A DNA stretch of 64,000 bases from Planctomycetota bacterium. GTDB lineage: Bacteria > Planctomycetota > JAJSAM01 > JAJVHW01. The notes under the pieces were generated by a model, which searched no databases, was not told the DNA's origin, and worked only from the letters and a program-made list of their open reading frames with translations. Made by a program: the position numbers and the translations under genes. The stretch covers positions 591 to 64,590 of the forward strand of contig JAJVHW010000002.1 of NCBI GenBank assembly GCA_022072415.1. The letters are read 5' to 3'. Every line of letters starts with the position of its first letter. The stretch's first letter is position 1. Below are positions 1-64,000 of the stretch, in pieces.

Positions 1-141
1 GCCCCATCGGGCCGCGCTCGTGTAGAGGTCCGTCTGCGCGAGGAGCAGCGCGTCGTCCCAGAGGAACACGCCGCGGAGACCCGGCGCCTGCGCCGCAAAG
101 GAGAGGGCCGCGACGGCCATGCAGAGGAGGGCGCGATGCAC
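1..141 (-). CDS. N-terminal part of a membrane protein gene running off the left edge (partial)
   Basis: The minus frame is open from 141 to 1: (V)HRALLCMAVAALSFAAQAPGLRGVFLWDDALLLAQTDLYTSAARWG. It has a hydrophobic leader. The start is GTG 141 or ATG 120. It is missing from the ORF track only because no stop lies inside the window. Confidence 0.3.
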   Translation of the reverse strand, partial: MHRALLCMAVAALSFAAQAPGLRGVFLWDDALLLAQTDLYTSAARWG

Positions 142-229
142 GCCGGACAAGCATCGCACGCCCACGCGGCACACGTCTTTTTCTCGCCCGGCGTGGTATC
201 GTTTGCGACCCCCGAGGAGGACTTGCCCC

Positions 230-505
230 ATGGAAACCGTCGTCCGCACCGAGGACTTCCGCAACGAGGATCAGCGCAAGTCCGACCGCAAGCTGGTCGG
301 CACCTGGTGGCGCTGCCCGAGCCACGGCGTGACCGACGTTCCGATCCTCCTCTCGAGCGTGGCCTATTGCCCCGCCGACGACTGCGCCTCCCCCGTCAAG
401 CTCGTCCACTCCGCGATCAACGACCCCAACGCCAACGCCCAGGCCCGCAGCGTGTGGCGCAAGTCGAGCGACATGTTCCTCCCCCCCGCGCCCGAGGCCG
501 AGTAG
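230..505 (+). CDS. small hypothetical protein (91 aa) with zinc-ribbon-like Cys/His spacing
   Basis: ATG 230 sits 8 nt after GAGGAGGA (214-221). Composition is balanced (METVVRTEDFRNEDQRK...WWRCPSHG...YCPADDC), unlike the R/P-rich 5' extension of ORF 119..505. Confidence 0.5.
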   Translation: METVVRTEDFRNEDQRKSDRKLVGTWWRCPSHGVTDVPILLSSVAYCPADDCASPVKLVHSAINDPNANAQARSVWRKSSDMFLPPAPEAE

Positions 506-511
506 CCCGAC

Positions 512-641
512 CGCCGTTCGACGCTGCCGCTCCACGCCGCCGCTCGACGCTGCCGCTCAACGCCGCCGCTCGACGCCACCGCTCGACGCTGCCGTTCCGC
601 GCTGCCGCTCGACGCTACCGGTCGAAGCTGCCGGTCCCCAC
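512..641. repeat. tandem repeat, ten units of 13 bp (consensus YGCCGCTCGACGC)
   Basis: Units were read directly: cgccgttcgacgc, tgccgctccacgc, cgccgctcgacgc, tgccgctcaacgc, cgccgctcgacgc, caccgctcgacgc, tgccgttccgcgc, tgccgctcgacgc, taccggtcgaagc, tgccggtccccac. The period is not a multiple of 3. The array starts 7 nt after the stop of the 230..505 gene. Confidence 0.9.
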
Positions 642-889
642 CGCCGCCGCGGCCTCCGCTCCAGCCGCCGCGACCGACCGGCTGTCCGCCTGCGCGTCCG
701 CCCGCCGCGCAGCCTGCCGCCGTCGCACGTCCGACGACCCCAGCTCCGCTTCGCCGCGCCGTCCTCCGCGACTTGCCCGGACGGCACCCCATTCCTTGCC
801 GTCCCCGCACGCCGCTCCTAGGCTTCCCCGCTTCGCGCGCCGGACCCAGCCCGCCTCACCGCAGGCCCCCTCCGTCCGCGCCCAGCAAC

Positions 890-966
890 TCCCCGGTAGC
901 TCAGTTGGTTAGAGCGGCTGACTGTTAATCAGTAGGTCGAAGGTTCGAGTCCTTCCCGGGGAGCCA
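890..966 (+). tRNA. tRNA-Asn (anticodon GUU), CCA encoded
   Basis: A cloverleaf was drawn by hand. Acceptor is TCCCCGG/CCGGGGA and the D arm is GCTC..GAGC. The anticodon stem is GCTGA/TCAGT with loop CTGTTAA. The T arm is GAAGG-TTCGAGT-CCTTC, followed by discriminator G and CCA. Confidence 0.95.
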
Positions 967-1114
967 ACCTCGCTGGCGTCGGAAGACGACGCGCGAGACG
1001 TTAACGCTCGCCCCGTTCCTGAGAGGCCGAGCGCCCCGCGCGTAACGCGCTCCCCCGCCGCGACTTCCGTGCGCCCGCCGTCGCGCCCGCGTTTCTCGGT
1101 TCCGAACCGGAGAA

Positions 1115-1139
1115 GATGGTCAGCAACCGTTACCCCCGG
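1115..1139. other. perfect palindrome/hairpin AACCGTTACCCC-c-GGGGTAACGGTT inside arm A1
   Basis: The 12-nt arms are exactly complementary. The same arms occur at 3654..3681 with a different centre (GGGG). Confidence 0.85.
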
Positions 1140-1234
1140 GGTAACGGTTGGGGTCCCGGATCTCTCGGTCTCGAACTCTCCGATTCTCGCGTTTCAGAAC
1201 GGGCTTGTTTAACGCTCCGGAGACATCCTGGGTC

Positions 1235-1257
1235 CCATCTTCCGGCGTTTCGAACTC
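1235..1257 (+). repeat. 23-bp core CCATCTTCCGGCGTTTCGAACTC, copy 1
   Basis: An exact 23-mer present four times, all in the same orientation. Confidence 0.95.
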
Positions 1258-1306
1258 GCGATGCCGCGACTTCGTCGCGCCGGTGGCACTAGACTCGCGA
1301 AGGAGC

Positions 1307-1834
1307 ATGCCGACGACGACCGATCCGATCGACGCCTTCGCCGACACGTGCGAACGCTTCCTCGCCCTCTGCACCGACGACGCGCGACCCGAGGTCGAGC
1401 GCATGTGGTCGCTTCGCTCCACGTTGGGAGAGCTGATCGCTGGAATGGACCGGTTGCCGGTGTACACGGAGCCGTATGACCACGACGAGTCCCCGACGTA
1501 CGAGGAGATCCGTCGCCGCGTCGGCCCCCGCTATCCGTCGCTCGGCTACTACCACGATGTGCTGAACCTGCTCGCAGTCGGTGATCCTCCCGACACAGCC
1601 ATCGGCGACGCGATCGACGATCTGGTGGACACCTACCGGGAGTTGGCGTGCGGCTTGCGGCTCCTGCGCGACGGCAGCCGACGCGAGGCTGTCGGTCACT
1701 GGCGCCACGGGTTCTACTCACACTGGGGCAGCCACGCACTCGGAGCGGCGCGTGCGATCCACGAGCAGTTGCAGAAGTCAGGTTGGCTCGCGTCAGAAGG
1801 CGACGCACCGGGCACGCCGCGTTCACTCGGATAG
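1307..1834 (+). CDS. DUF5063-like protein (cargo 1)
   Basis: The C-terminal half reads DAIDDLVDTYRELACGL...WRHGFYSHWGSHALGAARAIH. This matches my memory of the DUF5063 pattern (DDLADIY.DL ... W..HWG.H...ALRALH). ATG 1307 has GGAG immediately upstream, which is unusually close spacing. Confidence 0.55.
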   Translation: MPTTTDPIDAFADTCERFLALCTDDARPEVERMWSLRSTLGELIAGMDRLPVYTEPYDHDESPTYEEIRRRVGPRYPSLGYYHDVLNLLAVGDPPDTAIGDAIDDLVDTYRELACGLRLLRDGSRREAVGHWRHGFYSHWGSHALGAARAIHEQLQKSGWLASEGDAPGTPRSLG

Positions 1835-1872
1835 TTCGATCCTCCGTAGGGCCACGGGCGCTCGGCCCACGT

Positions 1873-2052
1873 CGTCAACTCCGCACGGTCAGTTCGGCGA
1901 CTCCCGATTCCGGACCATCTTCCGGCGTTTCGAACTCCGTTCCGGTATCTGAAGAGTGGGGCCTTCGCGGCGAGTCGCCGCGGGAGCCCCGAACACCAGA
2001 CGACGGACCGGCCGGGACGCCCGGAGGACGCCGTGGGTGCCGCGCGAGCGGA
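1873..2052 (+). repeat. arm B copy 1 (about 175 bp, non-coding)
   Basis: It aligns with 6073..6245. The two are identical through the core and the next 20 nt (cgttccggtatctgaagagt) and patchy elsewhere. Confidence 0.85.
1915..1937 (+). repeat. 23-bp core, copy 2
   Basis: Exact copy of CCATCTTCCGGCGTTTCGAACTC. Confidence 0.95.
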
Positions 2053-2134
2053 CCTGCGTCGTCGTTCCCCGCCAGGTCCGTCCCGAGCGACACCCGCACG
2101 CCCTCCCGCGCCCCGGCGCCGACCGGAGGACGCA

Positions 2135-2383
2135 GTGCAGGACCCCTTCGATCCCGACGCGATGACGCCCGAGCAGCGGGAGCGCGAACTCTCCGCGCTG
2201 CTCGCGACGGGCTACCTGCGCCACCGCGCCCTGCGCGCTCCGGGTGCAGCAAGTACCTGCGTGCCGCGGCCGGACGACGGCGACCGTCAACGCGAGAAAG
2301 AAGTGGATGGTGTCGCGGAACAGAGCGTCCATGTGCCCCACGCCGACGGGAGCGCCCCGCCGGCCGAACAGGAGGCACGGTGA
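2135..2383 (+). CDS. small hypothetical protein translationally coupled to the DUF2924 gene
   Basis: GTG 2135 lies 4 nt after GGAGGA (2125-2130). The stop TGA overlaps ATG 2383 (TGATG). The segment DPFDPDAMTPEQRERELSALLATGYLRHRA looks protein-like. The start could instead be ATG 2162. Confidence 0.4.
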   Translation: MQDPFDPDAMTPEQRERELSALLATGYLRHRALRAPGAASTCVPRPDDGDRQREKEVDGVAEQSVHVPHADGSAPPAEQEAR

Positions 2384-3147
2384 TGAAGACGACGATGGCC
2401 GCCCAGATCGCGGCCCTCCGGGACATGACGGTCGCGGACCTCCGCGAGAAGTACCACGAGGTCTTCGGCGAAGAGACGCGCTCGCGCCACAAGGACTTCC
2501 TCTGGAAGCGGATCGCGTGGCGGCTTCAGGCCAACGAGGAGGGCGACCTCTCCGAGCGCGCGAAGCGCCGCGCCGCGGAGCTCGCCAACGACGCCGACCT
2601 CCGGGTCCGCGTCCCCTCCGGAGCGTTCGACGCCGGGCTCCCCGCCCACGGGCGGACGCGGACGCACGAGTTCTCCCGGCCGCACGACCCTCGGCTCCCG
2701 ATGCCCGGCACGGTGCTGACGCGGGAGTTCAAGGGTCGGCTCCTCCGCGTCACGGTGCTCGACGGCGGCTTCGAGTTCGAGGGCGCGGTCCACCGCTCCC
2801 TGTCCGCGATCGCGGAACTCGTGACCGGGACCCGCTGGAACGGCTTCCTCTTCTTCGGACTCACGAAGTCGCAGGCGACGAAACCGCGCGCCGCGGGCGG
2901 TGAGCTACTCCTCGAACAGCGCCCGCGGCAGCCCGCTCTGGCGGATGATCGACTGGAGCGTGCCGATCCGGACCTAGCGGTGCTCCGGCACGGGCACAGT
3001 CGTCGTCCCGGCTGCGGTCCGTCGCTGCATCACGACGTGACTGCCGCGCTGCCGGACCTCGACGAAGCCGGCACTCGCGCGGATCCTGCAGACGTCGCGC
3101 CCCGAGAGGACGCGAAGCCTACCCAACGGTCGCCTCGAACCTCGTGA
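2383..3147 (+). CDS. DUF2924 domain protein with an aberrant 3' extension
   Basis: ATG follows GGAGG (2371-2375). Recognisable motifs are AAQIAALRDMTVADLREKYHEVFG...FLWKRIAWRLQ...RSLSAIAELVTGTRWNGFLFFGL. After FFGL the frame stays open for about 240 nt, running antisense through hicA/hicB. Confidence 0.6.
   Translation: MKTTMAAQIAALRDMTVADLREKYHEVFGEETRSRHKDFLWKRIAWRLQANEEGDLSERAKRRAAELANDADLRVRVPSGAFDAGLPAHGRTRTHEFSRPHDPRLPMPGTVLTREFKGRLLRVTVLDGGFEFEGAVHRSLSAIAELVTGTRWNGFLFFGLTKSQATKPRAAGGELLLEQRPRQPALADDRLERADPDLAVLRHGHSRRPGCGPSLHHDVTAALPDLDEAGTRADPADVAPREDAKPTQRSPRTS
2905..3126 (-). pseudogene. hicA: HicA toxin gene with an in-frame TAG at 2974-2976
   Basis: Translation is (TTG)GRLRVLSGRDVCRIRASAGFVEVRQRGSHVVMQRRTAAGTTTVPVPEHR*VRIGTLQSIIRQSGLPRALFEE. 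HicA family motifs lie on both sides of the stop. The TTG start overlaps the hicB stop (TTGGGTAG). Confidence 0.7.
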
Positions 3148-3343
3148 CGAAGACGTCCGTGCGGACGCGCCGCGCAACCTCCTCGGGGTCGGCGCACTCG
3201 AGGAAGAGCTCGACGGCCTCGCGGAGATTCGCGGTGGCCTCCTCGACCGTCGCGCCCTGGCTCGCCACGTCGAGTTCCGGGCAGAGGGCAACGTAGCCGT
3301 CGCCTTCCTTCTCGACGATCGCGGTGTAGGTGTGACGGGTCAC
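3119..3343 (-). CDS. hicB: HicB-family antitoxin
   Basis: Sequence is VTRHTYTAIVEKEGDGYVALCPELDVASQGATVEEATANLREAVELFLE. It is upstream of and overlapping hicA. A GTG start at 3343 is assumed. Confidence 0.75.
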   Translation of the reverse strand: MTRHTYTAIVEKEGDGYVALCPELDVASQGATVEEATANLREAVELFLECADPEEVARRVRTDVFVTRFEATVG

Positions 3344-3653
3344 GAGGGGCTCGTTCGGTCCGACGATGGATCTCGCGGAAGCGTACCAGACCGGGCGGAT
3401 GCAGCGTGCGCCCGGACGCACCGGTCGCACTTGCACGGCGCGGCGGCGCGAGTGGTTCGTACCGGGGTTGCCGTCGGGGAGCCGACCTCGCTGGCGTCGG
3501 AAGACGACGCGCGAGACGTTCACGCTCGCCCCGTTCCTGAGACGCCGAGCGCCCCGCGCGTAACGCGCTCCCCCGCCGCAACTTCCGCGCGCACAGTGTC
3601 GCGACGGCGTTGCGCCCGCGATTCTCGGTTCCGAACCGGAGAAGATGGTCGGC

Positions 3654-3681
3654 AACCGTTACCCCGGGGGGGGTAACGGTT
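3654..3681. other. hairpin AACCGTTACCCC-gggg-GGGGTAACGGTT inside arm A2
   Basis: It has the same 12-nt arms as 1115..1139 with a different loop. Confidence 0.85.
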
Positions 3682-3766
3682 GGGGTCCCGGATCTCGCGG
3701 TCTCGAACTCTCCGATTCTCGCGTTTCAGAATGGGCTTGTTTGACGCTCCGGAGACATCCGGGGTC

Positions 3767-3789
3767 CCATCTTCCGGCGTTTCGAACTC
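3767..3789 (+). repeat. 23-bp core, copy 3
   Basis: Exact copy. Confidence 0.95.
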
Positions 3790-4239
3790 GGGCGGCCGGC
3801 ACGGACGAGACGTCGGCGACGCACGTGCCCACGCTCCTGGCGAGAAGGTGACACGTCCGGTCGGGCCGCTCGTCCGCTAGCATCCTCTCCAGCTGCGATC
3901 GTTTCGTACCGGACTGCGTGGAGGACGACGTGAGCAACTCGGAGGATCTGCTTCAGCGGACGTACGCAGCGCGTGACGCGTTCTGGAAGGAGTGGGGCGA
4001 CGTTGACCCTGACGTACTCGCGCCGCTCATCAGTCCCGCGTTCATGGGCGGTCCGAAGTGGCCGAACCTCCGGCAGGCGCTCGCGACGGTTAGACGGGGT
4101 TCGCTCACTCTGCTCGCGAGCAACGGCCTCTCCGACCCCTTCGACGACGAGGACCCACCGACACAGCAAGGATTCGGACTCGAGTTCTTCGCCGTCACGA
4201 AGGACGAGGTCCCCTCACCGGCTACTGCGTCGTGGTTGT

Positions 4240-5647
4240 GGGGTACGGTCAAGAGTTGTGGACGGCGACCCCGGAACGAAGTGCGGCGTACCCTTGGTGC
4301 CTTGTGCAAACGAGGCCACCAGAACGCCCCTACACGGGGCAGGAGTACGCCGCATGTCCAAGGGTACGGAACAGGGAGCCCAGGCGCCAGCAGCCACGGT
4401 CGTCCGCGACGTGCTGACCGAGATCGCGCGAGCCGGTGCGAAGAAGATGCTCGCGCAGGCGCTTGAGGACGAGGTCGCCGCGTACATCGCGGCGGCCGTC
4501 GAGGAGCGGGACGAGCGGGGCCGGCGGCTCGTCGTGCGCAACGGCCACGCGCAGGAGCGCGAGGTCCAGACGGGCCTGGGCCCGGTGCCGGTGCGGGCCC
4601 CGCGCGTACGCGACGGCCGGACGGACGGGGTCGGCGAGCCCGTGCGCTACACGAGCAAGATCCTGCCGCCGTACCTGCGCAAGACGCGCTCGGTCGAGGA
4701 ACTGCTCCCGTGGCTGTACCTCTCGGGCGTTTCGACGAACGGCTTCCAGCAGGCGCTGGCGTCGATCTTCGGGCCGGACGCGCCGGGTCTGTCGTCGCGG
4801 ACGATCGTGCGGCTCAAGGAGGTGTGGGAGGAGGAGTACGAGGCGTGGACCAGGCGGCCGCTCGGATCGAAGCGGTACGTGTACCTGTGGGTCGACGGCG
4901 TCCACGTGAACGTGCGCCTGACCGGCGAGCGGGCCTGCATCCTCGTCGTGATCGGCGCGACCTCGGACGGCGAGAAGGTGCTGCTCGCGGTCCACGACGG
5001 GGTGCGCGAGAGCGAGGAGTCGTGGAAGGACGTGCTGCTCTCGCTGCGCGACCGCGGGATGACGGTCGCCCCTGAACTCGCGATCGGCGACGGCGCGCTC
5101 GGCTTCTGGGCCGCCCTCCCGAAGGTCTTCCCGACGACGCGTGAGCAGCGGTGCTGGGTCCACAAGACGGCGAACGTCCTGAACAAGCTCCCGAAGACGC
5201 TGCACCCGGAGGCGAAGCGCCACCTGCATCAGATCTGGATGGCCGAGAGCCGGGCGAACGCGTTGCGCGCCCTCGCGAGCTTCGGCGAGTTGTTCCGCGC
5301 GAAGTACCCGAAGGCCGTCGAGTGCGTCGAGAAGGACAGGGACGCGCTGCTCGCCTTCTACGACTTCCCGGCCGAGCACTGGAAGCATCTGCGGACCACG
5401 AACCCGATCGAGTCCACCTTCTCCACCGTGAGGCTGCGGACCGACCGGACCAAGGGGTCCGGCTCACGCATCGCCTGCCTCACGATGGTCTTCAAGCTGT
5501 GCCAGTCGGCCGAGCGCTCGTGGCGCCGGCTCGACGCTGTCGAACGCCTCGGCGACCTCGTCCAGGGCGTCCGCTTCCAGGACGGCATCAAGGTCGCCGC
5601 ATGAACGACCCGCGCCGGCCGCCGTCCACAACTCTTGACCGTACCCC
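4240..5647 (+). mobile_element. IS256-family insertion sequence (1408 bp)
   Basis: Terminal inverted repeats GGGGTACGGTCAAGAGTTGTGGACGGC lie at 4240-4266 and, reverse-complemented, at 5621-5647. A 9-bp direct target duplication CGTGGTTGT lies at 4231-4239 and 5648-5656. Confidence 0.9.
4354..5604 (+). CDS. IS256-family (Mutator-like DDE) transposase
   Basis: 416 aa. AGGAG lies 8 nt upstream. Family-typical blocks are YLWVDGVHVNVR, ILVVIGATSDGEKVLLAV, CWVHKTANVLNKLPK and TTNPIESTFSTVRLR. Confidence 0.9.
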   Translation: MSKGTEQGAQAPAATVVRDVLTEIARAGAKKMLAQALEDEVAAYIAAAVEERDERGRRLVVRNGHAQEREVQTGLGPVPVRAPRVRDGRTDGVGEPVRYTSKILPPYLRKTRSVEELLPWLYLSGVSTNGFQQALASIFGPDAPGLSSRTIVRLKEVWEEEYEAWTRRPLGSKRYVYLWVDGVHVNVRLTGERACILVVIGATSDGEKVLLAVHDGVRESEESWKDVLLSLRDRGMTVAPELAIGDGALGFWAALPKVFPTTREQRCWVHKTANVLNKLPKTLHPEAKRHLHQIWMAESRANALRALASFGELFRAKYPKAVECVEKDRDALLAFYDFPAEHWKHLRTTNPIESTFSTVRLRTDRTKGSGSRIACLTMVFKLCQSAERSWRRLDAVERLGDLVQGVRFQDGIKVAA

Positions 5648-6072
5648 CGTGGTTGTACGCGCTGCTATGGCAGGTCTGCTTGAATGCGGCGGACACCGGG
5701 AAGTTCCGCGCCATGATCGATCAGTACGGGGTGATCGTGACCGAGCTCTACGACGTGAACGTCCCCGATACCTGGAAAAACTCGGAGGGTCGCGTGGGTG
5801 TCATCCTCGGGCTCAGCGAGGCGAGCGCGTCCGGCGTGCCATCGGAGGTCGTGCTCCCGCTTGAGCCGGTCCGCGTCGTGAACGTGAAGCTCCTGACGCT
5901 TGCGGAGCTGGAGTACGCCGCAAAGCACGGCGCCGAGGGCCGCGCGGAGCTCGCGCGTCGCTTCCAGTCGACCCCAGGGGCTCAGCGATCCAGCCTGACA
6001 CGGCCCTCCGTGATCTGACCCCCGGACTAGCCACTGGACGCGACGGGCGCGCGGGCGGCCGGAGTTCCTCCG

Positions 6073-6245
6073 CGTCAACCCGGTCGGCTCAGTTCGGCAA
6101 CTTCGTGTCTGGTCCCCCATCTTCCGGCGTTTCGAACTCCGTTCCGGTATCTGAAGAGTAGGACCCCCGAAGCGAGTCGCCGCGAGGGCCGCGATCACCG
6201 GAGAACGGACCGGCCGGGACGCCCGAAGGGTGCCGCGAACCGAGG
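6073..6245 (+). repeat. arm B copy 2, ending about 5-10 nt from the stop of the next chromosomal gene
   Basis: See 1873..2052. Confidence 0.85.
6117..6139 (+). repeat. 23-bp core, copy 4
   Basis: Exact copy. Confidence 0.95.
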
Positions 6246-6254
6246 GTACGAGCC

Positions 6255-7412
6255 TCAACGCCGGGCGACGAGCACGACGATCTTCTTCGAGTACCCGCTG
6301 AGCACGATCTCGTCCGCGTCGTTGCCGGGGACGAGGTCCGCGGCGATCTGCGTGTGGCCGCGGCCGCTGTCGCGGAAGATCGTGACCGGGTCGTACCCGG
6401 CTTCGCCCTCGACGAGCAGGCGGCAGAGCGCGTGGAAGCCGTAGAGCGCAAGCGGCGCGTCGCCGCCGCGCGTGCCCGGCAGCGGGAAACGGCCGGTGAC
6501 GATGCCGCGAAGGCCGCTGGACTTCCCCTCCTCGTCGATCACGTCGAACTTCCAGCCGCCTGCGCCGTCCCTGACGAAGTGCTGGACGCGGCCCCAGTAG
6601 CCGCACGCGTACGCGCCGCTCGCTTCGTCGACGCAGACGCGGCCGTAGCCGCCCTCCTCCTGATGGACGACCTTCGCGGAACCGGGCCGGTCGAGGTCCG
6701 CGTAGACGACGTCGCCTCCGGCGACCACGGCGAACGCCTCGTGCGGCGCGCGCCCGGCCGGGTCGCGGAGGATCACGACGTCCTTCATCCGGGGACGCGG
6801 GTCCTTCGGCTGCGGGTCGGCGAACGTCCGAGGTCCGCCGTAGGCGAGCGACGAGGTCCAGGTGCCGCCGGCGTGCGGCGTCAGGACGTGCAGTTCGTTG
6901 GCGTAGGTCGCCGCGACGAGGCGCACCGGCCCGCCGGGCGTCGCGGGAGGAACGGCCGCGATCCCGTGGACGTACGCCCCGGCGTCGAAGATGCGCCTCG
7001 CGCGCCAGCCGCCGCCGGCCTTCACCACCTGGACGACGTTGCCGCCGACTCCGTCCTGCCCCGGCTCGTAGCAGCCGGCGTAGATCTCCTCCCCCGGCAC
7101 CTCCGGGTCCGCGTCGGCGATGCAGAGTCCCGTCATCTCGCTGTGGTTCTCGTAGATCACCGCCGCCGCGGGCGCGACGCCGCCGTGGAACGCGACGTGG
7201 ACCATGTGTCCCGCCTGGTCCACACCGACGATCTGGAGATCCGGGTCCGACGAGTCGGGGCGCCCGACCTTCACCGTCTCGAAGCCCGAGTCGCCTTCCC
7301 ACACGACGACCGGCTCCCAGCGGACGCGGGCGGCGGACGTCGCCGCGGGAGTTGCACAGGCGCCGAACGCGAGGACCGGCGCGACGAGGACGAGACTCCG
7401 GATGCGGTTCAT
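6255..7412 (-). CDS. lipoprotein, probable beta-propeller (FG-GAP/VCBS-like) fold
   Basis: GAAGGAGG lies upstream. The signal plus lipobox is LVAPVLAFGAC. Repeated G-rich strand motifs are present. Confidence 0.6.
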   Translation of the reverse strand: MNRIRSLVLVAPVLAFGACATPAATSAARVRWEPVVVWEGDSGFETVKVGRPDSSDPDLQIVGVDQAGHMVHVAFHGGVAPAAAVIYENHSEMTGLCIADADPEVPGEEIYAGCYEPGQDGVGGNVVQVVKAGGGWRARRIFDAGAYVHGIAAVPPATPGGPVRLVAATYANELHVLTPHAGGTWTSSLAYGGPRTFADPQPKDPRPRMKDVVILRDPAGRAPHEAFAVVAGGDVVYADLDRPGSAKVVHQEEGGYGRVCVDEASGAYACGYWGRVQHFVRDGAGGWKFDVIDEEGKSSGLRGIVTGRFPLPGTRGGDAPLALYGFHALCRLLVEGEAGYDPVTIFRDSGRGHTQIAADLVPGNDADEIVLSGYSKKIVVLVARR

Positions 7413-7422
7413 GGGACCTCCT

Positions 7423-8202
7423 TCACGCCGCCTCGAGCGGCACCACCTGGATCGAACCTGTCGCGGGACAGCGCGAGACCGACACGCGGACGCGGTATGC
7501 GGTCCGGACGTTCTCTTCCGTGAGGACTTCGTCCGGAGCGCCGACGGCGAGGATCCGCCCCTGGTGCAGCAGCGCCACGCGGTCGCAGTAGCGCGCCGCG
7601 AGCCCGAGGTCGTGGAGGACCACGACGGCCGCGCACCCGGGGCGCTTCGCGAACGAGCGGGCGAACCCCATCACCTCGAGCACGTGGAGGAGATCGAGCT
7701 GCTGCACGGGCTCGTCGAAGAGCAGGAGCGACGGCTCCTGCGCCAGCGCCTGGCCGACGAGCACGCGGCGGAACTCGCCGCCCGACAGTTCGTCCACCGG
7801 GCGACGCGCGAACTCGCGCAGGCCCATCTCGTCGAGCACGCGCGCGACGACCTCGCGGTCATCGGGCGTCGGCCCGCCGACGAACCGCTCGCGGGCGTAC
7901 CGGCCCATCGCGACGAACTCCTCGACGCTCACCGGAAACGTCGGGACGCACTGCTGCGGGACGACGCCGAGCACGCGCGCGACGTCGCGCCGGCTCATCG
8001 CCGCGACGTCGCGGCCGTCGAGGGTCGCGCGGCCGGACGACGGATTCAGCATGCCGCATAGGCAGCGGAGCAGCGTGGACTTACCCGCGCCGTTGGGGCC
8101 GACCAGACCGAGGAGCTGCCCTTCCGCCACGTCGATCGAGACGCCGTCGAGGATCGGCCGCCGACCGTAGGAGAACCGCAGGTCGTCCGCGCGGAGCCTC
8201 AT
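7423..8202 (-). CDS. ABC transporter ATP-binding protein (iron-chelate/cobalamin FecE/BtuD type)
   Basis: Walker A is GPNGAGKST, the signature is LSGGE and Walker B is LLLFDEP. ATGA overlap with the permease gene. Confidence 0.85.
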   Translation of the reverse strand: MRLRADDLRFSYGRRPILDGVSIDVAEGQLLGLVGPNGAGKSTLLRCLCGMLNPSSGRATLDGRDVAAMSRRDVARVLGVVPQQCVPTFPVSVEEFVAMGRYARERFVGGPTPDDREVVARVLDEMGLREFARRPVDELSGGEFRRVLVGQALAQEPSLLLFDEPVQQLDLLHVLEVMGFARSFAKRPGCAAVVVLHDLGLAARYCDRVALLHQGRILAVGAPDEVLTEENVRTAYRVRVSVSRCPATGSIQVVPLEAA

Positions 8203-9215
8203 GCCTCACCCGCCTTCGACTGCATGGAGCGCACGACGAGGACGAAGCACGGCACGCCGAAGAGCGACGTGATCACGCCGAGCGGCAGCTCGTTCGGCGG
8301 CACCACGGTCCGGGCCAGCGTGTCCGTCAGGATGACGACCACGGCGCCGAGGAACGCGCACGCCGGGAGCAGCGCCGCATGCGACTGCCCCACGATCCTC
8401 CGCGCCGCGTGCGGCACGACGAGCCCCACGAACGCGACGACGCCCGCGAGGCACACGGCGAGCGCCGTGAGCAGGCACGAGAGCAGCAGGACGATCGTCC
8501 CCGTGCGCGCCGTGTTCACGCCGAGGCGCTTCGCGTCGGTCTCGCCGAGCGCGAGCAGGTCCAGCGGACGCGCCAGGAGCATGGCGGCTGCGACCGCCAC
8601 CGCGGTGACGGGACCGATCACCGCGACCTGCCTCCAGTCGGTCTGCCAGAGACCGCCGGCCAGGAGGAGCGCCATCTTCCCGAGCTGGTTCTCGTCGCGG
8701 TGGAGGAAGACCGTGAGCCCCGTCATCGCGCCGAAGAAGAGGCTCATGTTGATCCCCATGAGCACGACGGAGAGCGACGGCAGCCCGGCGCGCGTGCGGG
8801 CGAGCCACAGCACGAGGACCGCCGACACGCAGGTCATCGCGAACGCGGTGGAGATCGCGCCCACCCGCTCGAGGCCGAGGAAGATGCCGAAGACCTTCCC
8901 GAACGCGGCGGCCTGCGACGTGCCGATCACCGTCGGGCTCGCCAGCGGGTTCCGGAGGAGCGCCTGGAGCATGCACCCGGCCGTGCCCATGGCGGATCCA
9001 ACGGCGATGGCGCCGAGCGCGCGCGGCAGGCGCATCTGGCTCACCAGCGTGTCGTTCATCGACGTGCCGGCGTGCGTGACAGCGGCGAAGACGTCCGCGA
9101 GCGGGACGTGCACGACGCCGACGGTCAGCGACGCGAACGCGGCGAGGACCGTGACGACGACGCCTCCGGTGACCACCGCCGAGAACCGGGGTCGCCCGAG
9201 GGCGGCGGGGCTCAT
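8199..9215 (-). CDS. FecCD/BtuC-family ABC permease
   Basis: 338 aa and polytopic. Family-typical motifs are RLPRALGAIAVGSAMGTAGCMLQALLRNPLASP and VVPHAARRIVG. The start ATG at 9215 follows GGAGGGGAG. Confidence 0.85.
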   Translation of the reverse strand: MSPAALGRPRFSAVVTGGVVVTVLAAFASLTVGVVHVPLADVFAAVTHAGTSMNDTLVSQMRLPRALGAIAVGSAMGTAGCMLQALLRNPLASPTVIGTSQAAAFGKVFGIFLGLERVGAISTAFAMTCVSAVLVLWLARTRAGLPSLSVVLMGINMSLFFGAMTGLTVFLHRDENQLGKMALLLAGGLWQTDWRQVAVIGPVTAVAVAAAMLLARPLDLLALGETDAKRLGVNTARTGTIVLLLSCLLTALAVCLAGVVAFVGLVVPHAARRIVGQSHAALLPACAFLGAVVVILTDTLARTVVPPNELPLGVITSLFGVPCFVLVVRSMQSKAGEA

Positions 9216-10135
9216 CTCCCCTCCTTCCACTCGACCTTCGGGAGCTCCGGGTGGATCCACGGCAGGTACATGTCCCGGCACGCCTCGACGCAGCGGGGCG
9301 AACCGAACGTCCCGTACCGCTTCTCCTCGGGGACGCGATGGACGCGTCCGCTCCTGACCGCGGAGATCCGGTCCCACCCGGGCCGCGCGAGCACCTCCTC
9401 CGTCGGGGGCGCGAACGTGCCGAGGACGATGACCTCGGGATCCGCAGCGATCACCGCCTCCGGGTTCAGGCGCTGCGCGGGCCGCAGGTCGTCGGCCGGA
9501 ACGCCGGCGATGCGGATGATGTTCTCGCCGCCGGCCAGCGTGATCATTGCGTCCGTCACGGTCCGGTTCCCGGCCGTGCGGCCCACGCCGTTGTTCTCGA
9601 AGTAGACGCGCACCCTTCGGAGCGGCGCGGTGACGGCGGCGACTTCCGCCTGTATCCGGCGCATCTTGTCCAGCGCCGCCGCGCCGCGCTCCGGCACGCC
9701 CATCGCCGCCGCGATTTCCGTGACGAACTGCGGCATCGTGTCCATGTCGAGGACGGGCGGCGAGTAGATCATCCGCATCCCGCGCCCCTCGAACACCTCG
9801 CGCAGGTCCGCCTTGACGATCACCAGGTCCGGGCGCATCGCCATGATCGCCTCGACGTGGACGATGTGGACCTGCCCGGGGTGGTCGTCGTTGCGAATCT
9901 TCACGGCGTGCTCGGTCCCCGGCGCGGGACAGTCCTCCTCGACGGCGATGACCCGGTCGAGGAGGCCCAGCACGCGGTAGATGTCCACGGCAGCGCAGGT
10001 GAACGCGACGACGCGGTGCGGCGTCCCGTCGGCGGGGGCCGGCGCGGGCTCCCTGGCGACGCCGCCGGCGGGGTCCGCCGGTCCGCACCCGCCCGCCGCG
10101 AGCGCCAGGGTCAAGAGGATCGCCGCGGAGCGCAT
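9212..10135 (-). CDS. periplasmic substrate-binding lipoprotein (BtuF/FhuD class)
   Basis: Lipobox is LTLALAAGGC. RPDLVIV and DPEVIVLG motifs are present. ATGA overlap downstream and TGATG overlap with the receptor gene. Confidence 0.75.
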   Translation of the reverse strand: MRSAAILLTLALAAGGCGPADPAGGVAREPAPAPADGTPHRVVAFTCAAVDIYRVLGLLDRVIAVEEDCPAPGTEHAVKIRNDDHPGQVHIVHVEAIMAMRPDLVIVKADLREVFEGRGMRMIYSPPVLDMDTMPQFVTEIAAAMGVPERGAAALDKMRRIQAEVAAVTAPLRRVRVYFENNGVGRTAGNRTVTDAMITLAGGENIIRIAGVPADDLRPAQRLNPEAVIAADPEVIVLGTFAPPTEEVLARPGWDRISAVRSGRVHRVPEEKRYGTFGSPRCVEACRDMYLPWIHPELPKVEWKEGR

Positions 10136-12288
10136 CACCACCTCATCGTGTAGCCCGCGGAGACGTAGTACGCCCGGCCCGGCGCACCCCAGATGCCCTG
10201 GCTGTTCCGGAAGAAGTACTCCTCGTCGAAGACGTTCGTGATGCCGGCCGAGATCTGGAAGCCGGTGCCGTCCTCCTTCTCGTGCCAGCCGATCGAGACG
10301 TCCCACAGCGTGTACGCGGGGTTCATGCCCTCCGTGCCGGTGGAGTTCGGCTTCGTGAAGTTCTCCTGCTGCGCGAACGAGGAGCCGGCCGACGAGCCGT
10401 CGGCGCGGGCCCAGAAACCGTTCGACGCCTCGTACGACACGCCCCAGCTCCGGAGCCGCCGCGGCGAGTACGGCGTGTCGTTGCCCTTGAACGGCCCCGT
10501 CTCGAACACCGACTCCTGGTTCGTCGCCGTGACGTAGGCCGTGAGCCCGCGGAAGTCCTCCGACATCGCGGCGAAGTCGTACGAGAGCTCGCACTCGATG
10601 CCGTCGTTCACCGTCCTTCCTGCGTTCTGGAAGACGGTCACGCCGCCCGCGCCGGTCACCGCGATCGCCTGGTCGGTGAACACGTTGCGGAACGCCGTCG
10701 CCGACGCCGAGAAGCCCCAGTGCCCGCGCGTCCGCATGCCGATCTCGCGCGAGGTCGCGAACTCCGGCTGCACCTCGTTGCCCGCGTTGGCCGCGGGGTC
10801 GAAGTTGTCGTAGTACGGCGTGCGGAAGCTCTTCTGCCGGCCGACGAAGAGCGCTGTGCGCGGCAGGCACGTCCACGCGATGCTCGTGGCAGGGAGGCGG
10901 ACCGTGTAGTCCTCCACGCGGCCCTCGGGACCGCCCGGGATCCGGTTCGTCGACGACATCTGGATCGACTCGAGCCGGTATCCCAGCGTCGCCTGCACGT
11001 TCTCGACGAGGTCGATCGTGTCCTCGTTGAAGAGCGCGACTCCCCGGCCGTCGAACGTGGCGTGCTGCGTCTGCGTGGCCGGCCCGGCTCCCGCGGCGAG
11101 CGGCACGCGCACCCAGTCGTTCTCGGCGTCCTCATGCGTCGTCTGGACGATGTGCGAGAAGCGGTGCGTCATCCCGGCGATCGTCGTGTCCCACGAGTAC
11201 CGCGCCTGGCCCCAGAACGTCTGCGCGTACGTCGGCTTCGACTCGAGCCCGCTGAACGGCGGAGAGCCCGGACGCGAGATGCGGACTTCGCTCGTGACGT
11301 CGGACCACATCATCGTCAGGTCGAACCGGCTCGAGCGGCCGAAGTCGTGGGTCCACGTCCCCGCGTACATCGTGCGGTCGCCGTGCGAGTCGTCGAGCGG
11401 GCGCACCGTGCTCTCCCGATCGCGGTCATAGTCGGCCTGCGGTTCGCCGCCCGGGAGCGACGCGTCGATCAGGTAGCGGCCGACCGTGAAGAGCACCGCG
11501 TCGTCCGCATCCGCCTGCCAGCGGACGCGTCCGTAGAAGTCGCCGATGTCGAACTCGCCGCCGTCGCGATGGCCGTCGCCCCGCTTGTCCACCTGCACGA
11601 GGCTCACGCCGACCGGGCCCCAGGTGCCGCCGGCGTCGAGGACGACGGCCCGGTATCCGTCGCTCCCGAACTTCACGCGCGTGCTGGCCGTGGGCGTCTC
11701 CGGGATCGGCCGCGAGATGAGGTTCACGACCCCGCCCACCGAGTGCGATCCGAACCGCAGGGCCGCGCCGCCGCGGATGGAGTCGATCGTCCCGATGCGC
11801 TCCATCGAGACCGGGAAGAGGTCCTTGTCGTTGAGACCGTACGGCGCCATCGAGATCGGAAGACCGTCCACGAGCCAGCCGACGTAGCGGCCCCGCTGGG
11901 GCGAGAGGCCGCGGGAGCCGACGTTGAGGTACGCCTCGTTCCCCGTCGCCTGCGTGACGTACATGCCCGGCACGCGGCGGATCACGTCGCTCAGGTTCCC
12001 GCCCTGGTACTGCGCGACCGACTCGGCGTCGATCACGTCGCGGGCGCCGGCGTACATGAGCGGCACGCCGCCGCTGGCCGCCGTCACGACGATCTCGCCG
12101 CTTCCGACGTACGACTTCGCCTCGTCCTGTTCGACGAGGAGGTCCGCCGCTTCCTCCAGCGCCGACTTCGGCTTCGACGGAGTGTCCGGCTTCGTCTCTT
12201 CCGCGCGCGCGGAGGTCGCGGCGGCGACCCCCGCGACGGTGGTGAGCGCGGCGGCGAGCATGCGGCGGTTGCTTCGTGTCCTCTGCAA
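10135..12288 (-). CDS. TonB-dependent outer-membrane receptor
   Basis: 717 aa with a signal peptide. The plug motif is IRGGAALRFGSHSVGGVVNLISR. A beta-barrel repeat pattern is present, with an aromatic C-terminus ...YVSAGYTMRW. Confidence 0.85.
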   Translation of the reverse strand: MQRTRSNRRMLAAALTTVAGVAAATSARAEETKPDTPSKPKSALEEAADLLVEQDEAKSYVGSGEIVVTAASGGVPLMYAGARDVIDAESVAQYQGGNLSDVIRRVPGMYVTQATGNEAYLNVGSRGLSPQRGRYVGWLVDGLPISMAPYGLNDKDLFPVSMERIGTIDSIRGGAALRFGSHSVGGVVNLISRPIPETPTASTRVKFGSDGYRAVVLDAGGTWGPVGVSLVQVDKRGDGHRDGGEFDIGDFYGRVRWQADADDAVLFTVGRYLIDASLPGGEPQADYDRDRESTVRPLDDSHGDRTMYAGTWTHDFGRSSRFDLTMMWSDVTSEVRISRPGSPPFSGLESKPTYAQTFWGQARYSWDTTIAGMTHRFSHIVQTTHEDAENDWVRVPLAAGAGPATQTQHATFDGRGVALFNEDTIDLVENVQATLGYRLESIQMSSTNRIPGGPEGRVEDYTVRLPATSIAWTCLPRTALFVGRQKSFRTPYYDNFDPAANAGNEVQPEFATSREIGMRTRGHWGFSASATAFRNVFTDQAIAVTGAGGVTVFQNAGRTVNDGIECELSYDFAAMSEDFRGLTAYVTATNQESVFETGPFKGNDTPYSPRRLRSWGVSYEASNGFWARADGSSAGSSFAQQENFTKPNSTGTEGMNPAYTLWDVSIGWHEKEDGTGFQISAGITNVFDEEYFFRNSQGIWGAPGRAYYVSAGYTMRW

Positions 12289-12842
12289 GACGCACCTCCT
12301 TCTTCGCTGTTCATTTGCGCGAACGCCATGCCGCGTTCACTTCTGTGCCGCGGCCGTGACAGACGCGCGGCGAACCTCGTTCACCGATTCGGAGATGCAT
12401 CGCCGGAGATGCGGACGGATGCTTCGGCAAGCCGCGAAGACCGCGACGTCTCGGCCCTCCCGAACGCAGCGACCGTGCCGTCTTGCAGCACGGGAGCACG
12501 GAACGTGATCCCGAGATCGGCGGCGGCGCATCCCGGTTCATCCGATCGGTCGCCGCGCGACCGGCGCCGCGCCCCGCTCGCGTGTGACGTGCAGGTGACG
12601 ACGCGTGCGTGTGCGCGTCACCTTCTGCCGCGAGCCGCGTTTCGTGTGCGTCACGGGCAGAGATCCGCGAGCGCAGCAACTCCCGCCGCTCTGCCGATCG
12701 TCGGACGCGATGAACGCGCCTCTCACCTCGACGTGAGACGCAGTCTGCGCAGCGCGCCGCGCGGCGGGCCTCGAGGTGCCGTCGCTCTGCTTCGATCCGC
12801 GCGACGACCGGAGCCGCCCCGCCGCGGACGATGGTCGCAGGG

Positions 12843-13784
12843 TCAGTCGCCCGCCGCGGCGGCGTCCTCCATCGACGGCGCGTACAGGATGACGACGTTG
12901 TTCGACTCGTCGGATTCGGGGATGCGGTCGTCGGGGTCGATCTTCGCGAGGACGAATCCGGACGCGGGCGTGCGGAATCGGACGGCGTAGTCCTTCGACC
13001 ACGACGTGCGCCGCTTCGGGAACCTCAGGGTGTCGAGGCGCTTCCCCGGCGTCGATCCGTCGTCCGACCGGTAGATGCCGACGATGTACGTCGCCTCTGC
13101 CGGGTCGCTCCCCGCGTTCTCGATGCGGAGCGTGCCGGAGGTGCGGGCGCCCGAGCGCTTCACGGTCCACGAGCCCGTGAGATCCGGGCCCGGCGGAATC
13201 CACTGCCCGAGGTGGACCGAGCCGTCGGCGTAGATGTTCACGGCCGCCTGTACGAAGAAGTTGCCCGCGGACGACTCGGTTCCGCGGAACGCGAGCATGT
13301 ACGTCGTGCCGGCATGCAGCGTCGCGCCCGCCGCGGACACGTCGAACGCGCTCACCGGGACGCTCGAGAGGTCGTAGCCGTAGTCCGAAGCGTCGCCCGT
13401 CGCCGATGCCACCAGCAAGGTCGTATCCGACGTCAGCGGATCGAACTCGTGGACGGCGACCTCGAACGTGCCGGTCGTGCCGTTCCCGGCGCTGATCCGG
13501 ACCGAGATCGACTCGAGCTCGCGGTCGCTCGGCACCGTGAACGTCTGGCCGAGCGCGGTCTCGCGATCGAACCAGTACGCGCCGTTGTAGCCGCCCTCGA
13601 AGGCCCACGGCGCGTTCTCCTGCTCGCCGAGCACGGTGGACGTGATCCCGAACTCGAGGTCCTCCCCGGCGTTCGGGTTCCATCCTTCGAACGCGCCCAC
13701 GGCCACGTCGGGTCGCGGTTGCGCGAGAAAGGCGACGAGGGAGAGCGGCACGACAACTCCCGGCTTCAGCGTGGCGAATCGCAT
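12843..13784 (-). CDS. secreted hypothetical protein with C-terminal CARDB-like domain
   Basis: ATG 13784 follows GAAGGAGG. The signal-like segment is VVVPLSLVAFLAQP. The C-terminus IENAGSDPA...AKIDPDDRIPESDESNN is the CARDB signature. Confidence 0.6.
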   Translation of the reverse strand: MRFATLKPGVVVPLSLVAFLAQPRPDVAVGAFEGWNPNAGEDLEFGITSTVLGEQENAPWAFEGGYNGAYWFDRETALGQTFTVPSDRELESISVRISAGNGTTGTFEVAVHEFDPLTSDTTLLVASATGDASDYGYDLSSVPVSAFDVSAAGATLHAGTTYMLAFRGTESSAGNFFVQAAVNIYADGSVHLGQWIPPGPDLTGSWTVKRSGARTSGTLRIENAGSDPAEATYIVGIYRSDDGSTPGKRLDTLRFPKRRTSWSKDYAVRFRTPASGFVLAKIDPDDRIPESDESNNVVILYAPSMEDAAAAGD

Positions 13785-13921
13785 GGATCGGCCTCCTTCA
13801 GGCGTGGCGGATGCGAAGCTCCGAGCCGGACCCGCGGCCGCCGGAGTGAAGCGTACGTCCCGGCCCATGCGGCCGACGTGACACCTGTTACGCCAGCAGC
13901 GCAACTCGTCGCGGCCGCGGA

Positions 13922-13969
13922 CCATGCACTGTGCAAGGCGTGCCCGCGGCCTCGCTGCACGGCGCATGG
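13922..13969. promoter_or_regulatory. inverted repeat CCATGCactGTGC ... GCACggcGCATGG, a candidate enhancer (UAS) for the sigma-54 activator
   Basis: The arms at 13922-13934 and 13957-13969 match at 10 of 13 positions. The centre lies about 55-60 bp upstream of the GG of the candidate -24 element. Confidence 0.35.
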
Positions 13970-14000
13970 GTCCGCCGCGCGGCGTCGAGCCTGCGAGGCG

Positions 14001-14017
14001 CGGCACAGCCTGTGCAT
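14001..14017 (+). promoter_or_regulatory. candidate sigma-54 (-24/-12) promoter cGGCACagcctgTGCAt
   Basis: GG at 14002-14003 and GC at 14014-14015 have exactly the consensus offset of TGGCACG-N4-TTGCW. Only the T preceding TGCA is replaced. It lies about 55-65 nt upstream of the porin start. Confidence 0.5.
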
Positions 14018-14072
14018 CAGAGGGCCGAAGCATGCGAGCGACCCGGATCACCGCACCACCCGCAGCACGGAG

Positions 14073-15383
14073 ATGCCCCAGATGACCCGCTTCATCCGCG
14101 CCGCCGCGGTCGCGACCGTGACCGCAGTCGGCACCGCGCCGGCCCTGGCTGAGGACGCGGGGGCGCCGCGCCCCCTGGACAGCGCGTCGAAAGAGGAGAT
14201 CCTCGACTACGCGCGTTCGCTCGAGCGGCGGCTCACGGACATCGAGCGCCGCCTCGCCGAACGCGACGAGCGCGAGGAGGAGTCCGGAACGCTCGCCCGT
14301 GCGATCGACACGCTGCCCAGGGCGAAGGAGTCGGCGCTCGCGTCCGCCGCGGCGTTGATGACCCTCTCGGGACGCGTCGAGTTCGGGTACTCCTTCAACT
14401 TCAGGCACGGCGGCGCCGTGCGCGGCCGGCGCGGCGACACGCTGGACTACAACCAGCTCCGCGGACCGGACGCCGACGAGAACGGGTTCTCGTTCACCGA
14501 GCTCGAACTCGTCGCGGACCGCCCGCTCGACGCGGTCGGCTCCACGGGGTTCCGCGCGGCCGCGGACTACGGCGTCGTGGCCCGGCAGGCGGACCCGGAC
14601 CCGAACTTCGACGGCGGCGGCGGCGCGAACGCGTTCGACATGCGCGAGGCGAGCATCTCCTGGCGTGCGCCGTTCACGCCGACGGACCACGTGGACGTCA
14701 CCGTCGGCAAGTACCGGACGCCGATCGGGTTCGAGACGTTCGGCGGCTACGGCTTGAACTGGCTCGTGACGCGCAACCCGATCGCCGTGTTCGGCACTCC
14801 GACGACGCACACCGGCCTGCGCCTCACGGCCCCACTCTCGGAAACCGCGTCCACGTCCCTCCACGTCGTCAACGGCTGGGAGGAAGTCCGGGACTCGACC
14901 GACGGCAAGAACGTCATCTGGGGCGTCACGCTGGGGAAGTACGACTGGCTCGACTCCACGGTGAACTTCCATGTGTCGTACGGCTCCGTCGAGGGTGCGC
15001 CGCAGGGCGACAAGCGCTCGCTCGCCTGCGCGACGTGGACCGGTCTCCTCGCGACGGATCTCGAGTTCGCGCTCGACGCCGTCGTCGGCCGGCAGCCCGA
15101 CCGGTCCTGGCACGGCGCCGCCGCGTACCTGCGCACGCGCGTCGGTGCGAAGACGACGCTCGCGGGACGTCTCGGCTGGTACGCGGACGAGGCCCTCGGG
15201 ACGGATGGCGCCCGCATCGTGGACCTGACGGCAGCGCTCGCCCACGAGATCGCCGACGACCTGACCATCGCGCTGGAGTACCGTCACGACTTCAGCCGCA
15301 GCGCCGGCACCTATCTCGACTCGGACGGTGATCCGTCCCGGCACCAGGACACGCTGAGCGCCGCAGTGGTCTTCCGTTTCTGA
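14073..15383 (+). CDS. outer-membrane porin (beta-barrel) encoded upstream of kdpFABC
   Basis: The signal is AAAVATVTAVGTAPALAED, followed by a coiled-coil segment and alternating beta-strand pattern. The terminal sequence is AAVVFRF. The start is ATG 14073 or ATG 14082. Confidence 0.7.
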   Translation: MPQMTRFIRAAAVATVTAVGTAPALAEDAGAPRPLDSASKEEILDYARSLERRLTDIERRLAERDEREEESGTLARAIDTLPRAKESALASAAALMTLSGRVEFGYSFNFRHGGAVRGRRGDTLDYNQLRGPDADENGFSFTELELVADRPLDAVGSTGFRAAADYGVVARQADPDPNFDGGGGANAFDMREASISWRAPFTPTDHVDVTVGKYRTPIGFETFGGYGLNWLVTRNPIAVFGTPTTHTGLRLTAPLSETASTSLHVVNGWEEVRDSTDGKNVIWGVTLGKYDWLDSTVNFHVSYGSVEGAPQGDKRSLACATWTGLLATDLEFALDAVVGRQPDRSWHGAAAYLRTRVGAKTTLAGRLGWYADEALGTDGARIVDLTAALAHEIADDLTIALEYRHDFSRSAGTYLDSDGDPSRHQDTLSAAVVFRF

Positions 15384-15530
15384 CCCCGATGAACGACCCG
15401 ACGCGCCTCCGCCTCGCCGACGACCGCCCCCGCGGTCCGGAGGCGGCACGTGCAGGCTTGAGGCGGGACGCGGCGGCTGCGATCGGTCGCCGCGCATCGG
15501 CGGCTTCGGCGACCCGGCAGGAGGTGCGAG

Positions 15531-15620
15531 ATGAGCGTTGAGTACTGGATCGGCGCGATCGTCGCGGTCGCACTGTGCGCGTACCTGGCGTACGCGCTCG
15601 TCGCCGCGGAACGCTTCTGA
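15531..15620 (+). CDS. kdpF: KdpF, small subunit of the K+-transporting ATPase (29 aa)
   Basis: The product MSVEYWIGAIVAVALCAYLAYALVAAERF has the same length and pattern as E. coli KdpF (..YL.YAL...E.F). GGAGG lies upstream. It is not in the ORF track because it is too short. Confidence 0.8.
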   Translation: MSVEYWIGAIVAVALCAYLAYALVAAERF

Positions 15621-15710
15621 GGAGCCCATGAGCAGACACCCCGTCGTCATCCGCGGCGCGCGCGTCCCCCGGACGCACGGCCGCCGCGGCGAGACCCTGC
15701 GGAGGACGTC

Positions 15711-17432
15711 ATGACCGCCGCCGGATGGCTTCAGATCGCGGTGTACGTCGTCGCGCTCGCTGCGCTGACGAAACCGCTGGGAGCCTACATGTACCGCGCG
15801 TTCGAGACGGACGCGCGGCCGTGGCCGAGCGTCCTCGGACGCCTGGAGAACCTGTGCCTGCGCCTCTGCGGACCGCGCGCCGCGGAGGAGCAGACGTGGA
15901 CGGGCTACCTGGGTTCGCTGATGGCGTTCAGCGTCGTCGGGATCGTCGTCACGTTCGCGCTCCAGATGCTGCAGGGGGCGCTGCCCCTCAACCCGCAGGG
16001 ACTACCGGCCCCCTCGTGGCACCTGGCGCTCAACACCGCCGTCAGCTTCACGACGAACACCAACTGGCAGTCCTACGGCGGCGAGACCACGATGAGCTAC
16101 CTGACCCAGATGGCGGGTCTCGCGTGGCAGAACTTCGTCTCCGCCGCGGCCGGCATCGGAGTGGCCCTCGCCCTCGCCCGCGGCCTGACGCGGACGCCGG
16201 GCCCCTCCGGCTCGAAGACGCTCGGGAGCTTCTGGGCGGATCTCGTGCGCAGCACGGTGTACGTGCTGCTCCCGCTCAGCCTCGTCTGGGCGGTGGCCCT
16301 CGTCGCGTGCGGCGTCGTCCAGAACTTCTCCGCGTACGTCGAGGTGACGACCGTCGAGGGCGCGAAGCAGACGCTCGCGATGGGTCCCGCCGCGTCGCAG
16401 GTCGCGATCAAGCAGCTCGGCACGAACGGCGGCGGCTTCTTCAACGTGAACTCGGCGCACCCGTTCGAGAACCCGGGCGCCATCAGCAACTTCCTCCAGT
16501 GCCTCGCGATCCTCCTCATCCCGGCGGCGCTCACGCACACGTACGGGAAGATGGCGCGGGACACGCGCCAGGGGTGGGCGATCTTCACCGCGATGGCTGC
16601 GCTCTTCCTCGCGGGTCTCACGGCCTGCTACCTGGCCGAGTCGCAGCCGAACGCAGCGATCGCGGGTCTCGGCGTCGACCAGGCGGCCGGGAACCTGGAG
16701 GGCAAGGAGGTGCGCTTCGGCGTCGCGAACTCCGCCCTCTGGGCGACCGCGACGACCGCGGCGTCGAACGGTTCCGTCAACTCGATGCACGACAGCTACA
16801 CGCCGCTCGGGGGCCTCGTGCCGCTCCTCAACATCCAGCTCGGCGAGGTCGTCTTCGGCGGCGTCGGAGCCGGTCTCTACGGGATGCTGGTCTTCGTCCT
16901 GCTCTCCGTGTTCATCGCAGGCCTGATGGTCGGGCGGACGCCGGAGTACCTGGGGAAGAAGGTCGAGGCGCACGAGATGAAGGTCGTCACGGTCTACGTG
17001 CTCGTGTTCGCGCTGTTCGTCCTGGTGCCGGCGGCGTGGGCGAGCGTCGCGCCCGGCGGCCTGTCGTCCCTCGCCAACCGGGGCCCGCACGGACTCTCCG
17101 AGATCCTCTACGCATGCTCCAGCGCCGCGGGGAACAACGGCTCCGCGTTCGCCGGACTGAACGCGAACACGCCGTTCTGGAACTGCCTCCTCGCCGTCTG
17201 CATGTTCTTCGGGCGCTTCGCGATGATCGCGCCCTGCCTCGCGATCGCCGGGTCGATGGTCGGCAAGAAGACGTCTACGCCCGGCCTCGGCACGTTCCCC
17301 ACGCACGGGGGACTCTTCGCCACGCTGCTCGTGGGCGTCATCGTCATCGTCGGCGCCCTGACGTTCCTGCCCGCGCTGAGCCTCGGCCCGATCGTCGAGC
17401 ACTTCCTCGCCGCCGCCGGAAGGACCTACTGA
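15711..17432 (+). CDS. kdpA: potassium-transporting ATPase subunit A
   Basis: 573 aa and polytopic. Typical KdpA blocks are [29 protein letters not shown] and NNGSAFAGL. Confidence 0.95.
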
Positions 17433-17433
17433 G

Positions 17434-19485
17434 ATGAGCGTCCACCACCACGAGCGCCCGAGCCTCCTCTCGAAGGAGATCGTCCTCCCGGCGCTGCGAC
17501 AGTCGCTCGCGAAGCTGCACCCGCGGCACGTCGCGGGGAACCCCGTGATGTTCGTCGTCGAGGTCGGGTCGCTCCTGACGACGATCTGGTGCCTGCGCGA
17601 CGCGTTCGTCCCGGCTGCGGAGCGCTCGGCTCCGCTCTGGTTCAGCGTGAACGTGACCGCCTGGCTCTGGTTCACGGTCCTCTTCGCGAACTTCGCGGAG
17701 GCGATGGCCGAGGGACGCGGGAAGGCCCAGGCCGAGGCGCTCCGCAGGACGCGGCGCGACACGACCGCGCGGCGTCTCGCCGACGGACGCGAGGAGGAGG
17801 TCCCCTCCTCGTCCCTCCAGAAGGGGGACCTCGTCGTGGTCACCGCCGGAATGCTCATCCCGGGCGACGGCGACGTCGTCGAGGGGATCGCGTCGGTGGA
17901 CGAGTCGGCGATCACCGGCGAGTCCGCGCCGGTCATCCGCGAGAGCGGCGGCGACCGCTCCGCGGTCACCGGCGGCACCAAGGTGCTCTCCGACCGGATC
18001 GTCGTGCGGATCACGGCCGACCCGGGCCGGTCGTTCCTCGACCGGATGATCGCGCTCGTCGAGGGCGCCGAGCGCCAGAAGACGCCGAACGAGATCGCGC
18101 TCCACATCCTCCTGGTCGGGCTCACGATCGTCTTCCTGCTGGTGTGCGTGACGCTCGTGCCGTTCGCGCTCTACTCCGGAGTCGCCCTCTCGACGACCGC
18201 GATCGTGGCGCTGCTCGTCTGCCTCATCCCGACGACGATCGGCGGGCTCCTCTCCGCGATCGGCATCGCGGGGATGGACCGCCTCCTCGCGAAGAACGTC
18301 ATCGCGGTCAGCGGCCGCGCCGTCGAGGCGGCCGGCGACGTGGACACGCTCCTCCTCGACAAGACCGGCACGATCACCCTGGGCAACCGGATGGCGGTGG
18401 ATCTCGTCCCCGCGCCCGGCGTGGACGTGCGGCGGCTCGCCGAGGTCGCGGCGGCCGCCAGCGCGGCCGACGAGACGCCCGAGGGGCGCTCGATCGTCGA
18501 GCTCGTCCGGACGAAGCACGGACAGGCCCTGCCGGTGAAGCTCGACCGCGCGAAACCCGTGGCCTTCACCGCGCAGACGCGCATGAGCGGCGTCGACCTG
18601 GACGGCAGGGTGCTCCGCAAGGGCGCCGTGGACGCCGTCCGCGATCACGTCGCCGCCGCGGGCGGAGCGATGTCGCGCGAGATCGTCGAGGCCGCCGACC
18701 GGATCGGGGACCAGGGCGGAACGCCGCTCGCCGTCGCGGAAGGCAATCGCGTCCTCGGTCTCGTCCATCTGAAGGACGTGGTCAAGATGGGCATCCAGGA
18801 GCGCTTCGCGCGCCTTCGCGCGATGGGCATCCGGACCGTGATGGTCACGGGAGACAACCGCCGCACGGCGGCGTCGATCGCCAGGGAGGCCGGCGTCGAC
18901 GACTTCCTCGCCGAGGCAACTCCGGAGCGCAAGCTCGCGCTCATCAAGGAGGAGCAGGGGAAGGGCAAGCTGATCGCCATGACCGGCGACGGCACCAACG
19001 ACGCGCCCGCGCTCGCCCAGGCGGACGTGGGCGTCGCCATGAACACCGGCACGCAGGCCGCGAAGGAAGCCGGGAACATGGTCGATCTGGACAGCGACCC
19101 GACGAAGCTGCTGGAGGTCGTCGAGGTCGGGAAGCAGCTCCTCATGACGCGCGGCTGCCTGACGACCTTCTCGATCGCGAACGACGTCGCGAAGTACTTC
19201 GCGATCCTGCCGGCGATGTTCATGGCGGTCTTCCCGGAGATCGCGCCGCTCAACGTCATGGGGCTCGCGTCGCCCTACTCCGCGGTGCTCTCCGCCGTCG
19301 CCTTCAACGCGCTGATCATCGTCCTGCTGATCCCCCTCGCGCTCCGCGGCGTGAAGTACCGCCCGCTCGGCGCAGCGGCGCTCTTCCGACGCTCGATGCT
19401 CGTCTACGGGCTCGGCGGCGTCGTCGCGCCGTTCGTCGGGATCAAGCTCATCGATCTGGGCCTCGTGGCCCTGGGACTGGTGTGA
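17434..19485 (+). CDS. kdpB: potassium-transporting P-type ATPase subunit B
   Basis: The phosphorylation motif is DKTGTIT, with TGDN and [18 protein letters not shown] also present. Confidence 0.95.
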
Positions 19486-19487
19486 CC

Positions 19488-20093
19488 ATGATGCAGCACG
19501 TCTCGACTTCGCTCCGGACCGCCGCGGTGACGATCGTCCTCACCGTCGCCTACACGCTGGTGGTCACGGCGGTCGCGCAGCTCCTCCTGTCCCGCCAGGC
19601 GGACGGGAGCGTCATCACGGACCAGCGCGGCGGCGCGGTCGGATCCGAGCTCATCGGGCAGACCTTCACGGACGCGGCGTACGTCCACTCGCGTCCGTCC
19701 GCCGCCGGCGGCGGATACGACGCGGCGGCTTCGTCCGGCTCGAACCTCGGCACGACCTCGGCGGCGCTCCGCGAGAGAGTCTCGGCCGCCGTCGAGAAGC
19801 TCCGGGCCGCGAACCCGGACGCTCCCGGCCCGGTCCCCGCCGAGCTCGTCACCGCGTCGGGCAGCGGCCTCGACCCGCACATCTCGCCCGCGGCGGCCGA
19901 GTGGCAGATCCCGCGGATCGCCGCCGCGCGCAAGGTCGCGGTCGAGCGCGTGCGCGCGGTCGTCGCCGAGCACGTGGAGGGCCGCGCGCTCGGTCTCTTC
20001 GGCGAGCCGCGCGTCAACGTCCTCCGCCTGAACCGGGCGATGGACCAACGCTTCGGTCCGCCGCGCGGCGGCGCGAACATGTCTCCCAAGTGA
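19488..20093 (+). CDS. kdpC: potassium-transporting ATPase subunit C
   Basis: It has an N-terminal TM helix, SGSNLG and VTASGSGLDPHISP motifs. Confidence 0.9.
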   Translation: MMQHVSTSLRTAAVTIVLTVAYTLVVTAVAQLLLSRQADGSVITDQRGGAVGSELIGQTFTDAAYVHSRPSAAGGGYDAAASSGSNLGTTSAALRERVSAAVEKLRAANPDAPGPVPAELVTASGSGLDPHISPAAAEWQIPRIAAARKVAVERVRAVVAEHVEGRALGLFGEPRVNVLRLNRAMDQRFGPPRGGANMSPK

Positions 20094-21262
20094 CCCACGT
20101 CCCGACGCCTCCGCTCCGCCCCCGCTCCGAGGACTTCCTCGAGCTGGTCCAGCGCGCCAAGCGCGGACGGCTGAAGCTCTACATCGGCTTCGCGGCGGGC
20201 GTCGGGAAGACCTACCGCATGCTGGAGGAGGCCCACGCGCTGCGGAAGCGCGGCGTGGACGTCGTGCTCGCGTTCATCGAGACGCACGGCCGCACGGAGA
20301 CGCAGGCGCTGGTCGCGGGACTCGAGGTCGTGCCGCGCCGGCGGGTCGTCTACCGGGACGTCGCGGTCGAGGACATGGACCTCGACGCCGTGCTCGCGCG
20401 GCGCCCGCAGGTCGCCGTGGTGGACGAGATCCCGCACACGAACGTGCCGGGAGCGCGCCATCGCCGCCGCTGGGAGGACGTGGTCGAGCTCCTCGACGCG
20501 GGCATCAACGTCATCGGCGCGCTGAACATCCAGCACCTGGAGAGCCTGAAGGACCTCGTCGAACGCGCGACGGGCGTCGCGATCCGCGAGACGGTGCCGG
20601 ACGCCTTCCTGCGGAAGGCGGACCAGGTCGTCAACCTGGACCTCGCCGTCGAGGACCTTCTCGACCGCCTCCGCGCGGGGAGGATCTACGCGCCGGAGAA
20701 GGTGGCGCAGGCGCTCGGCGAGTTCTTCCGCGACGAGAACCTCCGCACGCTCCGCGAGCTCGCGCTGCGAGAGGTTGCGGAGAGCCTCGGACGGGAAGGG
20801 GACGACCGGTCGCCGTCGAGCCCCGACGAACGCGGCGGCGCGACCCGCGGGCGGATCCTCGTGTGCATCGCATCGCGCTCCCCGCGCGCGAACGAGCTTC
20901 TCCGCCGCGGATCGCGGGTCGCCGGCCGCCTGAACACCGACTGGTACGTGGCGTTCGTCGAGACCGCGAAGGAGTCGCCGACGACCATCGACGCGGAGAC
21001 GCAGCGGCACCTGATCGCCACCATCCAGCTCGCCCGCGACCTCGGCGCGGAAGTCGTGAGGCTCAAGGGACAGGATCCGGCGGCCACGATCCTCGACTTC
21101 GCGCGCGCGCACGGCGTCGGACACATCATCCTCGGGCGGTCCCGCAGGCCCTGGTGGCGCCGGCTGGTCGGTGGGTCCGTCGCGGACCGGCTGATCCGGG
21201 AGGGGCGCGAATTCGACGTGCAGCTCGTCGCGGACGCCGACGCCGCGGAGCCGCGCGGATGA
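20090..21262 (+). CDS. stand-alone KdpD N-terminal sensor domain plus USP domain protein (no kinase core)
   Basis: The GTG start overlaps the kdpC stop (GTGA). Motifs are LKLYIGFAAGVGKTYRML and NIQHLESL, then a USP-like half (ILVCI...GHIILGRS). It ends at 21262 with no TM or HisKA region. Confidence 0.85.
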   Translation: MTHVPTPPLRPRSEDFLELVQRAKRGRLKLYIGFAAGVGKTYRMLEEAHALRKRGVDVVLAFIETHGRTETQALVAGLEVVPRRRVVYRDVAVEDMDLDAVLARRPQVAVVDEIPHTNVPGARHRRRWEDVVELLDAGINVIGALNIQHLESLKDLVERATGVAIRETVPDAFLRKADQVVNLDLAVEDLLDRLRAGRIYAPEKVAQALGEFFRDENLRTLRELALREVAESLGREGDDRSPSSPDERGGATRGRILVCIASRSPRANELLRRGSRVAGRLNTDWYVAFVETAKESPTTIDAETQRHLIATIQLARDLGAEVVRLKGQDPAATILDFARAHGVGHIILGRSRRPWWRRLVGGSVADRLIREGREFDVQLVADADAAEPRG

Positions 21263-23097
21263 GCCTGCGCGCCAAGCTCCTCCTCGCCCAGGTGCCGCTG
21301 CTGGCGGCGCTCGTCCTCCTCGCAGTCGTCGCGATGACCGGGACCACCGCCGTGGCCCGCGCGTCCGACCGCATCCTCTTCGAGAACTACCGCACGGTCC
21401 TCTACGTGCAATCGATGAACGAAGCCGTGGAGCGCATCAACGAACTCGCAGGGACGGACCGGGGCGGCGCCGGCGCGGCAGACGCGCGCGAGCCCCACCG
21501 GAGCGCCTTCGAACTCGCCCTCGCCGGACAGGAGGACAACCTCACGGAGCCAGGCGAGGGGGAAGCGACGCGCGACCTGAGGTCCGCGTGGGAGGAGTGG
21601 CTCGGGGAGCTCGACGCCCTGCGGCGGACCGGGGACGCGGAGCGCGCGCAGGCGTTCGACGTGCGCGCGCGGCCGGTGTTCGTCCGCATCAAGGACTCGC
21701 TCGAGCGCCTGCGGACGCTCAACCAGGACGCCATGCGGCGGAAGAGCGAGGCGGCGCAGGCGACCGCGCGGCGCGTCGAGACGATCCTCGGCGTCGCCAC
21801 GGTCCTCGGCTGCGCCGCCGCGATCGCGGCGACCGTCCACCTGACCACGCGCATCCTCCGGCCGCTCGCCCTGCTCGGCGACACCGCGATGAAGATCGGG
21901 GACGGCGATCTCGCGGTGCGCGCGCAGGTCGGGGGACGGGACGAGATCGCCCGGCTCGCGGGACGGATCAACGACATGGCGGAGAAGCTCGCCCTCTACC
22001 GGAAGAGCACTCTCGGGGAGCTCCTCGAGGCGCAGGCCGCGATGCAGGCGGCGATCGACAGCCTCCCCGATCCCGTCGTCGTCATGGCCACCTCCGGCGA
22101 GCTCCTTCACCTCAACCTCGCCGCGGAGCGCGTCCTCGGCGTGGTTCCCGAGAAGGGCGCCGCCGCGTTCGACGCCATGTCCCCGCCTCTCCGGGAGGCG
22201 GTCGAGCGCATCCGGAAGCACGTCGTCTCCGGTCACGGCGCGTACACGCCGGCCGGGATCGAGGAGGCCATCCGCGTCGAGCCGCGTGACGCGGAGACGC
22301 ACCTCATCCTGTACGCCACGCCGGTCTACTCGCTGGACGGAGCGGTCGTCGCGACGACCGTGCTGTTCCAGGACGTGAGCCGGCTCATCCGGTCGGAGCG
22401 CCGCCACACCGATCTCCTCGCCACCGTCGCGCACGAGTTCCGCACGCCGCTCCAGTCCCTCGGCATCGCGATCCACATGTGCACGGAAGGCGCCGCCGGC
22501 GAGCTCACCGCGAAGCAGAACGACCTTCTCCATGCGGCACGCGACGACTGCGAACGGCTCGAGCGGCTCGTCGAGGAGTTCCTCCAGGTGGCGCACGTGG
22601 AGTCGGGCGAGACGCCCCAGCGGACGGCGCCCGTCGATCCGGAGGAACTCGTCCGCGCCACGATCGCCTCGCACGAGCGGGTCGCCGCGGAGCGCCAAGT
22701 GGCGCTCGAGGCGGAGGTCCTTCCGGACCTCCCGAAGGTGTCCGTGGACCGTGAGCGCGTGCTCGTCGCGGTGGACAACCTCGTCGTGAACGCGATCCGG
22801 TTCGCGCCGGAAGGGTCCGTGGTCACGGTGCGGGCAAGGACGGTGGGCGGCTCGATCCGCTTCGAGGTCGAGGACCGGGGACCCGGCGTCCCGCCGGAGT
22901 ACCGCGAGAGCATCTTCGAGCGGAACATCCGCGTGCCGGGGGCGCCGGGGAGCGGAGCGGGGATGGGACTCTACATCGCGCGCGAGAACGTGAAGTCGCA
23001 CGGCGGGAAGATCGGCGTCGAGTCGATGGTCGGCAGGGGGAGCACGTTCTGGATCGAGCTTCCGGCGGCGCCGGAGCCGGAAGCTCCCGCCGCGTGA
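21259..23097 (+). CDS. membrane histidine kinase (2 TM, HAMP, PAS, HisKA, HATPase)
   Basis: ATGA overlap with the preceding gene. The H-box is VAHEFRTPLQSL. The N/G boxes are DNLVVNAIRFAPEG, DRGPGVP and GAGMGLYIA. Confidence 0.9.
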   Translation: MSLRAKLLLAQVPLLAALVLLAVVAMTGTTAVARASDRILFENYRTVLYVQSMNEAVERINELAGTDRGGAGAADAREPHRSAFELALAGQEDNLTEPGEGEATRDLRSAWEEWLGELDALRRTGDAERAQAFDVRARPVFVRIKDSLERLRTLNQDAMRRKSEAAQATARRVETILGVATVLGCAAAIAATVHLTTRILRPLALLGDTAMKIGDGDLAVRAQVGGRDEIARLAGRINDMAEKLALYRKSTLGELLEAQAAMQAAIDSLPDPVVVMATSGELLHLNLAAERVLGVVPEKGAAAFDAMSPPLREAVERIRKHVVSGHGAYTPAGIEEAIRVEPRDAETHLILYATPVYSLDGAVVATTVLFQDVSRLIRSERRHTDLLATVAHEFRTPLQSLGIAIHMCTEGAAGELTAKQNDLLHAARDDCERLERLVEEFLQVAHVESGETPQRTAPVDPEELVRATIASHERVAAERQVALEAEVLPDLPKVSVDRERVLVAVDNLVVNAIRFAPEGSVVTVRARTVGGSIRFEVEDRGPGVPPEYRESIFERNIRVPGAPGSGAGMGLYIARENVKSHGGKIGVESMVGRGSTFWIELPAAPEPEAPAA

Positions 23098-24477
23098 TCA
23101 GTCGGTCTCGAGGCGCTTCTTCGTGCGCCACACCGTCGTCACGTCGATCCCCAGGATCCTCGCCGCCTCCGCCTGCGAACTCGCGCGCGCGAGGACCCGC
23201 TCGAAGTGCTCGCGCTCGATCTCCTTCATCGTGTGGTCTCCGCCGAGCGACACGCGCCTGGGGGCGGACCCCGTCGCCGCCTCGCGGATCCTCTCCGGCA
23301 ATGCGCCGAGCTCGACGACCTGCGCAGGCCACAGGATCGAGATCCGCTCCATCGCGTTCCGCAGTTCACGGACGTTCCCGGGCCACGGGTAGCGGCGGCA
23401 CGCCGCGGCGGCCTCGGCGGAGAGCTCCTGCGCGCGCCGCTTCGCCGCCCTCGCGAAGAACGCGAGGAACCCGTGCGCGAGCCGCACGACGTCCTCCTCG
23501 CGTTCGCGCAGCGGAGGAAGCGCGATCTCGATCACGTTGAGACGGTAGAGGAGATCCTCGCGGAACCGGCCCGCCCTGACCTCCGCGTCCAGGTCGCGGT
23601 TCGTCGCCGCGACGATGCGGACGTCGGCCGAACGCGTCCGCGATTCGCCGACGCGTTCGAACTGCCGCTCCTGGACGAACCGCAGGAGCTTGGCCTGGAG
23701 CGGCGGCGGCACCTCGGCGATCTCGTCGAGGAAGAGCGTGCCTCCGTCCGCCGCCTCCACCCTGCCGGGCTGGTCGGTGACGGCTCCGGTGTACGCGCCC
23801 TTCGCGTGACCGAAGAGTTCGCCCGTGAGGAGTTCTCCCGCGAGCGTAGGGCAGTTCACGACCGTGAACGGTCCCGTCCGCCGCGGGCTCCGGGCGTGGA
23901 TCGCGCGCGCGACCACTCCCTTGCCCGTGCCGCTCTCGCCGCGCAGCAGCACGGTCGCCTGCGAGTCCGCCGCCTGGAACGCCGTCTCCAGCGCCGCGCG
24001 CATCCTCTGCGACTCGGTCGTGAGGTCGTCCTGCGGGACCCCCTCGGCCACGCGCTGCTCGAGGTCCACGATCCGCGCGGAGAGGACCCTGCGCTCCAGC
24101 GCCTGGTTGACGACGTGGCGGACCTGCGCGGGCTTGAAGGGCTTCGCGACGTAGTCCCAGGCGCCCCGCTTCATCGCCTCGACCGCCGTGTCCACCTGGC
24201 CGAACGCCGTGATGATCACGACGAGCAGTCCCGGCCGCGCGGCGAGCAGTCTCGGAAGCACGTCCAGGCCGCTCTCCTCGGCGAGACGCAGGTCGAGGAA
24301 CGCGAGGTCGAAGGGCTCTGCGGCGACCGCGTCCACGGCGGCCGCCCCGGTCTCCGCGGCGCGCACCCTGCAGCCGACGGCCTCGAGGCACGCCGCCAGG
24401 GTCGTGCGGATGTTCCGGTCATCGTCGACGACGAGGGCGTGGAGCCCTCTCCCGACGTCTGCGTGCGCGAAGGTCAC
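23098..24477 (-). CDS. sigma-54-dependent response regulator (NtrC family enhancer-binding protein)
   Basis: The receiver domain has ALVVDDD...DLRL. The AAA+ domain has GESGTGKG, a GAYTGA variant of the GAFTGA loop, and DEI. A C-terminal Fis-type HTH is present ([19 protein letters not shown]). The start is uncertain. GTG 24477 was chosen because the longer ORF runs into a repeat element. Confidence 0.85.
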
Positions 24478-24491
24478 GACGCCAAGCGTAA

Positions 24492-24525
24492 GGCGTCGTC
24501 CCGGAACACCTGACACACTTCGTCA
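24492..24525 (+). repeat. solo copy of the 34-bp terminal inverted repeat family (GGCGTCGTCCCGgAACAcCTGACACACTTCGTCA)
   Basis: It has two mismatches to the reverse complement of 25657-25690. It is flanked on the left by TAA. Confidence 0.85.
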
Positions 24526-24649
24526 TGCCGCGGGACCCGGAGGGCCGTGACGCACGGCCGATCGGCGGCGCCGGTCCGCCCGGGCGTGGCGCCCCACGAC
24601 GGCACCGCAGCGGAGACCGCGCCCGCGGGCGCCGGGAGGCGGACGTCCC

Positions 24650-25369
24650 CTACCCCTGGAACCTGCGCCAGTCCTCGATCGACTTCATCCGGAACACGTG
24701 GTTCCTGCGGCGGGTCTCGCCCATCGTGGCCGACGGTTCCCGCGAGTACAGGTGGCCGGGGTAGAGGACCGTGTCGTCGGGGAGCGCCGCGAGGCGCTGG
24801 TGGAGGCTCCGGTACATCTCGTCGGAGTCGCCGCCGGGGAAGTCGGTGCGGCCGCAGCCCTCGAGGAAGAGCGTGTCCCCCGCCACGAGGCGGTTGCCGA
24901 CGACGAAGCACTGGCTGCCGGGCGTGTGGCCGGGCGTGTGCATGAGACGGATCTCGACGTCTCCCGCGCGGACGACATCGCCGCTCTCGTGCGGCGTGAG
25001 GTCCGTCGCGCCGAGTCCGAGGCTCCGCCGGATCCACGGCGCCTCCTCGCGGTGGCAGTGGATCGGCATCGGATTCGTGCGCAGGAGTTCGGGCAGGCCC
25101 TCGACGTCGCACATTCCCATCAGGTCGCCGCCCACGTGATCGGGGTGATGGTGCGTCGCGAGCGCGCCGACGAGTTTCATCCCGTCGCGCCCGGCGATCG
25201 CCGCGAGGTCGGCGATCTTCCAGGCCGGGTCCACGACCACGCACTCGCGCGACTCCGTGTCGCCGATCAGGTAGACGAAGTTCACCATGTCGGCCGCGCC
25301 GTGCACGCCGCGCGCGAAGTCGCGGCCGGCGAGGAGCTGGCGGAAGTAGAGGCGGTCGGTCGTGGACAT
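24650..25369 (-). CDS. MBL-fold metallo-hydrolase (glyoxalase II-like)
   Basis: The HHHPDHVGG metal motif is present, with HTPGHTPGS and a C-terminal YPGH. Confidence 0.85.
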   Translation of the reverse strand: MSTTDRLYFRQLLAGRDFARGVHGAADMVNFVYLIGDTESRECVVVDPAWKIADLAAIAGRDGMKLVGALATHHHPDHVGGDLMGMCDVEGLPELLRTNPMPIHCHREEAPWIRRSLGLGATDLTPHESGDVVRAGDVEIRLMHTPGHTPGSQCFVVGNRLVAGDTLFLEGCGRTDFPGGDSDEMYRSLHQRLAALPDDTVLYPGHLYSREPSATMGETRRRNHVFRMKSIEDWRRFQG

Positions 25370-25455
25370 GCGGGCCCTTGCTGCGGCGCTCGGCCGCTGC
25401 GTGCATGGAACGAGGCCGGCGTCCGTCCGTCAACTTGCGGCGGCGGGATCGGTTA

Positions 25456-25690
25456 GGCGTCGTCCCGAAACAAGTGACACACTTGGCCGCGATGCAGCGA
25501 GCCGGCTGCAAGGCGGGCGAGCGGCGCAAACTCAACGGAGAGAGTTGCGGCGCGAGCCCAACGCAGCAGACGGCCGTTGCATCGCGGCAGCTTGCTGGCG
25601 CGCGGCTTGCGCGACCGGACCGCTGGATCCGCACGAACGGACCGTCGCAAGCCGCGTGACGAAGTGTGTCAGTTGTTTCGGGACGACGCC
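25456..25690. mobile_element. MITE-like non-autonomous element (235 bp) with about 30-bp terminal inverted repeats and TTA target duplication
   Basis: The left end is GGCGTCGTCCCGAAACAAgTGACACACTT and the right end is its reverse complement. TTA lies at 25453-25455 and 25691-25693. An internal 10-bp inverted repeat CCGCGATGCA/TGCATCGCGG lies at 25487-25496 and 25578-25587. It has no coding capacity. Confidence 0.75.
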
Positions 25691-25704
25691 TTAGTCTCCT
25701 CGCG

Positions 25705-26214
25705 ATGCGAGCCGCCGCGATCCTCCCGATCCTCCTCGTCGCGTGCGGCGGACTTCCCGATCCCGTCTGGAGCGCGGAGTCGCCTCCCGAATCCGGGGCG
25801 TGGACGACCCTCCCTGCGCCGCCTCCGTGGGTCGAATGCGGGCCCGCGCTGGGCGATGCGCCCGACGGCACGATCCGCTTCGTCGTCGATGCGCGCTCGA
25901 ACATGCGGAACATCGCCGCGGTGAAGGGCGGCAGCGCCCGCCAGATCGAGATGCACCTCCAGAGATCGCTCGCTCCGGCGGTCGGCGAGGTGGACGCCGC
26001 GCGCGCAGCTTCGGCGGGCGCCGCGGCGGCGAAGCTCGTCGAGCGGGCGGCGAAGGACGAATGGCTCACGCGGAATCCGGTGCCCGGAAACACACTGTCC
26101 ACGGTGTGGACGCTCTGCGAGGTGCCGGAGTCCGCGGTGCTCGACGCCGTTCCGGCGGATCTCCGCGATGCCGCGCGCGCAGCGCTCGTCCGCCGGGCCG
26201 CCGCCCCGAAGTGA
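25705..26214 (+). CDS. hypothetical lipoprotein
   Basis: Starts MRAAAILPILLVACGG (lipobox). The ATG lies 14 nt after the MITE end. Confidence 0.55.
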   Translation: MRAAAILPILLVACGGLPDPVWSAESPPESGAWTTLPAPPPWVECGPALGDAPDGTIRFVVDARSNMRNIAAVKGGSARQIEMHLQRSLAPAVGEVDAARAASAGAAAAKLVERAAKDEWLTRNPVPGNTLSTVWTLCEVPESAVLDAVPADLRDAARAALVRRAAAPK

Positions 26215-26272
26215 TCCGCCGCGACTCGGCGGGCAGGGTGGTCCGGGTGCGGACAGGGTGCCGCGGGCCCCG

Positions 26273-27457
26273 TCACGAAACGGCCGGTGGCAACCCGACG
26301 GCGCGGGCGTGGCGCGCGAGCGCCGCCCGCACGGCGTACCGGTCCCCCGCCGCAGGCCGTGCGTTCTCGTAGTGCGACGAGACCGCCCGCACGACGCCCG
26401 CGTCGCGGTCGGCCTTCACGTCCACCCGGCCGATGAGCCGCTCGCCGGAGAGCACCGGCATCGCGAAGTAGCCGAAACGCCGCTTCGCCGCGGGGACGTA
26501 GATCTCGAGGACCACGTCGAAGGCGAAGAGGCGCCGCACGCGGGCTCGATCCCAGAGCAGCGGGTCGAACGGCGTGAGCAGGACGGGCGACGAGCCGTGG
26601 AACGTGCGGCGGTCGAGGCGATCGGAGATGTCGAGATCCGAGGGGCGGATCCACCCCGGAACGCGGTCCCTGCCGTCCGCGAGGGCGCACGCGACGATCT
26701 CGCCCGACTCGACGAGTTCGCGCAAGGCGCGCCGGAACGCGTCGCTCGTCGGGCGCAGGCGCCACGTCGCCGCGATCGTGCGGGCCTCGGCCCATCCGTG
26801 CCCGGCCAGGGCGCGCAGGATCAGCTCCCGGTGCGCGGCATCGACGGACACGGAGCGTGATCGGACCGCGTCGGGAACGACGCGCTCGGCGAGGTCGTAG
26901 CAGCGCTGGAAGCCGCGCCGTTCGCGGATGGCAAGATCGCCCGTCCGCCAGAGCGCCTCGGCCACCCGCTTCGCGGGCTTCCCCCGCCAGAACCCGGTGC
27001 CCGAGTCGCCCTCGAGGTCCGCGGAGCGGAACGGTCCGTCGTCGCGCGCGCGGCGGAGGAGATCGGCGGCGACGTCCTTCGTGCCCGCGAGGAAAGGGCC
27101 CCACCGGGGATGCACGCGATAGCGGTCCCGCCGGAACGCGAAGCACGGCCAGAGGTCGAGCGGCATCCAGCAGGCCTCGTGACCGAGGCCCTCCCAGAGC
27201 GGCGCACCCGGCCGGAGCAGCGACTCGGCGACGTCCGGCGTGATCCCGTCGATCCGTGACTGCAGGATCAGCGAGTGGCTCCTCGCACCCGCGACCGAGA
27301 CCGTGTCGAGCTGGAGGTAGCCGATCCGCGAAAGGACGCGATGTGCCGCTCGGCGCGCCGCGCCCGCGGTCGAGGCCTCCTGCGCCTCGGACCCCGACAG
27401 CCCGGCACGCAGGAGCGCGAGCCTTCGCGCCGCGAAGACGTCGATCGTGTCCCTCAC
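26273..27457 (-). CDS. winged-helix DNA glycosylase YcaQ family (DUF1006)
   Basis: Motifs are IGYLQLDTVSVAGARSHSLIL, LLTPFDPLLWDRARVRRLFAFDVVLEIYVPAAKRRFGYFAMPVL and GRVDVKADR. The GTG start overlaps the GNAT stop (GTGA). Confidence 0.75.
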   Translation of the reverse strand: MRDTIDVFAARRLALLRAGLSGSEAQEASTAGAARRAAHRVLSRIGYLQLDTVSVAGARSHSLILQSRIDGITPDVAESLLRPGAPLWEGLGHEACWMPLDLWPCFAFRRDRYRVHPRWGPFLAGTKDVAADLLRRARDDGPFRSADLEGDSGTGFWRGKPAKRVAEALWRTGDLAIRERRGFQRCYDLAERVVPDAVRSRSVSVDAAHRELILRALAGHGWAEARTIAATWRLRPTSDAFRRALRELVESGEIVACALADGRDRVPGWIRPSDLDISDRLDRRTFHGSSPVLLTPFDPLLWDRARVRRLFAFDVVLEIYVPAAKRRFGYFAMPVLSGERLIGRVDVKADRDAGVVRAVSSHYENARPAAGDRYAVRAALARHARAVGLPPAVS

Positions 27458-27924
27458 CCGCGGACCCACTCGTACATCACGTCCGGCGCCGACTCCGGCG
27501 GCGGGCTCGTCCCGAACGCGATCGCGCGGAACCCGAGGCGCTCGTAGAACCTGCGCGCGCCGGTGTTCTCCTGATGCGTGTGGAGCCGGATGCGTCCGGG
27601 AGACGCAGCGAACGCCACGTCCATGAGCGCCCGCCCGGCGCCGCGGCGCTGCTCCGCCGGATCGACGTAGATGCGGTCCACGTAGAGGTGCCGCCCGCGC
27701 GCGCCGGGTTTCGTCGCAAGGAACCCGACGATCCGTGCGTCGGAGACCGCGACGTGGAGCGTGCATGCCGGAAGGATCAACGACCGGAACGCCGCGCGCG
27801 CTTCGTCGATCGTGCGCGACGATTCGCCCGGCAGGAACGTGTACGTGGCGACGGTCGTGCGGTGCCAGAGCCCGATCACGGGTTCGAGGTCGGCCGGTTC
27901 GAAGAGGCGCACGCGCAGAGCCAC
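27454..27924 (-). CDS. GNAT family N-acetyltransferase
   Basis: The acetyl-CoA motif is VDPAEQRRGAGRALM, with ...NTGARRFYERLGF. A GTG start at 27924 is assumed. Confidence 0.75.
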   Translation of the reverse strand: MALRVRLFEPADLEPVIGLWHRTTVATYTFLPGESSRTIDEARAAFRSLILPACTLHVAVSDARIVGFLATKPGARGRHLYVDRIYVDPAEQRRGAGRALMDVAFAASPGRIRLHTHQENTGARRFYERLGFRAIAFGTSPPPESAPDVMYEWVRG

Positions 27925-27940
27925 GCCGCGATGGTACGTC

Positions 27941-30900
27941 TCACTCCCTCCGGAAGACGAACCACGCGAGCTCCGCCATCGCGTGCGAGTGGTCCCGGCG
28001 CACGTCGTCCTCGAAGTAGACCGCGAACGGCTCGCCGGAGTCGGATGCCATCGCGCCGAGGGAGCGCACGGCAAGCGCCCGGCTGAAGTCGGACTCCGAT
28101 ACGCTCTTCATGATCCGGAGGAGCTCCGGCGCCGCCCCGGGGCCGCCGCACTCGGCCACGACCCGTGCGCACGCGACGGCATCGCTCCGCTCGAGGAAGG
28201 ACCGAGCGGCTGCAATCCGTGCGAGCCAGGGCAACGGATCGACCGGCTCGCCCGCGATGGCTGCGGCGTCGGCGATGTCGCGCAGGGCGACCTGGGGCGC
28301 CCTCGGGTCCGGCGGACCGGGCGCTCGTACGCCCAGCAACGCGGCGACGAGCGCGGAACGGCCGCGCACCTCATCGGGGAGGCCGGAGTCCGCAGACCAC
28401 GACGCGACCCTGGCGCGGTCGGATTCCGTTCCGGCGACGACGGCGAGCGCCGCATCCAGCAGCATCGGGACCCCGCCTCCTGCACGTTCGAACCGCAACC
28501 CGTCCGATGCGTACTCCGACTCCGATCCGCGGACCGCCAGGGCGAGGGCCGTGCATGCGTACTCGGTCAACGTGCTCGGCGCCGAGGACCGGGGAGTCGC
28601 CGCGTAGATCGCCTGGATGCACGTCATCGCCGTGTCCCCGGAGCAAGACGGCGACCCCGCGATCCGCCCGAGCGCGAGCATGGCCTCGGCGCGGATCGAG
28701 ACGTCCTGAACGTGCGCCACCCGGTTCCCGAGATGCGCCACGATGTCCGCGCGCGCCTTCGGTCCGCACGACTCGAAGACCCGCGGGAGCGCCGCGCAGA
28801 TCGCGCGCGCCGGGCCGGGCTCGTCGCCGACGTGCCCGCAGAGAGCGCGCGCCACGTCGTCGGAGGACGGCGCCCCGGCCCCCGACTGACCGGCGCTGCA
28901 GAGGAAGCTCGCCGCGCGCGCGGCACGCGCGGCGGACGACGGCCCTCCCTCGTCCCCGAGAAACGCGAGAATCTCCGGCAGCGCGTCGCGGTCCCCCAGC
29001 GCGGCGAGCGCACCGAGGAGCGGCGCGACGGAGTGCTCGTCCGCCTTCCGCAGCGCCACGACAAGGGCGACCCGGACCCGCGTCCGCTCCGTGCCCTCGA
29101 GATCGCGCGCGACCACGCCGAGCGTGAACGCGGCCGCGCCGCGGAGTGTCGGCTCGTCGAGCGCCGCGAGCAGGCGGGAACGGATCTCCGGAGTCGTGTC
29201 CTTCATCCACGCCGGCGCGAGCACGGCCGCCGTCCGCAGCCTTCGGCCCGCCATCGGCATGCCGTCGAGCACGGCCAGCACGAGCGCGCGCATCGACTCG
29301 GACGATCCGTCGATCCGCGCAAGCGCCTGCATGGCGGCCGCGCATGTCGCGTCGTCGGAGTCACGCGGATGGAGGACGATGTTCCGCAGCGCGGGGACCA
29401 CGTCGCGTTCGACGACCGCGCGGTCGATCCGAGGCCCTCGCGACGGCATGGAACGGAGGACGCGCAGCTCGCGCTCGTGCTCCCACCACCAGGACCAGTC
29501 CTCGTAGCCCGAACGCGATCGCTGCTTTTGCTCCCGCTGCCGGCGACCCGCGCTTCCCGGCGGAGTCCCGCCACCTCCGCCCTCCGGCGGCGCAGGTGGA
29601 TCGCTCGGCTCACGGGTGTCCGGGGGCACGCGGGACGGATCCGGTCGGGCGCCGCCGAGGGTCGCAGGTGCCGAGCGAGAGGCCGCGTCGCGGGACGACC
29701 CGCCGCGCTTCGATCCGGAGCCGCCGGTCGTCGGCCCCGCGCCGCCACCTCCGCCTGGCGGCGGCGGTCCGCCGCCTCCGCCACCCCCCGTCGTCGGCCC
29801 CGGCGGGGGCAGTTCCGGAAGACGGACCGACTCCCGCGCATCGGGAATGCGGATCCCGTCCTCGACGACGAGGAACGACGTGTAGGGGCTCACGATCTGG
29901 TGCTCGACGCCGAGCCGCACGATCTCGTCGCGGAGTTCCGCTCGCATCCCGTACACGCGGATGTCCTCCACGAGGCGGTCGATCCTCATCCGCGCCCAGA
30001 TCTGGGCCACGTGCGGACGGTCGGCGGACGTCGGAAGCTCGACGGTGATCGGGACCTCGATGCGCTCCCGTCCCGACAGACCGCGAAGGACGATCTCCGC
30101 CTTGCCGCCCGTCTCGTAGCGCCCCGCGAACACGAGTGCGCCGCCGCGGAAGAGGTCCGGGATCGGACGCGGCTCGACGGAACGCACGGCGACGCCCCGC
30201 ACCTCGATCTCCGGATCGACGAGCAGCGGCGTGCGCAGACGCTCCGTGAGCGTTTCGAGCGAGAGCGCGAGATTCTCGTCGCGGTCCACGTACTCGCACG
30301 CGCCACGGCCCGCCCCGGCAAGGCGCGAGAGGAGGAAGTCGCGGACGTCCCGCCCGATCCCCAGCGCGAAGAACCGCACGTGCGGCTGCGACGCGCCGCT
30401 CCACGCGGCGACGATCCGGTCCGGGCTCGTCTCTCCGACCGTCGGGTCGCCGTCGGTCAGGCAGACGACCATCGCGAGCCGACCCGGAACCGCGGGCCCG
30501 AGCAGCCGCCTCGCTTCGGACAACGCGTCGGCGAGGTTCGTGCCGCCCGTGGCTTCGAGCGTCGCCGCGATCCCGCGGGCGCGGGTCACCTCGTCCGGCG
30601 TCGCAGGCACGAGCAGAGGGCCGGTTCGCAGCGCCGCCGCGGTCGAGAACGTGACGAGCCCGAACCGGTCCACGTCGCGGAGCGAACCGAGCACGCTCGA
30701 GAGCGCGCTCCGCGCCTGCTCGATCTTCACCCCCGACATCGACCCCGACGTGTCGGCGACGAGGACGATGTCGCGCGGCAGCTCGGCCGCCGCCGCCCTG
30801 CGCGGAACGGCGCGGATCAGGAACGCGCCGTCGGACGCGAGGGGCTTGTGCGCGAGGACGGAAACGCTCCACCCGTCCGCGGCCGGGGTCCACGTGACAC

Positions 30901-31594
30901 GGAACGGGCCGGCGACGCGGGTCCGCTCCGCCGACCACCGGACCCGTCCCGAGCGCCGGTCTCCGGTGACCTGCGGCTCCGCACGGGCTCCCGCGGGCGC
31001 CGTGGCGCCGAGCGCGGAGATTCCGGATGCGGACCGCACGCGCACGTCCACTTCCAGGGCGGCGACCTCCGCCGCGTTCGTCGGCAGCGGCAGCGCCAGT
31101 TCGTGGACGCCGAGATCGTCGGGGACGAGGTATGCGTAGCGGAGCCGCACGCGGACGCTGTCCCGCGCGGGGATCGGGAACACGCTGACCTTGAACGTCC
31201 GGAAGCCCACCTCCTCGAGGAGCGCCGGGTCGGCCTGCGCGCGGACGATCTCGTCGTAGATCCGCCGCGCGTGATCGGACTCGAGCACCTCGCCGTGCTT
31301 CTCGCGGCCGTTCATCCACATGGAGAGGCTGCGGACGACGGCGCCCTCGGGAAGCCGGATCGTCCACACGCCCTCGAGGACGCGGTTCGTCGGATTGCGG
31401 AATCTCTGGTCCACCTCGACGGACGCGACGCCCTCTTCGACGTCGGCCCGCACGGCCAGCGACTCGACGCGCGCCGCGCTTCCGTCGGAGATCTCGAGGC
31501 TCTGCGCGCTCGCACCGCGCGCCGTGACCAGCGCCCACGCGGCGGCGAGGACCGCCCACGTCACGACCCGCCACGATCCGATTCGTCCCGGCAT
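27941..31594 (-). CDS. secreted VIT domain - von Willebrand A domain protein fused to a long HEAT/ARM-like C-terminal region
   Basis: Signal is WAVLAAAWALVTARGASA. The VIT block is VDQRFRNPTNRVLEGVWTIRLPEGAVV...YDEIVRAQADPALLE. The VWA MIDAS motif is DTSGSMSG with ...LTDGDPT. A Gly/Pro linker (PPPGPTTGGGGGGGPPPPGGGGG) follows, then about 500 aa of Ala/Leu-rich helical repeats. Confidence 0.8.
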   Translation of the reverse strand: MPGRIGSWRVVTWAVLAAAWALVTARGASAQSLEISDGSAARVESLAVRADVEEGVASVEVDQRFRNPTNRVLEGVWTIRLPEGAVVRSLSMWMNGREKHGEVLESDHARRIYDEIVRAQADPALLEEVGFRTFKVSVFPIPARDSVRVRLRYAYLVPDDLGVHELALPLPTNAAEVAALEVDVRVRSASGISALGATAPAGARAEPQVTGDRRSGRVRWSAERTRVAGPFRVTWTPAADGWSVSVLAHKPLASDGAFLIRAVPRRAAAAELPRDIVLVADTSGSMSGVKIEQARSALSSVLGSLRDVDRFGLVTFSTAAALRTGPLLVPATPDEVTRARGIAATLEATGGTNLADALSEARRLLGPAVPGRLAMVVCLTDGDPTVGETSPDRIVAAWSGASQPHVRFFALGIGRDVRDFLLSRLAGAGRGACEYVDRDENLALSLETLTERLRTPLLVDPEIEVRGVAVRSVEPRPIPDLFRGGALVFAGRYETGGKAEIVLRGLSGRERIEVPITVELPTSADRPHVAQIWARMRIDRLVEDIRVYGMRAELRDEIVRLGVEHQIVSPYTSFLVVEDGIRIPDARESVRLPELPPPGPTTGGGGGGGPPPPGGGGGAGPTTGGSGSKRGGSSRDAASRSAPATLGGARPDPSRVPPDTREPSDPPAPPEGGGGGTPPGSAGRRQREQKQRSRSGYEDWSWWWEHERELRVLRSMPSRGPRIDRAVVERDVVPALRNIVLHPRDSDDATCAAAMQALARIDGSSESMRALVLAVLDGMPMAGRRLRTAAVLAPAWMKDTTPEIRSRLLAALDEPTLRGAAAFTLGVVARDLEGTERTRVRVALVVALRKADEHSVAPLLGALAALGDRDALPEILAFLGDEGGPSSAARAARAASFLCSAGQSGAGAPSSDDVARALCGHVGDEPGPARAICAALPRVFESCGPKARADIVAHLGNRVAHVQDVSIRAEAMLALGRIAGSPSCSGDTAMTCIQAIYAATPRSSAPSTLTEYACTALALAVRGSESEYASDGLRFERAGGGVPMLLDAALAVVAGTESDRARVASWSADSGLPDEVRGRSALVAALLGVRAPGPPDPRAPQVALRDIADAAAIAGEPVDPLPWLARIAAARSFLERSDAVACARVVAECGGPGAAPELLRIMKSVSESDFSRALAVRSLGAMASDSGEPFAVYFEDDVRRDHSHAMAELAWFVFRRE

Positions 31595-31681
31595 GTCCGC
31601 CTCCGCCGGTTCGCGCGTGCATCGCTGCGCAACCGACATGCCGGAGCAGGCCGAGCCCGCGCGGGGCACCGGGAGGGAACG

Positions 31682-32188
31682 TCAGAGTCCGTCGAGGAAC
31701 GCGTCGGCCTCCGCGCGGGAGCGGAGGGTGACCACGCGGCCGCCGCGGGACTCGAACGTCTCCAGCGCCGCGAGGAGCCCGGGGCGCACGTCGCGGCGGA
31801 AGCGCACGATCCAGCGGAGGAAGTCCAGGTCCCACTTCTCGGGGCAGCCCGGAGCCATGTCCTCCCGCACCTCGCCTCGCCGCCGGATCACTCGTCCGAT
31901 CGCGCCGCGCAGGCAGGTCCACGTCGCCATGTCGAGGTGGATCACGGTGTCGGCGCGCGCGAGGCGGGTGCCGATCGTCCGGGCGAAGTTCCCGTCCGAG
32001 ACCCATGCGTCCCCGGCGAAGAGGTGCGACTGCTTCGCGTCCCACTCGGCGTCGGAACTCTCGACCCATCCGGGCTTCCAGAACTCGCGGTCGAGGTGGA
32101 TCACCGGGAGCCCGAGCGTCGCTCCGAGCGCACGGGAGAGCCGCGACTTCCCCGCCCCGCCGCAGCCGACGACGGCGATGCGGCGCAT
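31682..32188 (-). CDS. small P-loop kinase/ATPase (adenylate-kinase-like, topology-modulation type)
   Basis: Starts MRRIAVVGCGGAGKSRLSRAL (Walker A), with HLD downstream. Confidence 0.6.
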   Translation of the reverse strand: MRRIAVVGCGGAGKSRLSRALGATLGLPVIHLDREFWKPGWVESSDAEWDAKQSHLFAGDAWVSDGNFARTIGTRLARADTVIHLDMATWTCLRGAIGRVIRRRGEVREDMAPGCPEKWDLDFLRWIVRFRRDVRPGLLAALETFESRGGRVVTLRSRAEADAFLDGL

Positions 32189-32196
32189 GGCATGCG

Positions 32197-33495
32197 TCAC
32201 TTGATGCCGTACATCGTGCGGAGGCTCGCGGCCTCCCGCTCTCCGACGGCGCCGCGGGCGATCAGGTCCTCGACCCAGGCGGTGTCCGGCCGCATGGCCC
32301 CCTGCAGCGACCAGAGCACCTGGGCGGCGGCGGTCCGGCCGCGCTCGCCGAGCTGGAACGCCCGGTCCATGAACGGCCGGATGTCGGACCACGACGCGCG
32401 TCCGAGCCGCCGCTGCATGTCCGCGACCATGTGCCCGTTCAGGACGCCCGCGTCGAGGGCGTCGAGCGCCGCCTGCTCCAGTCGCGACGCGTCGAGGGCG
32501 TCCAGCGGCGGCGTCCCGATGAGGCGCGCCGCCCGGTAGTCTCCCTTCCGGATCATCCCTGCGACGATCGCGGTGAGGTCCACCGTGGCGAGGACCTCCG
32601 GCGGGACGAGCCGCGCCGCGCGCTGGAGCGTCGCGGAATCGATCGCGCCCGATCGGAGGAGCTCCGCCGCGGACTCCGGCGTGAGCGGCTCGGCCCAGAA
32701 CCGTTCCAGCAGGCGCTGGACGTCGCTGCGCACGCCCCGCACGGCCTTCGACTGGCTCGACTCCGGAGTCTCGATCAGCTTCTTCGCGTAGCCGCGGAGG
32801 CGCTGCATCTGCTCCTCGGAGGCCGCACCGGGGACGATCACGCCGATCCCCTCCGTGAACATCTCGAGGAAGTCGTCCTTCGGCATCTCCGCGAACATGG
32901 GCGAGTTCTCCGCCATCTTCGCGAAGACGTGCTCGGTGAGGCCGAGCATCTCCTTCTCGTGGTGGACCATCGTGCGGAGCCACGGATAGAGCTCCTTCGC
33001 GAGCATGCTCTCGTCGTTCCCGACGATCTGCTCGATCCGCTGCTGCTCCTTCGACACCGCCACGAGTGCGGTCAGGATGGCGTCGTACCCCGCCGGACCG
33101 CGTTCGAGCTGCGCCTCGGCCCACGCGCGGAACGCCTTCGAGAGCGACTCGCCGTCGGCGAATCCCTCCAGCGTGAACGTCGCGAGCGAGGCTGCGTCCG
33201 TGGCCGGGGACCGGGCCTCGACCGACTCCGCCACGGGCTTCCCGCCGGCGCCGTCCGGGCGGACGTTCTCGCCCTCCGAAACGTCGTCGCGCTTCGCCCG
33301 CTCGCTCTCGGCGCGGGGCCGCTTCGCGTCGGCGAGCCTCCGGTTGAGGTCCGCGACCTGCCGTTCGAGTTCCGCTTCCCGCGCAGCGGCGGCCGGCGAC
33401 GGGGTCTCCGCGGACGGATCGTTCGTCGCGCGTCCCACGACGACGCCGAGCACTGCACCCGCAGCGAGTCCGGCCACCGCAGCCCATGCCCTCAT
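32197..33495 (-). CDS. membrane-anchored hypothetical protein with coiled-coil segment
   Basis: ATG 33495 follows GGAGG. An N-terminal TM helix WAAVAGLAAGAVLGVVVG is present. Composition is balanced and no family was recognised. Confidence 0.55.
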   Translation of the reverse strand: MRAWAAVAGLAAGAVLGVVVGRATNDPSAETPSPAAAAREAELERQVADLNRRLADAKRPRAESERAKRDDVSEGENVRPDGAGGKPVAESVEARSPATDAASLATFTLEGFADGESLSKAFRAWAEAQLERGPAGYDAILTALVAVSKEQQRIEQIVGNDESMLAKELYPWLRTMVHHEKEMLGLTEHVFAKMAENSPMFAEMPKDDFLEMFTEGIGVIVPGAASEEQMQRLRGYAKKLIETPESSQSKAVRGVRSDVQRLLERFWAEPLTPESAAELLRSGAIDSATLQRAARLVPPEVLATVDLTAIVAGMIRKGDYRAARLIGTPPLDALDASRLEQAALDALDAGVLNGHMVADMQRRLGRASWSDIRPFMDRAFQLGERGRTAAAQVLWSLQGAMRPDTAWVEDLIARGAVGEREAASLRTMYGIK

Positions 33496-33593
33496 CGTGG
33501 TACCTCCGCTGCACAGGAAATTCGCGTTGGGGAGCCGCACGGCCTCCGGCGAAGATCGTAACGAACTCGCCCCGCCCTGCACCGGAGGATCAT

Positions 33594-36500
33594 TTGAGCC
33601 CGAACCGAATTCGCCGCACCGTCTTCCTGCTCGCCCTGTGCACGGGACTCGTCTCCGCCGCCGCCGACGACCCGCTGACCTCGTTCCTCGCGCCCGCGGG
33701 GACGACCGGAACGGCCGACCCTGTCGCACTCGCGGCCGCGGACTTCGACTCGGACGGCGACACGGACCTGCTCTTCGCCGACGGGACGGTCGGCCTCGTG
33801 AAGATCCGGCGGAACGAGGGCGACGGCGTCACGTACGCGACGACCGGATTCACCGTGACCGGAGCGACGGTCCTCGACGCGGCCGTGGGCGACCTCGACG
33901 GCGACACGGACCCGGACGTGGCGCTCGCGACGAGCGCGGGGACGCTGATCGCGCTGAACCAGGGGCTGAGCGGCGCCTCGATCAACTTCACCCAGGGCAC
34001 GCCCACGCTTCCCGCGGCGAACGCCTTCCCGACCCGGATCGCGCTCGCCGACTACGACGGCGACGGCGACCTCGACGTGATCACCGTCGGCGCGTACGAC
34101 GACATGGTCTTCCCGGCCGGGGGCTACGTCGGAGTGCAGCTCAACGCCTCCGGCGCGGTGGGCGCGGGCACCATCGAGCCGCGGGTGTCCCAGCCGGACG
34201 GCGTCGCGGCGGGCGACCTGAACGGAGACGGGCGGGCCGAGATCGTCTACGTGGACGACCTCGGCACGGCCGGGTCCAGCCAGCAGTGGCTCGTACGCAA
34301 CCCCGGCACGGGCTCGATCGACCTCACGAACGGCCAGCAGGACCCGCTGACGGCCGCGGTCAACGGACGGGACTGCGTGATCGCGGACATCACCGGCGAC
34401 GCGCGTCCCGACCTGGTCGTCGGCGGCTGGGGCGACTACTCCATGGGACAGAACATCGGGGCGTTCACCCTGCTCCGCAACGTGGACGACGGCGGCGGCG
34501 CGTTCCACCTGACGTACGAGATCCAGATCATCCACACGTTCCCGGCGGGCACGTTCGCCGGGCCGCTCGACTACCCGGTCGCGGTCGCCGACATGAACGG
34601 CGCGGGCGGACCGGAGATCGTGACGATCTCCCCGCTCGAGGACGTCGTGAAGGTGTTCCACTTCACCGTCGCGAGCGACGCCGGCGGCTTCATCGGCATC
34701 ACTCCGGGACAGATCGTCGCGTTCGCCGCGGGCGATGCGCCGGAGTTCCTCGCGGTGGCGCAGCTCAACGCCGGCGCCGACTCGAAGCCCGACGTGGCCG
34801 TGGCGATCCCGGGGCAGCCCGCGGGCATCCTCCTCAACTCGACGTCCGGCGGCGGCGGAGGCGAGCCCCTCCGCGGCGCGCTCAGCCTGGCCGCGAAGGC
34901 GAAGGCCGTGAAGGGCGACTACTCGTCCACCGGGAAGTGGAAGTTCACGTGCGTGCAGCCGGAGAACGGGGATGGGCTCGCCGTCCGCGTCCAGTCCACC
35001 ACGACACCGGGCGTCGAAGGGAGCTGGACCGACCTGCCCGGCGCTCCGCCCATGACGCGCGGGAAGAACGGGAAGTACTCGCTCACCACGTTCCAGGTCC
35101 CCGTCGGACTTCAGTACTTCCGCACCGTGACGTCGATGCCCGGACGTCCGGACGGCATCAATCTGACGCCCGACGGACTCGACCGGTACATCGGGCCCTT
35201 CAACGTGGTGTCCGGCGCGCCGTCGCTGCTCCTCACGGCGGAGATCATCCCGTTCGGGGACCCGGTGAACCGCACGAAGACGTTCCCCGGCGACCTCATC
35301 GCCTTCAACTTCACCGTGCGGAACACGAGCGACTTCTCGCTCGCGCGCGAGGTCGAGGTCCTCGCGCGCCTCCCCAGGCAGACGACGCTCGTGGGCGTGA
35401 TCCCCGAGAACATCGCCACGCTGATCAACAACGGCACGAAAGTGCGCTGGACGGTCGGCGACCTCGGTCCGGGCGAGGAGCAGGATCTCGGCTTCGGCGT
35501 GATCGTGGACCCGGATGCGAGCGGTGCGATCCGGTTCGACAACATGTCCGCGAGCGGCGCGAACACCGTCAACAACCAGCGCGACCCGCCGGGCGCCGTG
35601 GAACTGGAGCTCGGCAGTCCGCTGGCCATGACGCTCGCCGCGCGCACGACGTCGCCGCGGGTCGGCGGAGCCCTGTCGTACGACCTGACCGCCACGAACG
35701 TCGGCTCGAGCACGTACACGAACGCGGTCGTCGTCGACAGCCTCCCGAAGGGCACCGCGTTCGACCTCGCGTACTTCTCGGACGAGAACGGGGATCCCGT
35801 CGCGAGCCCCGTGGCCGGGCCGGGCGGAAGGCTGAACCCGCACGTGGACCGCGCGGCGCGGAAGGTCTACTGGTACCTCGGCGACCTCGACGGCGGCGAG
35901 GTCGTCCGCATGCGGCTCGACGTGAACGTGCAGTACGACGTGATGCCCGGCTCCGAGCTCAACAACTTCGCGTGGCAGCTCCGCGCCGTGCCGCCGGGTG
36001 CGACCGGCGATCCCCTGAACTTCGACCGGCTCCCCGCCGATTCGGGATCGCCGTCGGACGTGGTCACGGTCACCTCCGACCTCGCGCCGCCGTCCGAGCC
36101 GGTCCTCCGGCTCAGCCAGTTCGCCGTCGTGCCCAACCGTCCGGGCAGCCGGTTCGACCGCGCCTACGGTGCGGTGACGACCGTCGTCGCCGGCGGACGC
36201 GTCACGCACACGTTCATCGTGCAGAACACGGGAGGCGCGGACGCGGAGGAGGTGATCCTCTCCGGGAACCTCGCGTCCCAGACGACGTACTCGGCGGACG
36301 ACGGCGTGCGGGTGACGAACCTCTCCACCTTCGACGTCGGCATGGCGCAGGTCGAGGTGACGTCCGGCGGAACCCTCACGGCGCGGCTGGGTCCGGTCCC
36401 CGCGGGCTCCGCGTACGCCGTCCAGTACGTCGCGAACGTGAGCCCGTCGGCGAAGGCGGGGACGACCCTGGCGTTCTCGGGATTCAACCTGAAGACCGAC

Positions 36501-38204
36501 TCGCTCGACGGCTTCGTCTTCGGCGACCCGCCGACGATGGCGGTCCTCGTCTCGCAGCCGTTCGCGCCGAACATCACAGTGACCGGCCCCCCGCAGGGGA
36601 ACGAGGGCGACTTCATGCGCTACGTCGCGTCGCTCTCCAACGCGGGCGACGTGCCCGGCGCGTCGTGCCGCGTCACGCTGACGATCCCCAAGGGGATGCG
36701 CATGGCCGACGCCCCCGGCGACGCGTTCGTCGGCGGCGCGGCGCTCTACGACCACGATGGCAACGAGGTGCAGGTGCTCCCCGTGGACCCGTCGGCGAAG
36801 AGCGTGACGTTCTCGATTCCGTTGGCCCGCGCGGGAAGCGTGGGAACCGCGGTGCTCGTGGCGCAGGTCGTGAAGCGGCAGCCGAGCGTGATCGTGCCGT
36901 GCACGGGCACGTTCACGGGCACCACCGCGAACGGGAAGTCCGGCGGGAAGCAGGTCACCGCGGAGTACGCGACCTCCACCGAGGTGCTCGGCCAGGCCGA
37001 ACTCGTCCTCTTCCGCACCGCCCCGGTCGCGGCCTCGAAGCGGCTCGAGTTCGGCTACATCCTGGGCGTGTGCAACACGAGTCCGGTGGACGCCGAGGAC
37101 GTGACCGCCTACTTCGAGGCGCCGTCGGGCGTGAATCTCGCCGGCGTGCCCGTCCCGCTCGAGGATACGGCGCGCGTCCGCGGCCGGAAGATCACGTGGG
37201 ACCTCGGCACCGTCCCCGCGCACTCGTCGCGCATCCTCCGGGTGCAGGTGGAGATGGACGACGAGCCGCCCGGCGTGGCGATCGTGGAGACGTCGTTCCG
37301 CGCGGAGTCCTCGAACGCGATCGTCCGGCTCCCGGACCCGACCGCCACGATCGCGCTCACCCCGAGCCGGCGGTTCGAGACGTTCCGCTGGCCCGCGCTC
37401 TCGGCGATCCTGAACGCACGCGGGATGAAGCTCGAGGCGTCGCGGCTGTCGGCGCTCGACAACGCGGTGCAGACCGTAAACTCCTCGGGGTTCAACGCGA
37501 GCGTCGCCGGCGGCATCGCGACGCTGAACGGCGGGACGTTCATGCTCCCGCTCGGGGGCGGGAACATCGTCGCGGCGGGCGGCGGGAACATCGTGGCCGC
37601 GGGAGGCGGAAACATCGTCGCTGCGGGCGGTGGGAACATCGTGGCGGCCGGCGGAGGAAACCTCATCACGTTCAGCGTGTCGGGGTTCGGAACGCTGGAC
37701 GCCTCCCAGCTCCTGTCGCAGATGCCCTCCATCGTGGCCGCAGGCGGCGGGAACATCGTCGCCGCGGGCGGCGGAAACCTGGTCGGCCTGGACGGCGCAA
37801 GCCTCGTCGGCCTCGACGGCGCGTCCATCCTCGCGAACCTGAGTCCGCTCGTCACATCGAACATCGTGGCGGCCGGAGGCGGGAACATCGTCGCGGCCGG
37901 CGGAGGGAACATCGTCGCCGCGGGCGGCGGGAACATCGTCGCGGCCGGCGGGGGCAACATCGTCGCGGCGGGCGGCCTCAACCTGCTCCCGAGCCCCGGG
38001 GCGTCCATCGTGGCCGCAGGCGGCGGGAACATCGTCGCGGCAGGCGGCGGGAACATCGTCGCCGCGGGCGGAGGGAACATCGTCGCGGCCGGCGGAGGCA
38101 ACATCGTGGCGGCCGGCGGGGGGAACATCGTCGCGGCGGGCGGCCTGAACAAGACGCTCCACGCCGTGAAGATCCGTGCGAAGGGGTTGCCCGCGGAGCG
38201 GTGA
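33594..38204 (+). CDS. giant secreted/surface protein (1536 aa): FG-GAP/VCBS-like repeats, DUF11/CARDB-like Ig modules, C-terminal octapeptide array
   Basis: TTG 33594 lies 4 nt after GGAGGA. Signal-like segment is VFLLALCTGLVSAAA. DxDxDGDxD motifs (ADFDSDGDTDLL, GDLDGDTDPDVA, ADYDGDGDLDVI) are present. Repeated modules of type G..L.Y.L...N.G are present. See repeat 37554..38150. Confidence 0.85.
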   Translation: MSPNRIRRTVFLLALCTGLVSAAADDPLTSFLAPAGTTGTADPVALAAADFDSDGDTDLLFADGTVGLVKIRRNEGDGVTYATTGFTVTGATVLDAAVGDLDGDTDPDVALATSAGTLIALNQGLSGASINFTQGTPTLPAANAFPTRIALADYDGDGDLDVITVGAYDDMVFPAGGYVGVQLNASGAVGAGTIEPRVSQPDGVAAGDLNGDGRAEIVYVDDLGTAGSSQQWLVRNPGTGSIDLTNGQQDPLTAAVNGRDCVIADITGDARPDLVVGGWGDYSMGQNIGAFTLLRNVDDGGGAFHLTYEIQIIHTFPAGTFAGPLDYPVAVADMNGAGGPEIVTISPLEDVVKVFHFTVASDAGGFIGITPGQIVAFAAGDAPEFLAVAQLNAGADSKPDVAVAIPGQPAGILLNSTSGGGGGEPLRGALSLAAKAKAVKGDYSSTGKWKFTCVQPENGDGLAVRVQSTTTPGVEGSWTDLPGAPPMTRGKNGKYSLTTFQVPVGLQYFRTVTSMPGRPDGINLTPDGLDRYIGPFNVVSGAPSLLLTAEIIPFGDPVNRTKTFPGDLIAFNFTVRNTSDFSLAREVEVLARLPRQTTLVGVIPENIATLINNGTKVRWTVGDLGPGEEQDLGFGVIVDPDASGAIRFDNMSASGANTVNNQRDPPGAVELELGSPLAMTLAARTTSPRVGGALSYDLTATNVGSSTYTNAVVVDSLPKGTAFDLAYFSDENGDPVASPVAGPGGRLNPHVDRAARKVYWYLGDLDGGEVVRMRLDVNVQYDVMPGSELNNFAWQLRAVPPGATGDPLNFDRLPADSGSPSDVVTVTSDLAPPSEPVLRLSQFAVVPNRPGSRFDRAYGAVTTVVAGGRVTHTFIVQNTGGADAEEVILSGNLASQTTYSADDGVRVTNLSTFDVGMAQVEVTSGGTLTARLGPVPAGSAYAVQYVANVSPSAKAGTTLAFSGFNLKTDSLDGFVFGDPPTMAVLVSQPFAPNITVTGPPQGNEGDFMRYVASLSNAGDVPGASCRVTLTIPKGMRMADAPGDAFVGGAALYDHDGNEVQVLPVDPSAKSVTFSIPLARAGSVGTAVLVAQVVKRQPSVIVPCTGTFTGTTANGKSGGKQVTAEYATSTEVLGQAELVLFRTAPVAASKRLEFGYILGVCNTSPVDAEDVTAYFEAPSGVNLAGVPVPLEDTARVRGRKITWDLGTVPAHSSRILRVQVEMDDEPPGVAIVETSFRAESSNAIVRLPDPTATIALTPSRRFETFRWPALSAILNARGMKLEASRLSALDNAVQTVNSSGFNASVAGGIATLNGGTFMLPLGGGNIVAAGGGNIVAAGGGNIVAAGGGNIVAAGGGNLITFSVSGFGTLDASQLLSQMPSIVAAGGGNIVAAGGGNLVGLDGASLVGLDGASILANLSPLVTSNIVAAGGGNIVAAGGGNIVAAGGGNIVAAGGGNIVAAGGLNLLPSPGASIVAAGGGNIVAAGGGNIVAAGGGNIVAAGGGNIVAAGGGNIVAAGGLNKTLHAVKIRAKGLPAER
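37554..38150 (+). repeat. coding 24-bp periodic array: 17 (N/S)IVAAGG(G/L) octapeptide units in four blocks
   Basis: Protein units are identical while codons differ, for example GGCGGGAACATCGTCGCGGCG, GGCGGGAACATCGTGGCCGCG, GGCGGAAACATCGTCGCTGCG and GGTGGGAACATCGTGGCGGCC. It also contains two NLVGLDGAS-type variants. Confidence 0.9.
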
Positions 38205-38262
38205 CGAGGACCCCCTCGCGGCGCCGCCCGGGGGGAAGCGGGATGCCGGCGACTTCGTCCGG

Positions 38263-40701
38263 TCAGCGGAAGCGCAGTGCGCGGCGCGCGCGGCCGGTGA
38301 AGCGCCACTCGTCGGTGGACGCGCCGAAGTCGTCGCCGAGCGTCAGTTCGAGCGCGAGAGGGACGAGCGGATAGCCGAGGTCCGAGAAGTCGGGCACGTC
38401 GGCGCCGCGGAGGTCGATGGCGAACCGCCGCGACCTCCGGTCGAGGACGACCCGGCCCCTCGGGCGGCCCTCCAGCGCGCTGCGCGACGACGCCCACTCG
38501 AGCCGGCGCCCGCGGGCGCGCCAGCCGAGGTCGCCCGCGGGGATCGCGACCTCCGCCTCGATCGCGAAGAGCACCGCGCATGCGAAGCGGAGGAGGAACG
38601 GCTCGCGCGCGGGGTCGAAGGTGCGCGTCTCGTCGAAGAGGAAGCGGCCGCGCGCGAGCAGTCGCGCGTCGTTGCTCCCGTTGTCGGCGAAGCCGTGCAG
38701 CAGGCGGAAGCCGAAGGACTTCGTCACGATGTATGCGAGCGGCCCGGCGGGCGCCGAGGGGCCGGCGGCGTTCACCGCCACGACCTGGATCGCCACGACG
38801 GAGCCGACGGCCGCGTCCTGCGGGATGCGCGCACGCTCCTCGCCCGGTCCCGTCCGCGCCACCTCGACGAACGGACCGCCGTCGATCGCCCGCTGCACGA
38901 CGAACGCATCCTCGTCGTCGCTGTTGTCCCGCCAGCGCACGTCGATCCGCGATCCGTCGGTCTCGAGATCGAGCATGTCGGGAGCCTCCGGAGGGCTGGC
39001 CACTCCGCCGGACCCGCCCGCCGCACGCGCGCCGCGGGACCATGTGGACCTGCCTGCCGCGTCGATCGTCTCGACCCAGTACTCGCCGGTCAGACGGGTC
39101 GGCTGGACGTCGGTGTACGCGCCCGTCGAACCGTCGAGCGTCGCGAGCGTCGTGATCGGCGCGCCGCCGTCCTCGAACGAGCGGCGGCGGATCACCTGCT
39201 GCGCCGCGCCAACCGCGGGAGTCCACGCGATCCGTACATCGGGGTTCCGCTCCGGAACGGTCACGACCTCGGCAAGCACGTCCGACGCGACCGCGATGCC
39301 GCGCACGGGGCAGATCCGCGCGGCGAAACCGTCCGTCGATCCGCCGAACGAGAGATCGCCGCCGCCCGCGGCGAAGAGCCCGGGCGACGCGGTTCCTCCG
39401 GCCAGCGCGAGCGAGTCGAGTCCGGCCGGCGCGAGACCGCGCGCATCGTCATCGGATGCGCCGCCGAAGAGCGTCCCGCCCACCAGCGACGTCCCGTCCG
39501 CGGAGAGCCGCGCCAGGAACGCATCGGACGCGCCGCCGCGGTCCGGCTGGAACGCGCCCTCGTTCACCGGGAAGACGTCGGTGAACGGAGCCGGGCGCGT
39601 GACGCCCGCGACCGCGACGTCCCCGCCGATCGTTCCGACCGCGAACGCCTCGTCCGTCCCGGACCCGCCGAGATACGTGAGCCACTGCCTCGCGCCCGTC
39701 GCGTCGAACCGCGCGACGAACGCATCCCCCGCCGCGAGTCCGCGCTGGAAGGCGCCTGCGCTCGTCAGGCCCGACGTGTCGGTGCTCCCGGCCGCGAGGA
39801 CCGTCGCGCCGTCCACGGCGACCGCGCGCACGAAGTCGTATCCGTTGCCGCCGATGCTCCGCACGAAACGGAGCGTCGTCGCTGCGGCGCCGCGCTCGAA
39901 GAGCGCCACGAACCCGTCGGTGTTGTTCCCCCCCGCCGCGCCCGGGCTCGCGCTGCCCATGAAGTTCGACGACGCGGTGATCCCGCCCACGGCCGCGAGT
40001 CCGTCTCCTCCCGCCGCCACCGCGAACGCGCGGTCGTCGCCCGGGCCGGCGAGGAGGGTCACCGTCTCGTTCGCTCCGTCCGCCGAGAGACGCGCATACC
40101 ACGCGTCGAACCCGCCGGCGGCGGGCGGAGTCGCGACGGGCGACACGGTGGGGAAGCCGGTCCCCGCGCGACCTGCGACGTGCACGCGGCCGTCGGCGCC
40201 GGCCGACACTCCGTCGGCCGAGTCCTCCCCCGGACCGCCGAAGCAGTGCGTGCGCTGGAGCACGCCCGAGGACGAGTAGACCGCGACGAACGCGTCGAAG
40301 CTCCCGCCGGCGCCCGTCATCGTGGTGGTCGGGAAGTTCGCGGACGCCGTCTCCCCGGCGAGGAGGACCGAGCCGCCCGGAGCCACCGCGACCCCGAGCC
40401 CGCGGTCGTCGCTCGAGCCGCCGATCCGCGCCGTCCAGAGCACCTCCCCCGCGGGCCCGATCTTCGACAGGAACGCGTCGTCCCCGGAGGAGCCCGCGCC
40501 GCCGAAGCCCGCGCTGCTCGTCGTCCCGGCGACGTAGGTGTTCCCCGCGCCGTCCGACGCGCAACCGTTCGCGCGATCGACGGCGGAGCCGCCGAGGAAT
40601 CCCGAGTGGTTCTCGAGCGGATCGCCCGGCAGGGCATCGCGCGCAGCGGCGACGATCGCGATCGCCGCGAGCGCCTTCAGGCCGATTCGAGCGTCGAACA
40701 T
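38263..40701 (-). CDS. secreted SBBP-repeat beta-propeller protein with FN3-like modules
   Basis: Signal is LKALAAIAIVAAA. Repeated motifs are DAFLSKIGPAGEVLWTARIGGSSDD, DAFVAVYSSSG, DAWYARLSADG, DAFVARFDATGARQWLTYLGGSGTDEA and DAFLARLSADG. The segment RIDVRWRDNSDDEDAFVVQR is FN3-like. Confidence 0.8.
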   Translation of the reverse strand: MFDARIGLKALAAIAIVAAARDALPGDPLENHSGFLGGSAVDRANGCASDGAGNTYVAGTTSSAGFGGAGSSGDDAFLSKIGPAGEVLWTARIGGSSDDRGLGVAVAPGGSVLLAGETASANFPTTTMTGAGGSFDAFVAVYSSSGVLQRTHCFGGPGEDSADGVSAGADGRVHVAGRAGTGFPTVSPVATPPAAGGFDAWYARLSADGANETVTLLAGPGDDRAFAVAAGGDGLAAVGGITASSNFMGSASPGAAGGNNTDGFVALFERGAAATTLRFVRSIGGNGYDFVRAVAVDGATVLAAGSTDTSGLTSAGAFQRGLAAGDAFVARFDATGARQWLTYLGGSGTDEAFAVGTIGGDVAVAGVTRPAPFTDVFPVNEGAFQPDRGGASDAFLARLSADGTSLVGGTLFGGASDDDARGLAPAGLDSLALAGGTASPGLFAAGGGDLSFGGSTDGFAARICPVRGIAVASDVLAEVVTVPERNPDVRIAWTPAVGAAQQVIRRRSFEDGGAPITTLATLDGSTGAYTDVQPTRLTGEYWVETIDAAGRSTWSRGARAAGGSGGVASPPEAPDMLDLETDGSRIDVRWRDNSDDEDAFVVQRAIDGGPFVEVARTGPGEERARIPQDAAVGSVVAIQVVAVNAAGPSAPAGPLAYIVTKSFGFRLLHGFADNGSNDARLLARGRFLFDETRTFDPAREPFLLRFACAVLFAIEAEVAIPAGDLGWRARGRRLEWASSRSALEGRPRGRVVLDRRSRRFAIDLRGADVPDFSDLGYPLVPLALELTLGDDFGASTDEWRFTGRARRALRFR

Positions 40702-40771
40702 GAGGCTCCCGTCCGGCGGGGCACGACACCCGGCCGGACGGGTATGGCATCGCGCCGCCCCCGCTTGGGGC

Positions 40772-41860
40772 TCAGAACCGGAACGTCAGGTCCAGCGTGA
40801 ACCGCCGGTCGATCACGTCCTCGCGGTCGGTGAGCGGCACCTCGTACGCGGCGCCCAGGGTCACGTCCTCGCTGATGAACCAGCGGAAGCCGAGCGCGCC
40901 CGTCATGACGGTGTTGCCCTTCACGTCGTCGGCGCCGAGGTTGGTGTAGTCGAACCCCTCGAAGCCGAGCGGCACCGTCGGGCCGAAGCCCGCGTTGCGG
41001 TCGCCGTCGGACATGTAGTGGAACGCGTTCATCTCGACCAGGGGCGAGAACGTGCACGAGAGCGGGATGTCGAGGTGCATGTGCCAGTGGAGGACGCGGA
41101 CCGCGTCGTCGGAGTCCGTCGGCAGGATGAACCCGGCCGTGCCGATGAAGTTCGCGGGGCCCAGGTCCCGGGCGTACGAGCCGTAGAGGTCGAACAGGTC
41201 GCCCTTCCCCTCGAGCACCTCCTCGTCGCCCGTGGTCAGCTCGTAGCCGAGCCCGAGGGAGAAGATCGCCGGGGCGCTCGCGTCCTCCCACGCCTTCCAC
41301 TTGAACCCCACCGCGAAGTCCGCGAAGCCCTTGTCGTCGCCGACCGTCGCGTCGGGGTCGAGATCGACGTAGCCGTCCTTGTAGGCCGTGAACTGCCACT
41401 CGTCGGAGAGCTTCGCGAAGATCTGGAACGCGTACGCGCGCAGCGTGCCTCCGCCGAGCGCCGACTCCTCCGGGAACCAGTGGTTCACGAACAGCGGACG
41501 CAGCTCGTTCCAGATGAACGGGTGGTGGAACTGGATGTTGGTGACGGGCCGCGCCATGTGGTCGAACGCGTCCGGCGCGCGGCGCTCCTTCCCGAACCAC
41601 TCGCGGAGTCCGCCTCCCTCGGGACGCTGGTACTCCCAGCCGGGCATCCCGCCCGCGCCGCCGGACGCGGCCGGATCGTGCGGGAGGACCGACGTCACCG
41701 CCGCGGCCGCCTCGCCGAGCGCGCGCGGCAGCATCGTGCGCCGCGCGTCCTCCGCTCCGCCGGCCGACGTGCCGTCGGCGAACGCCGGCGCGGACGCCGC
41801 CGCGACCGCGAGAACCGCCGCGGCGCCCTGCCGCAGCCCCGACCTCGATCCATGGCTCAT
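40772..41860 (-). CDS. outer-membrane beta-barrel protein (transporter/MetA-pathway-like)
   Basis: ATG 41860 follows GGGAGG. Signal is AAAVLAVAAASAPAFA. The terminal sequence is FTLDLTFRF. Confidence 0.65.
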   Translation of the reverse strand: MSHGSRSGLRQGAAAVLAVAAASAPAFADGTSAGGAEDARRTMLPRALGEAAAAVTSVLPHDPAASGGAGGMPGWEYQRPEGGGLREWFGKERRAPDAFDHMARPVTNIQFHHPFIWNELRPLFVNHWFPEESALGGGTLRAYAFQIFAKLSDEWQFTAYKDGYVDLDPDATVGDDKGFADFAVGFKWKAWEDASAPAIFSLGLGYELTTGDEEVLEGKGDLFDLYGSYARDLGPANFIGTAGFILPTDSDDAVRVLHWHMHLDIPLSCTFSPLVEMNAFHYMSDGDRNAGFGPTVPLGFEGFDYTNLGADDVKGNTVMTGALGFRWFISEDVTLGAAYEVPLTDREDVIDRRFTLDLTFRF

Positions 41861-42026
41861 GTTCCGATGCCTCCCGGTGCCTGCGCCGACGTCCTGTGCC
41901 TGCGCACACGTCCCGTGCGGCGCGGCGGCAGCATCCCGCGGACGCGGCGCGGGCGCGTGTGACACAGGTCTCCGGGAACCGGCGCCGGTCGCGTCGCTGT
42001 GACCTGAGTCCCACGCCACGGCCGCA

Positions 42027-42070
42027 CGATGCGGGTTTTCCGCATCGTCGATGCGGTTTATCCATCTTTT
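42027..42070 (+). promoter_or_regulatory. attenuator-like pair of mutually exclusive hairpins plus U-rich tract in the purE leader
   Basis: CGATGCGG (42027-42034) pairs with CCGCATCG (42040-42047). The same CCGCAT (42040-42045) pairs with ATGCGG (42051-42056), which is followed by TTTATCCATCTTTT. This is the most AT-rich spot of the neighbourhood. Confidence 0.45.
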
Positions 42071-42133
42071 GGTGAGCTCCACGCGCGGCTACGTTTCCGG
42101 CGCGGCGGAGCCCGCCGCAGAGAGGACCCGGAC

Positions 42134-42637
42134 GTGACCCGGCCCGCGAGCCCGAGCCCCCCCGTCGCCATCCTGTGCGGCTCCCGGTCGGACTGGGAGA
42201 CGCTCCGCCACGCGAAGGCGGCGCTCGACGAGCTCGGCGTCCCTTCCGTGGCGCGGGTCGTCTCCGCCCACCGCACGCCGGACCGGCTCGCGGAGTTCGC
42301 CCGGCGCGCCGAGGACGAGGGGTTCCGCGTCCTCATCGCCGGCGCAGGCGGCGCGGCGCACCTCCCCGGCATGCTCGCGTCGATGACGACGCTCCCCGTC
42401 CTCGGCGTGCCGGTCCGATCCTCGGCCCTCTCCGGAATCGACTCTCTGCTCTCGATCGTGCAGATGCCGCGCGGCATCCCGGTCGGGACGCTTTCCGTCG
42501 GGGAGGCCGGTGCCGCAAACGCCGGCCTCCTCGCAGTCCAGATCCTCGCCCTCGGCGATCCGCTCGTGCGCGAACGGCTGCGCGCCTTCCGCGCCGCGCA
42601 GACCGAGCGCGTCCTCGCGGACGCCGAACTCGCATGA
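42134..42637 (+). CDS. purE: N5-carboxyaminoimidazole ribonucleotide mutase
   Basis: Motifs are [37 protein letters not shown] and [12 protein letters not shown] start is assumed. Confidence 0.9.
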
Positions 42638-43830
42638 TCCGCCCCGCGCACCCTCCCCTTCCTCCCGGCTCCACGATCGGCTTCCTCGGCGGCGGGCAGC
42701 TCGCCGCCATGATGTGCTCCGAGGCGAGACGCCTCGGCCTGCGGACGGCGGTGATCGACCCGGACGCCGACGCACCCGCGGCGCGCTGCGCGGACCGGTT
42801 CGCGCGCGCCGCGCTCGGCGACGCCTCCGCCGTCGAGCGGCTGGCGTCGTCGTGCGACGCGGTGACGATCGACACGGAGCACGTGCCGCCGGAGGCGATG
42901 GCCGCCGCCGCGCGCGTCTGCCGCACGTCGCCGTCGCCGTCGGCCCTCGCGCAGATCCAGGACCGGCTCGAGCAGCGGCGGCTCGTCGGGAGGCTCGGGA
43001 TCGCCCAGCCGCGATTCGTCCCGGTGCACGACGACGCGACGCTCCGCGCGGCCGCGGATGGGCTCCAGTTCCCCGCGGTGCTGAAGGCGCGGCGCGGCGG
43101 ATACGACGGCCGGTCGCAGGCGGTCGCGAACTCCGCGGCCGGCCTCGCGGACGCGTGGCGCGCGCTGGGGCGCGTGCCGTGCATCGCCGAGGAGTTCGTG
43201 CGCTTCGAGCGGGAGGTGTCGCTCGTGATGACCCGGAGCGCGGAGGGGATGTGCGTCCCCTATCCCCTCGCGGAGAACGAGCACCGCAACCACGCGCTCC
43301 GCTTGAGCCGGGTCCCGGCGCGCACCGGTCCGGCGGCGACCGGGGCCGCGACGACAGGGGCCGCCGCCATCGCTGCCGAGGAGATCGCGGAGGCGCTGGA
43401 CTACGCCGGCGTCCTCGCGGTGGAGTTCTTCGTCACGTCCGGAGGGAGCCTGCTCGTCAACGAGATCGCGCCGCGGGTCCACAACAGCGGCCACTGGACG
43501 CTCGGAGGCGCCACCGTGTCGCAGTTCGAGCAGCACGTCCGCGCCGTGGCCGGGTGGCCGCTCGGGCGGCCGGAGATCCTCTTCCCCGCGGCGATGCTCA
43601 ATCTCTACGGCGACCTCTGGTCCGGCGGGCACCCGGACTTCGACGCGGCGCTCGCGGAGCCCGGCGCCCGCATCCATCTCTACGGGAAGCGCCGCGCGGA
43701 GCCGGGGCGGAAGATGGGGCACGTCACCGTGCTCCGCCGCGACCCCGAGGACGCCGTCCGCGCCGCGGAACGCATCGAGGCGGCGCTCCTCGCGGGCGCG
43801 GCCGTCCGCAGCGAGGGCGCCCCGGCTTGA
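42634..43830 (+). CDS. purK: N5-carboxyaminoimidazole ribonucleotide synthase (ATP-grasp)
   Basis: ATGA overlap with purE. Motifs are [44 protein letters not shown] and GRKMGHVT. Confidence 0.9.
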
Positions 43831-44816
43831 CCGAGCTCCTGCGCCTGTCGGCCGAGAACCTGCTCTCGCCGATGGTGCTGTTCTTCGGACTCGGACTCCT
43901 CGCCGGCCGGCTGAAGTCCGACCTCCACGTCCCCGAGGCCGTCAGCAAGGGGATCTCGCTCTACCTGATGCTGGCGATCGGGTTCAAGGGGGGCGCCGAA
44001 CTGGCCGCGGGTCCAGGAGGCGCGTCCGTCGCCGCGACGCTCGGCGCCGCGGCTGCGCTGAGCTTCGGCCTGCCGGTGGCCGCGTTCGCGATCCTCCGCG
44101 GGACGACGCGGCTCGGCCGCGTGGATGCCGCCGCCGTCGCGGCGCACTACGGATCGGTCAGCGTCGTCACGTTCGTCGCCGCGACCGCGTTCCTCGCGCA
44201 GCTCGGCGTCCCCCACGAAGGCCACCTCGTCGCCACGATGGCGGTGATGGAGACCCCGGCCATCGTCTCCGGCCTCCTCCTCGCACGCCGGGGCGACGGT
44301 CGCGGCTCCGCCGAAGGCGCCCTCCTTCCCCGGGAGACGCTCCGGGAAGTCCTGCTCTCGGGGAGCGTCGTGCTCCTGCTCGGGAGCTTCGCGATCGGCT
44401 GGGCGACCGGCGCGAAGGGCCTGGACACGATGGCGCCCGTGGTCACGACGCCGTTCAAGGGCGTCCTTGCGTTCTTCCTGCTCGACATGGGTGTCCTCGC
44501 CGCGCGGCGCCTCGGAGACTTCCGCGCGGTCGGACCGGGGCTTGCGGCGTTCGGGCTCGTCATGCCCCTGGTCGGAGCGTCCGCCGGCCTCGGATGCGCG
44601 GTCCTGCTCGGACTCTCCGTCGGCGGAGCGACGCTTCTCGCCGTGCTCGCGGCGAGCGCGTCCTACATCGTGATGCCCGCGGCGATGCGCGTCGCGCTCC
44701 CGGAGGCGAACCCGTCGCTCTACCTCACCGTGTCGCTGGGCGTCACTTTCCCGTTCAACCTGCTCGCGGGGATCCCGCTCTACCTGACCGCGGCGCGCGC
44801 GGTCGTCGGGGGCTGA
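43827..44816 (+). CDS. SbtA-family sodium-dependent bicarbonate transport permease (DUF897)
   Basis: The TTG start overlaps the purK stop (TTGA). Motifs are LLSPMVLFFGLGLLAGRLKSDLHVPEAVSKGISLYLMLAIGFKGG and ASASYIVMPAAMRVALPEANPSLY. Confidence 0.75.
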   Translation: MTELLRLSAENLLSPMVLFFGLGLLAGRLKSDLHVPEAVSKGISLYLMLAIGFKGGAELAAGPGGASVAATLGAAAALSFGLPVAAFAILRGTTRLGRVDAAAVAAHYGSVSVVTFVAATAFLAQLGVPHEGHLVATMAVMETPAIVSGLLLARRGDGRGSAEGALLPRETLREVLLSGSVVLLLGSFAIGWATGAKGLDTMAPVVTTPFKGVLAFFLLDMGVLAARRLGDFRAVGPGLAAFGLVMPLVGASAGLGCAVLLGLSVGGATLLAVLAASASYIVMPAAMRVALPEANPSLYLTVSLGVTFPFNLLAGIPLYLTAARAVVGG

Positions 44817-44817
44817 C

Positions 44818-45120
44818 ATGCACAGGAAGAAGCGGATCGAACTGATCGTCGAGGCCGCGGTCGCCGACCGCCTCCTCCGCGCGGCCGAGGAGGCGGGCGC
44901 CACCGGTCACACGATGATCCGCGACGTGGCGGGCAAGGGCCGCCGCGGACTCCGCGACGAGGCGCACGTGAGCGGCGCCTTCCGGAACGTGATGATCGTC
45001 ATCGTGGCGTCGGAGGCGGTCGCGGCGCGGGTCGTGGAGGCGTCGCAGCGCATCCTCGCGCGGCACGCCGGGATCGTGCTCGTCTCGGACGTCGAGGTGC
45101 TGCGCGACGACCACTTCTGA
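44818..45120 (+). CDS. P-II-like signalling protein (SbtB type)
   Basis: 100 aa, beginning 1 nt after the permease stop. RIELIVEA...GATGHTMIRDVAGKG matches the PII fold pattern with a T-loop-like GKGRRG. Confidence 0.7.
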   Translation: MHRKKRIELIVEAAVADRLLRAAEEAGATGHTMIRDVAGKGRRGLRDEAHVSGAFRNVMIVIVASEAVAARVVEASQRILARHAGIVLVSDVEVLRDDHF

Positions 45121-45138
45121 CCGCCGCGCGACGGGGAT

Positions 45139-46659
45139 TCACGCGCGCCACCGGAGCGCCTCGAGGACGTGGTCCCGCCCGACCGCCTGCGCGCCGGCGA
45201 GATCGGCGATGGTCCGCGCGACGCGCTGCACGCGGCCGATGCCCCGCGCCGAGAGGCGGCCCGACGATGCGGCGCGCATCATCACCTCCTCCCCGGCGGC
45301 GTCGAGCGCGGCGTGCCGGCGGACCTCCGCGGGCGTGAGCGAGGCGTTGACGCGGGGCGCGCCGGCGAAGCGTACGAACTGCGCGGCGCGGGCACGCAGG
45401 ACGTCCTCGCGCATCGACGCCGAGTCCCGCCCGGGCTTCGCGTCGCGGAGCGCATCGTACGGCACCGCCGGCACCGTGATGCGGAGGTCGATCCGGTCGA
45501 GCACCGGCCCGGAGACCCTCGCGGCGTAGCGCGTGACCTGCTGCGGCGTGCAGGTGCACCTCGGACCGCCGCCGAACCCGCACGGGCACGGGTTCATCGC
45601 GGCGACGAGGAGGAACCGGCACGGGAACGTCTCGTGGAACGACGCCCGCGACACGGTGACGACGCCGCTCTCGAGGGGCTGGCGGAGCGCCTCGATCACT
45701 TCCGGGCGGAACTGCGGGAGTTCGTCGAGGAACAGCACGCCGCGGTGCGCGAGCGACGCCTCGCCGGGGCGCGGCGGATTGCCGCCGCCGGTGATGCCCG
45801 CGAGGCTCGCCGAACAGCCCGGCGCGCGGAGCGGCCGCACGCGCGGGAGCCCGTCCACGGGCAGCGCCGCAGCGCTGCGGATCCGCGCGACCTCGAGGCT
45901 CTCCTCCGGCGTGAGGGGCGGCAGGATGTCCGTGAACCTCTCGGCGAGGAGCGTCTTCCCCGCGCCGGGCGGGCCGACGAGGAGCACGTTGTGCGCGCCG
46001 GAGGCGGCGATCACCAGCGCGCGCTTCACCGCCTCCTGCCCGCGCACTTCGGCGAAGTCGCGCGCATCGGCGCTGTCGCGACGGTCGGACCGGACCGAGC
46101 CGTCCCGCGGCTCCTCCCCCGGCGGAGGGACCGGGTCGAGGCGGATCGCGCCCGTGACGAATCGGACGGCTTCGGCGAGCGTGGAGACGCCGAAGACCGG
46201 AGCGGCGTCGGCCATCGCCGCCTCGCGTCCGTTGGCGAGAGGGACCACCAGCCGCGACACGGCGCGCCGCCGCGCCACCGACGCGAGGAGCAGCGACCCG
46301 CGCACGGGACGCACGCGCCCGTCCAGCGAGAGTTCGCCGAACGTCAGGAGGTCGCGGACGTCGGACACGGGGATCGCGCCCCCCGCCGCGAGGATGCCGA
46401 GCGCGATCGGCAGGTCGTGCGCGGTGCCGTGCTTCGGCGTCCCGGCCGGGGCGAGGTTCACGAGCACCCGTCCCTTCGGGAACGAGAACCCGCTCTGCAC
46501 GAGGGCGGCGCGCACGCGCTCGCGGGCCTCCTTGGCCGCCGTGTCGGCGAGGCCGACCAGATCGAGCACCGGCTGGCCGCTCGGGTTCACGTGGACTTCG
46601 ACCTCGGTGGCCTCGCCGTCGATCCCGCGGAGGCTGGCCGAGTGGCATCGAGCGAACAT
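45139..46659 (-). CDS. YifB/ComM family Mg-chelatase-like ATPase
   Basis: Motifs are MFARCHSASLRGIDG (typical N-terminus), HDLPIALGILAA, LLVGPPGAGKT, GVLFLDELPQF and the Cys cluster NPCPCG. Confidence 0.9.
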   Translation of the reverse strand: MFARCHSASLRGIDGEATEVEVHVNPSGQPVLDLVGLADTAAKEARERVRAALVQSGFSFPKGRVLVNLAPAGTPKHGTAHDLPIALGILAAGGAIPVSDVRDLLTFGELSLDGRVRPVRGSLLLASVARRRAVSRLVVPLANGREAAMADAAPVFGVSTLAEAVRFVTGAIRLDPVPPPGEEPRDGSVRSDRRDSADARDFAEVRGQEAVKRALVIAASGAHNVLLVGPPGAGKTLLAERFTDILPPLTPEESLEVARIRSAAALPVDGLPRVRPLRAPGCSASLAGITGGGNPPRPGEASLAHRGVLFLDELPQFRPEVIEALRQPLESGVVTVSRASFHETFPCRFLLVAAMNPCPCGFGGGPRCTCTPQQVTRYAARVSGPVLDRIDLRITVPAVPYDALRDAKPGRDSASMREDVLRARAAQFVRFAGAPRVNASLTPAEVRRHAALDAAGEEVMMRAASSGRLSARGIGRVQRVARTIADLAGAQAVGRDHVLEALRWRA

Positions 46660-46941
46660 GTTCCGCCTTCGCCGGGCTCCCGGCAGGGTTCGGTACGTCT
46701 GAGGATCCCGGCCCGGCGCGCCGCCGCGGCGCGGTCGCATCGGGCAGTCGTCCGGTGCGCCCGCTCCGAGCGGCCGCGCCGGGATCGATCCGGCCATGAG
46801 GAGACGCACGACACCCCCCCAACGTCACCGCGGGTTTCCCCGAGGATCCGCGGCGGGGTTCGGATCGACTCAGGCCGGCCCCGCGGCCCCCCTTCCGACC
46901 CGGAAGTCCGGGCGGCGGGGCGGCCTCCCCAAGGAGTCCCC

Positions 46942-49458
46942 ATGAACCTCCGTCCCGCGCGCGCCCTCGTCCTCGCCGTGGCCCCGCTGCTGCCCCTCGC
47001 CGCGTCGGGCCCCCTCGGATTCGCCCCCCCCGCCGCGGCGCAGGACGGCGCCCCGGCCGACGGTTCGGACGAGGAGATCCGCGGCCTCGCCCAGTCGGTG
47101 GCGACGGCGTCCGACGCGTCCCACGCGTGGGACGACGCGGTGCGCCTCGCGGGGTACGGAGCCAAGGCCGCGCCGTTCGCCACGGAGGCCGCGGCGGCCG
47201 AGGACGCCACGCCGGTCGGCCGCGTGGCCATCGGCCGCGTGCTCCTCCAGCTCGCCGAGCGCTCCCGCGCCGCGGACACGCTCCTCCGCACCGCGCGCGA
47301 CGACGCCGCGCCCGTCGAATCCCGCATCGAGGCCGTGCGCCTCCTCGGGCAGACGTCGGACGACTACGAGGACGCCATCCGGCAGATCCTCGACGGCGCG
47401 CTCGACCCGCGGCTCCGCGCCGCGGCGGCCTCGTCGCTCTGGGCCGTCGCGAAGGACGTGGACGCGAAGAAGGTGCTGCGCGACCTCGTGCGGAGCGACG
47501 CGCTCGACCTGCAGGTCGAGGGCGCCCTCGCGCTCGCGGAGACGGGCGACTCGTCGCCGGAGGTCACCGCGGTCCTGCACCGGATCCGCCACGAGCCGAC
47601 GCCCCGCGGCCGCCTCGCGCGGGCGCTCCTCGAGAAGGCCGAGTGGCAGCGCGTGCCGCCGATCGCCCCGCCGACGGCGCCCGCGGCGCCCGCGAACGGC
47701 GCGGGGACCCCGAAGACGGGGGTCCAGGCGCTCCTCGACGAGATCGTCCGCGTCGTCCGCGCGAACTACGTCGCGCCCGAGGACGCGGTGGACCTGAAGC
47801 TCTGGGAAGGCGCCGCGCACGGGCTCGTCGGCGCCGTCGGCGACCCGTACACGACCTACCAGTCCGTCGAGGAGCGCGAGGACTGGAACGACAACCTGAC
47901 GAAGGAGTACGGCGGCATCGGCGCGTACGTGAACTTCGACCGCGACGGAGTGTTCTCCGTGTCGCGCCCGATGTTCAAGGGGCCCGCGTGGAACGCGGGG
48001 CTGAAGACCGGCACGCGGATCCTCCGGATCGACGACTGGGACACCGGCGGGCACACGGTGGACGACATCGTGAAGCGGCTCCGCGGGCCCGTCGGCACGT
48101 CGGTGAAGCTCCTCGTGGCGAAGCCGGGATGGCGCGAGCCGCAGGAACTGACGCTCGAGCGCAGGCAGATCAAGGTGGACACGTGCTGGTCGTCCACGCT
48201 GCCCGGCGGCGTCGGCTACCTGCTCGTGGACAACTTCGCGAAGAACACGGCGCAGGAGTTCCGCGCCGCGCTCGGCGCGTTCGAGAAGGCCGGCGCGAAG
48301 GCCCTCGTGATCGACCTCCGCGCCAACACGGGCGGATACCTGAACGTCGCGCAGGCGATGGGCGACATGCTCCTCCCCCGCGGCAGCCTCGTCGTCGAGA
48401 CGAAGGGCCGCACCGACGCGGCGCGGAACGACGTCTACGTGACGCAGGGCATGAGCACGGAGTGGAGCCGCGCGGTGCCGCTGACCGTGCTCGTCAACGA
48501 GTTCAGCGCGAGCGCGAGCGAGATCCTCTCCGGCGCGCTGAAGGTCCACGGGCGCGCCGTGATCGTGGGCACGCGCACCTTCGGGAAGGGCAGCGTCCAG
48601 TACCCGTTCACGCTCTACACGCAGCCGTTCGCCGAGCCGTTCGAGGACAGGATCGCGCCGTTCGGCGCGTGGAACGACGAGGAGTACTACGAGGACGCGA
48701 ACGGAAACAAGCGGTACGACGCGGGCGAGCGCTGGGACGACGCGAACCGGAACGGGAAGTGGGACGCCGCCGAGACGTTCACGGACCGGAACGAGAACGG
48801 CCGGTTCGACGCGCCGAGCCTGAAGATCACCATCGCGCGGTACTACGTCGGGCGCCGCCCCGGGTCGTTCGAGTTCAACCCGTCGCGGAAGGAGATGATC
48901 GTCTCGAACCGCCGCGTGTGGCTCGGCGGCGTCGAGCCGGACGTGCCCGTCGCGGCCGAGGAATCGGAGGGCTGGCGCATCGAGGAGATGGCGAAGCTCG
49001 AGAAGGCGCGGGCGTTCGACCGCTTCCTCGCCTCGACCGACGGCACGTTCGGCGCGGGCGAACCTGCGGAGGGCGCGGACCCCTGGTTCCACGCGAACCG
49101 CGCGGCGTTCGAGGCGGCGGTCCTCGGCGGCGAGCGGGATCCGTCGCGGATCCCCGGCTTCGACGCGTGGGCGAAGTCCCTCCAGACGAAGCTCGACCGC
49201 GAGGACCTCTGGCAGTGGCTCCACGCGAAGCTCCGCGACAAGGTGAGCGACGAGTCGGGCCGCCAGATCGTCGGCGACTGGCCGATCGACGTGCAGCTCC
49301 AGCGCGCGCTCCGCGTGCTCATGGACCGGGGCGACCTCTCGACCCTGCGCTCCGTGCCCGAGTACGCCGGGATCGCCGCCCGCGAGTTCGCGGTGCCTCC
49401 GACCTACGGCAGGGAGGAGCTCGCGAAGGCCCGCCCGGCGCGGAACCAGGGCGACTGA
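46942..49458 (+). CDS. S41 family C-terminal processing peptidase with N-terminal HEAT-like region and an acidic insertion
   Basis: AAGGAG lies upstream and a signal peptide is present. The PDZ block is GIGAY...GPAWNAGLKTGTRILRIDD. The catalytic Ser region is NEFSASASEI and the Lys region is TFGKGSVQ. Confidence 0.85.
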   Translation: MNLRPARALVLAVAPLLPLAASGPLGFAPPAAAQDGAPADGSDEEIRGLAQSVATASDASHAWDDAVRLAGYGAKAAPFATEAAAAEDATPVGRVAIGRVLLQLAERSRAADTLLRTARDDAAPVESRIEAVRLLGQTSDDYEDAIRQILDGALDPRLRAAAASSLWAVAKDVDAKKVLRDLVRSDALDLQVEGALALAETGDSSPEVTAVLHRIRHEPTPRGRLARALLEKAEWQRVPPIAPPTAPAAPANGAGTPKTGVQALLDEIVRVVRANYVAPEDAVDLKLWEGAAHGLVGAVGDPYTTYQSVEEREDWNDNLTKEYGGIGAYVNFDRDGVFSVSRPMFKGPAWNAGLKTGTRILRIDDWDTGGHTVDDIVKRLRGPVGTSVKLLVAKPGWREPQELTLERRQIKVDTCWSSTLPGGVGYLLVDNFAKNTAQEFRAALGAFEKAGAKALVIDLRANTGGYLNVAQAMGDMLLPRGSLVVETKGRTDAARNDVYVTQGMSTEWSRAVPLTVLVNEFSASASEILSGALKVHGRAVIVGTRTFGKGSVQYPFTLYTQPFAEPFEDRIAPFGAWNDEEYYEDANGNKRYDAGERWDDANRNGKWDAAETFTDRNENGRFDAPSLKITIARYYVGRRPGSFEFNPSRKEMIVSNRRVWLGGVEPDVPVAAEESEGWRIEEMAKLEKARAFDRFLASTDGTFGAGEPAEGADPWFHANRAAFEAAVLGGERDPSRIPGFDAWAKSLQTKLDREDLWQWLHAKLRDKVSDESGRQIVGDWPIDVQLQRALRVLMDRGDLSTLRSVPEYAGIAAREFAVPPTYGREELAKARPARNQGD

Positions 49459-49488
49459 TCCAGGCGGCTCCGCGGACGGGCCCGGCGG

Positions 49489-50229
49489 CTACGCCAGCGC
49501 GACCGCGAGTCCGTGCCGCTCCGGAGACCCGCCGCTCCCGCGGTGGGACCAGAGGTTCCCGCCGCACATCGTGCAGCCGGGGATCACGTCCACGTGCTCG
49601 GGCCGGACGCCCGCGTCCACCAGCGTGTAGCGGATCGCCCCGGCGAGGTCGAACCGGCTCCGGTCGAACTGCCCGCGGCGGAGCCATCGGGCGACGCGGC
49701 TCCCGAACGGGCGCGTCATCGCGGAGACGACTTCCGGCCCGATCTCGAAGCAGCAGGGGCCGAGTCCGGGGAACACGGCCGCGCGGATCGCCGGCGCGGA
49801 CGCGCCCTGCTCCACGGCCGTGCGCACCGCATTCGCCGCGATGCGCGCCGCGGTCCCGCGCCATCCGGAGTGGACGACCCCGACGATGCGCGCGTCCGGG
49901 TCGGCGAGGGCCACGAGCGGGCAGTCCGCGCCCTGGACGAGCAGCGCGAGGCGCGGCGCCTTCGTGACGAGCGCGTCGGTCGCCGCGATCGCGCCGATGC
50001 CCGGCGCGTGTCCGCGGCCGCGGTCGGCGGCCGTCACGACGCGGACCGCGTCGGAGTGGACCTGCTCGGGGACGACGAGCGACGCGCCGTCGCCCGCGAC
50101 CTCGGCGGCGAGGCGCGACCTCGCCTCGGCCACCCCCGGCGCGCCCCGGGGCCCGACGGGCCCGAACGCGCGGTCGGTCATGGCGTGGCGGATCCCGTCG
50201 AGCGACAGGAGAAGGCGGCTGGTGATCAT
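49489..50229 (-). CDS. pgeF: YfiH/PgeF family (DUF152) purine nucleoside phosphorylase/peptidoglycan editing factor
   Basis: Motifs are EQVHSDAV, DALVT, GADCPLVAL, HSGWRGT and CTMC...WSHR. Confidence 0.85.
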   Translation of the reverse strand: MITSRLLLSLDGIRHAMTDRAFGPVGPRGAPGVAEARSRLAAEVAGDGASLVVPEQVHSDAVRVVTAADRGRGHAPGIGAIAATDALVTKAPRLALLVQGADCPLVALADPDARIVGVVHSGWRGTAARIAANAVRTAVEQGASAPAIRAAVFPGLGPCCFEIGPEVVSAMTRPFGSRVARWLRRGQFDRSRFDLAGAIRYTLVDAGVRPEHVDVIPGCTMCGGNLWSHRGSGGSPERHGLAVALA

Positions 50230-51536
50230 GCGGTGGGCGGAGTCCCGTCGTTTCCGGTCGTGTCCGACAGGTTCTCCGCGGACGTGCCGGGCGCGCCCGC
50301 GACGGACGGCGCGGACTCCGCCGACGGCGCGATCCCGGCGTGACGCCGAATCTCGGGCAGCACGAACTCCTGCGCGAGGATCTTCAGGACCGCGGCGAGC
50401 GGGATCGCGACGAGCATCCCGAAGAGGCCGAGGAGGTCGCCCGCGATGAACGTGGCGACGAGGATCGTGAGCGGGTGCAGCCCCACGCTCCGCCCGACGA
50501 ACACCGGCGTGAGCACGTACTGCTCGACCGCCTCGAACGCGGCGAGCACTCCGAAGAGGAGGAGGAGCGTCCCCGCGCCGGACCCCGCGGCGGCCTGCAT
50601 CGCGAGCGCCATCGAGATCGACGCGACGGAGCCGACCACCGGCACCAGCGACGTGAGCGCGCCGAACACCGCGCACACGAGCGCGAACGGCGTCCCGAAC
50701 CCGATGTACGCGATCAGCAGGAAAACGAGGCGGAGGACGAGCAGGATCAGCCGCCCGCGGAAGAACGCGGCCAGCGTGGCGTGGATCTTCCCGAGGATCT
50801 CGACGACCCGGGCGCGCTGCGCGTGCGGCAGGTGCGCGATCGTCACGTCGAAGAGCGCGGGGAGCCTCGCGAGAGAGTAGTAGAGGTAGATCGGGAAGAG
50901 GAAGAGCAGCGTCAGCACGGAGAGGAACGCGGAGCCGGCCGCCCGGCCCTGCTCGACGGCCGACGTCACCCACTGCCCCGCCGACGACGCGAGCTGCGTC
51001 CCGACGCCGGACGCCTCGCCGAGCTGCTCCGCGAGCTTCGACGTCCACGGGCTCGCGGCGAGCGCGTCCTCGACCTTCGCCCGCGCGACGCGCGCGAGCC
51101 CCGGCCGGAACTTCCCGTCGCCGTCCACGTCCACGTAGCGGATCGCCCGGCCGTGCCACGTGCCCGGGACGAGCTTCGCCTCGTCCCCCGCCTGCATGCC
51201 GAGTTCCGCCAGCGCATCGGCGCCGGACCGCTCCGTGGCCGGCTCGCCGACCACGTCGGAGTAGAAGCGCTGCGTCTCCGTCACGACGCGCGCGCCGCCC
51301 CATCCGGCCGAGCCGAGCACGAGGAGGAGGACGGCCGCCACGAGGGCCGCGCTCGCCGCGTTCCGCGAGAGCCCGAGGCGCTGCATCCGCCGGACGACGG
51401 GGTCGAGCACGTACGCGAGGAGCACCGCGCCGACCAGCGGCGTGACGACCGCCCGCGCGAGGTAGCCGACCCAGAGGACGGCCGCCACGACGGCGAGCAG
51501 GAAGAGCGTCCGCCAGCGGAGGTTCATCGCAGGCAA
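50226..51536 (-). CDS. AI-2E family transporter (PerM/UPF0118)
   Basis: 436 aa and polytopic, with a soluble insertion. ATGA overlap with pgeF. It has the typical C-terminal helix pattern. Confidence 0.75.
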   Translation of the reverse strand: MPAMNLRWRTLFLLAVVAAVLWVGYLARAVVTPLVGAVLLAYVLDPVVRRMQRLGLSRNAASAALVAAVLLLVLGSAGWGGARVVTETQRFYSDVVGEPATERSGADALAELGMQAGDEAKLVPGTWHGRAIRYVDVDGDGKFRPGLARVARAKVEDALAASPWTSKLAEQLGEASGVGTQLASSAGQWVTSAVEQGRAAGSAFLSVLTLLFLFPIYLYYSLARLPALFDVTIAHLPHAQRARVVEILGKIHATLAAFFRGRLILLVLRLVFLLIAYIGFGTPFALVCAVFGALTSLVPVVGSVASISMALAMQAAAGSGAGTLLLLFGVLAAFEAVEQYVLTPVFVGRSVGLHPLTILVATFIAGDLLGLFGMLVAIPLAAVLKILAQEFVLPEIRRHAGIAPSAESAPSVAGAPGTSAENLSDTTGNDGTPPTA

Positions 51537-51585
51537 TGTCGCGGACGGGCGGCGCGCCGCCGCAACCTATTCGGGAGAGGCCGGT

Positions 51586-51990
51586 TCACGCGCGCTGCGC
51601 GGCGAGCCGCGGCGGGTGCCGCGTGATCTCCTCGAGGAAGCGCCCGTCGAAGGCCTGCTCGAAGTCGAAGACGTTCTCGAACTGCCCGCGGTGGTCCTCG
51701 TCGCCGGCCACGAGGAGCCCGCGCTGGATCAGGTTGAAGACGACGTCGCCGAGGTCGCCGGTCGAGCGGATGTTCCACTGGTCGAGGACGGTCCGCGCGA
51801 GGAAGCCCCACTGCGTGACCGCGGCGTCGCGGATGCCCGCGAGCAGTTCCGGCGGCGCCACGTGGCGGCGGTGCGCGAGGCGCCCGAGGGCGACCTCGAG
51901 CCCTTCGAACACGAGCATGTACGCGCCGGGCGGAAAGCGCCGGTCCGTACGCGCCAGTTCCTCGATCGAGCGCTCGAGCTTCTCGGACAT
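51586..51990 (-). CDS. conserved hypothetical protein (134 aa)
   Basis: Composition is clean: MSEKLERSIEELARTDRRFPPGAYMLVFEGLEVAL...FNLIQRGLLVAGDEDHRGQFENVFDFEQAF. No family was confidently recognised. Confidence 0.55.
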   Translation of the reverse strand: MSEKLERSIEELARTDRRFPPGAYMLVFEGLEVALGRLAHRRHVAPPELLAGIRDAAVTQWGFLARTVLDQWNIRSTGDLGDVVFNLIQRGLLVAGDEDHRGQFENVFDFEQAFDGRFLEEITRHPPRLAAQRA

Positions 51991-52144
51991 TCCGGTCCTC
52001 CTGCCCTCGCCGGCGGCCGCACAGGGGAGCGGTTCCGGGACGGGTTCGTCCGTCGGGGCAAAGGGGTGAATCGACCGCGGCCGCCGGGGTCTTGAGGGGG
52101 TTCGAGGGGGCAATCCGCGGATCGAGCCTGACCCTGCCAAAAAG

Positions 52145-53203
52145 TCAGCGCCGGACTGCGGCGCCCGGGCGGCTGGCGGTGTCCCGCGCCCCGGCGGCGC
52201 CCCAGCGGACGCCGAGCGCGCGCAGCGCGAGTTCCGGGGAGACGTTCGACTCGACGCTCTCCAGCGCGTGGCGGATCGCGGCGATGCGCGCCTCGCCGCT
52301 CGCCGTCGCCGCGTCGCCGCGGAGACCGTGGAGGAGGAGCGCCAGAGCCTCGCGCGTCCGCTCCCGCTGCGCGTCGAGGTCGCGCCCGGCGGCGCGGACC
52401 CAGTCCACGAGACCGTCCACGGCGAGCGCGTCGCCGGCGAGCATGCGGTCCGCCGGCGGGATCGCCCCGCCGTGCACGTCCCACTCGATCGCGCGGAGCG
52501 TGCGCCCCGCCGAGCCCTGGCCGAGCGCGACGAGGCGGTCGAGCGCCGCCGCCGGGACCGCCTGCGCGGCCGCGCCTCCGGCGCTCCGGACGATCCGGCG
52601 GACCATGTCCGGCGCAAGGGGGCGGAACCGAACGCGCTGGCAGCGGGAGAGGATCGTGTCGGGGACCGCCTCGGTGCCCCGCGCGAGGATCAGGAACGTC
52701 GTCTGCCGCGGCGCCTCCTCGAGCGTCTTCAGGAGCAGCGCGGCGCCCTCGTCCTCGACCTCGTCGAACGCGTCGAGGATCACGACCTTCCACCCGCCGC
52801 CCGAGGGCGCGAGCGCGGTCAGATCCACGAGCTTCCGGAGCGTGCGCACCGGGATCGTCTTCCGCGGCTGGGGCTTCTCCGCGGCCCGCGCCGACGCCGT
52901 GAACGACGCGATCTGCGCGCGGTCCGCGTCGGCGTCGTCGTCGAACCTCGGCCCGCGGTCCGCCTGCACGACGAGGAGGTCAGGGTGGCGGCCCTGCGCG
53001 TCGTCGCGGCACGCGCGGCACGTCCCGCAGGGCGACGATCCCCGGCGCGACGTGCAGAGCAGGGCTGCGGCGAAGGACCGCGCGCCGAGCATGCGGCCGG
53101 TGCCCGGCGGGCCGTGGAGGAGGTACGCCCCGGCGATGCGGCCCGTCGCGATCGCGGCGTCGAACGCGCGGAGGGCGGCGTCCTGTCCGAGCGGACGGGT
53201 CAC
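52145..53203 (-). CDS. holB: DNA polymerase III delta-prime subunit
   Basis: Motifs are AYLLHGPPGTGR, the zinc module CGTCRACR, WKVVILDAFDEV and ILSRCQRVRF. Confidence 0.8.
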   Translation of the reverse strand: MTRPLGQDAALRAFDAAIATGRIAGAYLLHGPPGTGRMLGARSFAAALLCTSRRGSSPCGTCRACRDDAQGRHPDLLVVQADRGPRFDDDADADRAQIASFTASARAAEKPQPRKTIPVRTLRKLVDLTALAPSGGGWKVVILDAFDEVEDEGAALLLKTLEEAPRQTTFLILARGTEAVPDTILSRCQRVRFRPLAPDMVRRIVRSAGGAAAQAVPAAALDRLVALGQGSAGRTLRAIEWDVHGGAIPPADRMLAGDALAVDGLVDWVRAAGRDLDAQRERTREALALLLHGLRGDAATASGEARIAAIRHALESVESNVSPELALRALGVRWGAAGARDTASRPGAAVRR

Positions 53204-53207
53204 GGCG

Positions 53208-53837
53208 TCAGGCGTCTCCGGTGGCGGCGAGCGCGAGCTTCGCGATCCGCGCGGAGACCATGTCCTCGCTGCCCGCGGGGACGAGGCGGTGTCCGCGGCG
53301 TCCGCGGCAGAGCCTCCGGTAGGCCTTCGCCACCTCGCCGTGGAACCCGGCGCCCTTCGACTCCATGCGGTCGAGCGGCCGCTCGATCCGGCCGATCCCG
53401 CCGCCCTCCGGCACGTCGAGGACGAACACCCGGTCGGGCCGCGGGGTCGGCACGACGAGCCGTTCGAGCGACCGGATGCGCGCAGCGCCGAACCCGCCGG
53501 CCGCGCCCTGGTAGACCTCGGTCGAGAGCGTCCATCGCTCGCAGACGACCACGGTCCCCTCGGCGAGCGCCGGGGCGATCACCTCGGCCGCGAGCTGCGC
53601 GCGCGCGGCGAAGTAGAGGCAGGCCTCGGCCGCCGGGTCCACGGGGCCGTGCGCGGTGTCGAGGAGGATCGACCGGACCGCCTCGGCGAGCGGCGTGCTC
53701 CCGGGGTCGCGGAGGTGGAGCACCTTGCGCCCCTTCGACGCGAGCAGCGCGGCGAGCCGCCGCGCCTGGGTGGACTTCCCCGACCCGTCGGCGCCCTCGA
53801 GAACGATGAACGCACCTGCGATCCGCGGCTTCGGCAT
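53208..53837 (-). CDS. tmk: thymidylate kinase
   Basis: Motifs are FIVLEGADGSGKSTQ, RDPG and ...DRF..S..YQG. Confidence 0.9.
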   Translation of the reverse strand: MPKPRIAGAFIVLEGADGSGKSTQARRLAALLASKGRKVLHLRDPGSTPLAEAVRSILLDTAHGPVDPAAEACLYFAARAQLAAEVIAPALAEGTVVVCERWTLSTEVYQGAAGGFGAARIRSLERLVVPTPRPDRVFVLDVPEGGGIGRIERPLDRMESKGAGFHGEVAKAYRRLCRGRRGHRLVPAGSEDMVSARIAKLALAATGDA

Positions 53838-54257
53838 GCGGAGAGGGTACCGCCACCCGGGGTCGGCGCGGAGGGTCCCCCGCGGGTCGCGGAAGGAGGC
53901 CGGACAGGCTCGCTCCGGGCGCGAATCGATGGAACGCAGAGGTTACCTTGCTTCCATGGCGGTCGCGGCGTGTGGAGGGGCTGTGGAGAACCCTGCGCCC
54001 GCCTGCAACGGCGCGGTTCCGGGCGCGAAATCCGCCGTGTCCGGGATCTGCGTCCGAATTGATCGGCGCGCGCAAGTGGGTATCAGAAAGCCACTTCCGA
54101 CGGCAGGCGCGAAGCCTCGCCCCGCCTTCATGAGAATCCCTCGGAATCCGCTTGAAACCATCGACGAGCCGTTCCGTCCGGCCGGCCCGCCCCCGCGTGG
54201 GGAAAACTCGTGCGCCGGACGCGGATTCCGCCCCCTCGCGGCCTCCCCTGCGTCCCG

Positions 54258-57164
54258 TCAGCGGGACAGGCGGTCGAGGAGGTCCCGGGCGTCCTCGGAC
54301 TCCGGGTCCAGCCGGAGGGCTTCCTCGGCCGCCTTTCGGGCCTCGTCCTTCCGTCCGAGGAGGTCGAGGGCCGTCCCCCGGAGCGCGAGCAGTTCCGCGC
54401 GTCGGCGGTCGACGAGGGGGGGCTCCCCCTGCCGCCCGAGGTCCATGAACGACGCCTCGAACGCCATCAGGGCGGACACCTCGGCCTCCGCGAACGCCTT
54501 CCGGCCGAGCTGGATGCGGGCGAGACGCTCGTGGAGCGACGCGCACTGCTCCCGCGGCCAGTTCCGCCCGTTCGGCAGCGGCACCACGTCGCGCATCTCG
54601 AGGAGCGTCCGGAGTTCGTCGTCCGCGCACCCGGTCGTCTCGTAGTGCTTCGCGAGGCGCTGGCGCGTGGCGAAGTCGTCCTCGGCCACGGCGCAGTGGT
54701 CCTGGAGGAGCTTCATCGCGGCGTCGAGGTTCGACTCCCCCTCGCCGAGGAGCATCCCCGCGAGCTGGATCCGCGGAGAGCCCGGGCCGGTGACCTGCGG
54801 GTAGAGCTCGATCGCCCGCGCAAGGTGCGCCTTCGCCGCGGCGAAGTCCTTCGCCTCGCGGGCGAACGACGCGAGGGCCATGCGGAGGTCGAACACGTCG
54901 ATCCCGGCGGCGAGCGCGTCCTCGGCGAACTTCCGCGCCTGGTCGGGACGCGCCTGCCGCTGCGCGACGACGGACCGGATCACCAGCGCGCGCGGGTCGT
55001 CCTTCTTCCGCTCGACGAGCTTCGCGACGGACTGGAGGGCGCCCTCCGCGTCCCCCGCCGAGAGCTGCCCGAGGGCCAGCGTGAACCACCCGTCGGCGTC
55101 CGCGCCGTCCTTCCGGAGCCTCGAGCGGAGCCGCGCGACGCTCTCCTGCGACGGGCGCGGCAGCACCTTCACGTCCTTCACGTACTCCTTCGCGAACCCG
55201 AGGAAGCGGCGGTCGAACTCCTCCGGCTCGATGCCGAGGGCCTTCTTCACCGCGGCCGGAGTGTCGAGCTCGTCGGCGAACGCGCGCACGAGCTCCCGCA
55301 GCTTCGGGAACCCGAACTCGCGCTCGATCCACTCGCACATGAGGCCGCCCTGGTAGTAGGCGTACATCACGCGCCGTCCGCGGAACGCCTGGTTCACGTT
55401 GGCGAGGGTGAGGACCTCGTCGGACGCGATCGCGTCCACGAGCTCGCGCTCCATCTCGCGGAACCACTGCGGCGACGCCTTCCGCTCCTCGTAGACCGAC
55501 GCGCCCTCCGTGAGCCATCGCGGCACGCGGCCGCGGGAGAGTTCCAGCGTGATGACGTGGGCGAGCTCGTGGTGCATCGTCCCGCGCCAGCCGAAGGCGC
55601 CGGCCGGGAGCGCGCGGGGGCTGTCGAGCGTGACCACGCGGCCGAAGCACGCGCCGAGCGCCGGGAACCCGGGCAGACCGATCGTCCGCGCGGCGAAGTC
55701 CTCCTGGCGCTCGAAGATCGACACGTGGACCTGCCCGTCGAGGGGCATCCCCCACTTCGCCTCGAGCTCCGCCAGTGACCGATCCAGGGCCGGGAGGATC
55801 AGAGGGAGGTACGCGCGCTCCTCGGACGGCGCGATCCGCACGCGGAACTTCCCGTTCTCGCGCACCGGGTACGAAGCCGTCGCGCGGAAGAGCTCGAGGA
55901 AGTTCGAGCGGTAGCGGTTCTCGAACGGATCGCCCTTCTCGCTCGCCTTCAGCGCCTTCTCGCCCTCGGCCTCGTCGCCGACGTTGAGGAGATTCCGCCC
56001 GAGGAGGAACCATGCGTCCCAGTCACGGGGGTTCACCTCGGTCGCCTTCCGCGCGAACGCCGCGGCGTCGGCGAAGCGGCGGTGCTCCTCGAGCACTTCC
56101 GCGAGGAACCGGTAGGCGACGGACGCCTTCGGGTTCTGCGAGAGGAGCGACTTCACCTCGCCCTCGAACGACCCCTGCGCGCCGCGGAGGAAGTGGAGCG
56201 CCGCGCGCGCCGCCCTCGCGTCGGCGTGCGCCGGGTTCGCGGTGAGCGCGGCCGTGATCCGCTTCTCCGCCGGATCGTACTCCGAGTCGCCGAGGTGCAT
56301 CTGCGCGAGGAAGACCATCGCGGGGACGAACTCCGGGTTCTCGCGGAGCGCCCGCTCGGCCTCCTTCGCCGCCTCCGTGTCCTCGAAGATGAAGGCCCGC
56401 TGCCGCGCCTTCCCGAAGAGCGCCGGGGCGTAGTGCGGGTTGCGGTCCGCCGCCTTGGTGAACCACTCCTTCGCGCGCTCGTGCTGGAAGTTCCTGAGGT
56501 ACACGTCGCCGAGGTCCACCAGCACCTCGACCGGCGGCTTCTTCAGGCGGATGCTCGGCTCGAACTTGTCGAGGACGCCGTTCAGGTCCGAGCGGTATTC
56601 GCCGCTCGTCCGGTAGAGCGCGAGCCGCGCGCGCCCGACGACCGCGAGCGTCTCCGGGGCGTCCTCGCCGTCGGAGTCGGCCCAGCGCTTGTTCATCTCC
56701 TTGAAGAGCGCCGACGCGTCGTCGAACCGCCCGCGCTGCTCGAGCACGATCCCGAGCGCGTACCGCGCGGGTAGCGACGCGTCGTCCTTCGCGAGGGCGT
56801 CCCGCGCCGCCTTCTCCGCGCCGTCGAGGTCCCCGGTGAGGAGGAGGAGTTCCGAGCGGCGGAGCAGGATGCGCGGGGACTCGTCCCGCCCCGCAAGGGC
56901 CGCGATCGCGTCGCGGGACTTCCCCGAGTGCTCGAGCGCGCGGGAAAGATGGAGCGCCGCGTCGTCGTTCTTCGGATCGGCCGCGAGCGCCTTCCGGAGG
57001 TCGCGGACCGCGTCCTCCCAGGAGCCCCGGTCCATCGCCGGCTCCGCCGACTTCACCAGCGCCGCCGCCTCGCGGACGGGGTCCTCCTGCGCCGAGACGG
57101 GACGCGCCGCCCATGCGGCGGCGGAGAGGGTGAACGCGAGCGCGAGGATCCGGGAGCGGTGCAT
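54258..57164 (-). CDS. secreted TPR-repeat protein with embedded zinc-metallopeptidase (MA clan) motif
   Basis: A signal peptide is present, with many TPR-like helices. HELAHV lies within TMHHELAHVITLE. Confidence 0.75.
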   Translation of the reverse strand: MHRSRILALAFTLSAAAWAARPVSAQEDPVREAAALVKSAEPAMDRGSWEDAVRDLRKALAADPKNDDAALHLSRALEHSGKSRDAIAALAGRDESPRILLRRSELLLLTGDLDGAEKAARDALAKDDASLPARYALGIVLEQRGRFDDASALFKEMNKRWADSDGEDAPETLAVVGRARLALYRTSGEYRSDLNGVLDKFEPSIRLKKPPVEVLVDLGDVYLRNFQHERAKEWFTKAADRNPHYAPALFGKARQRAFIFEDTEAAKEAERALRENPEFVPAMVFLAQMHLGDSEYDPAEKRITAALTANPAHADARAARAALHFLRGAQGSFEGEVKSLLSQNPKASVAYRFLAEVLEEHRRFADAAAFARKATEVNPRDWDAWFLLGRNLLNVGDEAEGEKALKASEKGDPFENRYRSNFLELFRATASYPVRENGKFRVRIAPSEERAYLPLILPALDRSLAELEAKWGMPLDGQVHVSIFERQEDFAARTIGLPGFPALGACFGRVVTLDSPRALPAGAFGWRGTMHHELAHVITLELSRGRVPRWLTEGASVYEERKASPQWFREMERELVDAIASDEVLTLANVNQAFRGRRVMYAYYQGGLMCEWIEREFGFPKLRELVRAFADELDTPAAVKKALGIEPEEFDRRFLGFAKEYVKDVKVLPRPSQESVARLRSRLRKDGADADGWFTLALGQLSAGDAEGALQSVAKLVERKKDDPRALVIRSVVAQRQARPDQARKFAEDALAAGIDVFDLRMALASFAREAKDFAAAKAHLARAIELYPQVTGPGSPRIQLAGMLLGEGESNLDAAMKLLQDHCAVAEDDFATRQRLAKHYETTGCADDELRTLLEMRDVVPLPNGRNWPREQCASLHERLARIQLGRKAFAEAEVSALMAFEASFMDLGRQGEPPLVDRRRAELLALRGTALDLLGRKDEARKAAEEALRLDPESEDARDLLDRLSR

Positions 57165-57202
57165 CCGCCGATCTTAGACGGACCGGGTCCGCGCCGGAGA
57201 CC

Positions 57203-58381
57203 TCAGAAGCGGAGGCCGGCGAGGCGCCGCGCGGCGTCGGCGCACTCCTCGGGCGTCGGCACGAGCGCGAGGCGGACGTACCCCTCGCCGGGGTCCTCTC
57301 CGCCGTCGGGCGAGGAGAGCCACGTGCCGGGAGTCGTCACGACGGCGACCGCCGGGTCGAGCAGGCGCTTCGCGAACTCCACCGACGACATGCCGGCCGG
57401 CCCCTTCTGCCACACGTAGATCGTGGCCTCGGGAGTGCAGTCGGGGAGCCCGAGCTTCCGGAACGCGCCGCAGAGGAGGTCCCGCTTCGCGCGGTACTCG
57501 CGGCGCATCGCCGCCACGTGCGTCTCGTCGGACAGCGCGGCGACGGACCCGTCCTGCAGCGCGTTCGGCGTGCCCGAGTCGATGTTCGTCTTCAGCTTCC
57601 GGAAGAGACGGACCGCCTCCTCGTCCCCCGCGACGAAGCCGACGCGCCAGCCCGTCATGTTGCTGCGCTTGCTCATGGAAAACACGGAGAGCACGTTCTC
57701 GAGGCCCGTCTCGAGGGCGCTGTGCGGCGGTTCGTCGCCGAACCAGAGCTCGCTGTACGCCTCGTCCGACGCGAGGAGGATGCCGTGCTTCCGGCAGAAC
57801 TTCGCCGCGTCGCGGAGGAAGTCGAGGGGAGCCACCGATCCGGTCGGGCTGTTCGGCGAGCAGATCCAGAGGACCCGCGTCTCGCGGAGCACGTCGGCGG
57901 GGATCGCGCCGAGGTCGGGGAGGAAGCCCTGCGACGCGCGGAGCGGATACGTCCAGTTGCGCCCGCCCGCGAACATCGTCCCCCGCGTGTACGGCGGATA
58001 GCCCGGGTTCGGCGAGATGACCACGTCGCCCGGATCGACGAACGCGAGCGGCAGGTGGAACACCGCCTCCTTGCTCCCGATCGTCGCCGACACGTGCTTC
58101 GCGGGGTCGACCTTCACGCCGAAGCGCCGTCCGATCCAGTCCGCGCACGCGGCGCGGAACCCCTGCGACCCGATGTAGCTCGGATAGCCGGTCGTCGCGT
58201 GCTCGTCGAGGGCCCGCTTCGCGCGCTCGCGCGCGATCTCCGGCGTGGGCGCCTTCGGGTCGCCCACCCCGAAGTCGAGCACGGAGGCGCCCTGGCGGCG
58301 GAGATCCTCCACGATGCGGTCCACCTCGGCGAAGGCGTAGCCGCCGAGGGATTCGAGACGCAGGGATCCGCGGACTGACAT
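57203..58381 (-). CDS. class I/II PLP-dependent aminotransferase (LL-diaminopimelate aminotransferase-like)
   Basis: Motifs are NPGYPPY, NSPTG and the PLP lysine block SMSKRSNMTGWRVGF. Confidence 0.8.
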   Translation of the reverse strand: MSVRGSLRLESLGGYAFAEVDRIVEDLRRQGASVLDFGVGDPKAPTPEIARERAKRALDEHATTGYPSYIGSQGFRAACADWIGRRFGVKVDPAKHVSATIGSKEAVFHLPLAFVDPGDVVISPNPGYPPYTRGTMFAGGRNWTYPLRASQGFLPDLGAIPADVLRETRVLWICSPNSPTGSVAPLDFLRDAAKFCRKHGILLASDEAYSELWFGDEPPHSALETGLENVLSVFSMSKRSNMTGWRVGFVAGDEEAVRLFRKLKTNIDSGTPNALQDGSVAALSDETHVAAMRREYRAKRDLLCGAFRKLGLPDCTPEATIYVWQKGPAGMSSVEFAKRLLDPAVAVVTTPGTWLSSPDGGEDPGEGYVRLALVPTPEECADAARRLAGLRF

Positions 58382-58398
58382 GGGTTCCTCCGGAGGGA

Positions 58399-59394
58399 TC
58401 AGGTGCGCGACTTGGGGAGCGGCTGTTCGTGGAACTCGAGCATGCGGCGGCAGCAGGCGGCGACGCGCTCGCGCAGGTCCGCCGGCTCGAGCACCTCCGC
58501 GTCGGGGCCGAACTGGAAGAGCCACGAGAGGAACCACGCCTCCGTGCCCACGCGGACCGACGCGACGACCGAGCCGTCGCCCTGCTGGAGCACGTCCTTC
58601 CCGGGGAGCTCCTCCCGCACCCAGCGCACGGCGTCGCCGGTGAAGCGGATCCTCGCGGCGACCTTCCCCGGCGCCGGCGCGAAGTCGCGGTCGCGGTTCC
58701 AGCGGCGCACGTCGAAGTCGAGCGGGATCTCGTACTCGGTGTCGAGTAGGTCCGCCTCGCGGATCCGGTCCACGCGGAAGCTGACGACGTCCTTCCGCTC
58801 GCTGTCCCACGCGATCACGTACCACTCGCCGTCGTGCTCCGCCATCGCATAGGGGCGGATCACGCGCTCGGTGAGCGCCGCGCGGTGCGCGGACCAGTAG
58901 ACGATCCGGAGCTCCCGGCAGCGGCGGAGCGCCTCGCGCAGGTTCCCGGTGCGGCGGACCTCGCGCGCGGCCGGCCCGCGGAGCGTCCGCTCCGCGCGGT
59001 CGAGCTGCCGCTGCGCCTCCGGTCCCAGTGCGTGGAGCACCTTCTTCCGGAGGCCGCGCACGGCCTCCGAGAACGGGTGGTCCCCGGCCGCGAGCGGCTT
59101 CAGCGCGAGGAGGAGCGCGAGCGCCTCGTGCAGGACGAGCCGCACCGGCCGCTCGAACTGCTCGGCGAAGCGCACGTACACGCGGCCGCGCTCGACCCAG
59201 ATCGACACGTAGTTGTTGGGCGCGTACGGAGGCACGCCGCACATCAGCACGAGCCGCGCGACCTCGTCCGTGATCACGTTCTCGGAGAGCCCCGTGCGCG
59301 CCGCGAGCTCCTCCAGCGTGAGGCCCGGGTGCGCCTGGATCATGGGGATCAGCGCGAGCGCGTGGCGGAGCCCCTCGTAGGGATCGCGGGTCAT
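58399..59394 (-). CDS. HTH-WYL domain transcriptional regulator (PafC-like)
   Basis: The N-terminal wHTH is LTLEELAARTGLS. The WYL core is RVIRPYAMAEHDGEWYVIAWD...FRVDRI. ATGA overlap with the upstream paralogue. Confidence 0.75.
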   Translation of the reverse strand: MTRDPYEGLRHALALIPMIQAHPGLTLEELAARTGLSENVITDEVARLVLMCGVPPYAPNNYVSIWVERGRVYVRFAEQFERPVRLVLHEALALLLALKPLAAGDHPFSEAVRGLRKKVLHALGPEAQRQLDRAERTLRGPAAREVRRTGNLREALRRCRELRIVYWSAHRAALTERVIRPYAMAEHDGEWYVIAWDSERKDVVSFRVDRIREADLLDTEYEIPLDFDVRRWNRDRDFAPAPGKVAARIRFTGDAVRWVREELPGKDVLQQGDGSVVASVRVGTEAWFLSWLFQFGPDAEVLEPADLRERVAACCRRMLEFHEQPLPKSRT

Positions 59395-60581
59395 GACCGG
59401 CGCCCCTTCTTCGCGGGCGGCTTCCGGAGCGACGAGAGCTCGGTCGGCGGGCCCTGGTAGCGCGCGAGCATCGCGCGCAGATGGTCGCCGCCGCGCTTCC
59501 GGAGCTCCGGCGGCGCGACGACGCGCGCGCGGTCGCACTGGCGGGCGACGAACCGCAGCACGGCGGCCATCGCGTCCTCGCCCGCGTTCGCGTCGAACGA
59601 GAGCATCGCGCCGCCGCCGGGCAGGTCCGTGAACGTCCAGCCCTCGCGGAGCCCGTCGCGGAACATGAAGGCGATCTCCGGACGGAGCTCCACGTCCACG
59701 CGCTCCCCGCCCTTCCCCGCGCGCAGCGAGAACGCGGGGCGGTCCACGTGCTTCGCGACGTCGAAGTCGGCCGGCGCCGCGAACGTCCCCGACGCGGTGC
59801 GGGCGCGTCCCCGGATCCGGTCCACGCGGAAGTGCCGGATGTCATCGCGCGTGCGGTCGCGGCCCACGAGGTACCAGTGGCCGTCGTTCCAGCCGAGTCC
59901 GTACGGCTCGACCTCGCGCTGCCGCTCCTCGTCGCGCCCGATCGCGTAGTAGCGGAAACGCACCGGGCGGCGGCGGAGCACGGCGTCGGTGAGCACCTCG
60001 AGGTTCGGCCCGAGGTCGGGGTTCCGCGACCGGTCGGTCCGCACGCCGAGCATGTGCTGCTCGGTGACGGACGCTGCGGCGGCGCCCGTGAGCGGACTGT
60101 CCACCACGATCTTCCGCACCGCCGACGAGAGGGGCCGCGCGAGCGGGTCCCCCGTCGCCTCCTGCGCGTAGCGCTGCACCACGGCGAGCGCCGCCGCCTC
60201 CTCGACGGAAAGCTTGATCTCCGGCAGGAAGTACTGCTCGCGGGGGATGCGGTAGCCCTCGTGCCCGTGCTCGTCCAGCGGCTCGTAGACGATCGGGACG
60301 CCGATCGATCGGAGCTCCGCCTTGTCGCGGTCGAAGCGCTTCTCGAGCGCCTCCGGCGACGCGGAGTCGTCGTACCCAGCCACGCGGCCCTTGATCTGCG
60401 AGAACGGCACCGCGCCGGGCGACGACAGCAGGAACGCGACCAGGTTGAGGAGGCGCTCCGGCTTCGCGATCCGGTCGGCGTCGGCCCGCGTCTCGTCCGA
60501 CAGGGCGGGCCCGGCCGACGACGACGGCGCGCTGCCGCGCCCCGCCGCTCCGGCTCCGCCGCCCGTGCTGGCCGTGCCCAT
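59391..60581 (-). CDS. HTH-WYL domain transcriptional regulator (PafB-like)
   Basis: Motifs are RLLNLVAFLLSSPGAVPFSQI and REVEPYGLGWNDGHWYLVGRD...FRVDRI. Confidence 0.75.
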   Translation of the reverse strand: MGTASTGGGAGAAGRGSAPSSSAGPALSDETRADADRIAKPERLLNLVAFLLSSPGAVPFSQIKGRVAGYDDSASPEALEKRFDRDKAELRSIGVPIVYEPLDEHGHEGYRIPREQYFLPEIKLSVEEAAALAVVQRYAQEATGDPLARPLSSAVRKIVVDSPLTGAAAASVTEQHMLGVRTDRSRNPDLGPNLEVLTDAVLRRRPVRFRYYAIGRDEERQREVEPYGLGWNDGHWYLVGRDRTRDDIRHFRVDRIRGRARTASGTFAAPADFDVAKHVDRPAFSLRAGKGGERVDVELRPEIAFMFRDGLREGWTFTDLPGGGAMLSFDANAGEDAMAAVLRFVARQCDRARVVAPPELRKRGGDHLRAMLARYQGPPTELSSLRKPPAKKGRRS

Positions 60582-60761
60582 GTCTTCGATCCCTGCGTCG
60601 TCGATGATCGCTCGTCTCCGTTCCGCGCCGACCGGCTGCGGGGGAAACCGCGAGTAGACCACCGGAACGAGGCCGGGAACAGCTTTGCGGGCGGCGGGAG
60701 CGCGACGGTCGCGCGACGACCGCGCGTCTGCAGACCGTCAGCAAAGCGACGGCAGTTCGCC

Positions 60762-62495
60762 TCAGCGCGCCGGGACGGGGCGGGCGCCGCGGGCGGCGGG
60801 TTCGGCGGCGCGGAAGCCCGGCCTCACGGCCGGCGTCCGGCGCGCCTCGTCGGGTCCCGGGAGCTCCGCGCGGAAGGTGCTGCCCTTCCCCGGCGTGCTC
60901 TCCGCCCAGATCCGTCCGCCGTGGAGCGTGACGATCTCGCGGCAGATGGCGAGTCCGAGCCCGGTGCCCTCGTGGTTCGCGGAGCCGTTCTCGACGCGCT
61001 GGAACTTCTCGAAGATCCGGCCGAGATCCTCGGGCGCGATCCCGCATCCGCGGTCCTCGACCGCGAAGCGGACGCGGCCCTGCGCGTCGCCGTCCTCGAT
61101 CCGGAGGACGACCTCCCCGCCGCGCTCGCTGAACTTCAGCGCGTTGCCGACGAGATTCATCACGAGCTGCTGGATCCGGTCGCGGTCCGCGCGCAGGAGA
61201 CGCGGCGCGTCGCCCGCGTCCACGGCGATCCGGACCTCGCGCTCCGCGGACATGCCCTTCAGCGCCGCCGCCGCATCGGTGGCGACGGTCCTCGCGTCGA
61301 ACTCCGTCATGTTGAGCCGCGTGGCGCCGGCCTCGATGCGCGCAAGGTCGAGGACGTTGTTGATCATCCGGGTGAGCCGCTCGCTCTCCTTGTTGATGAT
61401 GCCGAGGAACTCGTGGCGGATGGCCGGCTCCGAGTCGCCGTGCTTCAGGAGGATCTCGCTGAAGCTGCGGATGCTCGTGAGCGGCGTGCGGAGTTCATGG
61501 GAGACCATCCCCATGTACTCGTCCTTCCGCGCCTGCAGGTCGGTGATGCGGATGTTCTCGAGCTCGAGCGCGCGGGTCTGCTCCGCCGCGGCGCGCGACT
61601 TCTCCTCCGCCGCCCGCACCTTCTCCCGGAGCCCGCCGAGCGAGAGCTCCCAGTCGCGCTCGGCGACCGCGCGCTCCGACGCGTCGCGGACGACCGCGAG
61701 GACCTGGGCGTCGTCTCCCTCGCCCACGGCCGACACCGTGATCTCCACGGCCACGCTGGACCCGTCCGGGCGGCCGAACGAGGCCGCGAGGATGCGCTTC
61801 TCCCGCGCGCACCGGAGGAGGTCCGTTCGGCCGAGCTTCGGGCCGTCGCCGCCGAGCAGGTCGAGGAACCCGAGCTCCGCCGCGGCCTTCCGGTCGCGTC
61901 CGCAGAGCGCCAGCGCGGCCGGGTTCGCGTCCGCGATCCGGAGGGACTCGCGCTCGAGGAGGAACACGCCGTCGACTGCGCAGTCGATCACGGCGCGCAT
62001 GCGCTTCGCGGCCGCGGCCGACGCTTCGGCGCTCTTCTTGTGCCGCATCACCGCGGCCTCCGCCGCGACGGACGCCGTGCCCGAGCGTTCGTCGGCCTTC
62101 CGGAGCGTGCGGCGCGTCTCGGAGAGTTCGTCCTCGAGGCGCACGGCGGCGCCGGTCAGGCGCTCGACCTCGCGCCGCTGGGCGTCGAGCTCCGAGGCGA
62201 GCTTCATCTCGTTCCGCTCGCGGTTCCGGAACTCGATGACCGCCAGCGTCGCGGACGTCGCGAGGAGCACCCCGGCGGCGAGGAGGAGGCCGTTCGCCCA
62301 CCCGCCGTCGCCGCTCCGCGCCGCCAGCACGTGGAGGACGCCGCTCCCGGCGAGGCTCGTGAAGCCGAGCCAGATCGCCAGCGTCGCAGCCGACTTCCGG
62401 CGCGGCGCCATGGCCACGACGAGCGCGATCCCGCCGAGCCCCGCGGTGAGGAGCGCGTAGCCGGACGCGGCGGACAGGTCGGCTGCCAGGATCAA
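60762..62495 (-). CDS. membrane PAS histidine kinase
   Basis: The TTG start overlaps the regulator stop (TTGA). It has 4 TM helices, a coiled coil and a PAS domain. The H-box is VSHELRTPLTSI. HATPase boxes are NLVGNALKFS, DRGCGI and GTGLGLAI. Confidence 0.85.
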   Translation of the reverse strand: MILAADLSAASGYALLTAGLGGIALVVAMAPRRKSAATLAIWLGFTSLAGSGVLHVLAARSGDGGWANGLLLAAGVLLATSATLAVIEFRNRERNEMKLASELDAQRREVERLTGAAVRLEDELSETRRTLRKADERSGTASVAAEAAVMRHKKSAEASAAAAKRMRAVIDCAVDGVFLLERESLRIADANPAALALCGRDRKAAAELGFLDLLGGDGPKLGRTDLLRCAREKRILAASFGRPDGSSVAVEITVSAVGEGDDAQVLAVVRDASERAVAERDWELSLGGLREKVRAAEEKSRAAAEQTRALELENIRITDLQARKDEYMGMVSHELRTPLTSIRSFSEILLKHGDSEPAIRHEFLGIINKESERLTRMINNVLDLARIEAGATRLNMTEFDARTVATDAAAALKGMSAEREVRIAVDAGDAPRLLRADRDRIQQLVMNLVGNALKFSERGGEVVLRIEDGDAQGRVRFAVEDRGCGIAPEDLGRIFEKFQRVENGSANHEGTGLGLAICREIVTLHGGRIWAESTPGKGSTFRAELPGPDEARRTPAVRPGFRAAEPAARGARPVPAR

Positions 62496-62929
62496 ACGAT
62501 GCGCTCCCCCTCCGGCGCCCGGGACCCGCCGAGGACCTCGCGGATCCGCTCGACGATCCGCGACGGGCTGAAGGGCTTCGTCATGTACTCGTCGGCGCCG
62601 GACTCCATCCCGCGCGCGCGCGCGGAGTCCTGCCCCTTGGCGGTCAGCAGGATCACGTGCGTGCCGCGGAGGTCGGGATCGCCCTTCACCACCTGGCACA
62701 CCTCGTACCCGCTCCGCTTCGGCATCATCACGTCGAGGATGCAGACCTGCGGGCGCCGGTCCCGGAGGACCTCGAGCGCCTGGTCGCCGTTGGTCGCCTG
62801 CGACACTTCGAATCCGGCACGCTCGAGGACGAAGCTGAGCGAGCGGAGGATGAAGGGCTCGTCGTCGGCGACGAGCACGCGCGGAGCGGCGCCGCGCGCA
62901 GGGGGAGGTTCGTGGTGTGCGTCGTCCAT
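62492..62929 (-). CDS. single-domain response regulator (CheY-like receiver)
   Basis: Motifs are VLVADDE, DVMMP and LTAKG...YMTKPF. Confidence 0.85.
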   Translation of the reverse strand: MDDAHHEPPPARGAAPRVLVADDEPFILRSLSFVLERAGFEVSQATNGDQALEVLRDRRPQVCILDVMMPKRSGYEVCQVVKGDPDLRGTHVILLTAKGQDSARARGMESGADEYMTKPFSPSRIVERIREVLGGSRAPEGERIV

Positions 62930-63037
62930 GGAGCCTCGATCCGCGGCCGACGGGCCGCGCTCCCCTATCGGGAACGGACGGCTCTCAGCTTGACACGCAG
63001 CTTCGGCGCGGACGTCGCTGCGGGGTTCGCGTCCAGG

Positions 63038-64000
63038 TCAGATCCGCTTCACGACGATCAGGCTGCGGTCGTCGGCCTGCGGCGCGCCGGCGCACCAGCG
63101 GGACGCCTCGTCAAGCACCGCAGAGACGATCGACGCGGCCTCGCCGGAACGCGCGGCGACGACGACGGCGGCGAGCCGCGCCTCGCCGAACTCCTCCGTG
63201 CCGTCCGCCGGCCGGGCCTCCGTGATCCCGTCGGTGTAGGCGACGAGGACGTCGCCCGGACGGAGCACGGCCTCGCCCTCGGGGAACTCCGCATCGGGGA
63301 GGACGCCCAGCGGCGGCCCTCCGGCCGAGATCCACTCGGCGGCGCCGCACGCGCGCACGATCAGGGCGGGATTGTGCCCCGCGTCCGCGAACGCGACGCG
63401 GCCGGTCGAGCCGTCCACCTCCGCATGCCACGCGGTGAGGAAGAGGTCGGCGCGCGTGAGGTCGTCGTAGAGCGCGCGGCCGGTCCGCTCGAGCACACGC
63501 CCCGGGGCCCCGCCCGCGAGGATCTCGGAGCGGAGCGCCGACCGCGCCGCCGTCTGGAGCAGCGCCGCGGCGAGGTTGTGGCCCGAGACGTCGGCGACGA
63601 GCAGCCCCACGGCGCCGGTCGCGGAGACGACGTGATCGTAGTAGTCGCCGCCCACGTTCGACGCGGGGTTGCAGGCGCCCGCCACGTCGAGCCCCGCCAC
63701 CCGCGGAGGCGACGCGGGGAGGAGGCTCTGCTGGATCGACCGCGCGATCCGGAGCTCGCGCTCGTAGCCGGCGAGCCGCTGGTTCTCGACGAGCATCGCG
63801 GCGTGGGACGCGAGCGCGGAGGCGAGCTTCACGTCCGACGACGTGAACGCCGCGCCGTCGGTGCGGTCCGCGAACTGGAGCAGCCCGACCGGCAAGCGGT
63901 CGTCCCGCCCGCCGAGGACCATCGGCACGGTGAGGAGGCTCCGCGCGGCGCTCCGCTCCCACCCGTGGAGCTCCGTCGCCGCGACGCCGGCCGCGTCGTC
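63038..64000 (-). CDS. GAF-PP2C (SpoIIE/RsbU-type) serine phosphatase, 5' end beyond the window
   Basis: PP2C motifs are GGDYYD, LLVADVSGHN, YTDGITEA and ADDRSLIVV. The frame stays open upstream to 64000 (..ATELHGWERSAARSLLTVPMVLGG, GAF-like). Confidence 0.8.
   Translation of the reverse strand, partial: DDAAGVAATELHGWERSAARSLLTVPMVLGGRDDRLPVGLLQFADRTDGAAFTSSDVKLASALASHAAMLVENQRLAGYERELRIARSIQQSLLPASPPRVAGLDVAGACNPASNVGGDYYDHVVSATGAVGLLVADVSGHNLAAALLQTAARSALRSEILAGGAPGRVLERTGRALYDDLTRADLFLTAWHAEVDGSTGRVAFADAGHNPALIVRACGAAEWISAGGPPLGVLPDAEFPEGEAVLRPGDVLVAYTDGITEARPADGTEEFGEARLAAVVVAARSGEAASIVSAVLDEASRWCAGAPQADDRSLIVVKRI

Follow-up and report, generated by a model that had tools for sequence, protein, structure and literature searches.

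The DNA from position 958 to 6235 of the 64-kb window (the whole stretch that was analysed) very probably consists of a prophage-like element present in two decayed copies placed in tandem, its insertion site being the 3' end of tRNA-Asn, and a 23-bp core carried by both copies (CCATCTTCCGGCGTTTCGAACTC) is a discrete recombination hotspot for unrelated single genes. The best explanation of the whole, to which a probability of roughly 0.55 is assigned, joins such decayed tandem elements to a core hotspot served by the element's own large serine recombinase (LSR). Arm A, the core, and arm B together constitute the non-coding left-end leader of this integrative element, and the features of the region are as follows.

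890-966, plus strand: tRNA-Asn (GTT), found by ARAGORN; Rfam tRNA, 74 bits
967-1234, plus: arm A1, 5' half of the leader; 97.8% identical to positions 4184-4461 of locus L001 and 92-95% to A2
1235-1257, plus: core copy 1, exact 23-mer
1258-1914, plus: cassette 1, comprising a leader, the DUF5063 ORF (1307-1834), a unique 3' stretch, and a pre-core (~1868-1914)
1915-1937, plus: core copy 2, exact 23-mer
1938-2134, plus: arm B1, 3' half of the leader; ~95% identical to L001 and 83-95% to other lineages
2135-2383, plus: small conserved ORF of 82 aa, first gene of the recombinase operon, recognised from relatives
2384-2903, plus: DUF2924 gene (Pfam DUF2924, E = 1.8e-42); 95% identical to P0001
2905-3125, minus: HicA toxin pseudogene (Pfam HicA_toxin, E = 5.9e-16) with an in-frame TAG at 2974-2976
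3119-3345, minus: HicB-like antitoxin adjoining HicA, right-end cargo of element 1 (weak Pfam UPF0150 and HicB_lk_antitox matches)
3448-3484, plus: junction of the element 1 P arm with the start of A2, attP-like (GCGAGTGGTTCGTACCGGGGTTGCCGTCGGGGAGCC, then G), matching L030 and L087
3485-3766, plus: arm A2, 91% identical to L001
3767-3789, plus: core copy 3, exact 23-mer
3790-6116, plus: cassette 2, with SUFU-like ORF pieces at 3918-4239 and 5657-6018 and a pre-core at ~6070-6116
4240-5647, plus: IS256-family insertion sequence; transposase at 4354-5604 (Pfam Transposase_mut, E = 6.8e-64)
6117-6139, plus: core copy 4, exact 23-mer
6140-6235, plus: arm B2, truncated, 87% identical to B1

As an earlier note on this DNA had reported, the core occurs four times in the window, always on the plus strand (at 1235, 1915, 3767, and 6117), with copies 1 and 2 bracketing the DUF5063 gene and copies 3 and 4 the SUFU-like gene; the 64 kb held no additional copy at up to three mismatches, and 100 dinucleotide shuffles gave 0 matches, none being expected by chance. 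Arm A is repeated at 957-1266 and 3475-3798 (92-95% identity) and arm B at 1915-2033 and 6117-6235 (87%). Alignment likewise reproduced the similarity breakpoints that had been placed at the core: the likeness of A1 to A2 stops 1 nt past it, and B1 and B2 are identical over the core and the following 20 nt and patchy over the ~47 nt preceding copies 2 and 4. A multi-lineage alignment revealed conserved blocks in arm A, and the best-conserved stretch of the leader is the core with the first ~11 nt of arm B, in which CCGGCGTTTCGAACTC and CGTTCCGGTAT are nearly invariant across lineages, the rest of the leader being 75-90% identical. On its left the core is flanked by one of three kinds of sequence (arm A, a conserved pre-core of ~50 nt, or a right-end P arm), and on its right by arm B or by one of five different cargo leaders.

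The tandem arrangement is read from the junctions. The attL-like left junction of element 1 is the tRNA-Asn 3' end itself (958-966, GGGGAGCC-A); the final 8 nt of the tRNA (GGGGAGCC) open both A arms, and the tRNA-to-arm-A junction recurs in the related loci L001, L015, L022, and L023. The P arm of the window (3448-3483) is found again beside arm A in L030 and beside the core in L087, the P arms of these two loci being identical at 21/21 nt with the same 36-nt spacing. Since L001, from another Planctomycetota MAG, shares the arms (97.8% identity for A and 95% for B) but has a different tRNA-Asn and other neighbouring genes, these arms are mobile. Element 1 (~967-3483) kept both ends and lost everything from the LSR gene through to its right-end HicAB module, such that the HicAB pair and the DUF2924 gene now lie between B1 and A2; element 2 (3484-6235) derives from a different lineage and is truncated after arm B. 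By the limit of homology in the alignment, element 2 abuts a convergent chromosomal gene (6255-7412, minus strand).

Duplication of the segment in situ, which the earlier note had named as its own possible undoing, would suit arms repeated in direct order within 2.5 kb, but it is refuted: A1 and B1 are nearer to L001 than to A2 and B2 (98%/95% identity to the other organism's element against 92-95%/87% to copy 2), an attP-like junction separates the copies, and empty sites and alternative cargos exist elsewhere. The companion proposal that the repeats are the ends of an IS or transposon falls as well, as the 23-mer does not correspond to an IS end, terminal inverted repeats are missing from the cargo, and the sole transposase belongs to a separate IS256-family element with inverted repeats of its own (4240-4270 and 5617-5647; 31 nt, 97% complementary). 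This insertion splits the SUFU-like gene and is bounded by a 9-bp target duplication (cgtggttgt at 4231-4239 and 5648-5656); the gene pieces, once rejoined, encode 227 aa in frame.

The recombinase gene is present in intact relatives. In other Planctomycetota, where the layout was followed from the left end through the replication genes, arm A, the core, and arm B are succeeded by the small ORF (kept in L001, L015, L022, L023, L025, L030, and L099, and without a match in family searches), DUF2924, the LSR gene, and phage replication genes. DUF2924 genes are the usual partners of LSR genes. An LSR of 520-527 aa follows arm B, the small ORF, and DUF2924 in L015, L016, L017, L023, L024, and L030; its domains are Resolvase, Recombinase, and Zn_ribbon_recom, it matches the PHROG integrase family phrog_95 at 2e-119, and it is 45% identical to the recombinase of phage AcaML1. 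Primase-helicase, QueC, and HNH genes lie downstream of it, and the corresponding region is a 35.7-kb provirus in IMG/VR. L001 shows the N-terminus of the LSR, with a start that overlaps the DUF2924 stop; in the window, a deletion with its junction near 2900 removed both that stop codon and the LSR gene downstream. Both window copies lack the LSR, and tblastn placed this element's LSR nowhere in the 64 kb.

The statement that positions 1-7400 encode no tyrosine or serine recombinase is therefore true, but the picture of an orphan platform with no recombinase in the island fails, because intact relatives encode DUF2924 and the LSR just downstream of arm B. The suggestion of integrase-less mobilisable islets stands in part: element 1 fits it closely, having att-type ends and no recombinase, yet its arms are not orphans. 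The analogies drawn to integrons and to the Bacteroidales rAID arrays gained no support at any locus, neither a tyrosine recombinase nor attC being found. A platform of that kind, with a tyrosine recombinase encoded elsewhere, would account for single-gene co-oriented cassettes, a conserved 3' element, a possible array, and an empty platform; nevertheless, no tyrosine recombinase adjoins any of the ~8 related loci, arm B stands next to a serine recombinase operon in the intact ones, the arms travel between hosts with an LSR-bearing element, and attC-type paired inverted repeats were not seen, leaving this alternative disfavoured and highly improbable.

That the core is a real recombination hotspot follows from the empty sites, varied cargos, two-cassette array, and shared pre-core in the window and its relatives, as the note's view of the core as an exchange point had anticipated. 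An unbroken A-core-B arrangement, predicted beforehand, is present in four lineages (L001, L022, L023, and L030), and different cargos occupy the same point in L015 and L099. In L015 the occupant is a 211-aa protein between 88-bp repeats, the right-hand one of which is a copy of the 3' part of arm A and not of the pre-core, so more than one route to occupancy must exist; in L099 an LRR lipoprotein lies between a core and a pre-core with core, and a second decayed unit carries a 407-aa lipoprotein. The array in L087 runs A3'-core', a three-gene block, P arm-core, DUF5063, pre-core-core, B. Cargo 1 of the window (1307-1834) is a DUF5063 gene (Pfam E = 7e-13) that is also found between cores in L087/L088 at 87% identity. 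Between the window and L088, this cassette and arm B are equally diverged (87%), yet closer relatives are empty (L001) or otherwise filled (L015), which implies precise loss or replacement. Cargo 2 itself has no Pfam match, although proteins homologous to it bear the name "suppressor of fused domain protein", PF05076 being present in some of them. The pre-cores behind the DUF5063, SUFU, and LRR cargos resemble one another (z = 6-14 against shuffles), and no half-site was recognisable in the 5' flanks of the cassettes. All cargos, in the window and in relatives, are co-oriented with the LSR operon and occupy the interval from the att junction to the integrase, where lysogenic-conversion genes typically sit. 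The family is rare, comprising ~8 lineages, every one from MAG or metagenome contigs, and a core scan of JGI metagenomes and IMG/VR returned no additional lineages.

Sites that share the core may be recombined by the element's own LSR, possibly with DUF2924, a proposal held tentatively and at somewhat below even odds; homologous exchange across 23 identical bases would fit the sequence too. In the former case, small recombinase-less modules would accumulate, drop out, or be exchanged in the leader by accretion between direct repeats, as for ccr-less SCC modules and ssrA islands. Because the window has no remaining recombinase, present-day movement would need one in trans. Against this proposal, neither a circle nor an excision junction was observed, and LSRs normally need only 2-bp identity. 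Any likeness of the pre-core and core to the P arm, the tRNA end, or the start of arm A gave z ~0 in a permutation test, so the sequence provides no support for LSR binding to the core.

A serious rival, possible but less than probable, holds that the core is a conserved regulatory sequence of the LSR operon (an operator, promoter, or RNA element) and that morons are gained and lost through short-homology or illegitimate recombination among related phages, the survivors being only those arrangements with one intact site on each side; the promoter/stem-loop cassettes of T4-type phages and the variable hotspots of P2/P4-like prophages resemble it. Consistent with such a role, conservation within the leader peaks at the core and the beginning of arm B, a core precedes every cargo as well as the LSR operon, all of them pointing the same way, cores on the left decay but the one next to arm B remains intact, compensatory changes accompany a pairing of the 5' part of the core with a stretch of arm A upstream, GAAC-type motifs recur throughout the arms, and the 88-bp repeat of L015 has the appearance of a leader duplication rather than of an att site. 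On the other hand, the core is not repeated elsewhere in ~10 kb of element sequence and is thus not a general phage promoter, a scan for sigma-70-type promoters and terminators, of limited value in this phylum, came back empty, and folding energies are no better than those of shuffles. Two further observations speak against this rival: in L087 a complete P arm is joined exactly to the core, the junction type that such an enzyme leaves, and the same pre-core stands behind three unrelated cargos.

Alternatively, the cassettes could be remnants of whole related elements, tandem or nested, that were trimmed by deletion, with the cargo representing their right-end accessory genes and having no independent mobility. 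Tandem decayed elements are indeed common (two in the window and two in L099), right ends bear accessory or toxin-antitoxin genes (HicAB in the window, RHH plus toxin in L087, PemK in L099), the right-hand part of the L099 element contains, without cores, a SUFU-like gene of 73% identity, and a genuine P arm closes the first cassette of L087. This account is nonetheless unlikely, as the left endpoint of deletion would have had to coincide to the base, after GAACTC, in five independent cargos, empty sites that are otherwise 94-98% identical go unexplained, and the pre-core has no significant similarity to known P arms.

A core served by the LSR would resemble the composite islands of SCC elements and the ssrA islands of Dehalococcoides. 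Tandem or composite arrays of SCC elements include some modules that lack recombinase genes. SCC elements are moved by Ccr, and the direct repeats on either side of them include the integration site (PMC8772726). SCC/SCCmec composite islands and the present element share LSRs and insertion at the 3' end of a conserved gene; here, however, the target is tRNA-Asn rather than rlmH, the carrier is phage-like, the recombinase partner is DUF2924 rather than CcrA, the modules are single genes of 0.7-1.2 kb, and the 23-mer is a second site inside the element's leader, not the chromosomal target sequence. The Dehalococcoides islands carry a CcrB-like LSR beside attL, lie in tandem downstream of a small RNA gene, are separated by 20-bp direct repeats with a short conserved motif upstream of each, and include 15 without an integration module, which were read as cis-mobilisable elements joined by accretion (McMurdie et al. 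2011, PMC3146451). In those islands, several kb long, the target RNA gene's own 3' end serves as the repeat, whereas here the tRNA-type junction and the core are two repeats, the core lying ~270 nt inside the element. Tandem accretion (Pavlovic et al. 2004, cited within PMC3146451), as far as that citing paper conveys it, also involves related tandem elements with an attP-like junction and, as in element 1, internal deletion of recombination genes with att-type ends kept; the cases it relays differ in having tyrosine integrases and being ICEs, and an internal cassette site is not described in that account.

Integrons are likewise similar in their single-gene co-oriented cassettes, one site beside a recombinase gene, a conserved element at each cassette 3' end, and empty platforms and arrays, but the present loci lack an IntI-type tyrosine recombinase and an attC hairpin with R/L boxes, a serine recombinase operon follows their cassettes in the same orientation, and their largest array holds two cassettes. 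Prophage moron hotspots and T4-type promoter/stem-loop cassettes are explained by homologous or illegitimate recombination. Both have, as here, short conserved sequences at module boundaries, and variable accessory genes set between conserved phage sequences at one position close to the att site and the integrase; the difference lies in the P arm-core junction of L087, which has the look of a site-specific event.

The 23-mer and its repeated flanks proved to be real and to lie where the earlier note had placed them: CCATCTTCCGGCGTTTCGAACTC (the core) is present in four exact copies, and no extra copy was found in the window at up to three mismatches, nor in any of 100 shuffles. The features needed below are as follows.

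890-966, tRNA-Asn
957-1266 and 3475-3798, arm A (left flank, copies A1 and A2; 92-95% identity)
1235, 1915, 3767 and 6117, all + strand, core
1307-1834, cargo 1, a DUF5063 protein
1915-2033 and 6117-6235, arm B (right flank, copies B1 and B2; 87% identity)
cargo 2, a SUFU-like protein of 227 aa after removal of the insertion listed next
4240-5647, insertion in cargo 2, assigned to the IS256 family by its Mutator-type transposase (Pfam Transposase_mut, E = 6.8e-64), 31-nt inverted repeats (97%) and 9-bp target duplication

A scan for the core (20-mer) of GTDB genomes, one per species, returned one true match and five chance matches. The single true relative, the Planctomycetota metagenome-assembled genome (MAG) L001, carries tRNA-Asn, arm A, one core and arm B unbroken (97.8 and 95% identical to the window in arms A and B, respectively), which is the empty A-core-B site that the earlier note had predicted. 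Because L001 and the window differ in their tRNA sequence and in the genes nearby, the arms are mobile DNA rather than local chromosome. Downstream of arm B, L001 has a small ORF and a DUF2924 gene, followed by the N-terminal part of a serine recombinase. Longer contigs reached via close DUF2924 homologues preserve that order, and in them the third gene encodes a protein of 520-527 aa that combines Resolvase, Recombinase and zinc-ribbon domains, a large serine recombinase (LSR; domain scores of 6e-42, 9e-14 and 1e-10, respectively, at L015:6356-7939, with the domains also listed in precomputed annotations of L016, L017, L023, L024 and L030). The view of an orphan platform with no recombinase is thereby overturned, since relatives encode DUF2924 and the LSR after arm B and the window copy has been deleted. 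Downstream of the LSR lie genes for a PHROG 'recombinase' family protein, a QueC-like protein, a sigma-like protein, a primase-helicase (phrog_1829, 3e-182) and an HNH protein. The LSR is 45% identical to the recombinase of Acidithiobacillus phage AcaML1, and IMG/VR lists one such region as a 35.7-kb provirus; no phage structural genes were seen in 10 kb of element sequence. In five genomes, whose tRNA sequences differ, the left junction falls at GGAGCC/A of tRNA-Asn. Arm A-core-arm B is thus the left-end leader of a prophage-like element, which in these five genomes is inserted at the 3' end of tRNA-Asn.

This non-coding leader spans ~0.6 kb. In an alignment of five lineages, CCGGCGTTTCGAACTC followed by CGTTCCGGTAT is nearly invariant and the remaining leader is 75-90% identical; the core adjacent to arm B is intact at every site, and left-hand cores are variable. 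The leader had no match in a cultured-phage collection, Rfam recognised only the tRNA, and the core 20-mer gave eight chance matches and no others in JGI metagenomes. Scans of IMG/VR with core plus arm B, with the conserved arm-B block and with the right-end sequence of the element returned only the provirus known from L015, or chance matches, and the more distant IMG/VR DUF2924 loci (n = 55, 40-65% identity) held no recognisable core. A gene of 145-147 aa that overlaps the LSR gene at its end is conserved in L015 (7930-8370), L016, L022, L023 and L030. Given its match to PHROG 14161 'recombinase' (1e-17), four genes may make up the recombination module, namely the small ORF, DUF2924, the LSR and this gene.

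The window holds two decayed copies of such an element in tandem, element 1 with the DUF5063 cargo and element 2 with the SUFU-like cargo. Just left of A2, at 3448-3483, lies GCGAGTGGTTCGTACCGGGGTTGCCGTCGGGGAGCC (the P arm). In the related contig L030 this arm likewise precedes arm A, with phage-type genes, and no tRNA, upstream; the P arm is accordingly the element's right end. The resulting junction of P arm and arm A is found in both the window and L030, and in the window it is an attP-like junction of two tandem elements; an attR junction, on the right, was not recovered. In-situ duplication of the arms is ruled out, as copy 1 is nearer to L001 than to copy 2, and the copies therefore represent separate lineages. 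From element 1, everything between the start of the LSR and a right-end HicAB module is deleted; element 2 is truncated beyond arm B, and no LSR or other element genes were found elsewhere in the 64-kb window. Four genes lie between B1 and A2: the small ORF, the DUF2924 gene, a HicA pseudogene (so called because of an in-frame stop) and an adjoining HicB-like gene, in the layout of a HicAB toxin-antitoxin pair (HicA_toxin, E = 5.9e-16; the HicB-like matches are weak). At the deletion junction (2880-2980), the end of DUF2924, which has no stop codon, is fused to the 3' end of the convergent HicA, whose in-frame TAG lies at 2974-2976. Like tandem decay is seen in L099, at a degenerate tRNA-Asn, and tandem decayed LSR elements are of an ordinary, known kind. 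Each decayed unit of L099 is preceded by the 3' half only of tRNA-Asn (813-882 and 12268-12327; anticodon stem to 3' end, CTGTCAA in the loop), ARAGORN called no tRNA in the contig, and this lineage seems to have carried or duplicated a much longer tRNA segment. Another decayed relative, L025 (5300-5670), is not beside a tRNA; it contains GGGGAGCCAACGCTCCTCGAACTC, in which a tRNA-type end and the right end of the core are 8 nt apart, followed by ~330 nt of unrelated DNA before arm B begins exactly at CCGGTATG, and its DUF2924 gene has unrelated genes downstream instead of a recombinase.

The core site is empty in four lineages (L001, L022, L023 and L030) and occupied in others.

Occupants of the core site in the window and in related contigs (locus; cargo; left boundary / right boundary, or order of parts)
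Window element 1; DUF5063; core / pre-core plus core
Window element 2; SUFU-like; core / pre-core plus core
L015, L017, L018; 211-aa protein; 88-bp repeat of the 3' part of arm A plus core
L099 unit 1; 224-aa LRR lipoprotein; core / pre-core plus core
L099 unit 2; 407-aa lipoprotein; core-like TACGAACTC / degenerate arm B, right core absent
L087, L088; two-cassette array; arm A 3' part with a core variant, three genes, complete P arm, core, DUF5063, pre-core, core, arm B

In the window, L087 and L099 (with L099 unit 2 as tabulated), every cargo is bracketed by direct repeats (cores), and all six cargo modules (6/6) share the orientation of the recombinase operon. The pre-core, a stretch of ~50 nt that begins with CACGTCGTCAAC and lies just 5' of the right-hand core, is conserved 3' of three unrelated cargos (z = 6-14). 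The DUF5063 cassette of L087 and L088 is 87% identical to that of the window. As divergence between the window and L088 is equal (87%) for this cassette and for arm B, and of the closer relatives one (L001) is empty and the other (L015) holds a different gene, the core must, on these comparisons, have undergone precise loss or replacement; the arms are mosaic, which weakens any argument from a tree. The evidence base comprises ~8 lineages, all of them MAG or metagenome contigs. A JGI 3300050046 contig encoding P0012 (77% DUF2924 identity) looks like a further occupied site, with two co-oriented genes (255 and 352 aa) ending ~240 nt upstream of the small ORF.

At the 23-bp core, three types of left flank are joined in varying combinations to many right flanks, at boundaries exact to a few bases, and the core site adjoins the serine recombinase operon. 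The strongest single item for recombination at the core is the junction in L087, where a full P arm (21/21 identical to the L030 arm, with an equal distance of 36 nt to GAGCC) is joined to the core in place of arm A. By analogy with the SCC elements and ssrA islands described below, we infer that the core sites are recombined by the element's LSR: the enzyme would act on sites that share the core, and small recombinase-less modules would accrete and be lost through recombination there. On the boldest reading, the phage leader would hold a dedicated second attachment site (the core and the start of arm B). There the phage's own LSR, with DUF2924 as a possible partner, would take up, stack and release small cassettes that lack a recombinase and carry a pre-core plus core site, an integron-like system built on a serine recombinase in a temperate phage. 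We give this full reading roughly three chances in ten. General or phage recombination acting over 23 identical bases would produce an identical sequence outcome. Mimicry of the tRNA T-arm or the P arm by the pre-core, or of the start of arm A by the core, looked convincing by eye and was rejected, with a permutation z of about 0.

The main rival gives the core a regulatory role in the leader, with a second use as a recombination 'linker'. This view is favoured by the strongly conserved core site, the 88-bp leader duplication in L015 and the compensatory changes in the pairing of the 5' part of the core with arm A: CCATCTTCCGG (1235-1245) is complementary to CCGGAGAAGATGG (1108-1120), and both sides co-vary in other lineages (A-U to C-G, C-G to U-A). 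The fold of core with arm A was no better than shuffles (z = -1.2), and no single-sequence fold of arm A or of the cassette 3' ends beat shuffles. Other signals occur along the leader. A hairpin or palindrome in arm A (1124-1150 and 3654-3684; A1 alignment columns 98-127) has an invariant centre, ACCCC(C/G)GGGGT, and an outer stem with compensatory changes (CAACCGTTACCCC...GGGGTAACGGTTG in the window versus GCCAACCCC...GGGGTTGGGC in L015), and might form a hairpin, in RNA or in DNA, or serve as a symmetric operator. About six GAAC-containing motifs (GTCGGAAGAC, TTCCGAACC, TCTCGAACTC, TTCAGAACG, TTTCGAACTC and CCCGAACACC; window 967-2040 and related leaders) may be binding sites of one protein. 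The element encodes a sigma-70-like protein (L015:12123-12740), and a scan for sigma-70 promoters and intrinsic terminators found nothing. A general phage promoter was rejected as an identity for the repeated unit, which has no extra copies in ~10 kb of L015, L016, L022 or L030.

Described systems share parts of this organisation. SCC elements carry direct repeats containing the integration site at both flanks (PMC8772726), and the ssrA islands of Dehalococcoides combine a CcrB-like LSR and 20-bp direct repeats with tandem islands, 15 of which are without an integration module (PMC3146451). The modules described here are likewise bounded by direct repeats with a candidate recombination site; unlike in those elements, the repeat is not the chromosomal target, as the core lies outside tRNA-Asn and shows no significant similarity to the tRNA-type junction. 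The integron analogy proposed in the earlier note fails at its defining features: neither the window region nor any related locus encodes an IntI-type tyrosine recombinase, and attC sites are absent, with cassette 3' ends folding no better than shuffles (z = 0.03 and 1.2) and paired inverted repeats not found. Its comparison with the Bacteroidales rAID arrays fares no better, given that there is no tyrosine recombinase and PADLOC yielded no matches. Only the SUFU-like cargo belongs to a family proposed to act in immunity. A literature text search for DUF2924 together with 'serine recombinase' returned nothing related, and no described system of serine-recombinase elements could be matched to a single-gene site of this kind, internal to the element, bracketed by repeats and with a conserved sequence at the cassette 3' end.

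Should the core be serviced by the element's LSR, it would constitute a cassette-capture site with integron-like logic, run by a different recombinase family and carried by a temperate phage from a phylum that has been little studied. Such a site would explain how small accessory genes (SUFU-like, DUF5063, lipoproteins and toxin-antitoxin pairs) move between phages and hosts, and short, well-defined LSR sites are of practical interest as genome-engineering landing pads. On a conservative reading, tandem integrative elements that have decayed can leave behind an 'orphan' module bracketed by repeats, close relatives within the element family differ in cargo at one hotspot, and recombinase-less mini-elements retain both ends, so that mobilisation in trans may still be available to them.

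Regarding the cargos themselves, neither PADLOC nor PDB sequence searches assigned a function. Cargo 1 has an identical NCBI protein, P0121, and an exact-protein look-up gave no match. A SUFU-like gene 73% identical to cargo 2 occurs at L099 9653-10324, without flanking cores, in the right-hand accessory region of a related decayed element amid APH, methyltransferase, hydrolase, glyoxalase and PemK/RHH genes; the SUFU-like homologues of L090-L093 (79%) have only the ORF in common with cargo 2 and no cores. Upstream of the first element, between a 91-aa gene and tRNA-Asn, a 13-nt unit (consensus near CCGCCGCTCGACG) is repeated in tandem ~10-12 times at 485-680; the interval between the homologue of the 91-aa gene and the tRNA holds a DAO-family oxidoreductase gene instead in L001, L015 and L023.

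Follow-up and report, generated by a model that had tools for sequence, protein, structure and literature searches.

A candidate arm of recombinase half-site modules at the tRNA-Asn end of an integrative element in Planctomycetota

What is the stretch of about 300 bp that stands directly behind a tRNA-Asn gene in a Planctomycetota genome, and what do the boxes within it do? The DNA analysed here, referred to as the window, is 64,000 nucleotides long (GCA_022072415.1 JAJVHW010000002.1:591-64590), and the stretch, named arm A, is found in it twice. The organism belongs to a class of Planctomycetota with 17 species genomes, and all data are taken from MAGs of that class; G000 denotes the genome of the window and G003 a genome of another genus. 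Arm A most likely represents that end of an integrative element which lies next to the attachment site and is non-coding; the elements form a family in this one small class. As to how it works, we lean, with reserve, towards a DNA arm composed of recombinase half-site modules, which would belong to an element that targets tRNA-Asn by means of a large serine recombinase (LSR) and would include a secondary site that captures cassettes.

The window contains, in this order, tRNA-Asn, the first copy of arm A (A1), a core, cargo 1, a core, arm B1, a small ORF, a DUF2924 gene and a hicAB-like pair on the minus strand (with a HicB-like Pfam match); there follow a P-arm, the second copy of arm A (A2), a core, cargo 2 (split by an IS256-family insertion), a core and arm B2. 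The features are given below, where a grammar match is a match to the site pattern GGGWSCC-N11-16-YCGRAM, discussed further on.

890..966, + strand: tRNA-Asn (GTT), found by ARAGORN and by Rfam (tRNA at 74 bits)
957..1266, + strand: arm A copy 1 (A1), from repeat families D3/D4/D9, with a covariance-model match of 206 bits over 1086-1262
958..990, + strand: junction centre GGGGAGCC and putative right half-site J1 (AACCTCGCTGGCG-TCGGAA), grammar match at 959
1098..1121, + strand: box 1, beginning with the T-loop-like palindrome GGTTCCGAACC and ending in an inverted CCATCTTC copy
1125..1149, no strand: palindrome with 12-nt arms
1150..1178, + strand: box 2, consisting of GGGGTCCC, 13 nt, then TCGAAC, grammar match at 1151
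1179..1208, + strand: 'mid' spacer of 30 nt, from segmentation and the G016 copy
1209..1234, + strand: pre-core, GTTTAACG-N14-GGGTC, an inverted repeat of the 5' part of box 2
1235..1257, + strand: core copy 1, an exact 23-mer at the A-to-cargo junction and the proposed crossover site
1307..1834, + strand: cargo 1, a DUF5063 protein (Pfam E = 7e-13)
1873..1914, + strand: right end of cassette 1 (P2a), CGTCAAC..TCAGTTCGG-N14-GGACC, 42 nt, repeat D15
1915..1937, + strand: core copy 2, the cargo-to-B junction
1938..2134, + strand: arm B1, a conserved leader ahead of the small ORF, DUF2924 and, in relatives, the LSR
2135..2905, + strand: small ORF and DUF2924 gene (the latter at 2384-2905, Pfam E = 6e-43)
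3448..3483, + strand: P-arm, GCGAGTGGTTCGTA..GGGGTTGC..GGGGAGCC, 36 nt, the left half of an attP-like junction before A2
3475..3798, + strand: arm A copy 2 (A2), from repeat families and the covariance model, with box 1 at 3627-3650, palindrome at 3654-3681, box 2 at 3682-3710, mid at 3711-3740, pre-core at 3741-3766 and core at 3767-3789
3918..6018, + strand: cargo 2, split by an IS256-family insertion at 4240-5647
6073..6139, + strand: right end of cassette 2 (P2b) at 6073-6116 (44 nt) and core copy 4 at 6117-6139
6140..6235, + strand: arm B2, a truncated remnant, repeat D5, 87% identical to B1

The palindrome arms and boxes of A2 are identical to those of A1, apart from one substitution in box 2 and the palindrome centre. 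Many of these parts had been noticed in a preliminary description of the window. The palindrome with perfect 12-nt arms, AACCGTTACCCC/GGGGTAACGGTT, was located at 1125-1136/1138-1149 and at 3654-3665/3670-3681, with the arms identical between the copies and the centre differing as described, c in A1 and gggg in A2; the centre is g in the G003 copy that is 98% identical. The inverted box GGTTCCGAACCGGAGAAGATGGTC is present in both copies (1098-1121 and 3627-3650), although the start of 1088 that had been quoted for it lies 10 nt too early. Its supposed resemblance to the core comes down, by alignment, to an exact 8-mer, which is equalled by 34% of shuffles. By contrast, the direct box, box 2, is core-like as had been claimed, with a score of 23 against a shuffle maximum of 22 (300 dinucleotide shuffles of the arm). 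The prefix GGGTCCC was found on the core at 1235-1257 and 3767-3789, and the CCATCTTC...GAAGAGTGG inversion of arm B is likewise present. The mid spacer, which contains a third T-loop-like motif (GCGTTTCAGAAC), is the best-conserved part of the arm. A hidden tRNA or tRNA-like gene within the arm was considered and rejected using ARAGORN and Rfam, as was a coding arm, the indels between copies not being multiples of three.

Has arm A always belonged to the tRNA-Asn gene, or has it arrived there as part of a mobile element? A1 of G000 and the copy on contig C167 of G003 are 98% identical, starting at the tRNA 3' end (GGAGCC of the tRNA), whereas the tRNA-Asn genes and the DNA upstream of them differ between the two genomes and the coding DNA of the kdp operon is only 76% identical. 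Because of this contrast, arm A is considered to be part of a recently transferred element that is bounded by the tRNA 3' end. The same figures led to the rejection, for G000 and G003, of the idea that arm A is a native trailer of tRNA-Asn with an LSR element at its end. Arm A follows tRNA-Asn genes of differing sequence in G003, G001, G004, G008 and G016, and a covariance model of the arm has matches only 3' of tRNA-Asn or behind a P-arm. An element that targets a tRNA gene should have a boundary at the tRNA 3' end and a repeat of that end on its far side; here both are found, the tRNA-end repeat CGGGGAGCC recurring at 3475-3483, behind the P-arm. Comparison of the copies thus demonstrates the mobility of the arm.

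Which recombinase might be responsible for this mobility? In G003:C167 and G001:C1, arm A, core and arm B are uninterrupted and are followed by a small ORF, DUF2924 and an LSR. The N-terminus of the G003:C167 LSR is seen after DUF2924; the recombinase of G001 has Resolvase, Recombinase and Zn_ribbon_recom domains, and a Prim-Pol/D5_N primase-helicase is encoded downstream. The G001 LSR has an apparent frameshift, and the gene upstream of the G001 tRNA-Asn matches, by eye, its counterpart in the window. The link between arm A and an LSR rests on the relatives, the window being without a recombinase gene: the ORFs scanned in 230-7412 encode DUF5063, DUF2924, HicB-like and IS256 transposase proteins. 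The small ORF and DUF2924 gene of the window are read as the remnant of a recombinase operon from which the LSR is missing.

The extent of the element is less easily traced. No right end of the G001:C1 element was confidently found in the 69 kb downstream, where there is one weak candidate at 91151, and no synteny was seen downstream of that element. A two-anchor pattern had no match in metagenome contigs or viral contigs. A scan of genome contigs with the 17-mer ATTCTCGNGTTTCAGAA gave at least 119 matches, mostly due to chance, with only G003's own contig being real. In G010 there are units of LSR and B arm without arm A, which begin inside the core and lie behind three unrelated flanks. The LSR's own end may lie in the core, and arm A and the LSR unit are possibly two layers, a history for which the G010 units leave room.

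Is the core a site of recombination in its own right? The window contains four exact copies of the 23-bp core (at 1235-1257, 1915, 3767-3789 and 6117) where 0 are expected, and there are none elsewhere in the 3.9-Mb assembly. It is occupied twice in the window, by different cargo each time and with the exact 23-mer on both flanks. Because A-core-B is uninterrupted in two relatives and interrupted twice in the window, the core can be regarded as a recombination site that exists in both empty and occupied forms, and the existence of these two forms is well established from the sequences. The ends of cassettes 1 and 2 are 77% identical. The homologues of cargo 1 elsewhere in the class are distant only, and cargo 2 has no Pfam match; its IS256-family insertion is flanked by a 9-bp duplication, CGTGGTTGT. 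A search for more cassettes by means of the P2 arm returned only the two of this genome. Cassettes with the 45-nt end have been found in this genome only, and the case for their mobility rests on these two and on the empty sites.

How are the boxes of arm A related to attachment sites? Copies of arm A that do not follow a tRNA gene have GCGAGTGGTTCGTAAGAGGGTTGCnnnTGGGGAGCC, the P-arm, in front of them; this is the case at 10 places in 6 genomes of the class, and the length of the P-arm varies from 30 to 36 nt across copies. The left half of the integration junction at the tRNA consists of the T-arm and acceptor 3' end of tRNA-Asn (GGTTCG-N10-GGGGAGCC). The distance from GGTTCG to GGGGAGCC is 10 nt in the tRNA and 16 nt in the P-arm, a shift of 6 bp if GGTTCG is assumed to be the zinc-ribbon motif. 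For the att sites of serine integrases, the structural model places the zinc-ribbon motif of attB 5 bp closer to the centre than that of attP (Rutherford et al. 2013, PMC3783163). On contig C181 of G010, a half-site in which CGAACC and the centre are 14 nt apart stands behind the tRNA-Asn gene, and a P-arm is located 5.6 kb further on; the pair looks like a plain attL/attR.

The modules share a common grammar, in which the near-palindromic GGGG(A/T)(G/C)CC forms the centre and a T-loop-like motif (TTCGAA/CGAAC/GGTTCG) stands ~13-14 nt away from it. This grammar fits the T-arm/acceptor junction of the tRNA, box 1, box 2 and the core, and that of J1 is the same as that of box 2 and the core. The pattern GGGWSCC-N11-16-YCGRAM has 8 matches in the 64-kb window where 2.2 are expected, a count that is descriptive only, as the pattern was written after the sites had been seen. 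Six of the eight are in A1 and A2, where they correspond to the junction, box 2 and the core, and the grammar recurs at corresponding places in other lineages.

Further kinship is evident between the modules and the P-arm. In reverse complement, the P-arm matches the core of G003_C39 and G001_C3 at 21/24 positions (z ~8), and box 1 of G016, which reads GTTTCGAGGAGGGTTGCACTTGGGGTCC, is a direct copy of the P-arm. In G004, G001_C1 and G008, the right arm of the hairpin and the start of box 2 resemble the inner part and centre of the P-arm (z = 3-5). The hairpin arms are themselves the inner motif of the P-arm, GGGTTGC, and its mirror, GCAACCC: most lineages have GCAACCCC/GGGGTTGC, in mirrored order, and the window has GTTACCCC/GGGGTAAC. 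On contig C40 of G003, a P-arm is joined directly to a core of the C39 type, giving a symmetric site of 56 bp. The dyad is clear in this case and is seen at the level of motifs in the junctions of P-arm and J1. The idea, formed by eye, that pre-core and core make up a significant dyad in A1 was abandoned after a shuffle test, in which their dyad symmetry was not significant in A1 or in other lineages. The shared grammar and the kinship with the P-arm are firmly established, and by this measure of sequence the boxes are paralogues of att half-sites.

What might an arm of this kind do? It is proposed that recombinase subunits would dock on the modules, with the LSR as the presumed binder. The last module, composed of pre-core and core, would be a working secondary crossover site, and small single-gene cassettes would recombine into it, presumably moved by the LSR. 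Each cassette would carry a related 45-nt arm at its end together with the same 23 bp, such that insertion would leave a 23-bp core on either side. The captured gene would take the orientation of the recombinase operon, which in intact elements comprises the small ORF, the DUF2924 gene and the LSR and starts 200-800 bp downstream of the modules. The upstream modules and the palindrome, which are held at fixed spacing, may be architectural or regulatory docking sites.

Two aspects of arm A sit uneasily with what is known of LSRs. Canonical LSRs use simple sites of 40-50 bp with no accessory sites (PMC3783163), and for this reason a multi-module arm of 300 bp is unexpected. In addition, an LSR crossover has an overlap of 2 bp, whereas the repeat here spans 23 bp. 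The tandem arrangement of A1 and A2 could also have another cause, namely homologous recombination through the 300-bp arm.

Are the modules in use, or are they the remains of past events? The arm might be a patchwork of dead att halves, left behind by repeated integration, excision and internal deletion at a tRNA-Asn hotspot. The palindrome would then be an attL/attR pair that became abutted when the intervening element was lost, and the upstream boxes would have no present function. Such an origin would account for the modules being so plainly paralogues of att halves, and for the fact that which box mirrors which varies by lineage. Moreover, tandem decayed islets are common at tRNA-Asn, truncated arms are found behind P-arms in G004 and G003:C86, and G001_C3, G005 and G016 are without the right arm of the hairpin, though the neighbouring modules remain. 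However, neutral scars would be expected to lose their symmetry and spacing. Identity between lineages is ~60-75%, yet the order of box 1, palindrome, box 2, mid, pre-core and core is retained and the length of the mid spacer is 30 nt without exception in the 10 lineage copies segmented; the palindrome and the pair formed by box 2 and pre-core keep their complementarity despite changes on both sides. Because order and spacer persist in spite of sequence drift, geometry is likely to matter and the modules are probably not plain scars. We therefore regard an arm made up of scars as an unlikely explanation. The fixed spacing itself is beyond reasonable doubt in the copies compared, and the preliminary description had named box spacing in further copies, together with protein binding, as a test of its first reading, a multi-site protein-binding arm. 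This reading is now backed in a sharper form, in which the shared grammar, the empty site and the fixed spacing all point to putative docking sites.

The second reading of the preliminary description was a structured RNA of ~170 nt, closed by pairing of 1088-1111 with 1235-1257. Transcription of such an RNA would run along the + strand, and the product would be either the trailer of the tRNA or a 5' leader belonging to the recombinase or cargo operon. Its fold would comprise a hairpin and a stem of box 2 and pre-core, with box 1 and core closing the whole in some lineages, and might control processing, termination or translation. Four candidate helices were evaluated on a hand-anchored alignment of 8 copies, using 500 shuffles for each as well as slid controls, with the following results.

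Hairpin: 79.5% of cells paired; covariation 0.386 versus a shuffled mean of 0.18; reached by 0/500 shuffles
Box 2:pre-core: 69.5% paired; covariation 0.242 versus 0.145; 0/500
Box 1:core: 59% paired; covariation 0.191 versus 0.136; 17/500
Box 1:box 2: 61.5% paired; covariation 0.085 versus 0.099; 378/500

The covariation that the preliminary description had proposed to look for in more copies is present in the hairpin and in box 2:pre-core, both of which also exceed their slid controls, but not in the helices that involve box 1. The closing helix, box 1:core, is equalled by its own -1 slid control, and box 1:box 2 is unsupported. The partner of box 1 also switches between lineages: it is complementary to the core in A1, with a modestly unusual duplex energy (p ~0.02), and in G001_C3 (p <= 0.003), and to box 2 instead in G003_C39 and G005.

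RNAalifold gives a consensus of 57 pairs, with double changes at 11, yet a covariation term of ~0 (+0.52). The folding z of G003_C39 is -3.7, whereas those of A1 and G004 are -1.7 and -0.9. The minimum-energy fold of A1 pairs the region of 1098-1121 with 1232-1257, and 10/200 shuffles fold as well as the 177-nt fold of A1. In favour of an RNA, the orientation of the arm is always that of the downstream genes. However, mismatches of the G.T and A.C types occur in ratios of 1:3 in the hairpin and 5:12 in box 2:pre-core, and because G.T is not in excess over A.C, the wobble signature of a + strand RNA is missing. Together with duplex energies that are the same on both strands, this suits DNA dyads. 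An Rfam cmscan, which the preliminary description had called for, found only the tRNA in 1-8000 at E <= 1, and simple scans detected no promoter-like or terminator-like site. The hairpin is lacking in the three lineages named above. Since symmetric protein-binding sites covary in the same way as stems, the hairpin and box 2:pre-core fit DNA dyads equally well. A structured RNA is accordingly an improbable account of the arm, and its closing helix, as first drawn, is not supported.

It is very improbable that arm A is a folded single-stranded DNA site similar to integron attC, in which an extruded hairpin or cruciform (the palindrome and the stem of box 2 and pre-core) would be recognised by its shape and crossover would take place at the base, in the core: complementarity is conserved while sequence varies, the duplex energies of the inverted repeats are equal on both strands and the crossover point is at the foot of the box 2:pre-core stem, but sequence motifs (the centre, the T-loop-like motif and GGGTTGC) are conserved beyond mere shape, three lineages have no hairpin, and among recombinases only the LSR turned up, a type of enzyme that acts on duplex DNA (PMC3783163), with no sign of an IntI-type tyrosine recombinase or an HUH enzyme beside any copy.

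How does an arm of recombinase half-site modules, the reading favoured here, compare with known systems? A first parallel is with the att sites of large serine integrases (A118/LI, Bxb1, phiC31). In the relatives an LSR adjoins the site, and the site is found in both occupied and empty forms. Each half of the junction runs from a centre across a spacer to an outer motif; if this motif, GGTTCG, is the zinc-ribbon motif, its shift towards the centre in the bacterial half would be 6 bp against a published 5 bp, and G003:C40 has a symmetric site of ~56 bp. By contrast, the known sites are single, 40-50 bp long and without auxiliary DNA, whereas a palindrome and three to four half-site-like modules are spread over ~300 bp in arm A, with their spacing fixed; arm A is not a simple site free of auxiliary sequences. 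The occupied site is flanked here by 23 identical bp, in place of a 2-bp overlap.

The gene pair has a parallel in phage WO of Wolbachia and in AcaML1 of Acidithiobacillus, in which DUF2924 is located directly upstream of a large serine recombinase and the two genes make up the integration module of these temperate phages. Protein identity is just 25-32%, however, and in contrast to WO and AcaML1 the Planctomycetota elements are small, target tRNA-Asn and have arm A; the primase-helicase (Prim-Pol/D5_N) is found in the one intact G001 copy. To our knowledge, phage WO has no arm comparable to arm A. A literature search on DUF2924 returned only passing mentions in Wolbachia papers.

SCC elements use Ccr large serine recombinases, which insert at the 3' end of rlmH and drive the tandem stacking of units at the 3' end of this one gene. 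The units are bounded by direct repeats of the integration-site sequence, and some are without a recombinase. The tandem stacking, direct repeats and recombinase-less units of the window are reminiscent of this arrangement. The differences are that the target here is a tRNA gene and not a protein gene, that a 300-bp arm lies within the repeats and that the recombinase is of another subfamily. At the res sites of the Tn3/gamma-delta resolvase, too, a serine recombinase binds at several places upstream of its own gene but performs crossover at just one, and arm A may be likened to them by analogy. In contrast to res, a large serine recombinase is involved here, the sequence and spacing of the modules are unrelated, and the reaction would be insertion and excision, not the resolution of cointegrates.

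Could arm A be part of a gene-capture platform that resembles an integron but is run by an LSR, with an arm similar to attI and circular single-gene cassettes with ends similar to attC? We consider this doubtful. As in integrons, a multi-box site (in the integron, attI with its several IntI-binding boxes) lies upstream of the recombinase gene, single and mostly promoterless genes enter in one orientation, and each cassette has its own conserved recombination end. In contrast, the enzyme here is a serine recombinase and IntI is a tyrosine recombinase; no IntI-type tyrosine recombinase stands beside the platform among the ORFs of 230-7412, and the relatives have a serine recombinase. The cassettes end in CGTCAAC..TCAGTTCGG..GG(A/T)CC and the 23-bp core, with neither a GTTRRRY core nor the R''/L''/L'/R' boxes of attC, and no attC-like inverted repeat is visible at these ends. 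There is only one cassette per site, and the platform is itself mobile, on an element that targets a tRNA gene. If the capture platform is real, it would be an integron-like system based on another recombinase superfamily, and an example of an LSR that uses auxiliary sites.

Tandem islets linked to tRNA genes and the pairing of DUF2924 with an LSR are already known and ordinary, and if the arm consists of scars only, the locus is an ordinary tRNA-linked island. What is unusual in this comparison is the conserved multi-module arm beside an LSR, together with the insertion of cassettes into one of its modules. Large serine integrases are prized in genome engineering since they are thought to need just two short, simple sites. 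An arm such as arm A beside an LSR suggests either an undescribed regulatory or architectural layer or the natural capture of cassettes by a serine recombinase. It would also explain the tRNA-Asn hotspot of tandem islets, and it yields a testable site grammar for an uncultured lineage of Planctomycetota, namely GGGGWSCC, a 13-14-nt spacer and a T-loop-like motif.

Arm B, the stretch 3' of the 23-bp core, is conserved at 76-87% identity between families of the class, as judged from the two copies in the window (1938-2134 and 6140-6235) and from the loci of the relatives. The kdp coding DNA, used as a yardstick for chromosomal identity, is conserved no better than this. In every case arm B lies 5' of the small ORF, DUF2924 and the large serine recombinase (LSR). 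In the related genome G010, the homology begins within the core (TCCGGCGTTTCG), in front of which there are three unrelated flanks. Contig C86 of this genome carries two arm B copies 1.6 kb apart, each of which apparently ends after ~190 bp in the stretch read. Arm B may act as a leader RNA, or it may mark where the element truly ends; a search of Rfam gave no match for it.

A clean symmetric site of 56 bp, GGTTCGTAAGAGGGTTGCCCCC-GGGGAGCC-AAGTGCAACCCTGGTGCGAACG, is found on the minus strand of G003:C40 at ~5943, and is composed of the P-arm (the left half of an attP-like junction) and its own mirror image. This site is a candidate intact attP. The ORF 3' of it resembles a methyltransferase when read by eye.

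The LSR of the G001 element (C1, 8260-9750) is broken across two reading frames, one with Resolvase and Recombinase and the other with Zn_ribbon_recom and a coiled coil; the break is due to a frameshift or to a mistake in the assembly. On the chromosome-size contig C3 of the same genome, the 3' part of arm A, the non-coding end of the element, occurs in two tandem copies 2.5 kb apart (minus strand, 8403 and 5851). The downstream sequence is identical for both, and no tRNA is present within the 17-kb stretch examined. In G008:C59, the arm is followed by a gene that differs from the cargos at other loci, a small Cys-rich ORF (minus strand, 3090-2810; ..CQQSCKSCGGGCYGCKG..).

The window itself contains further features, among them:

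2905-3343, minus strand, hicAB-like pair
4231-5656, IS256-family element (Transposase_mut, E = 7e-64)

The hicAB-like pair lies 3' of DUF2924, in place of a recombinase gene. Its hicA-like frame contains an in-frame TAG, and the Pfam matches of the HicB-like ORF are weak, with none stronger. The interval that separates the tRNA from the small gene upstream of it holds ~10 tandem 13-bp units resembling CGCTCGACGCTGC (512-641). The IS256-family element has inverted ends of 31 nt and a 9-bp duplication, CGTGGTTGT, and interrupts cargo 2, the putatively captured gene between core copies; when the flanks are rejoined without it, cargo 2 forms a single frame of 227 aa.

Follow-up and report, generated by a model that had tools for sequence, protein, structure and literature searches.

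Described systems of Kdp control

In the textbook case of Escherichia coli, a single KdpD protein carries both the N-terminal part and the kinase part, and the OmpR-type regulator KdpE acts at a sigma-70 promoter.

A different arrangement was described in Desulfovibrio vulgaris Hildenborough. Namely, the sigma-54 regulator DVU3334, which has a GAFTGA motif, binds upstream of kdpFABC (DVU3339.1-3337), and its gene is next to DVU3336 (KdpD-N/Usp) and DVU3335 (PAS kinase) (Rajeev et al. 2011, PMC3333781; Kazakov et al. 2015, PMC4641369). The DVU3334 site was the palindrome GTTACAtttTGTAAC located about 150 nt upstream of kdpF. Rajeev et al. called the kinase "split into two ORFs", reported two further stress regulators that target kdp, and counted no regulator from Myxococcus or Anaeromyxobacter as a DVU3334 orthologue (PMC3333781).

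It has also been reported that KdpD-N is an atypical serine kinase that phosphorylates a serine of KdpB. A short KdpD/Usp protein was found in Deinococcus, cyanobacteria and Myxococcota and was typical of the latter; the transcriptional control in such cases was left as a "separate TCS" or an "unknown mechanism" (Silberberg et al. 2024, PMC11018627). In Myxococcus xanthus, kdpA and kdpB were co-induced with an unnamed gene of the operon, MXAN_0162; exposure to 0.2 M NaCl or to live prey raised kdpAB expression, and KdpD/KdpE-type control was assumed (PMC5857379). According to a preprint, MXAN_0162 has a predicted sigma-54 promoter that would be served by the activator Nla28; the motif used there was different and loosely matched. 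Beyond this prediction, our literature search found no paper directly linking sigma-54 to kdp or trk in Myxococcus.

Organization of the kdp locus

The window, which is the whole 64-kb stretch of DNA analysed here, contained the following features of the kdp locus:

13925-13935, + strand: enhancer (UAS) copy 1, TGCActgTGCA, predicted activator binding site, 76 nt upstream of the -24 GG
13956-13966, + strand: enhancer copy 2, variant TGCAcggcGCA (TGCA-N4-GCA), predicted; the variant was also seen in relatives such as L102, L046 and L050
14001-14017, + strand: predicted sigma-54 (-24/-12) promoter, cGGCACagcctgTGCAt
14082-15383, + strand: BBP2 outer-membrane beta-barrel porin, first gene of the operon (PF07642, 109.7 bits versus a gathering score of 26.2); alternative start at 14073
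15445-15459, + strand: near-miss -24/-12 element in the porin-kdpF gap, GG-N9-GC (one base short), with no enhancer dyad upstream
15531-15620, + strand: kdpF (TIGR02115, 29.9 bits versus a cut-off of 26.85)
15711-17432, + strand: kdpA (PF03814, 787.7 bits)
17434-19485, + strand: kdpB, P-type ATPase subunit (TGES at 161-164, DKTGT at 309)
19482-20093, + strand: kdpC (PF02669, 229.3 bits)
20090-21262, + strand: short KdpD of 390 aa, KdpD_N (PF02702, positions 1-209 of 210) and Usp (PF00582), without kinase core
21259-23097, + strand: sensor histidine kinase, TM1 (2-36), periplasmic four-helix bundle of about 135 aa, TM2 (172-197), HAMP, PAS, HisKA and HATPase (Pfam)
23098-24516, - strand: NtrC-family response regulator, REC, Sigma54_activat (220.6 bits) and HTH_8, with GAYTGA at residue 240

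From these features and their conservation, the locus was very probably a sigma-54-dependent potassium-uptake module of a myxobacterium (Myxococcota), with an adjacent kinase and NtrC-type activator. It shared with E. coli both the pump and the KdpD N-terminal/Usp module, and induction by potassium limitation or osmotic upshift would be expected. However, there was neither a full-length KdpD (four TM segments, GAF and kinase core) nor KdpE, and a sigma-54-type promoter and an AAA+ activator were present instead. The gene set, i.e. kdpFABC, KdpD-N/Usp, PAS kinase and sigma-54 response regulator, was that of D. vulgaris. In contrast to D. vulgaris, the regulator gene lay outside the operon in convergent orientation, the operon began with a BBP2 porin gene, and a Trk-linked paralogue was present.

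The short KdpD and the kinase

The original prediction described a KdpD N-terminal/Usp protein without transmitter, coupled to kdpC by GTGA, and Pfam domains as well as the overlap confirmed this. The protein had the P-loop GVGKT and no TM segment was found in its 390 residues, indicating that it was soluble. The KdpD model PRK10490 matched it over positions 5-376 of 895 only. The best-scoring model was NF038185, "KdpD-like non-kinase potassium sensor", at 383.9 bits, which is under its cut-off of 550. In the genome, the profile search returned a single KdpD_N match, the short form, and a DAC (c-di-AMP cyclase) domain, looked for as a sign of control through Usp, only at a sub-cut-off 23 bits, the genome being 76% complete.

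Similarly, the HAMP-PAS kinase without KdpD domain and the convergent NtrC-family GAYTGA activator were both borne out by Pfam. The best NCBIfam matches of the kinase were WalK, PnpS and PhoR, and neither Pfam nor NCBIfam gave the KdpD TM/GAF half or any other KdpD-specific domain in it. The stop codons of the kinase and activator genes abutted. No OmpR-type winged-helix KdpE was found by Pfam in the locus, where the only regulator was of the NtrC type.

It had been proposed that KdpD was split here into two proteins, so that KdpD-N/Usp would sense the potassium state and gate the HAMP-PAS kinase, which would signal to the activator. The two genes overlapped by ATGA and were neighbours in essentially all 80 related loci; moreover, both the description of the D. 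vulgaris kinase as split and the class name of NF038185 agreed with this model. However, apart from the absence of KdpD-specific domains from the kinase, the same genome had a second kinase-activator pair at a trkA-trkH operon, where there was no KdpD-N, and the only KdpD-N of the genome was at kdp. The Trk-linked kinase was 44% identical over the full length, including the sensor domain. Additionally, KdpD-N alone is a KdpB serine kinase whose short form is typical of Myxococcota (PMC11018627). The protein encoded here was like that short form since it consisted of KdpD_N and Usp only, its gene was located just after kdpC, and KdpB retained the TGES serine. Thus, the split was not borne out as described, and we consider a two-protein KdpD rather unlikely, even though the two roles would be compatible. 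We infer that in this organism KdpD-N probably acts as an atypical serine kinase inhibiting KdpB, and that this is more likely than a role as the sensor half of the kinase. The separate control system that was left open for the short KdpD/Usp proteins would be represented here by the putative sigma-54 two-component pair.

Sensor domain and the activator clade

The AlphaFold model of the kinase had a pLDDT of 93. According to Foldseek, the sensor domain was a four-helix bundle as in NarQ, Tar and KinB, with all E-values above 1e-3; the top single-domain match was the KinB sensor domain (PDB 4llc, TM-score 0.82 normalised to the target). The invariant periplasmic residues were N43, N94, T96, E97, G99, E100, N155 and D157.

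Orthologues of the activator, 54-67% identical, adjoined kdp in nearly all related loci, in varying positions and orientations. All kdp- and trk-linked activators fell into one clade (95/92 support), which also included three activators whose linkage was different or unknown; 26 generic ones were outside.

An alternative is that the pair answers envelope, osmotic or turgor stress rather than potassium itself, and that Kdp, Trk and the porin are controlled by a general stress circuit resembling KinB/AlgB. Pseudomonas aeruginosa KinB/AlgB was alike in combining a kinase with a helical periplasmic sensor between two TM segments, HAMP, PAS, HisKA and HATPase with an NtrC-family partner, and the matches listed for the activator in a large protein search were only close relatives, labelled "AlgB" by JGI. 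The KinB fold match, the NaCl and prey response of M. xanthus kdpAB and the two further stress regulators of D. vulgaris kdp also pointed to stress. However, the "AlgB" label was an automatic annotation only, and NaCl shock also induces kdp in E. coli, where the system is the canonical potassium-sensing one. The sensor domain was only about 16% identical to that of KinB. Moreover, all predicted targets of the clade with identifiable function were potassium importers (kdp, and trk in two genomes) and not alginate or envelope-stress genes. Accordingly, we regard a general stress circuit as unlikely, and scarcity of potassium, or an ionic or osmotic cue related to it, as the preferred input of the pair.

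The predicted sigma-54 promoter and enhancer dyad

The near-consensus sigma-54 promoter sequence that had been noted upstream of the porin gene was confirmed at 14001-14017 on the forward strand. Its GG (14002-14003) and GC (14014-14015) had the exact sigma-54 spacing, GG-N10-GC, and it agreed with TGGCACG-N4-TTGCW at 9 of 12 specified positions. The core GGCAC-N6-TGCA (14002-14016) was found once on both strands of the 64 kb (0.19 expected). A scan of the window with three mismatches allowed showed no enrichment of -24/-12 elements (47 found, 61 expected), so that the promoter taken alone was only suggestive. Transcription from it was predicted to start near 14026-14027. The presence of rpoN, on which the prediction depended, was verified: the genome had a complete gene (568-aa ORF, G000:C60) with AID, CBD and DBD, i.e. 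all three sigma-54 domains.

Among 58 related kdp loci of Myxococcota, a relaxed search gave a -24/-12 element in 54. It preceded either kdpF itself or, where a BBP2 porin gene stood ahead of kdpF, that porin gene, and its logo was TGGCACG-N4-gTGCT. Bases that the search left unconstrained agreed with the sigma-54 consensus (C4 in 46, A5 in 51, C6 in 45, G7 in 43 and T13 in 53 of 54). The strict form GGCAC-N6-TGC was found in 35 of 56 loci, against a background of 0.04 per kb, and always at -130 to -455, before kdpF, or at -1320 to -1710, before a porin gene.

The inverted repeat seen just upstream of the promoter (13922-13969) was also real, with arms of 14 nt (13922-13935 and 13956-13969) that were 86% complementary, and it consisted of two copies of the dyad TGCA-N3-TGCAAyC. 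Among 54 related loci, the dyad TGCA-N3-TGCA(AyC) was located between 40 and 170 nt ahead of the promoter in 27 by strict and in 42 by relaxed criteria, whereas the background of 0.044 per kb corresponded to about 0.006 per locus. The commonest spacing between dyad and promoter was 74 nt, compared with 76 nt in the window. A 6-3-6 dyad layout was common to the D. vulgaris palindrome and the predicted window site cgTGCAnnnTGCAAC. The half-site was TGCAAC here and TGTAAC in D. vulgaris. The two systems were compared by gene set and dyad layout.

When the whole genome was scanned for the dyad together with the promoter, the only two loci found were kdp and the trkA-trkH operon of the paralogous pair (one match in the reversed-sequence control). 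The cultured Anaeromyxobacter paludicola likewise had kdp with an adjoining activator orthologue, the dyad and the promoter. Overall, the promoter, the dyad and the adjacent activator were conserved in about 55 related loci, which together with the binding precedent in D. vulgaris supported the predicted replacement of KdpE by sigma-54/NtrC-type control. The co-induction of kdpA and kdpB with MXAN_0162 in M. xanthus also spoke for it. Points against it were the match in the reversed-sequence control, the assignment of the MXAN_0162 promoter to Nla28, and that Rajeev et al. placed no Myxococcus or Anaeromyxobacter regulator among the DVU3334 orthologues. That the -24/-12 match was fortuitous, with the operon on a sigma-70-type promoter and the activator controlling unrelated genes, was very improbable: the three consensus mismatches and the commonness of loose matches in GC-rich DNA would allow it, but promoter and dyad kept their positions over about 54 loci from several myxobacterial families, the element shifted along with whichever gene opened the operon, porin or kdpF, the activator was syntenic, and a simple scan of 13650-15750, insensitive in DNA so GC-rich, found no sigma-70 promoter or terminator.

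The porin gene and the porin-kdpF gap

For the porin, the ATG at 14082 was favoured over the alternative start at 14073 because of GGAG at 14069-14072. Judged from sequence, its N-terminus MTRFIRAAAVATVTAVGTAPALA was signal-peptide-like. BBP2 porins held the equivalent position in 12 other loci, all of which had the conserved promoter before the porin gene and none before kdpF. This agreed with the suggestion that the porin belongs to the regulon.

The gap between the porin gene and kdpF was 147 nt, as originally stated, and the two genes would be co-transcribed across it. A second sigma-54 promoter before kdpF was considered and rejected, the only candidate being the near-miss at 15445-15459. 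This element was as far from kdpF as the promoter in the porin-less relatives L032 and L033, and might be what is left of a promoter close to kdpF like theirs. A riboswitch or leader RNA was rejected as well: an Rfam search of 13500-15800 gave nothing credible and the fold of the gap was ordinary (z = -1.27).

Proposed mechanism and implications

In the proposed model, the kinase, with its periplasmic four-helix bundle, HAMP and PAS domains, would sense a lack of potassium, or an ionic or osmotic signal connected with it, and phosphorylate the neighbouring NtrC-type activator. The activator would bind the two TGCA-N3-TGCA-type dyads at 13925-13966, and its AAA+ domain would open the sigma-54 promoter at 14001-14017. 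A single transcript would then encode the porin, KdpFABC, the short KdpD and the kinase. Since the kinase gene would be on the transcript that it induces, positive feedback would be expected. The porin would let potassium through the outer membrane upon induction of the pump, and KdpD-N/Usp would brake the pump post-translationally by phosphorylating the TGES serine of KdpB once potassium returns.

A broader and quite tentative hypothesis is that Myxococcota have a dedicated sigma-54 "potassium regulon", in which paralogous kinase/activator pairs and one motif, TGCA-N3-TGCAAyC, drive Kdp, Trk and a porin induced by potassium limitation. The kinase bundle, in which an N-x-TEPGE loop is invariant and N43, N155 and D157 form a cluster, would then be a new class of direct periplasmic potassium sensor, and the short KdpD would be a brake only.

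The core sigma-54 wiring was already published for D. vulgaris (Rajeev 2011; Kazakov 2015), and therefore the gain was incremental. New were its extension to Myxococcota, an operon headed by a porin gene, the enhancer motif and a paralogue linked to Trk.

Across the phylum Myxococcota, the model genera Myxococcus and Anaeromyxobacter included, a sigma-54 circuit of the Desulfovibrio type appears to operate, and the comparison fills the gap that the 2024 study left in the control of the short KdpD there. The promoter and the enhancer motif can be mutated directly. The circuit also ties in the Trk importer and a conserved periplasmic domain that is a candidate potassium sensor, and the porin in it suggests that potassium passage over the outer membrane may be regulated.

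Gene content of the kdp locus

The gene set of the original prediction was confirmed in full by Pfam, and kdpF scored above its NCBIfam cut-off:

14082 (likely ATG start), + strand: BBP2 porin
After the porin gene: KdpA, KdpB and KdpC
20090-21262: KdpD-N, a 390-aa KdpD_N+Usp protein without the kinase core
21259-23097, + strand: histidine kinase, HAMP-PAS-HisKA-HATPase
24516-23098, - strand: convergent activator, REC/Sigma54_activat/HTH_8

The ATG at 14082 was the most likely start of the porin because a GGAG at 14069-72 was better spaced for this codon. The loop of the activator read GAYTGA, and the kinase had a periplasmic domain of about 135 residues, spanning 37-171, between two transmembrane segments. 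The rpoN gene, on which sigma-54 control would depend, was found in the genome with all three sigma-54 domains. At 23097/23098 the stop codons of the convergent kinase (+) and activator (-) genes abutted with no base between them, so that any terminator there would fall within coding sequence. A 28-codon arginine-rich ORF between kdpF and kdpA (15629-15714), overlapping the kdpA start by ATGA, was probably an artefact of GC-rich DNA.

Probable sigma-54 promoter of the kdp operon

The proposed promoter cGGCACagcctgTGCAt (14001-14017) indeed had exactly the GG to GC spacing of sigma-54 promoters. Its core, GGCAC-N6-TGCA, had a single occurrence in the 64-kb window (0.19 expected over the two strands), and a scan of the window for the full consensus with three mismatches gave no enrichment (47 found, 61 expected). 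Taken alone, this site was only suggestive.

Two genomes from the same family (G003 and G004) had the kinase and activator genes together with kdpFABC and kdpD-N, lacked the porin, and had GGCAC-N6-TGC directly upstream of kdpF. This strict motif, with a background frequency of 0.04 per kb, was present in 35 of 56 related loci. It lay at one of two distances from kdpA: 130-455 nt upstream, directly before kdpF, or 1320-1710 nt upstream, ahead of an intervening gene. With relaxed criteria, 54 of 58 loci had a site, and the positions left unconstrained in this search reproduced the sigma-54 consensus TGGCACG-N4-gTGCT (A5 in 51/54, T13 in 53/54).

There was also a published precedent. In Desulfovibrio, DAP-chip showed DVU3334 binding upstream of its own kdpFABC operon, and the authors remarked that the kinase there "appears to be split" between DVU3336 (K+ sensor/Usp) and DVU3335 (Rajeev et al. 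2011, PMC3333781). The binding site of DVU3334 is CGTTACATTTTGTAACG, at position -149. The same regulator has been listed as a GAFTGA two-component regulator of "potassium uptake" (Kazakov et al. 2015, PMC4641369). Thus, the sigma-54 wiring of kdp was already known, and together with the locus comparison this precedent strongly supported sigma-54 control of the kdp genes in the window.

Putative enhancer dyad

A dyad, tC(g)TGCA-nnt-TGCAAyC, recurred in related loci some 75 nt ahead of the -24 element (commonest spacing 74 nt). It was detected in 27 of 54 loci in its strict form and in 42 of 54 in a relaxed form, against approximately 0.006 expected per locus. The window had two copies:

13925-35: TGCActgTGCA, 76 nt from the GG
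13956-66: TGCAcggcGCA, a variant copy

The inverted repeat previously noticed here (arms 13922-13935 and 13956-13969, 14 nt each, 86% complementary) corresponded to these two copies. The Desulfovibrio DVU3334 site had the same 6-3-6 layout, and its better-conserved half-site agreed with the myxobacterial dyad at 5 of 6 positions.

Conservation in myxobacteria

One genome per species was scanned for KdpD-N, which yielded 80 loci, virtually all of them from myxobacteria (Myxococcus, Archangium, Cystobacter, Hyalangium, Haliangium, Kofleriaceae, Polyangia and Nannocystaceae). In every locus onto which the proteins of the window were mapped, kdpD-N was adjacent to the kinase gene. An activator orthologue (54-67% identical) was located beside the kdp cluster in nearly all of them, in varying positions and orientations; such synteny, outlasting rearrangement, was good evidence for a functional link between the activator and kdp. 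Among cultured species, Anaeromyxobacter paludicola had the full arrangement, with its kdp region inside 2211241-2232599 of AP025592.1, and Myxococcus xanthus DK1622 also has the locus. In the A. paludicola locus (L117), an aminotransferase gene at 14488-15666 interrupted the operon between kdpC and kdpD-N.

In many related loci, including that of A. paludicola, the stretch from the sigma-54 promoter to kdpF contained a conserved hydrophobic micro-ORF of 27 aa, with the pattern M-x-D-L-x-F-x3-T-x2-FFA-x2-W-x-Y-x3-C-[DE]-R-L. It was located approximately -200 to -110 before kdpA in L056, L064, L074, L091 and other loci, and at 20385-20302 (-) in the A. paludicola locus (L117), and was absent from the window. 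It could encode a second small Kdp-associated membrane peptide.

Porin as the likely first gene

The intervening gene encoded a BBP2 porin in 12 other loci. Since the promoter was upstream of the porin gene where one was present and before kdpF elsewhere, it moved with whichever gene headed the operon, and this shift was the chief reason for placing the porin in the regulon, as originally proposed. The 147-nt gap between the porin gene and kdpF contained no detectable terminator, sigma-70 site, Rfam match or unusual fold. The porin of the window was about 27% identical to those of Myxococcaceae, and KdpA was 60-75% identical in most related loci; the low porin identity could reflect fast divergence or separate recruitment. 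Within the gap, GGCACgtgcagGC (15445-15459) resembled a -24/-12 element one base too short, at the same distance from kdpF as the promoter of porin-less relatives, and may be a relic from when the porin gene took the head of the operon.

In M. xanthus, kdpA and kdpB were strongly induced by NaCl and live prey together with a third, unnamed gene of the "same putative operon", MXAN_0162, and control by KdpDE was assumed (Livingstone et al. 2018, PMC5857379). The Myxococcus loci compared in this analysis lead us to infer that MXAN_0162 is the porin gene. A preprint predicted a sigma-54 promoter at MXAN_0162, credited to Nla28, with a different and loosely matched motif.

A paralogous pair at a trk locus

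A related kinase-activator pair was found on another contig (C101) of the same genome, at a locus spanning 6996-13819:

6996-8483, + strand: NtrC-type activator, 60% identical to the kdp-linked one
10283-8484, - strand: kinase, 44% identical along its entire length, sensor included
10413: dyad TGCAagaTGCAAtcc, in the divergent intergenic region of the pair
10489-10502: promoter GGCAT-N6-TGC, 76 nt downstream of the dyad

The operon after this promoter encoded a REC-TPR protein, two TrkA-type proteins and TrkH. The locus resembles a second K+ importer under sigma-54 control. It was adjoined by an IS66 transposase gene (4862-6325). A family relative without kdp had the same layout before trkA-trkH.

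In the activator tree, all kdp-linked and trk-linked activators formed one clade (support 95/92), which also took in three activators whose linkage was different or unknown, and 26 generic ones fell outside; within it, the Trk-linked activator of the window's genome paired as sister with a kdp-linked activator. When the whole genome was scanned for the dyad followed by the promoter, only the kdp and trk loci emerged, two matches against one in a reversed-sequence control. The predicted regulon of the pair was therefore K+ uptake. One activator of this K+-linked clade (51% identical) came from a genome (G028) that also encodes a full-length KdpD at another site; at its locus (L035, contig 3, 16812-17370), a dyad TGCAggcTGCA and a near-perfect promoter TGGCACGGGGATTGCC preceded small ORFs with no Pfam match.

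Roles of the kinase and KdpD-N

The idea of a KdpD divided between two proteins was not supported. KdpD-specific domains were absent from the kinase, whose best NCBIfam matches were WalK, PnpS and PhoR, and the paralogous pair at the trk locus had no KdpD-N, which argues that this pair works without it. An AlphaFold model of kinase residues 1-255 (pLDDT 93) comprised TM1, a periplasmic four-helix bundle, TM2 and HAMP. Foldseek matched it to NarQ, Tar/Tsr-type domains and the sensor domain of P. aeruginosa KinB (target-normalised TM-score 0.82); every E-value exceeded 1e-3. Close homologues of the activator carried the automatic label "AlgB". In a 34-orthologue alignment, the invariant periplasmic residues were N43, an N-x-TEPGE loop (N94, T96, E97, G99, E100), N155 and D157. 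The N-terminal domain of KdpD has been shown to inactivate KdpB as an atypical serine kinase, and the short KdpD/Usp form is typical of Myxococcota, with transcriptional control in such species left open (Silberberg et al. 2024, PMC11018627).

In the most likely mechanism, the kinase would sense, in the periplasm, either K+ limitation or an ionic signal linked to it and phosphorylate the activator, which would then bind the dyads and open the sigma-54 promoter. A single transcript would carry the porin, kdpFABC, kdpD-N and kinase genes, and KdpD-N/Usp would subsequently act on KdpB. The modestly new elements are the enhancer motif, the Trk-linked paralogue and the position of the porin gene at the head of the operon.
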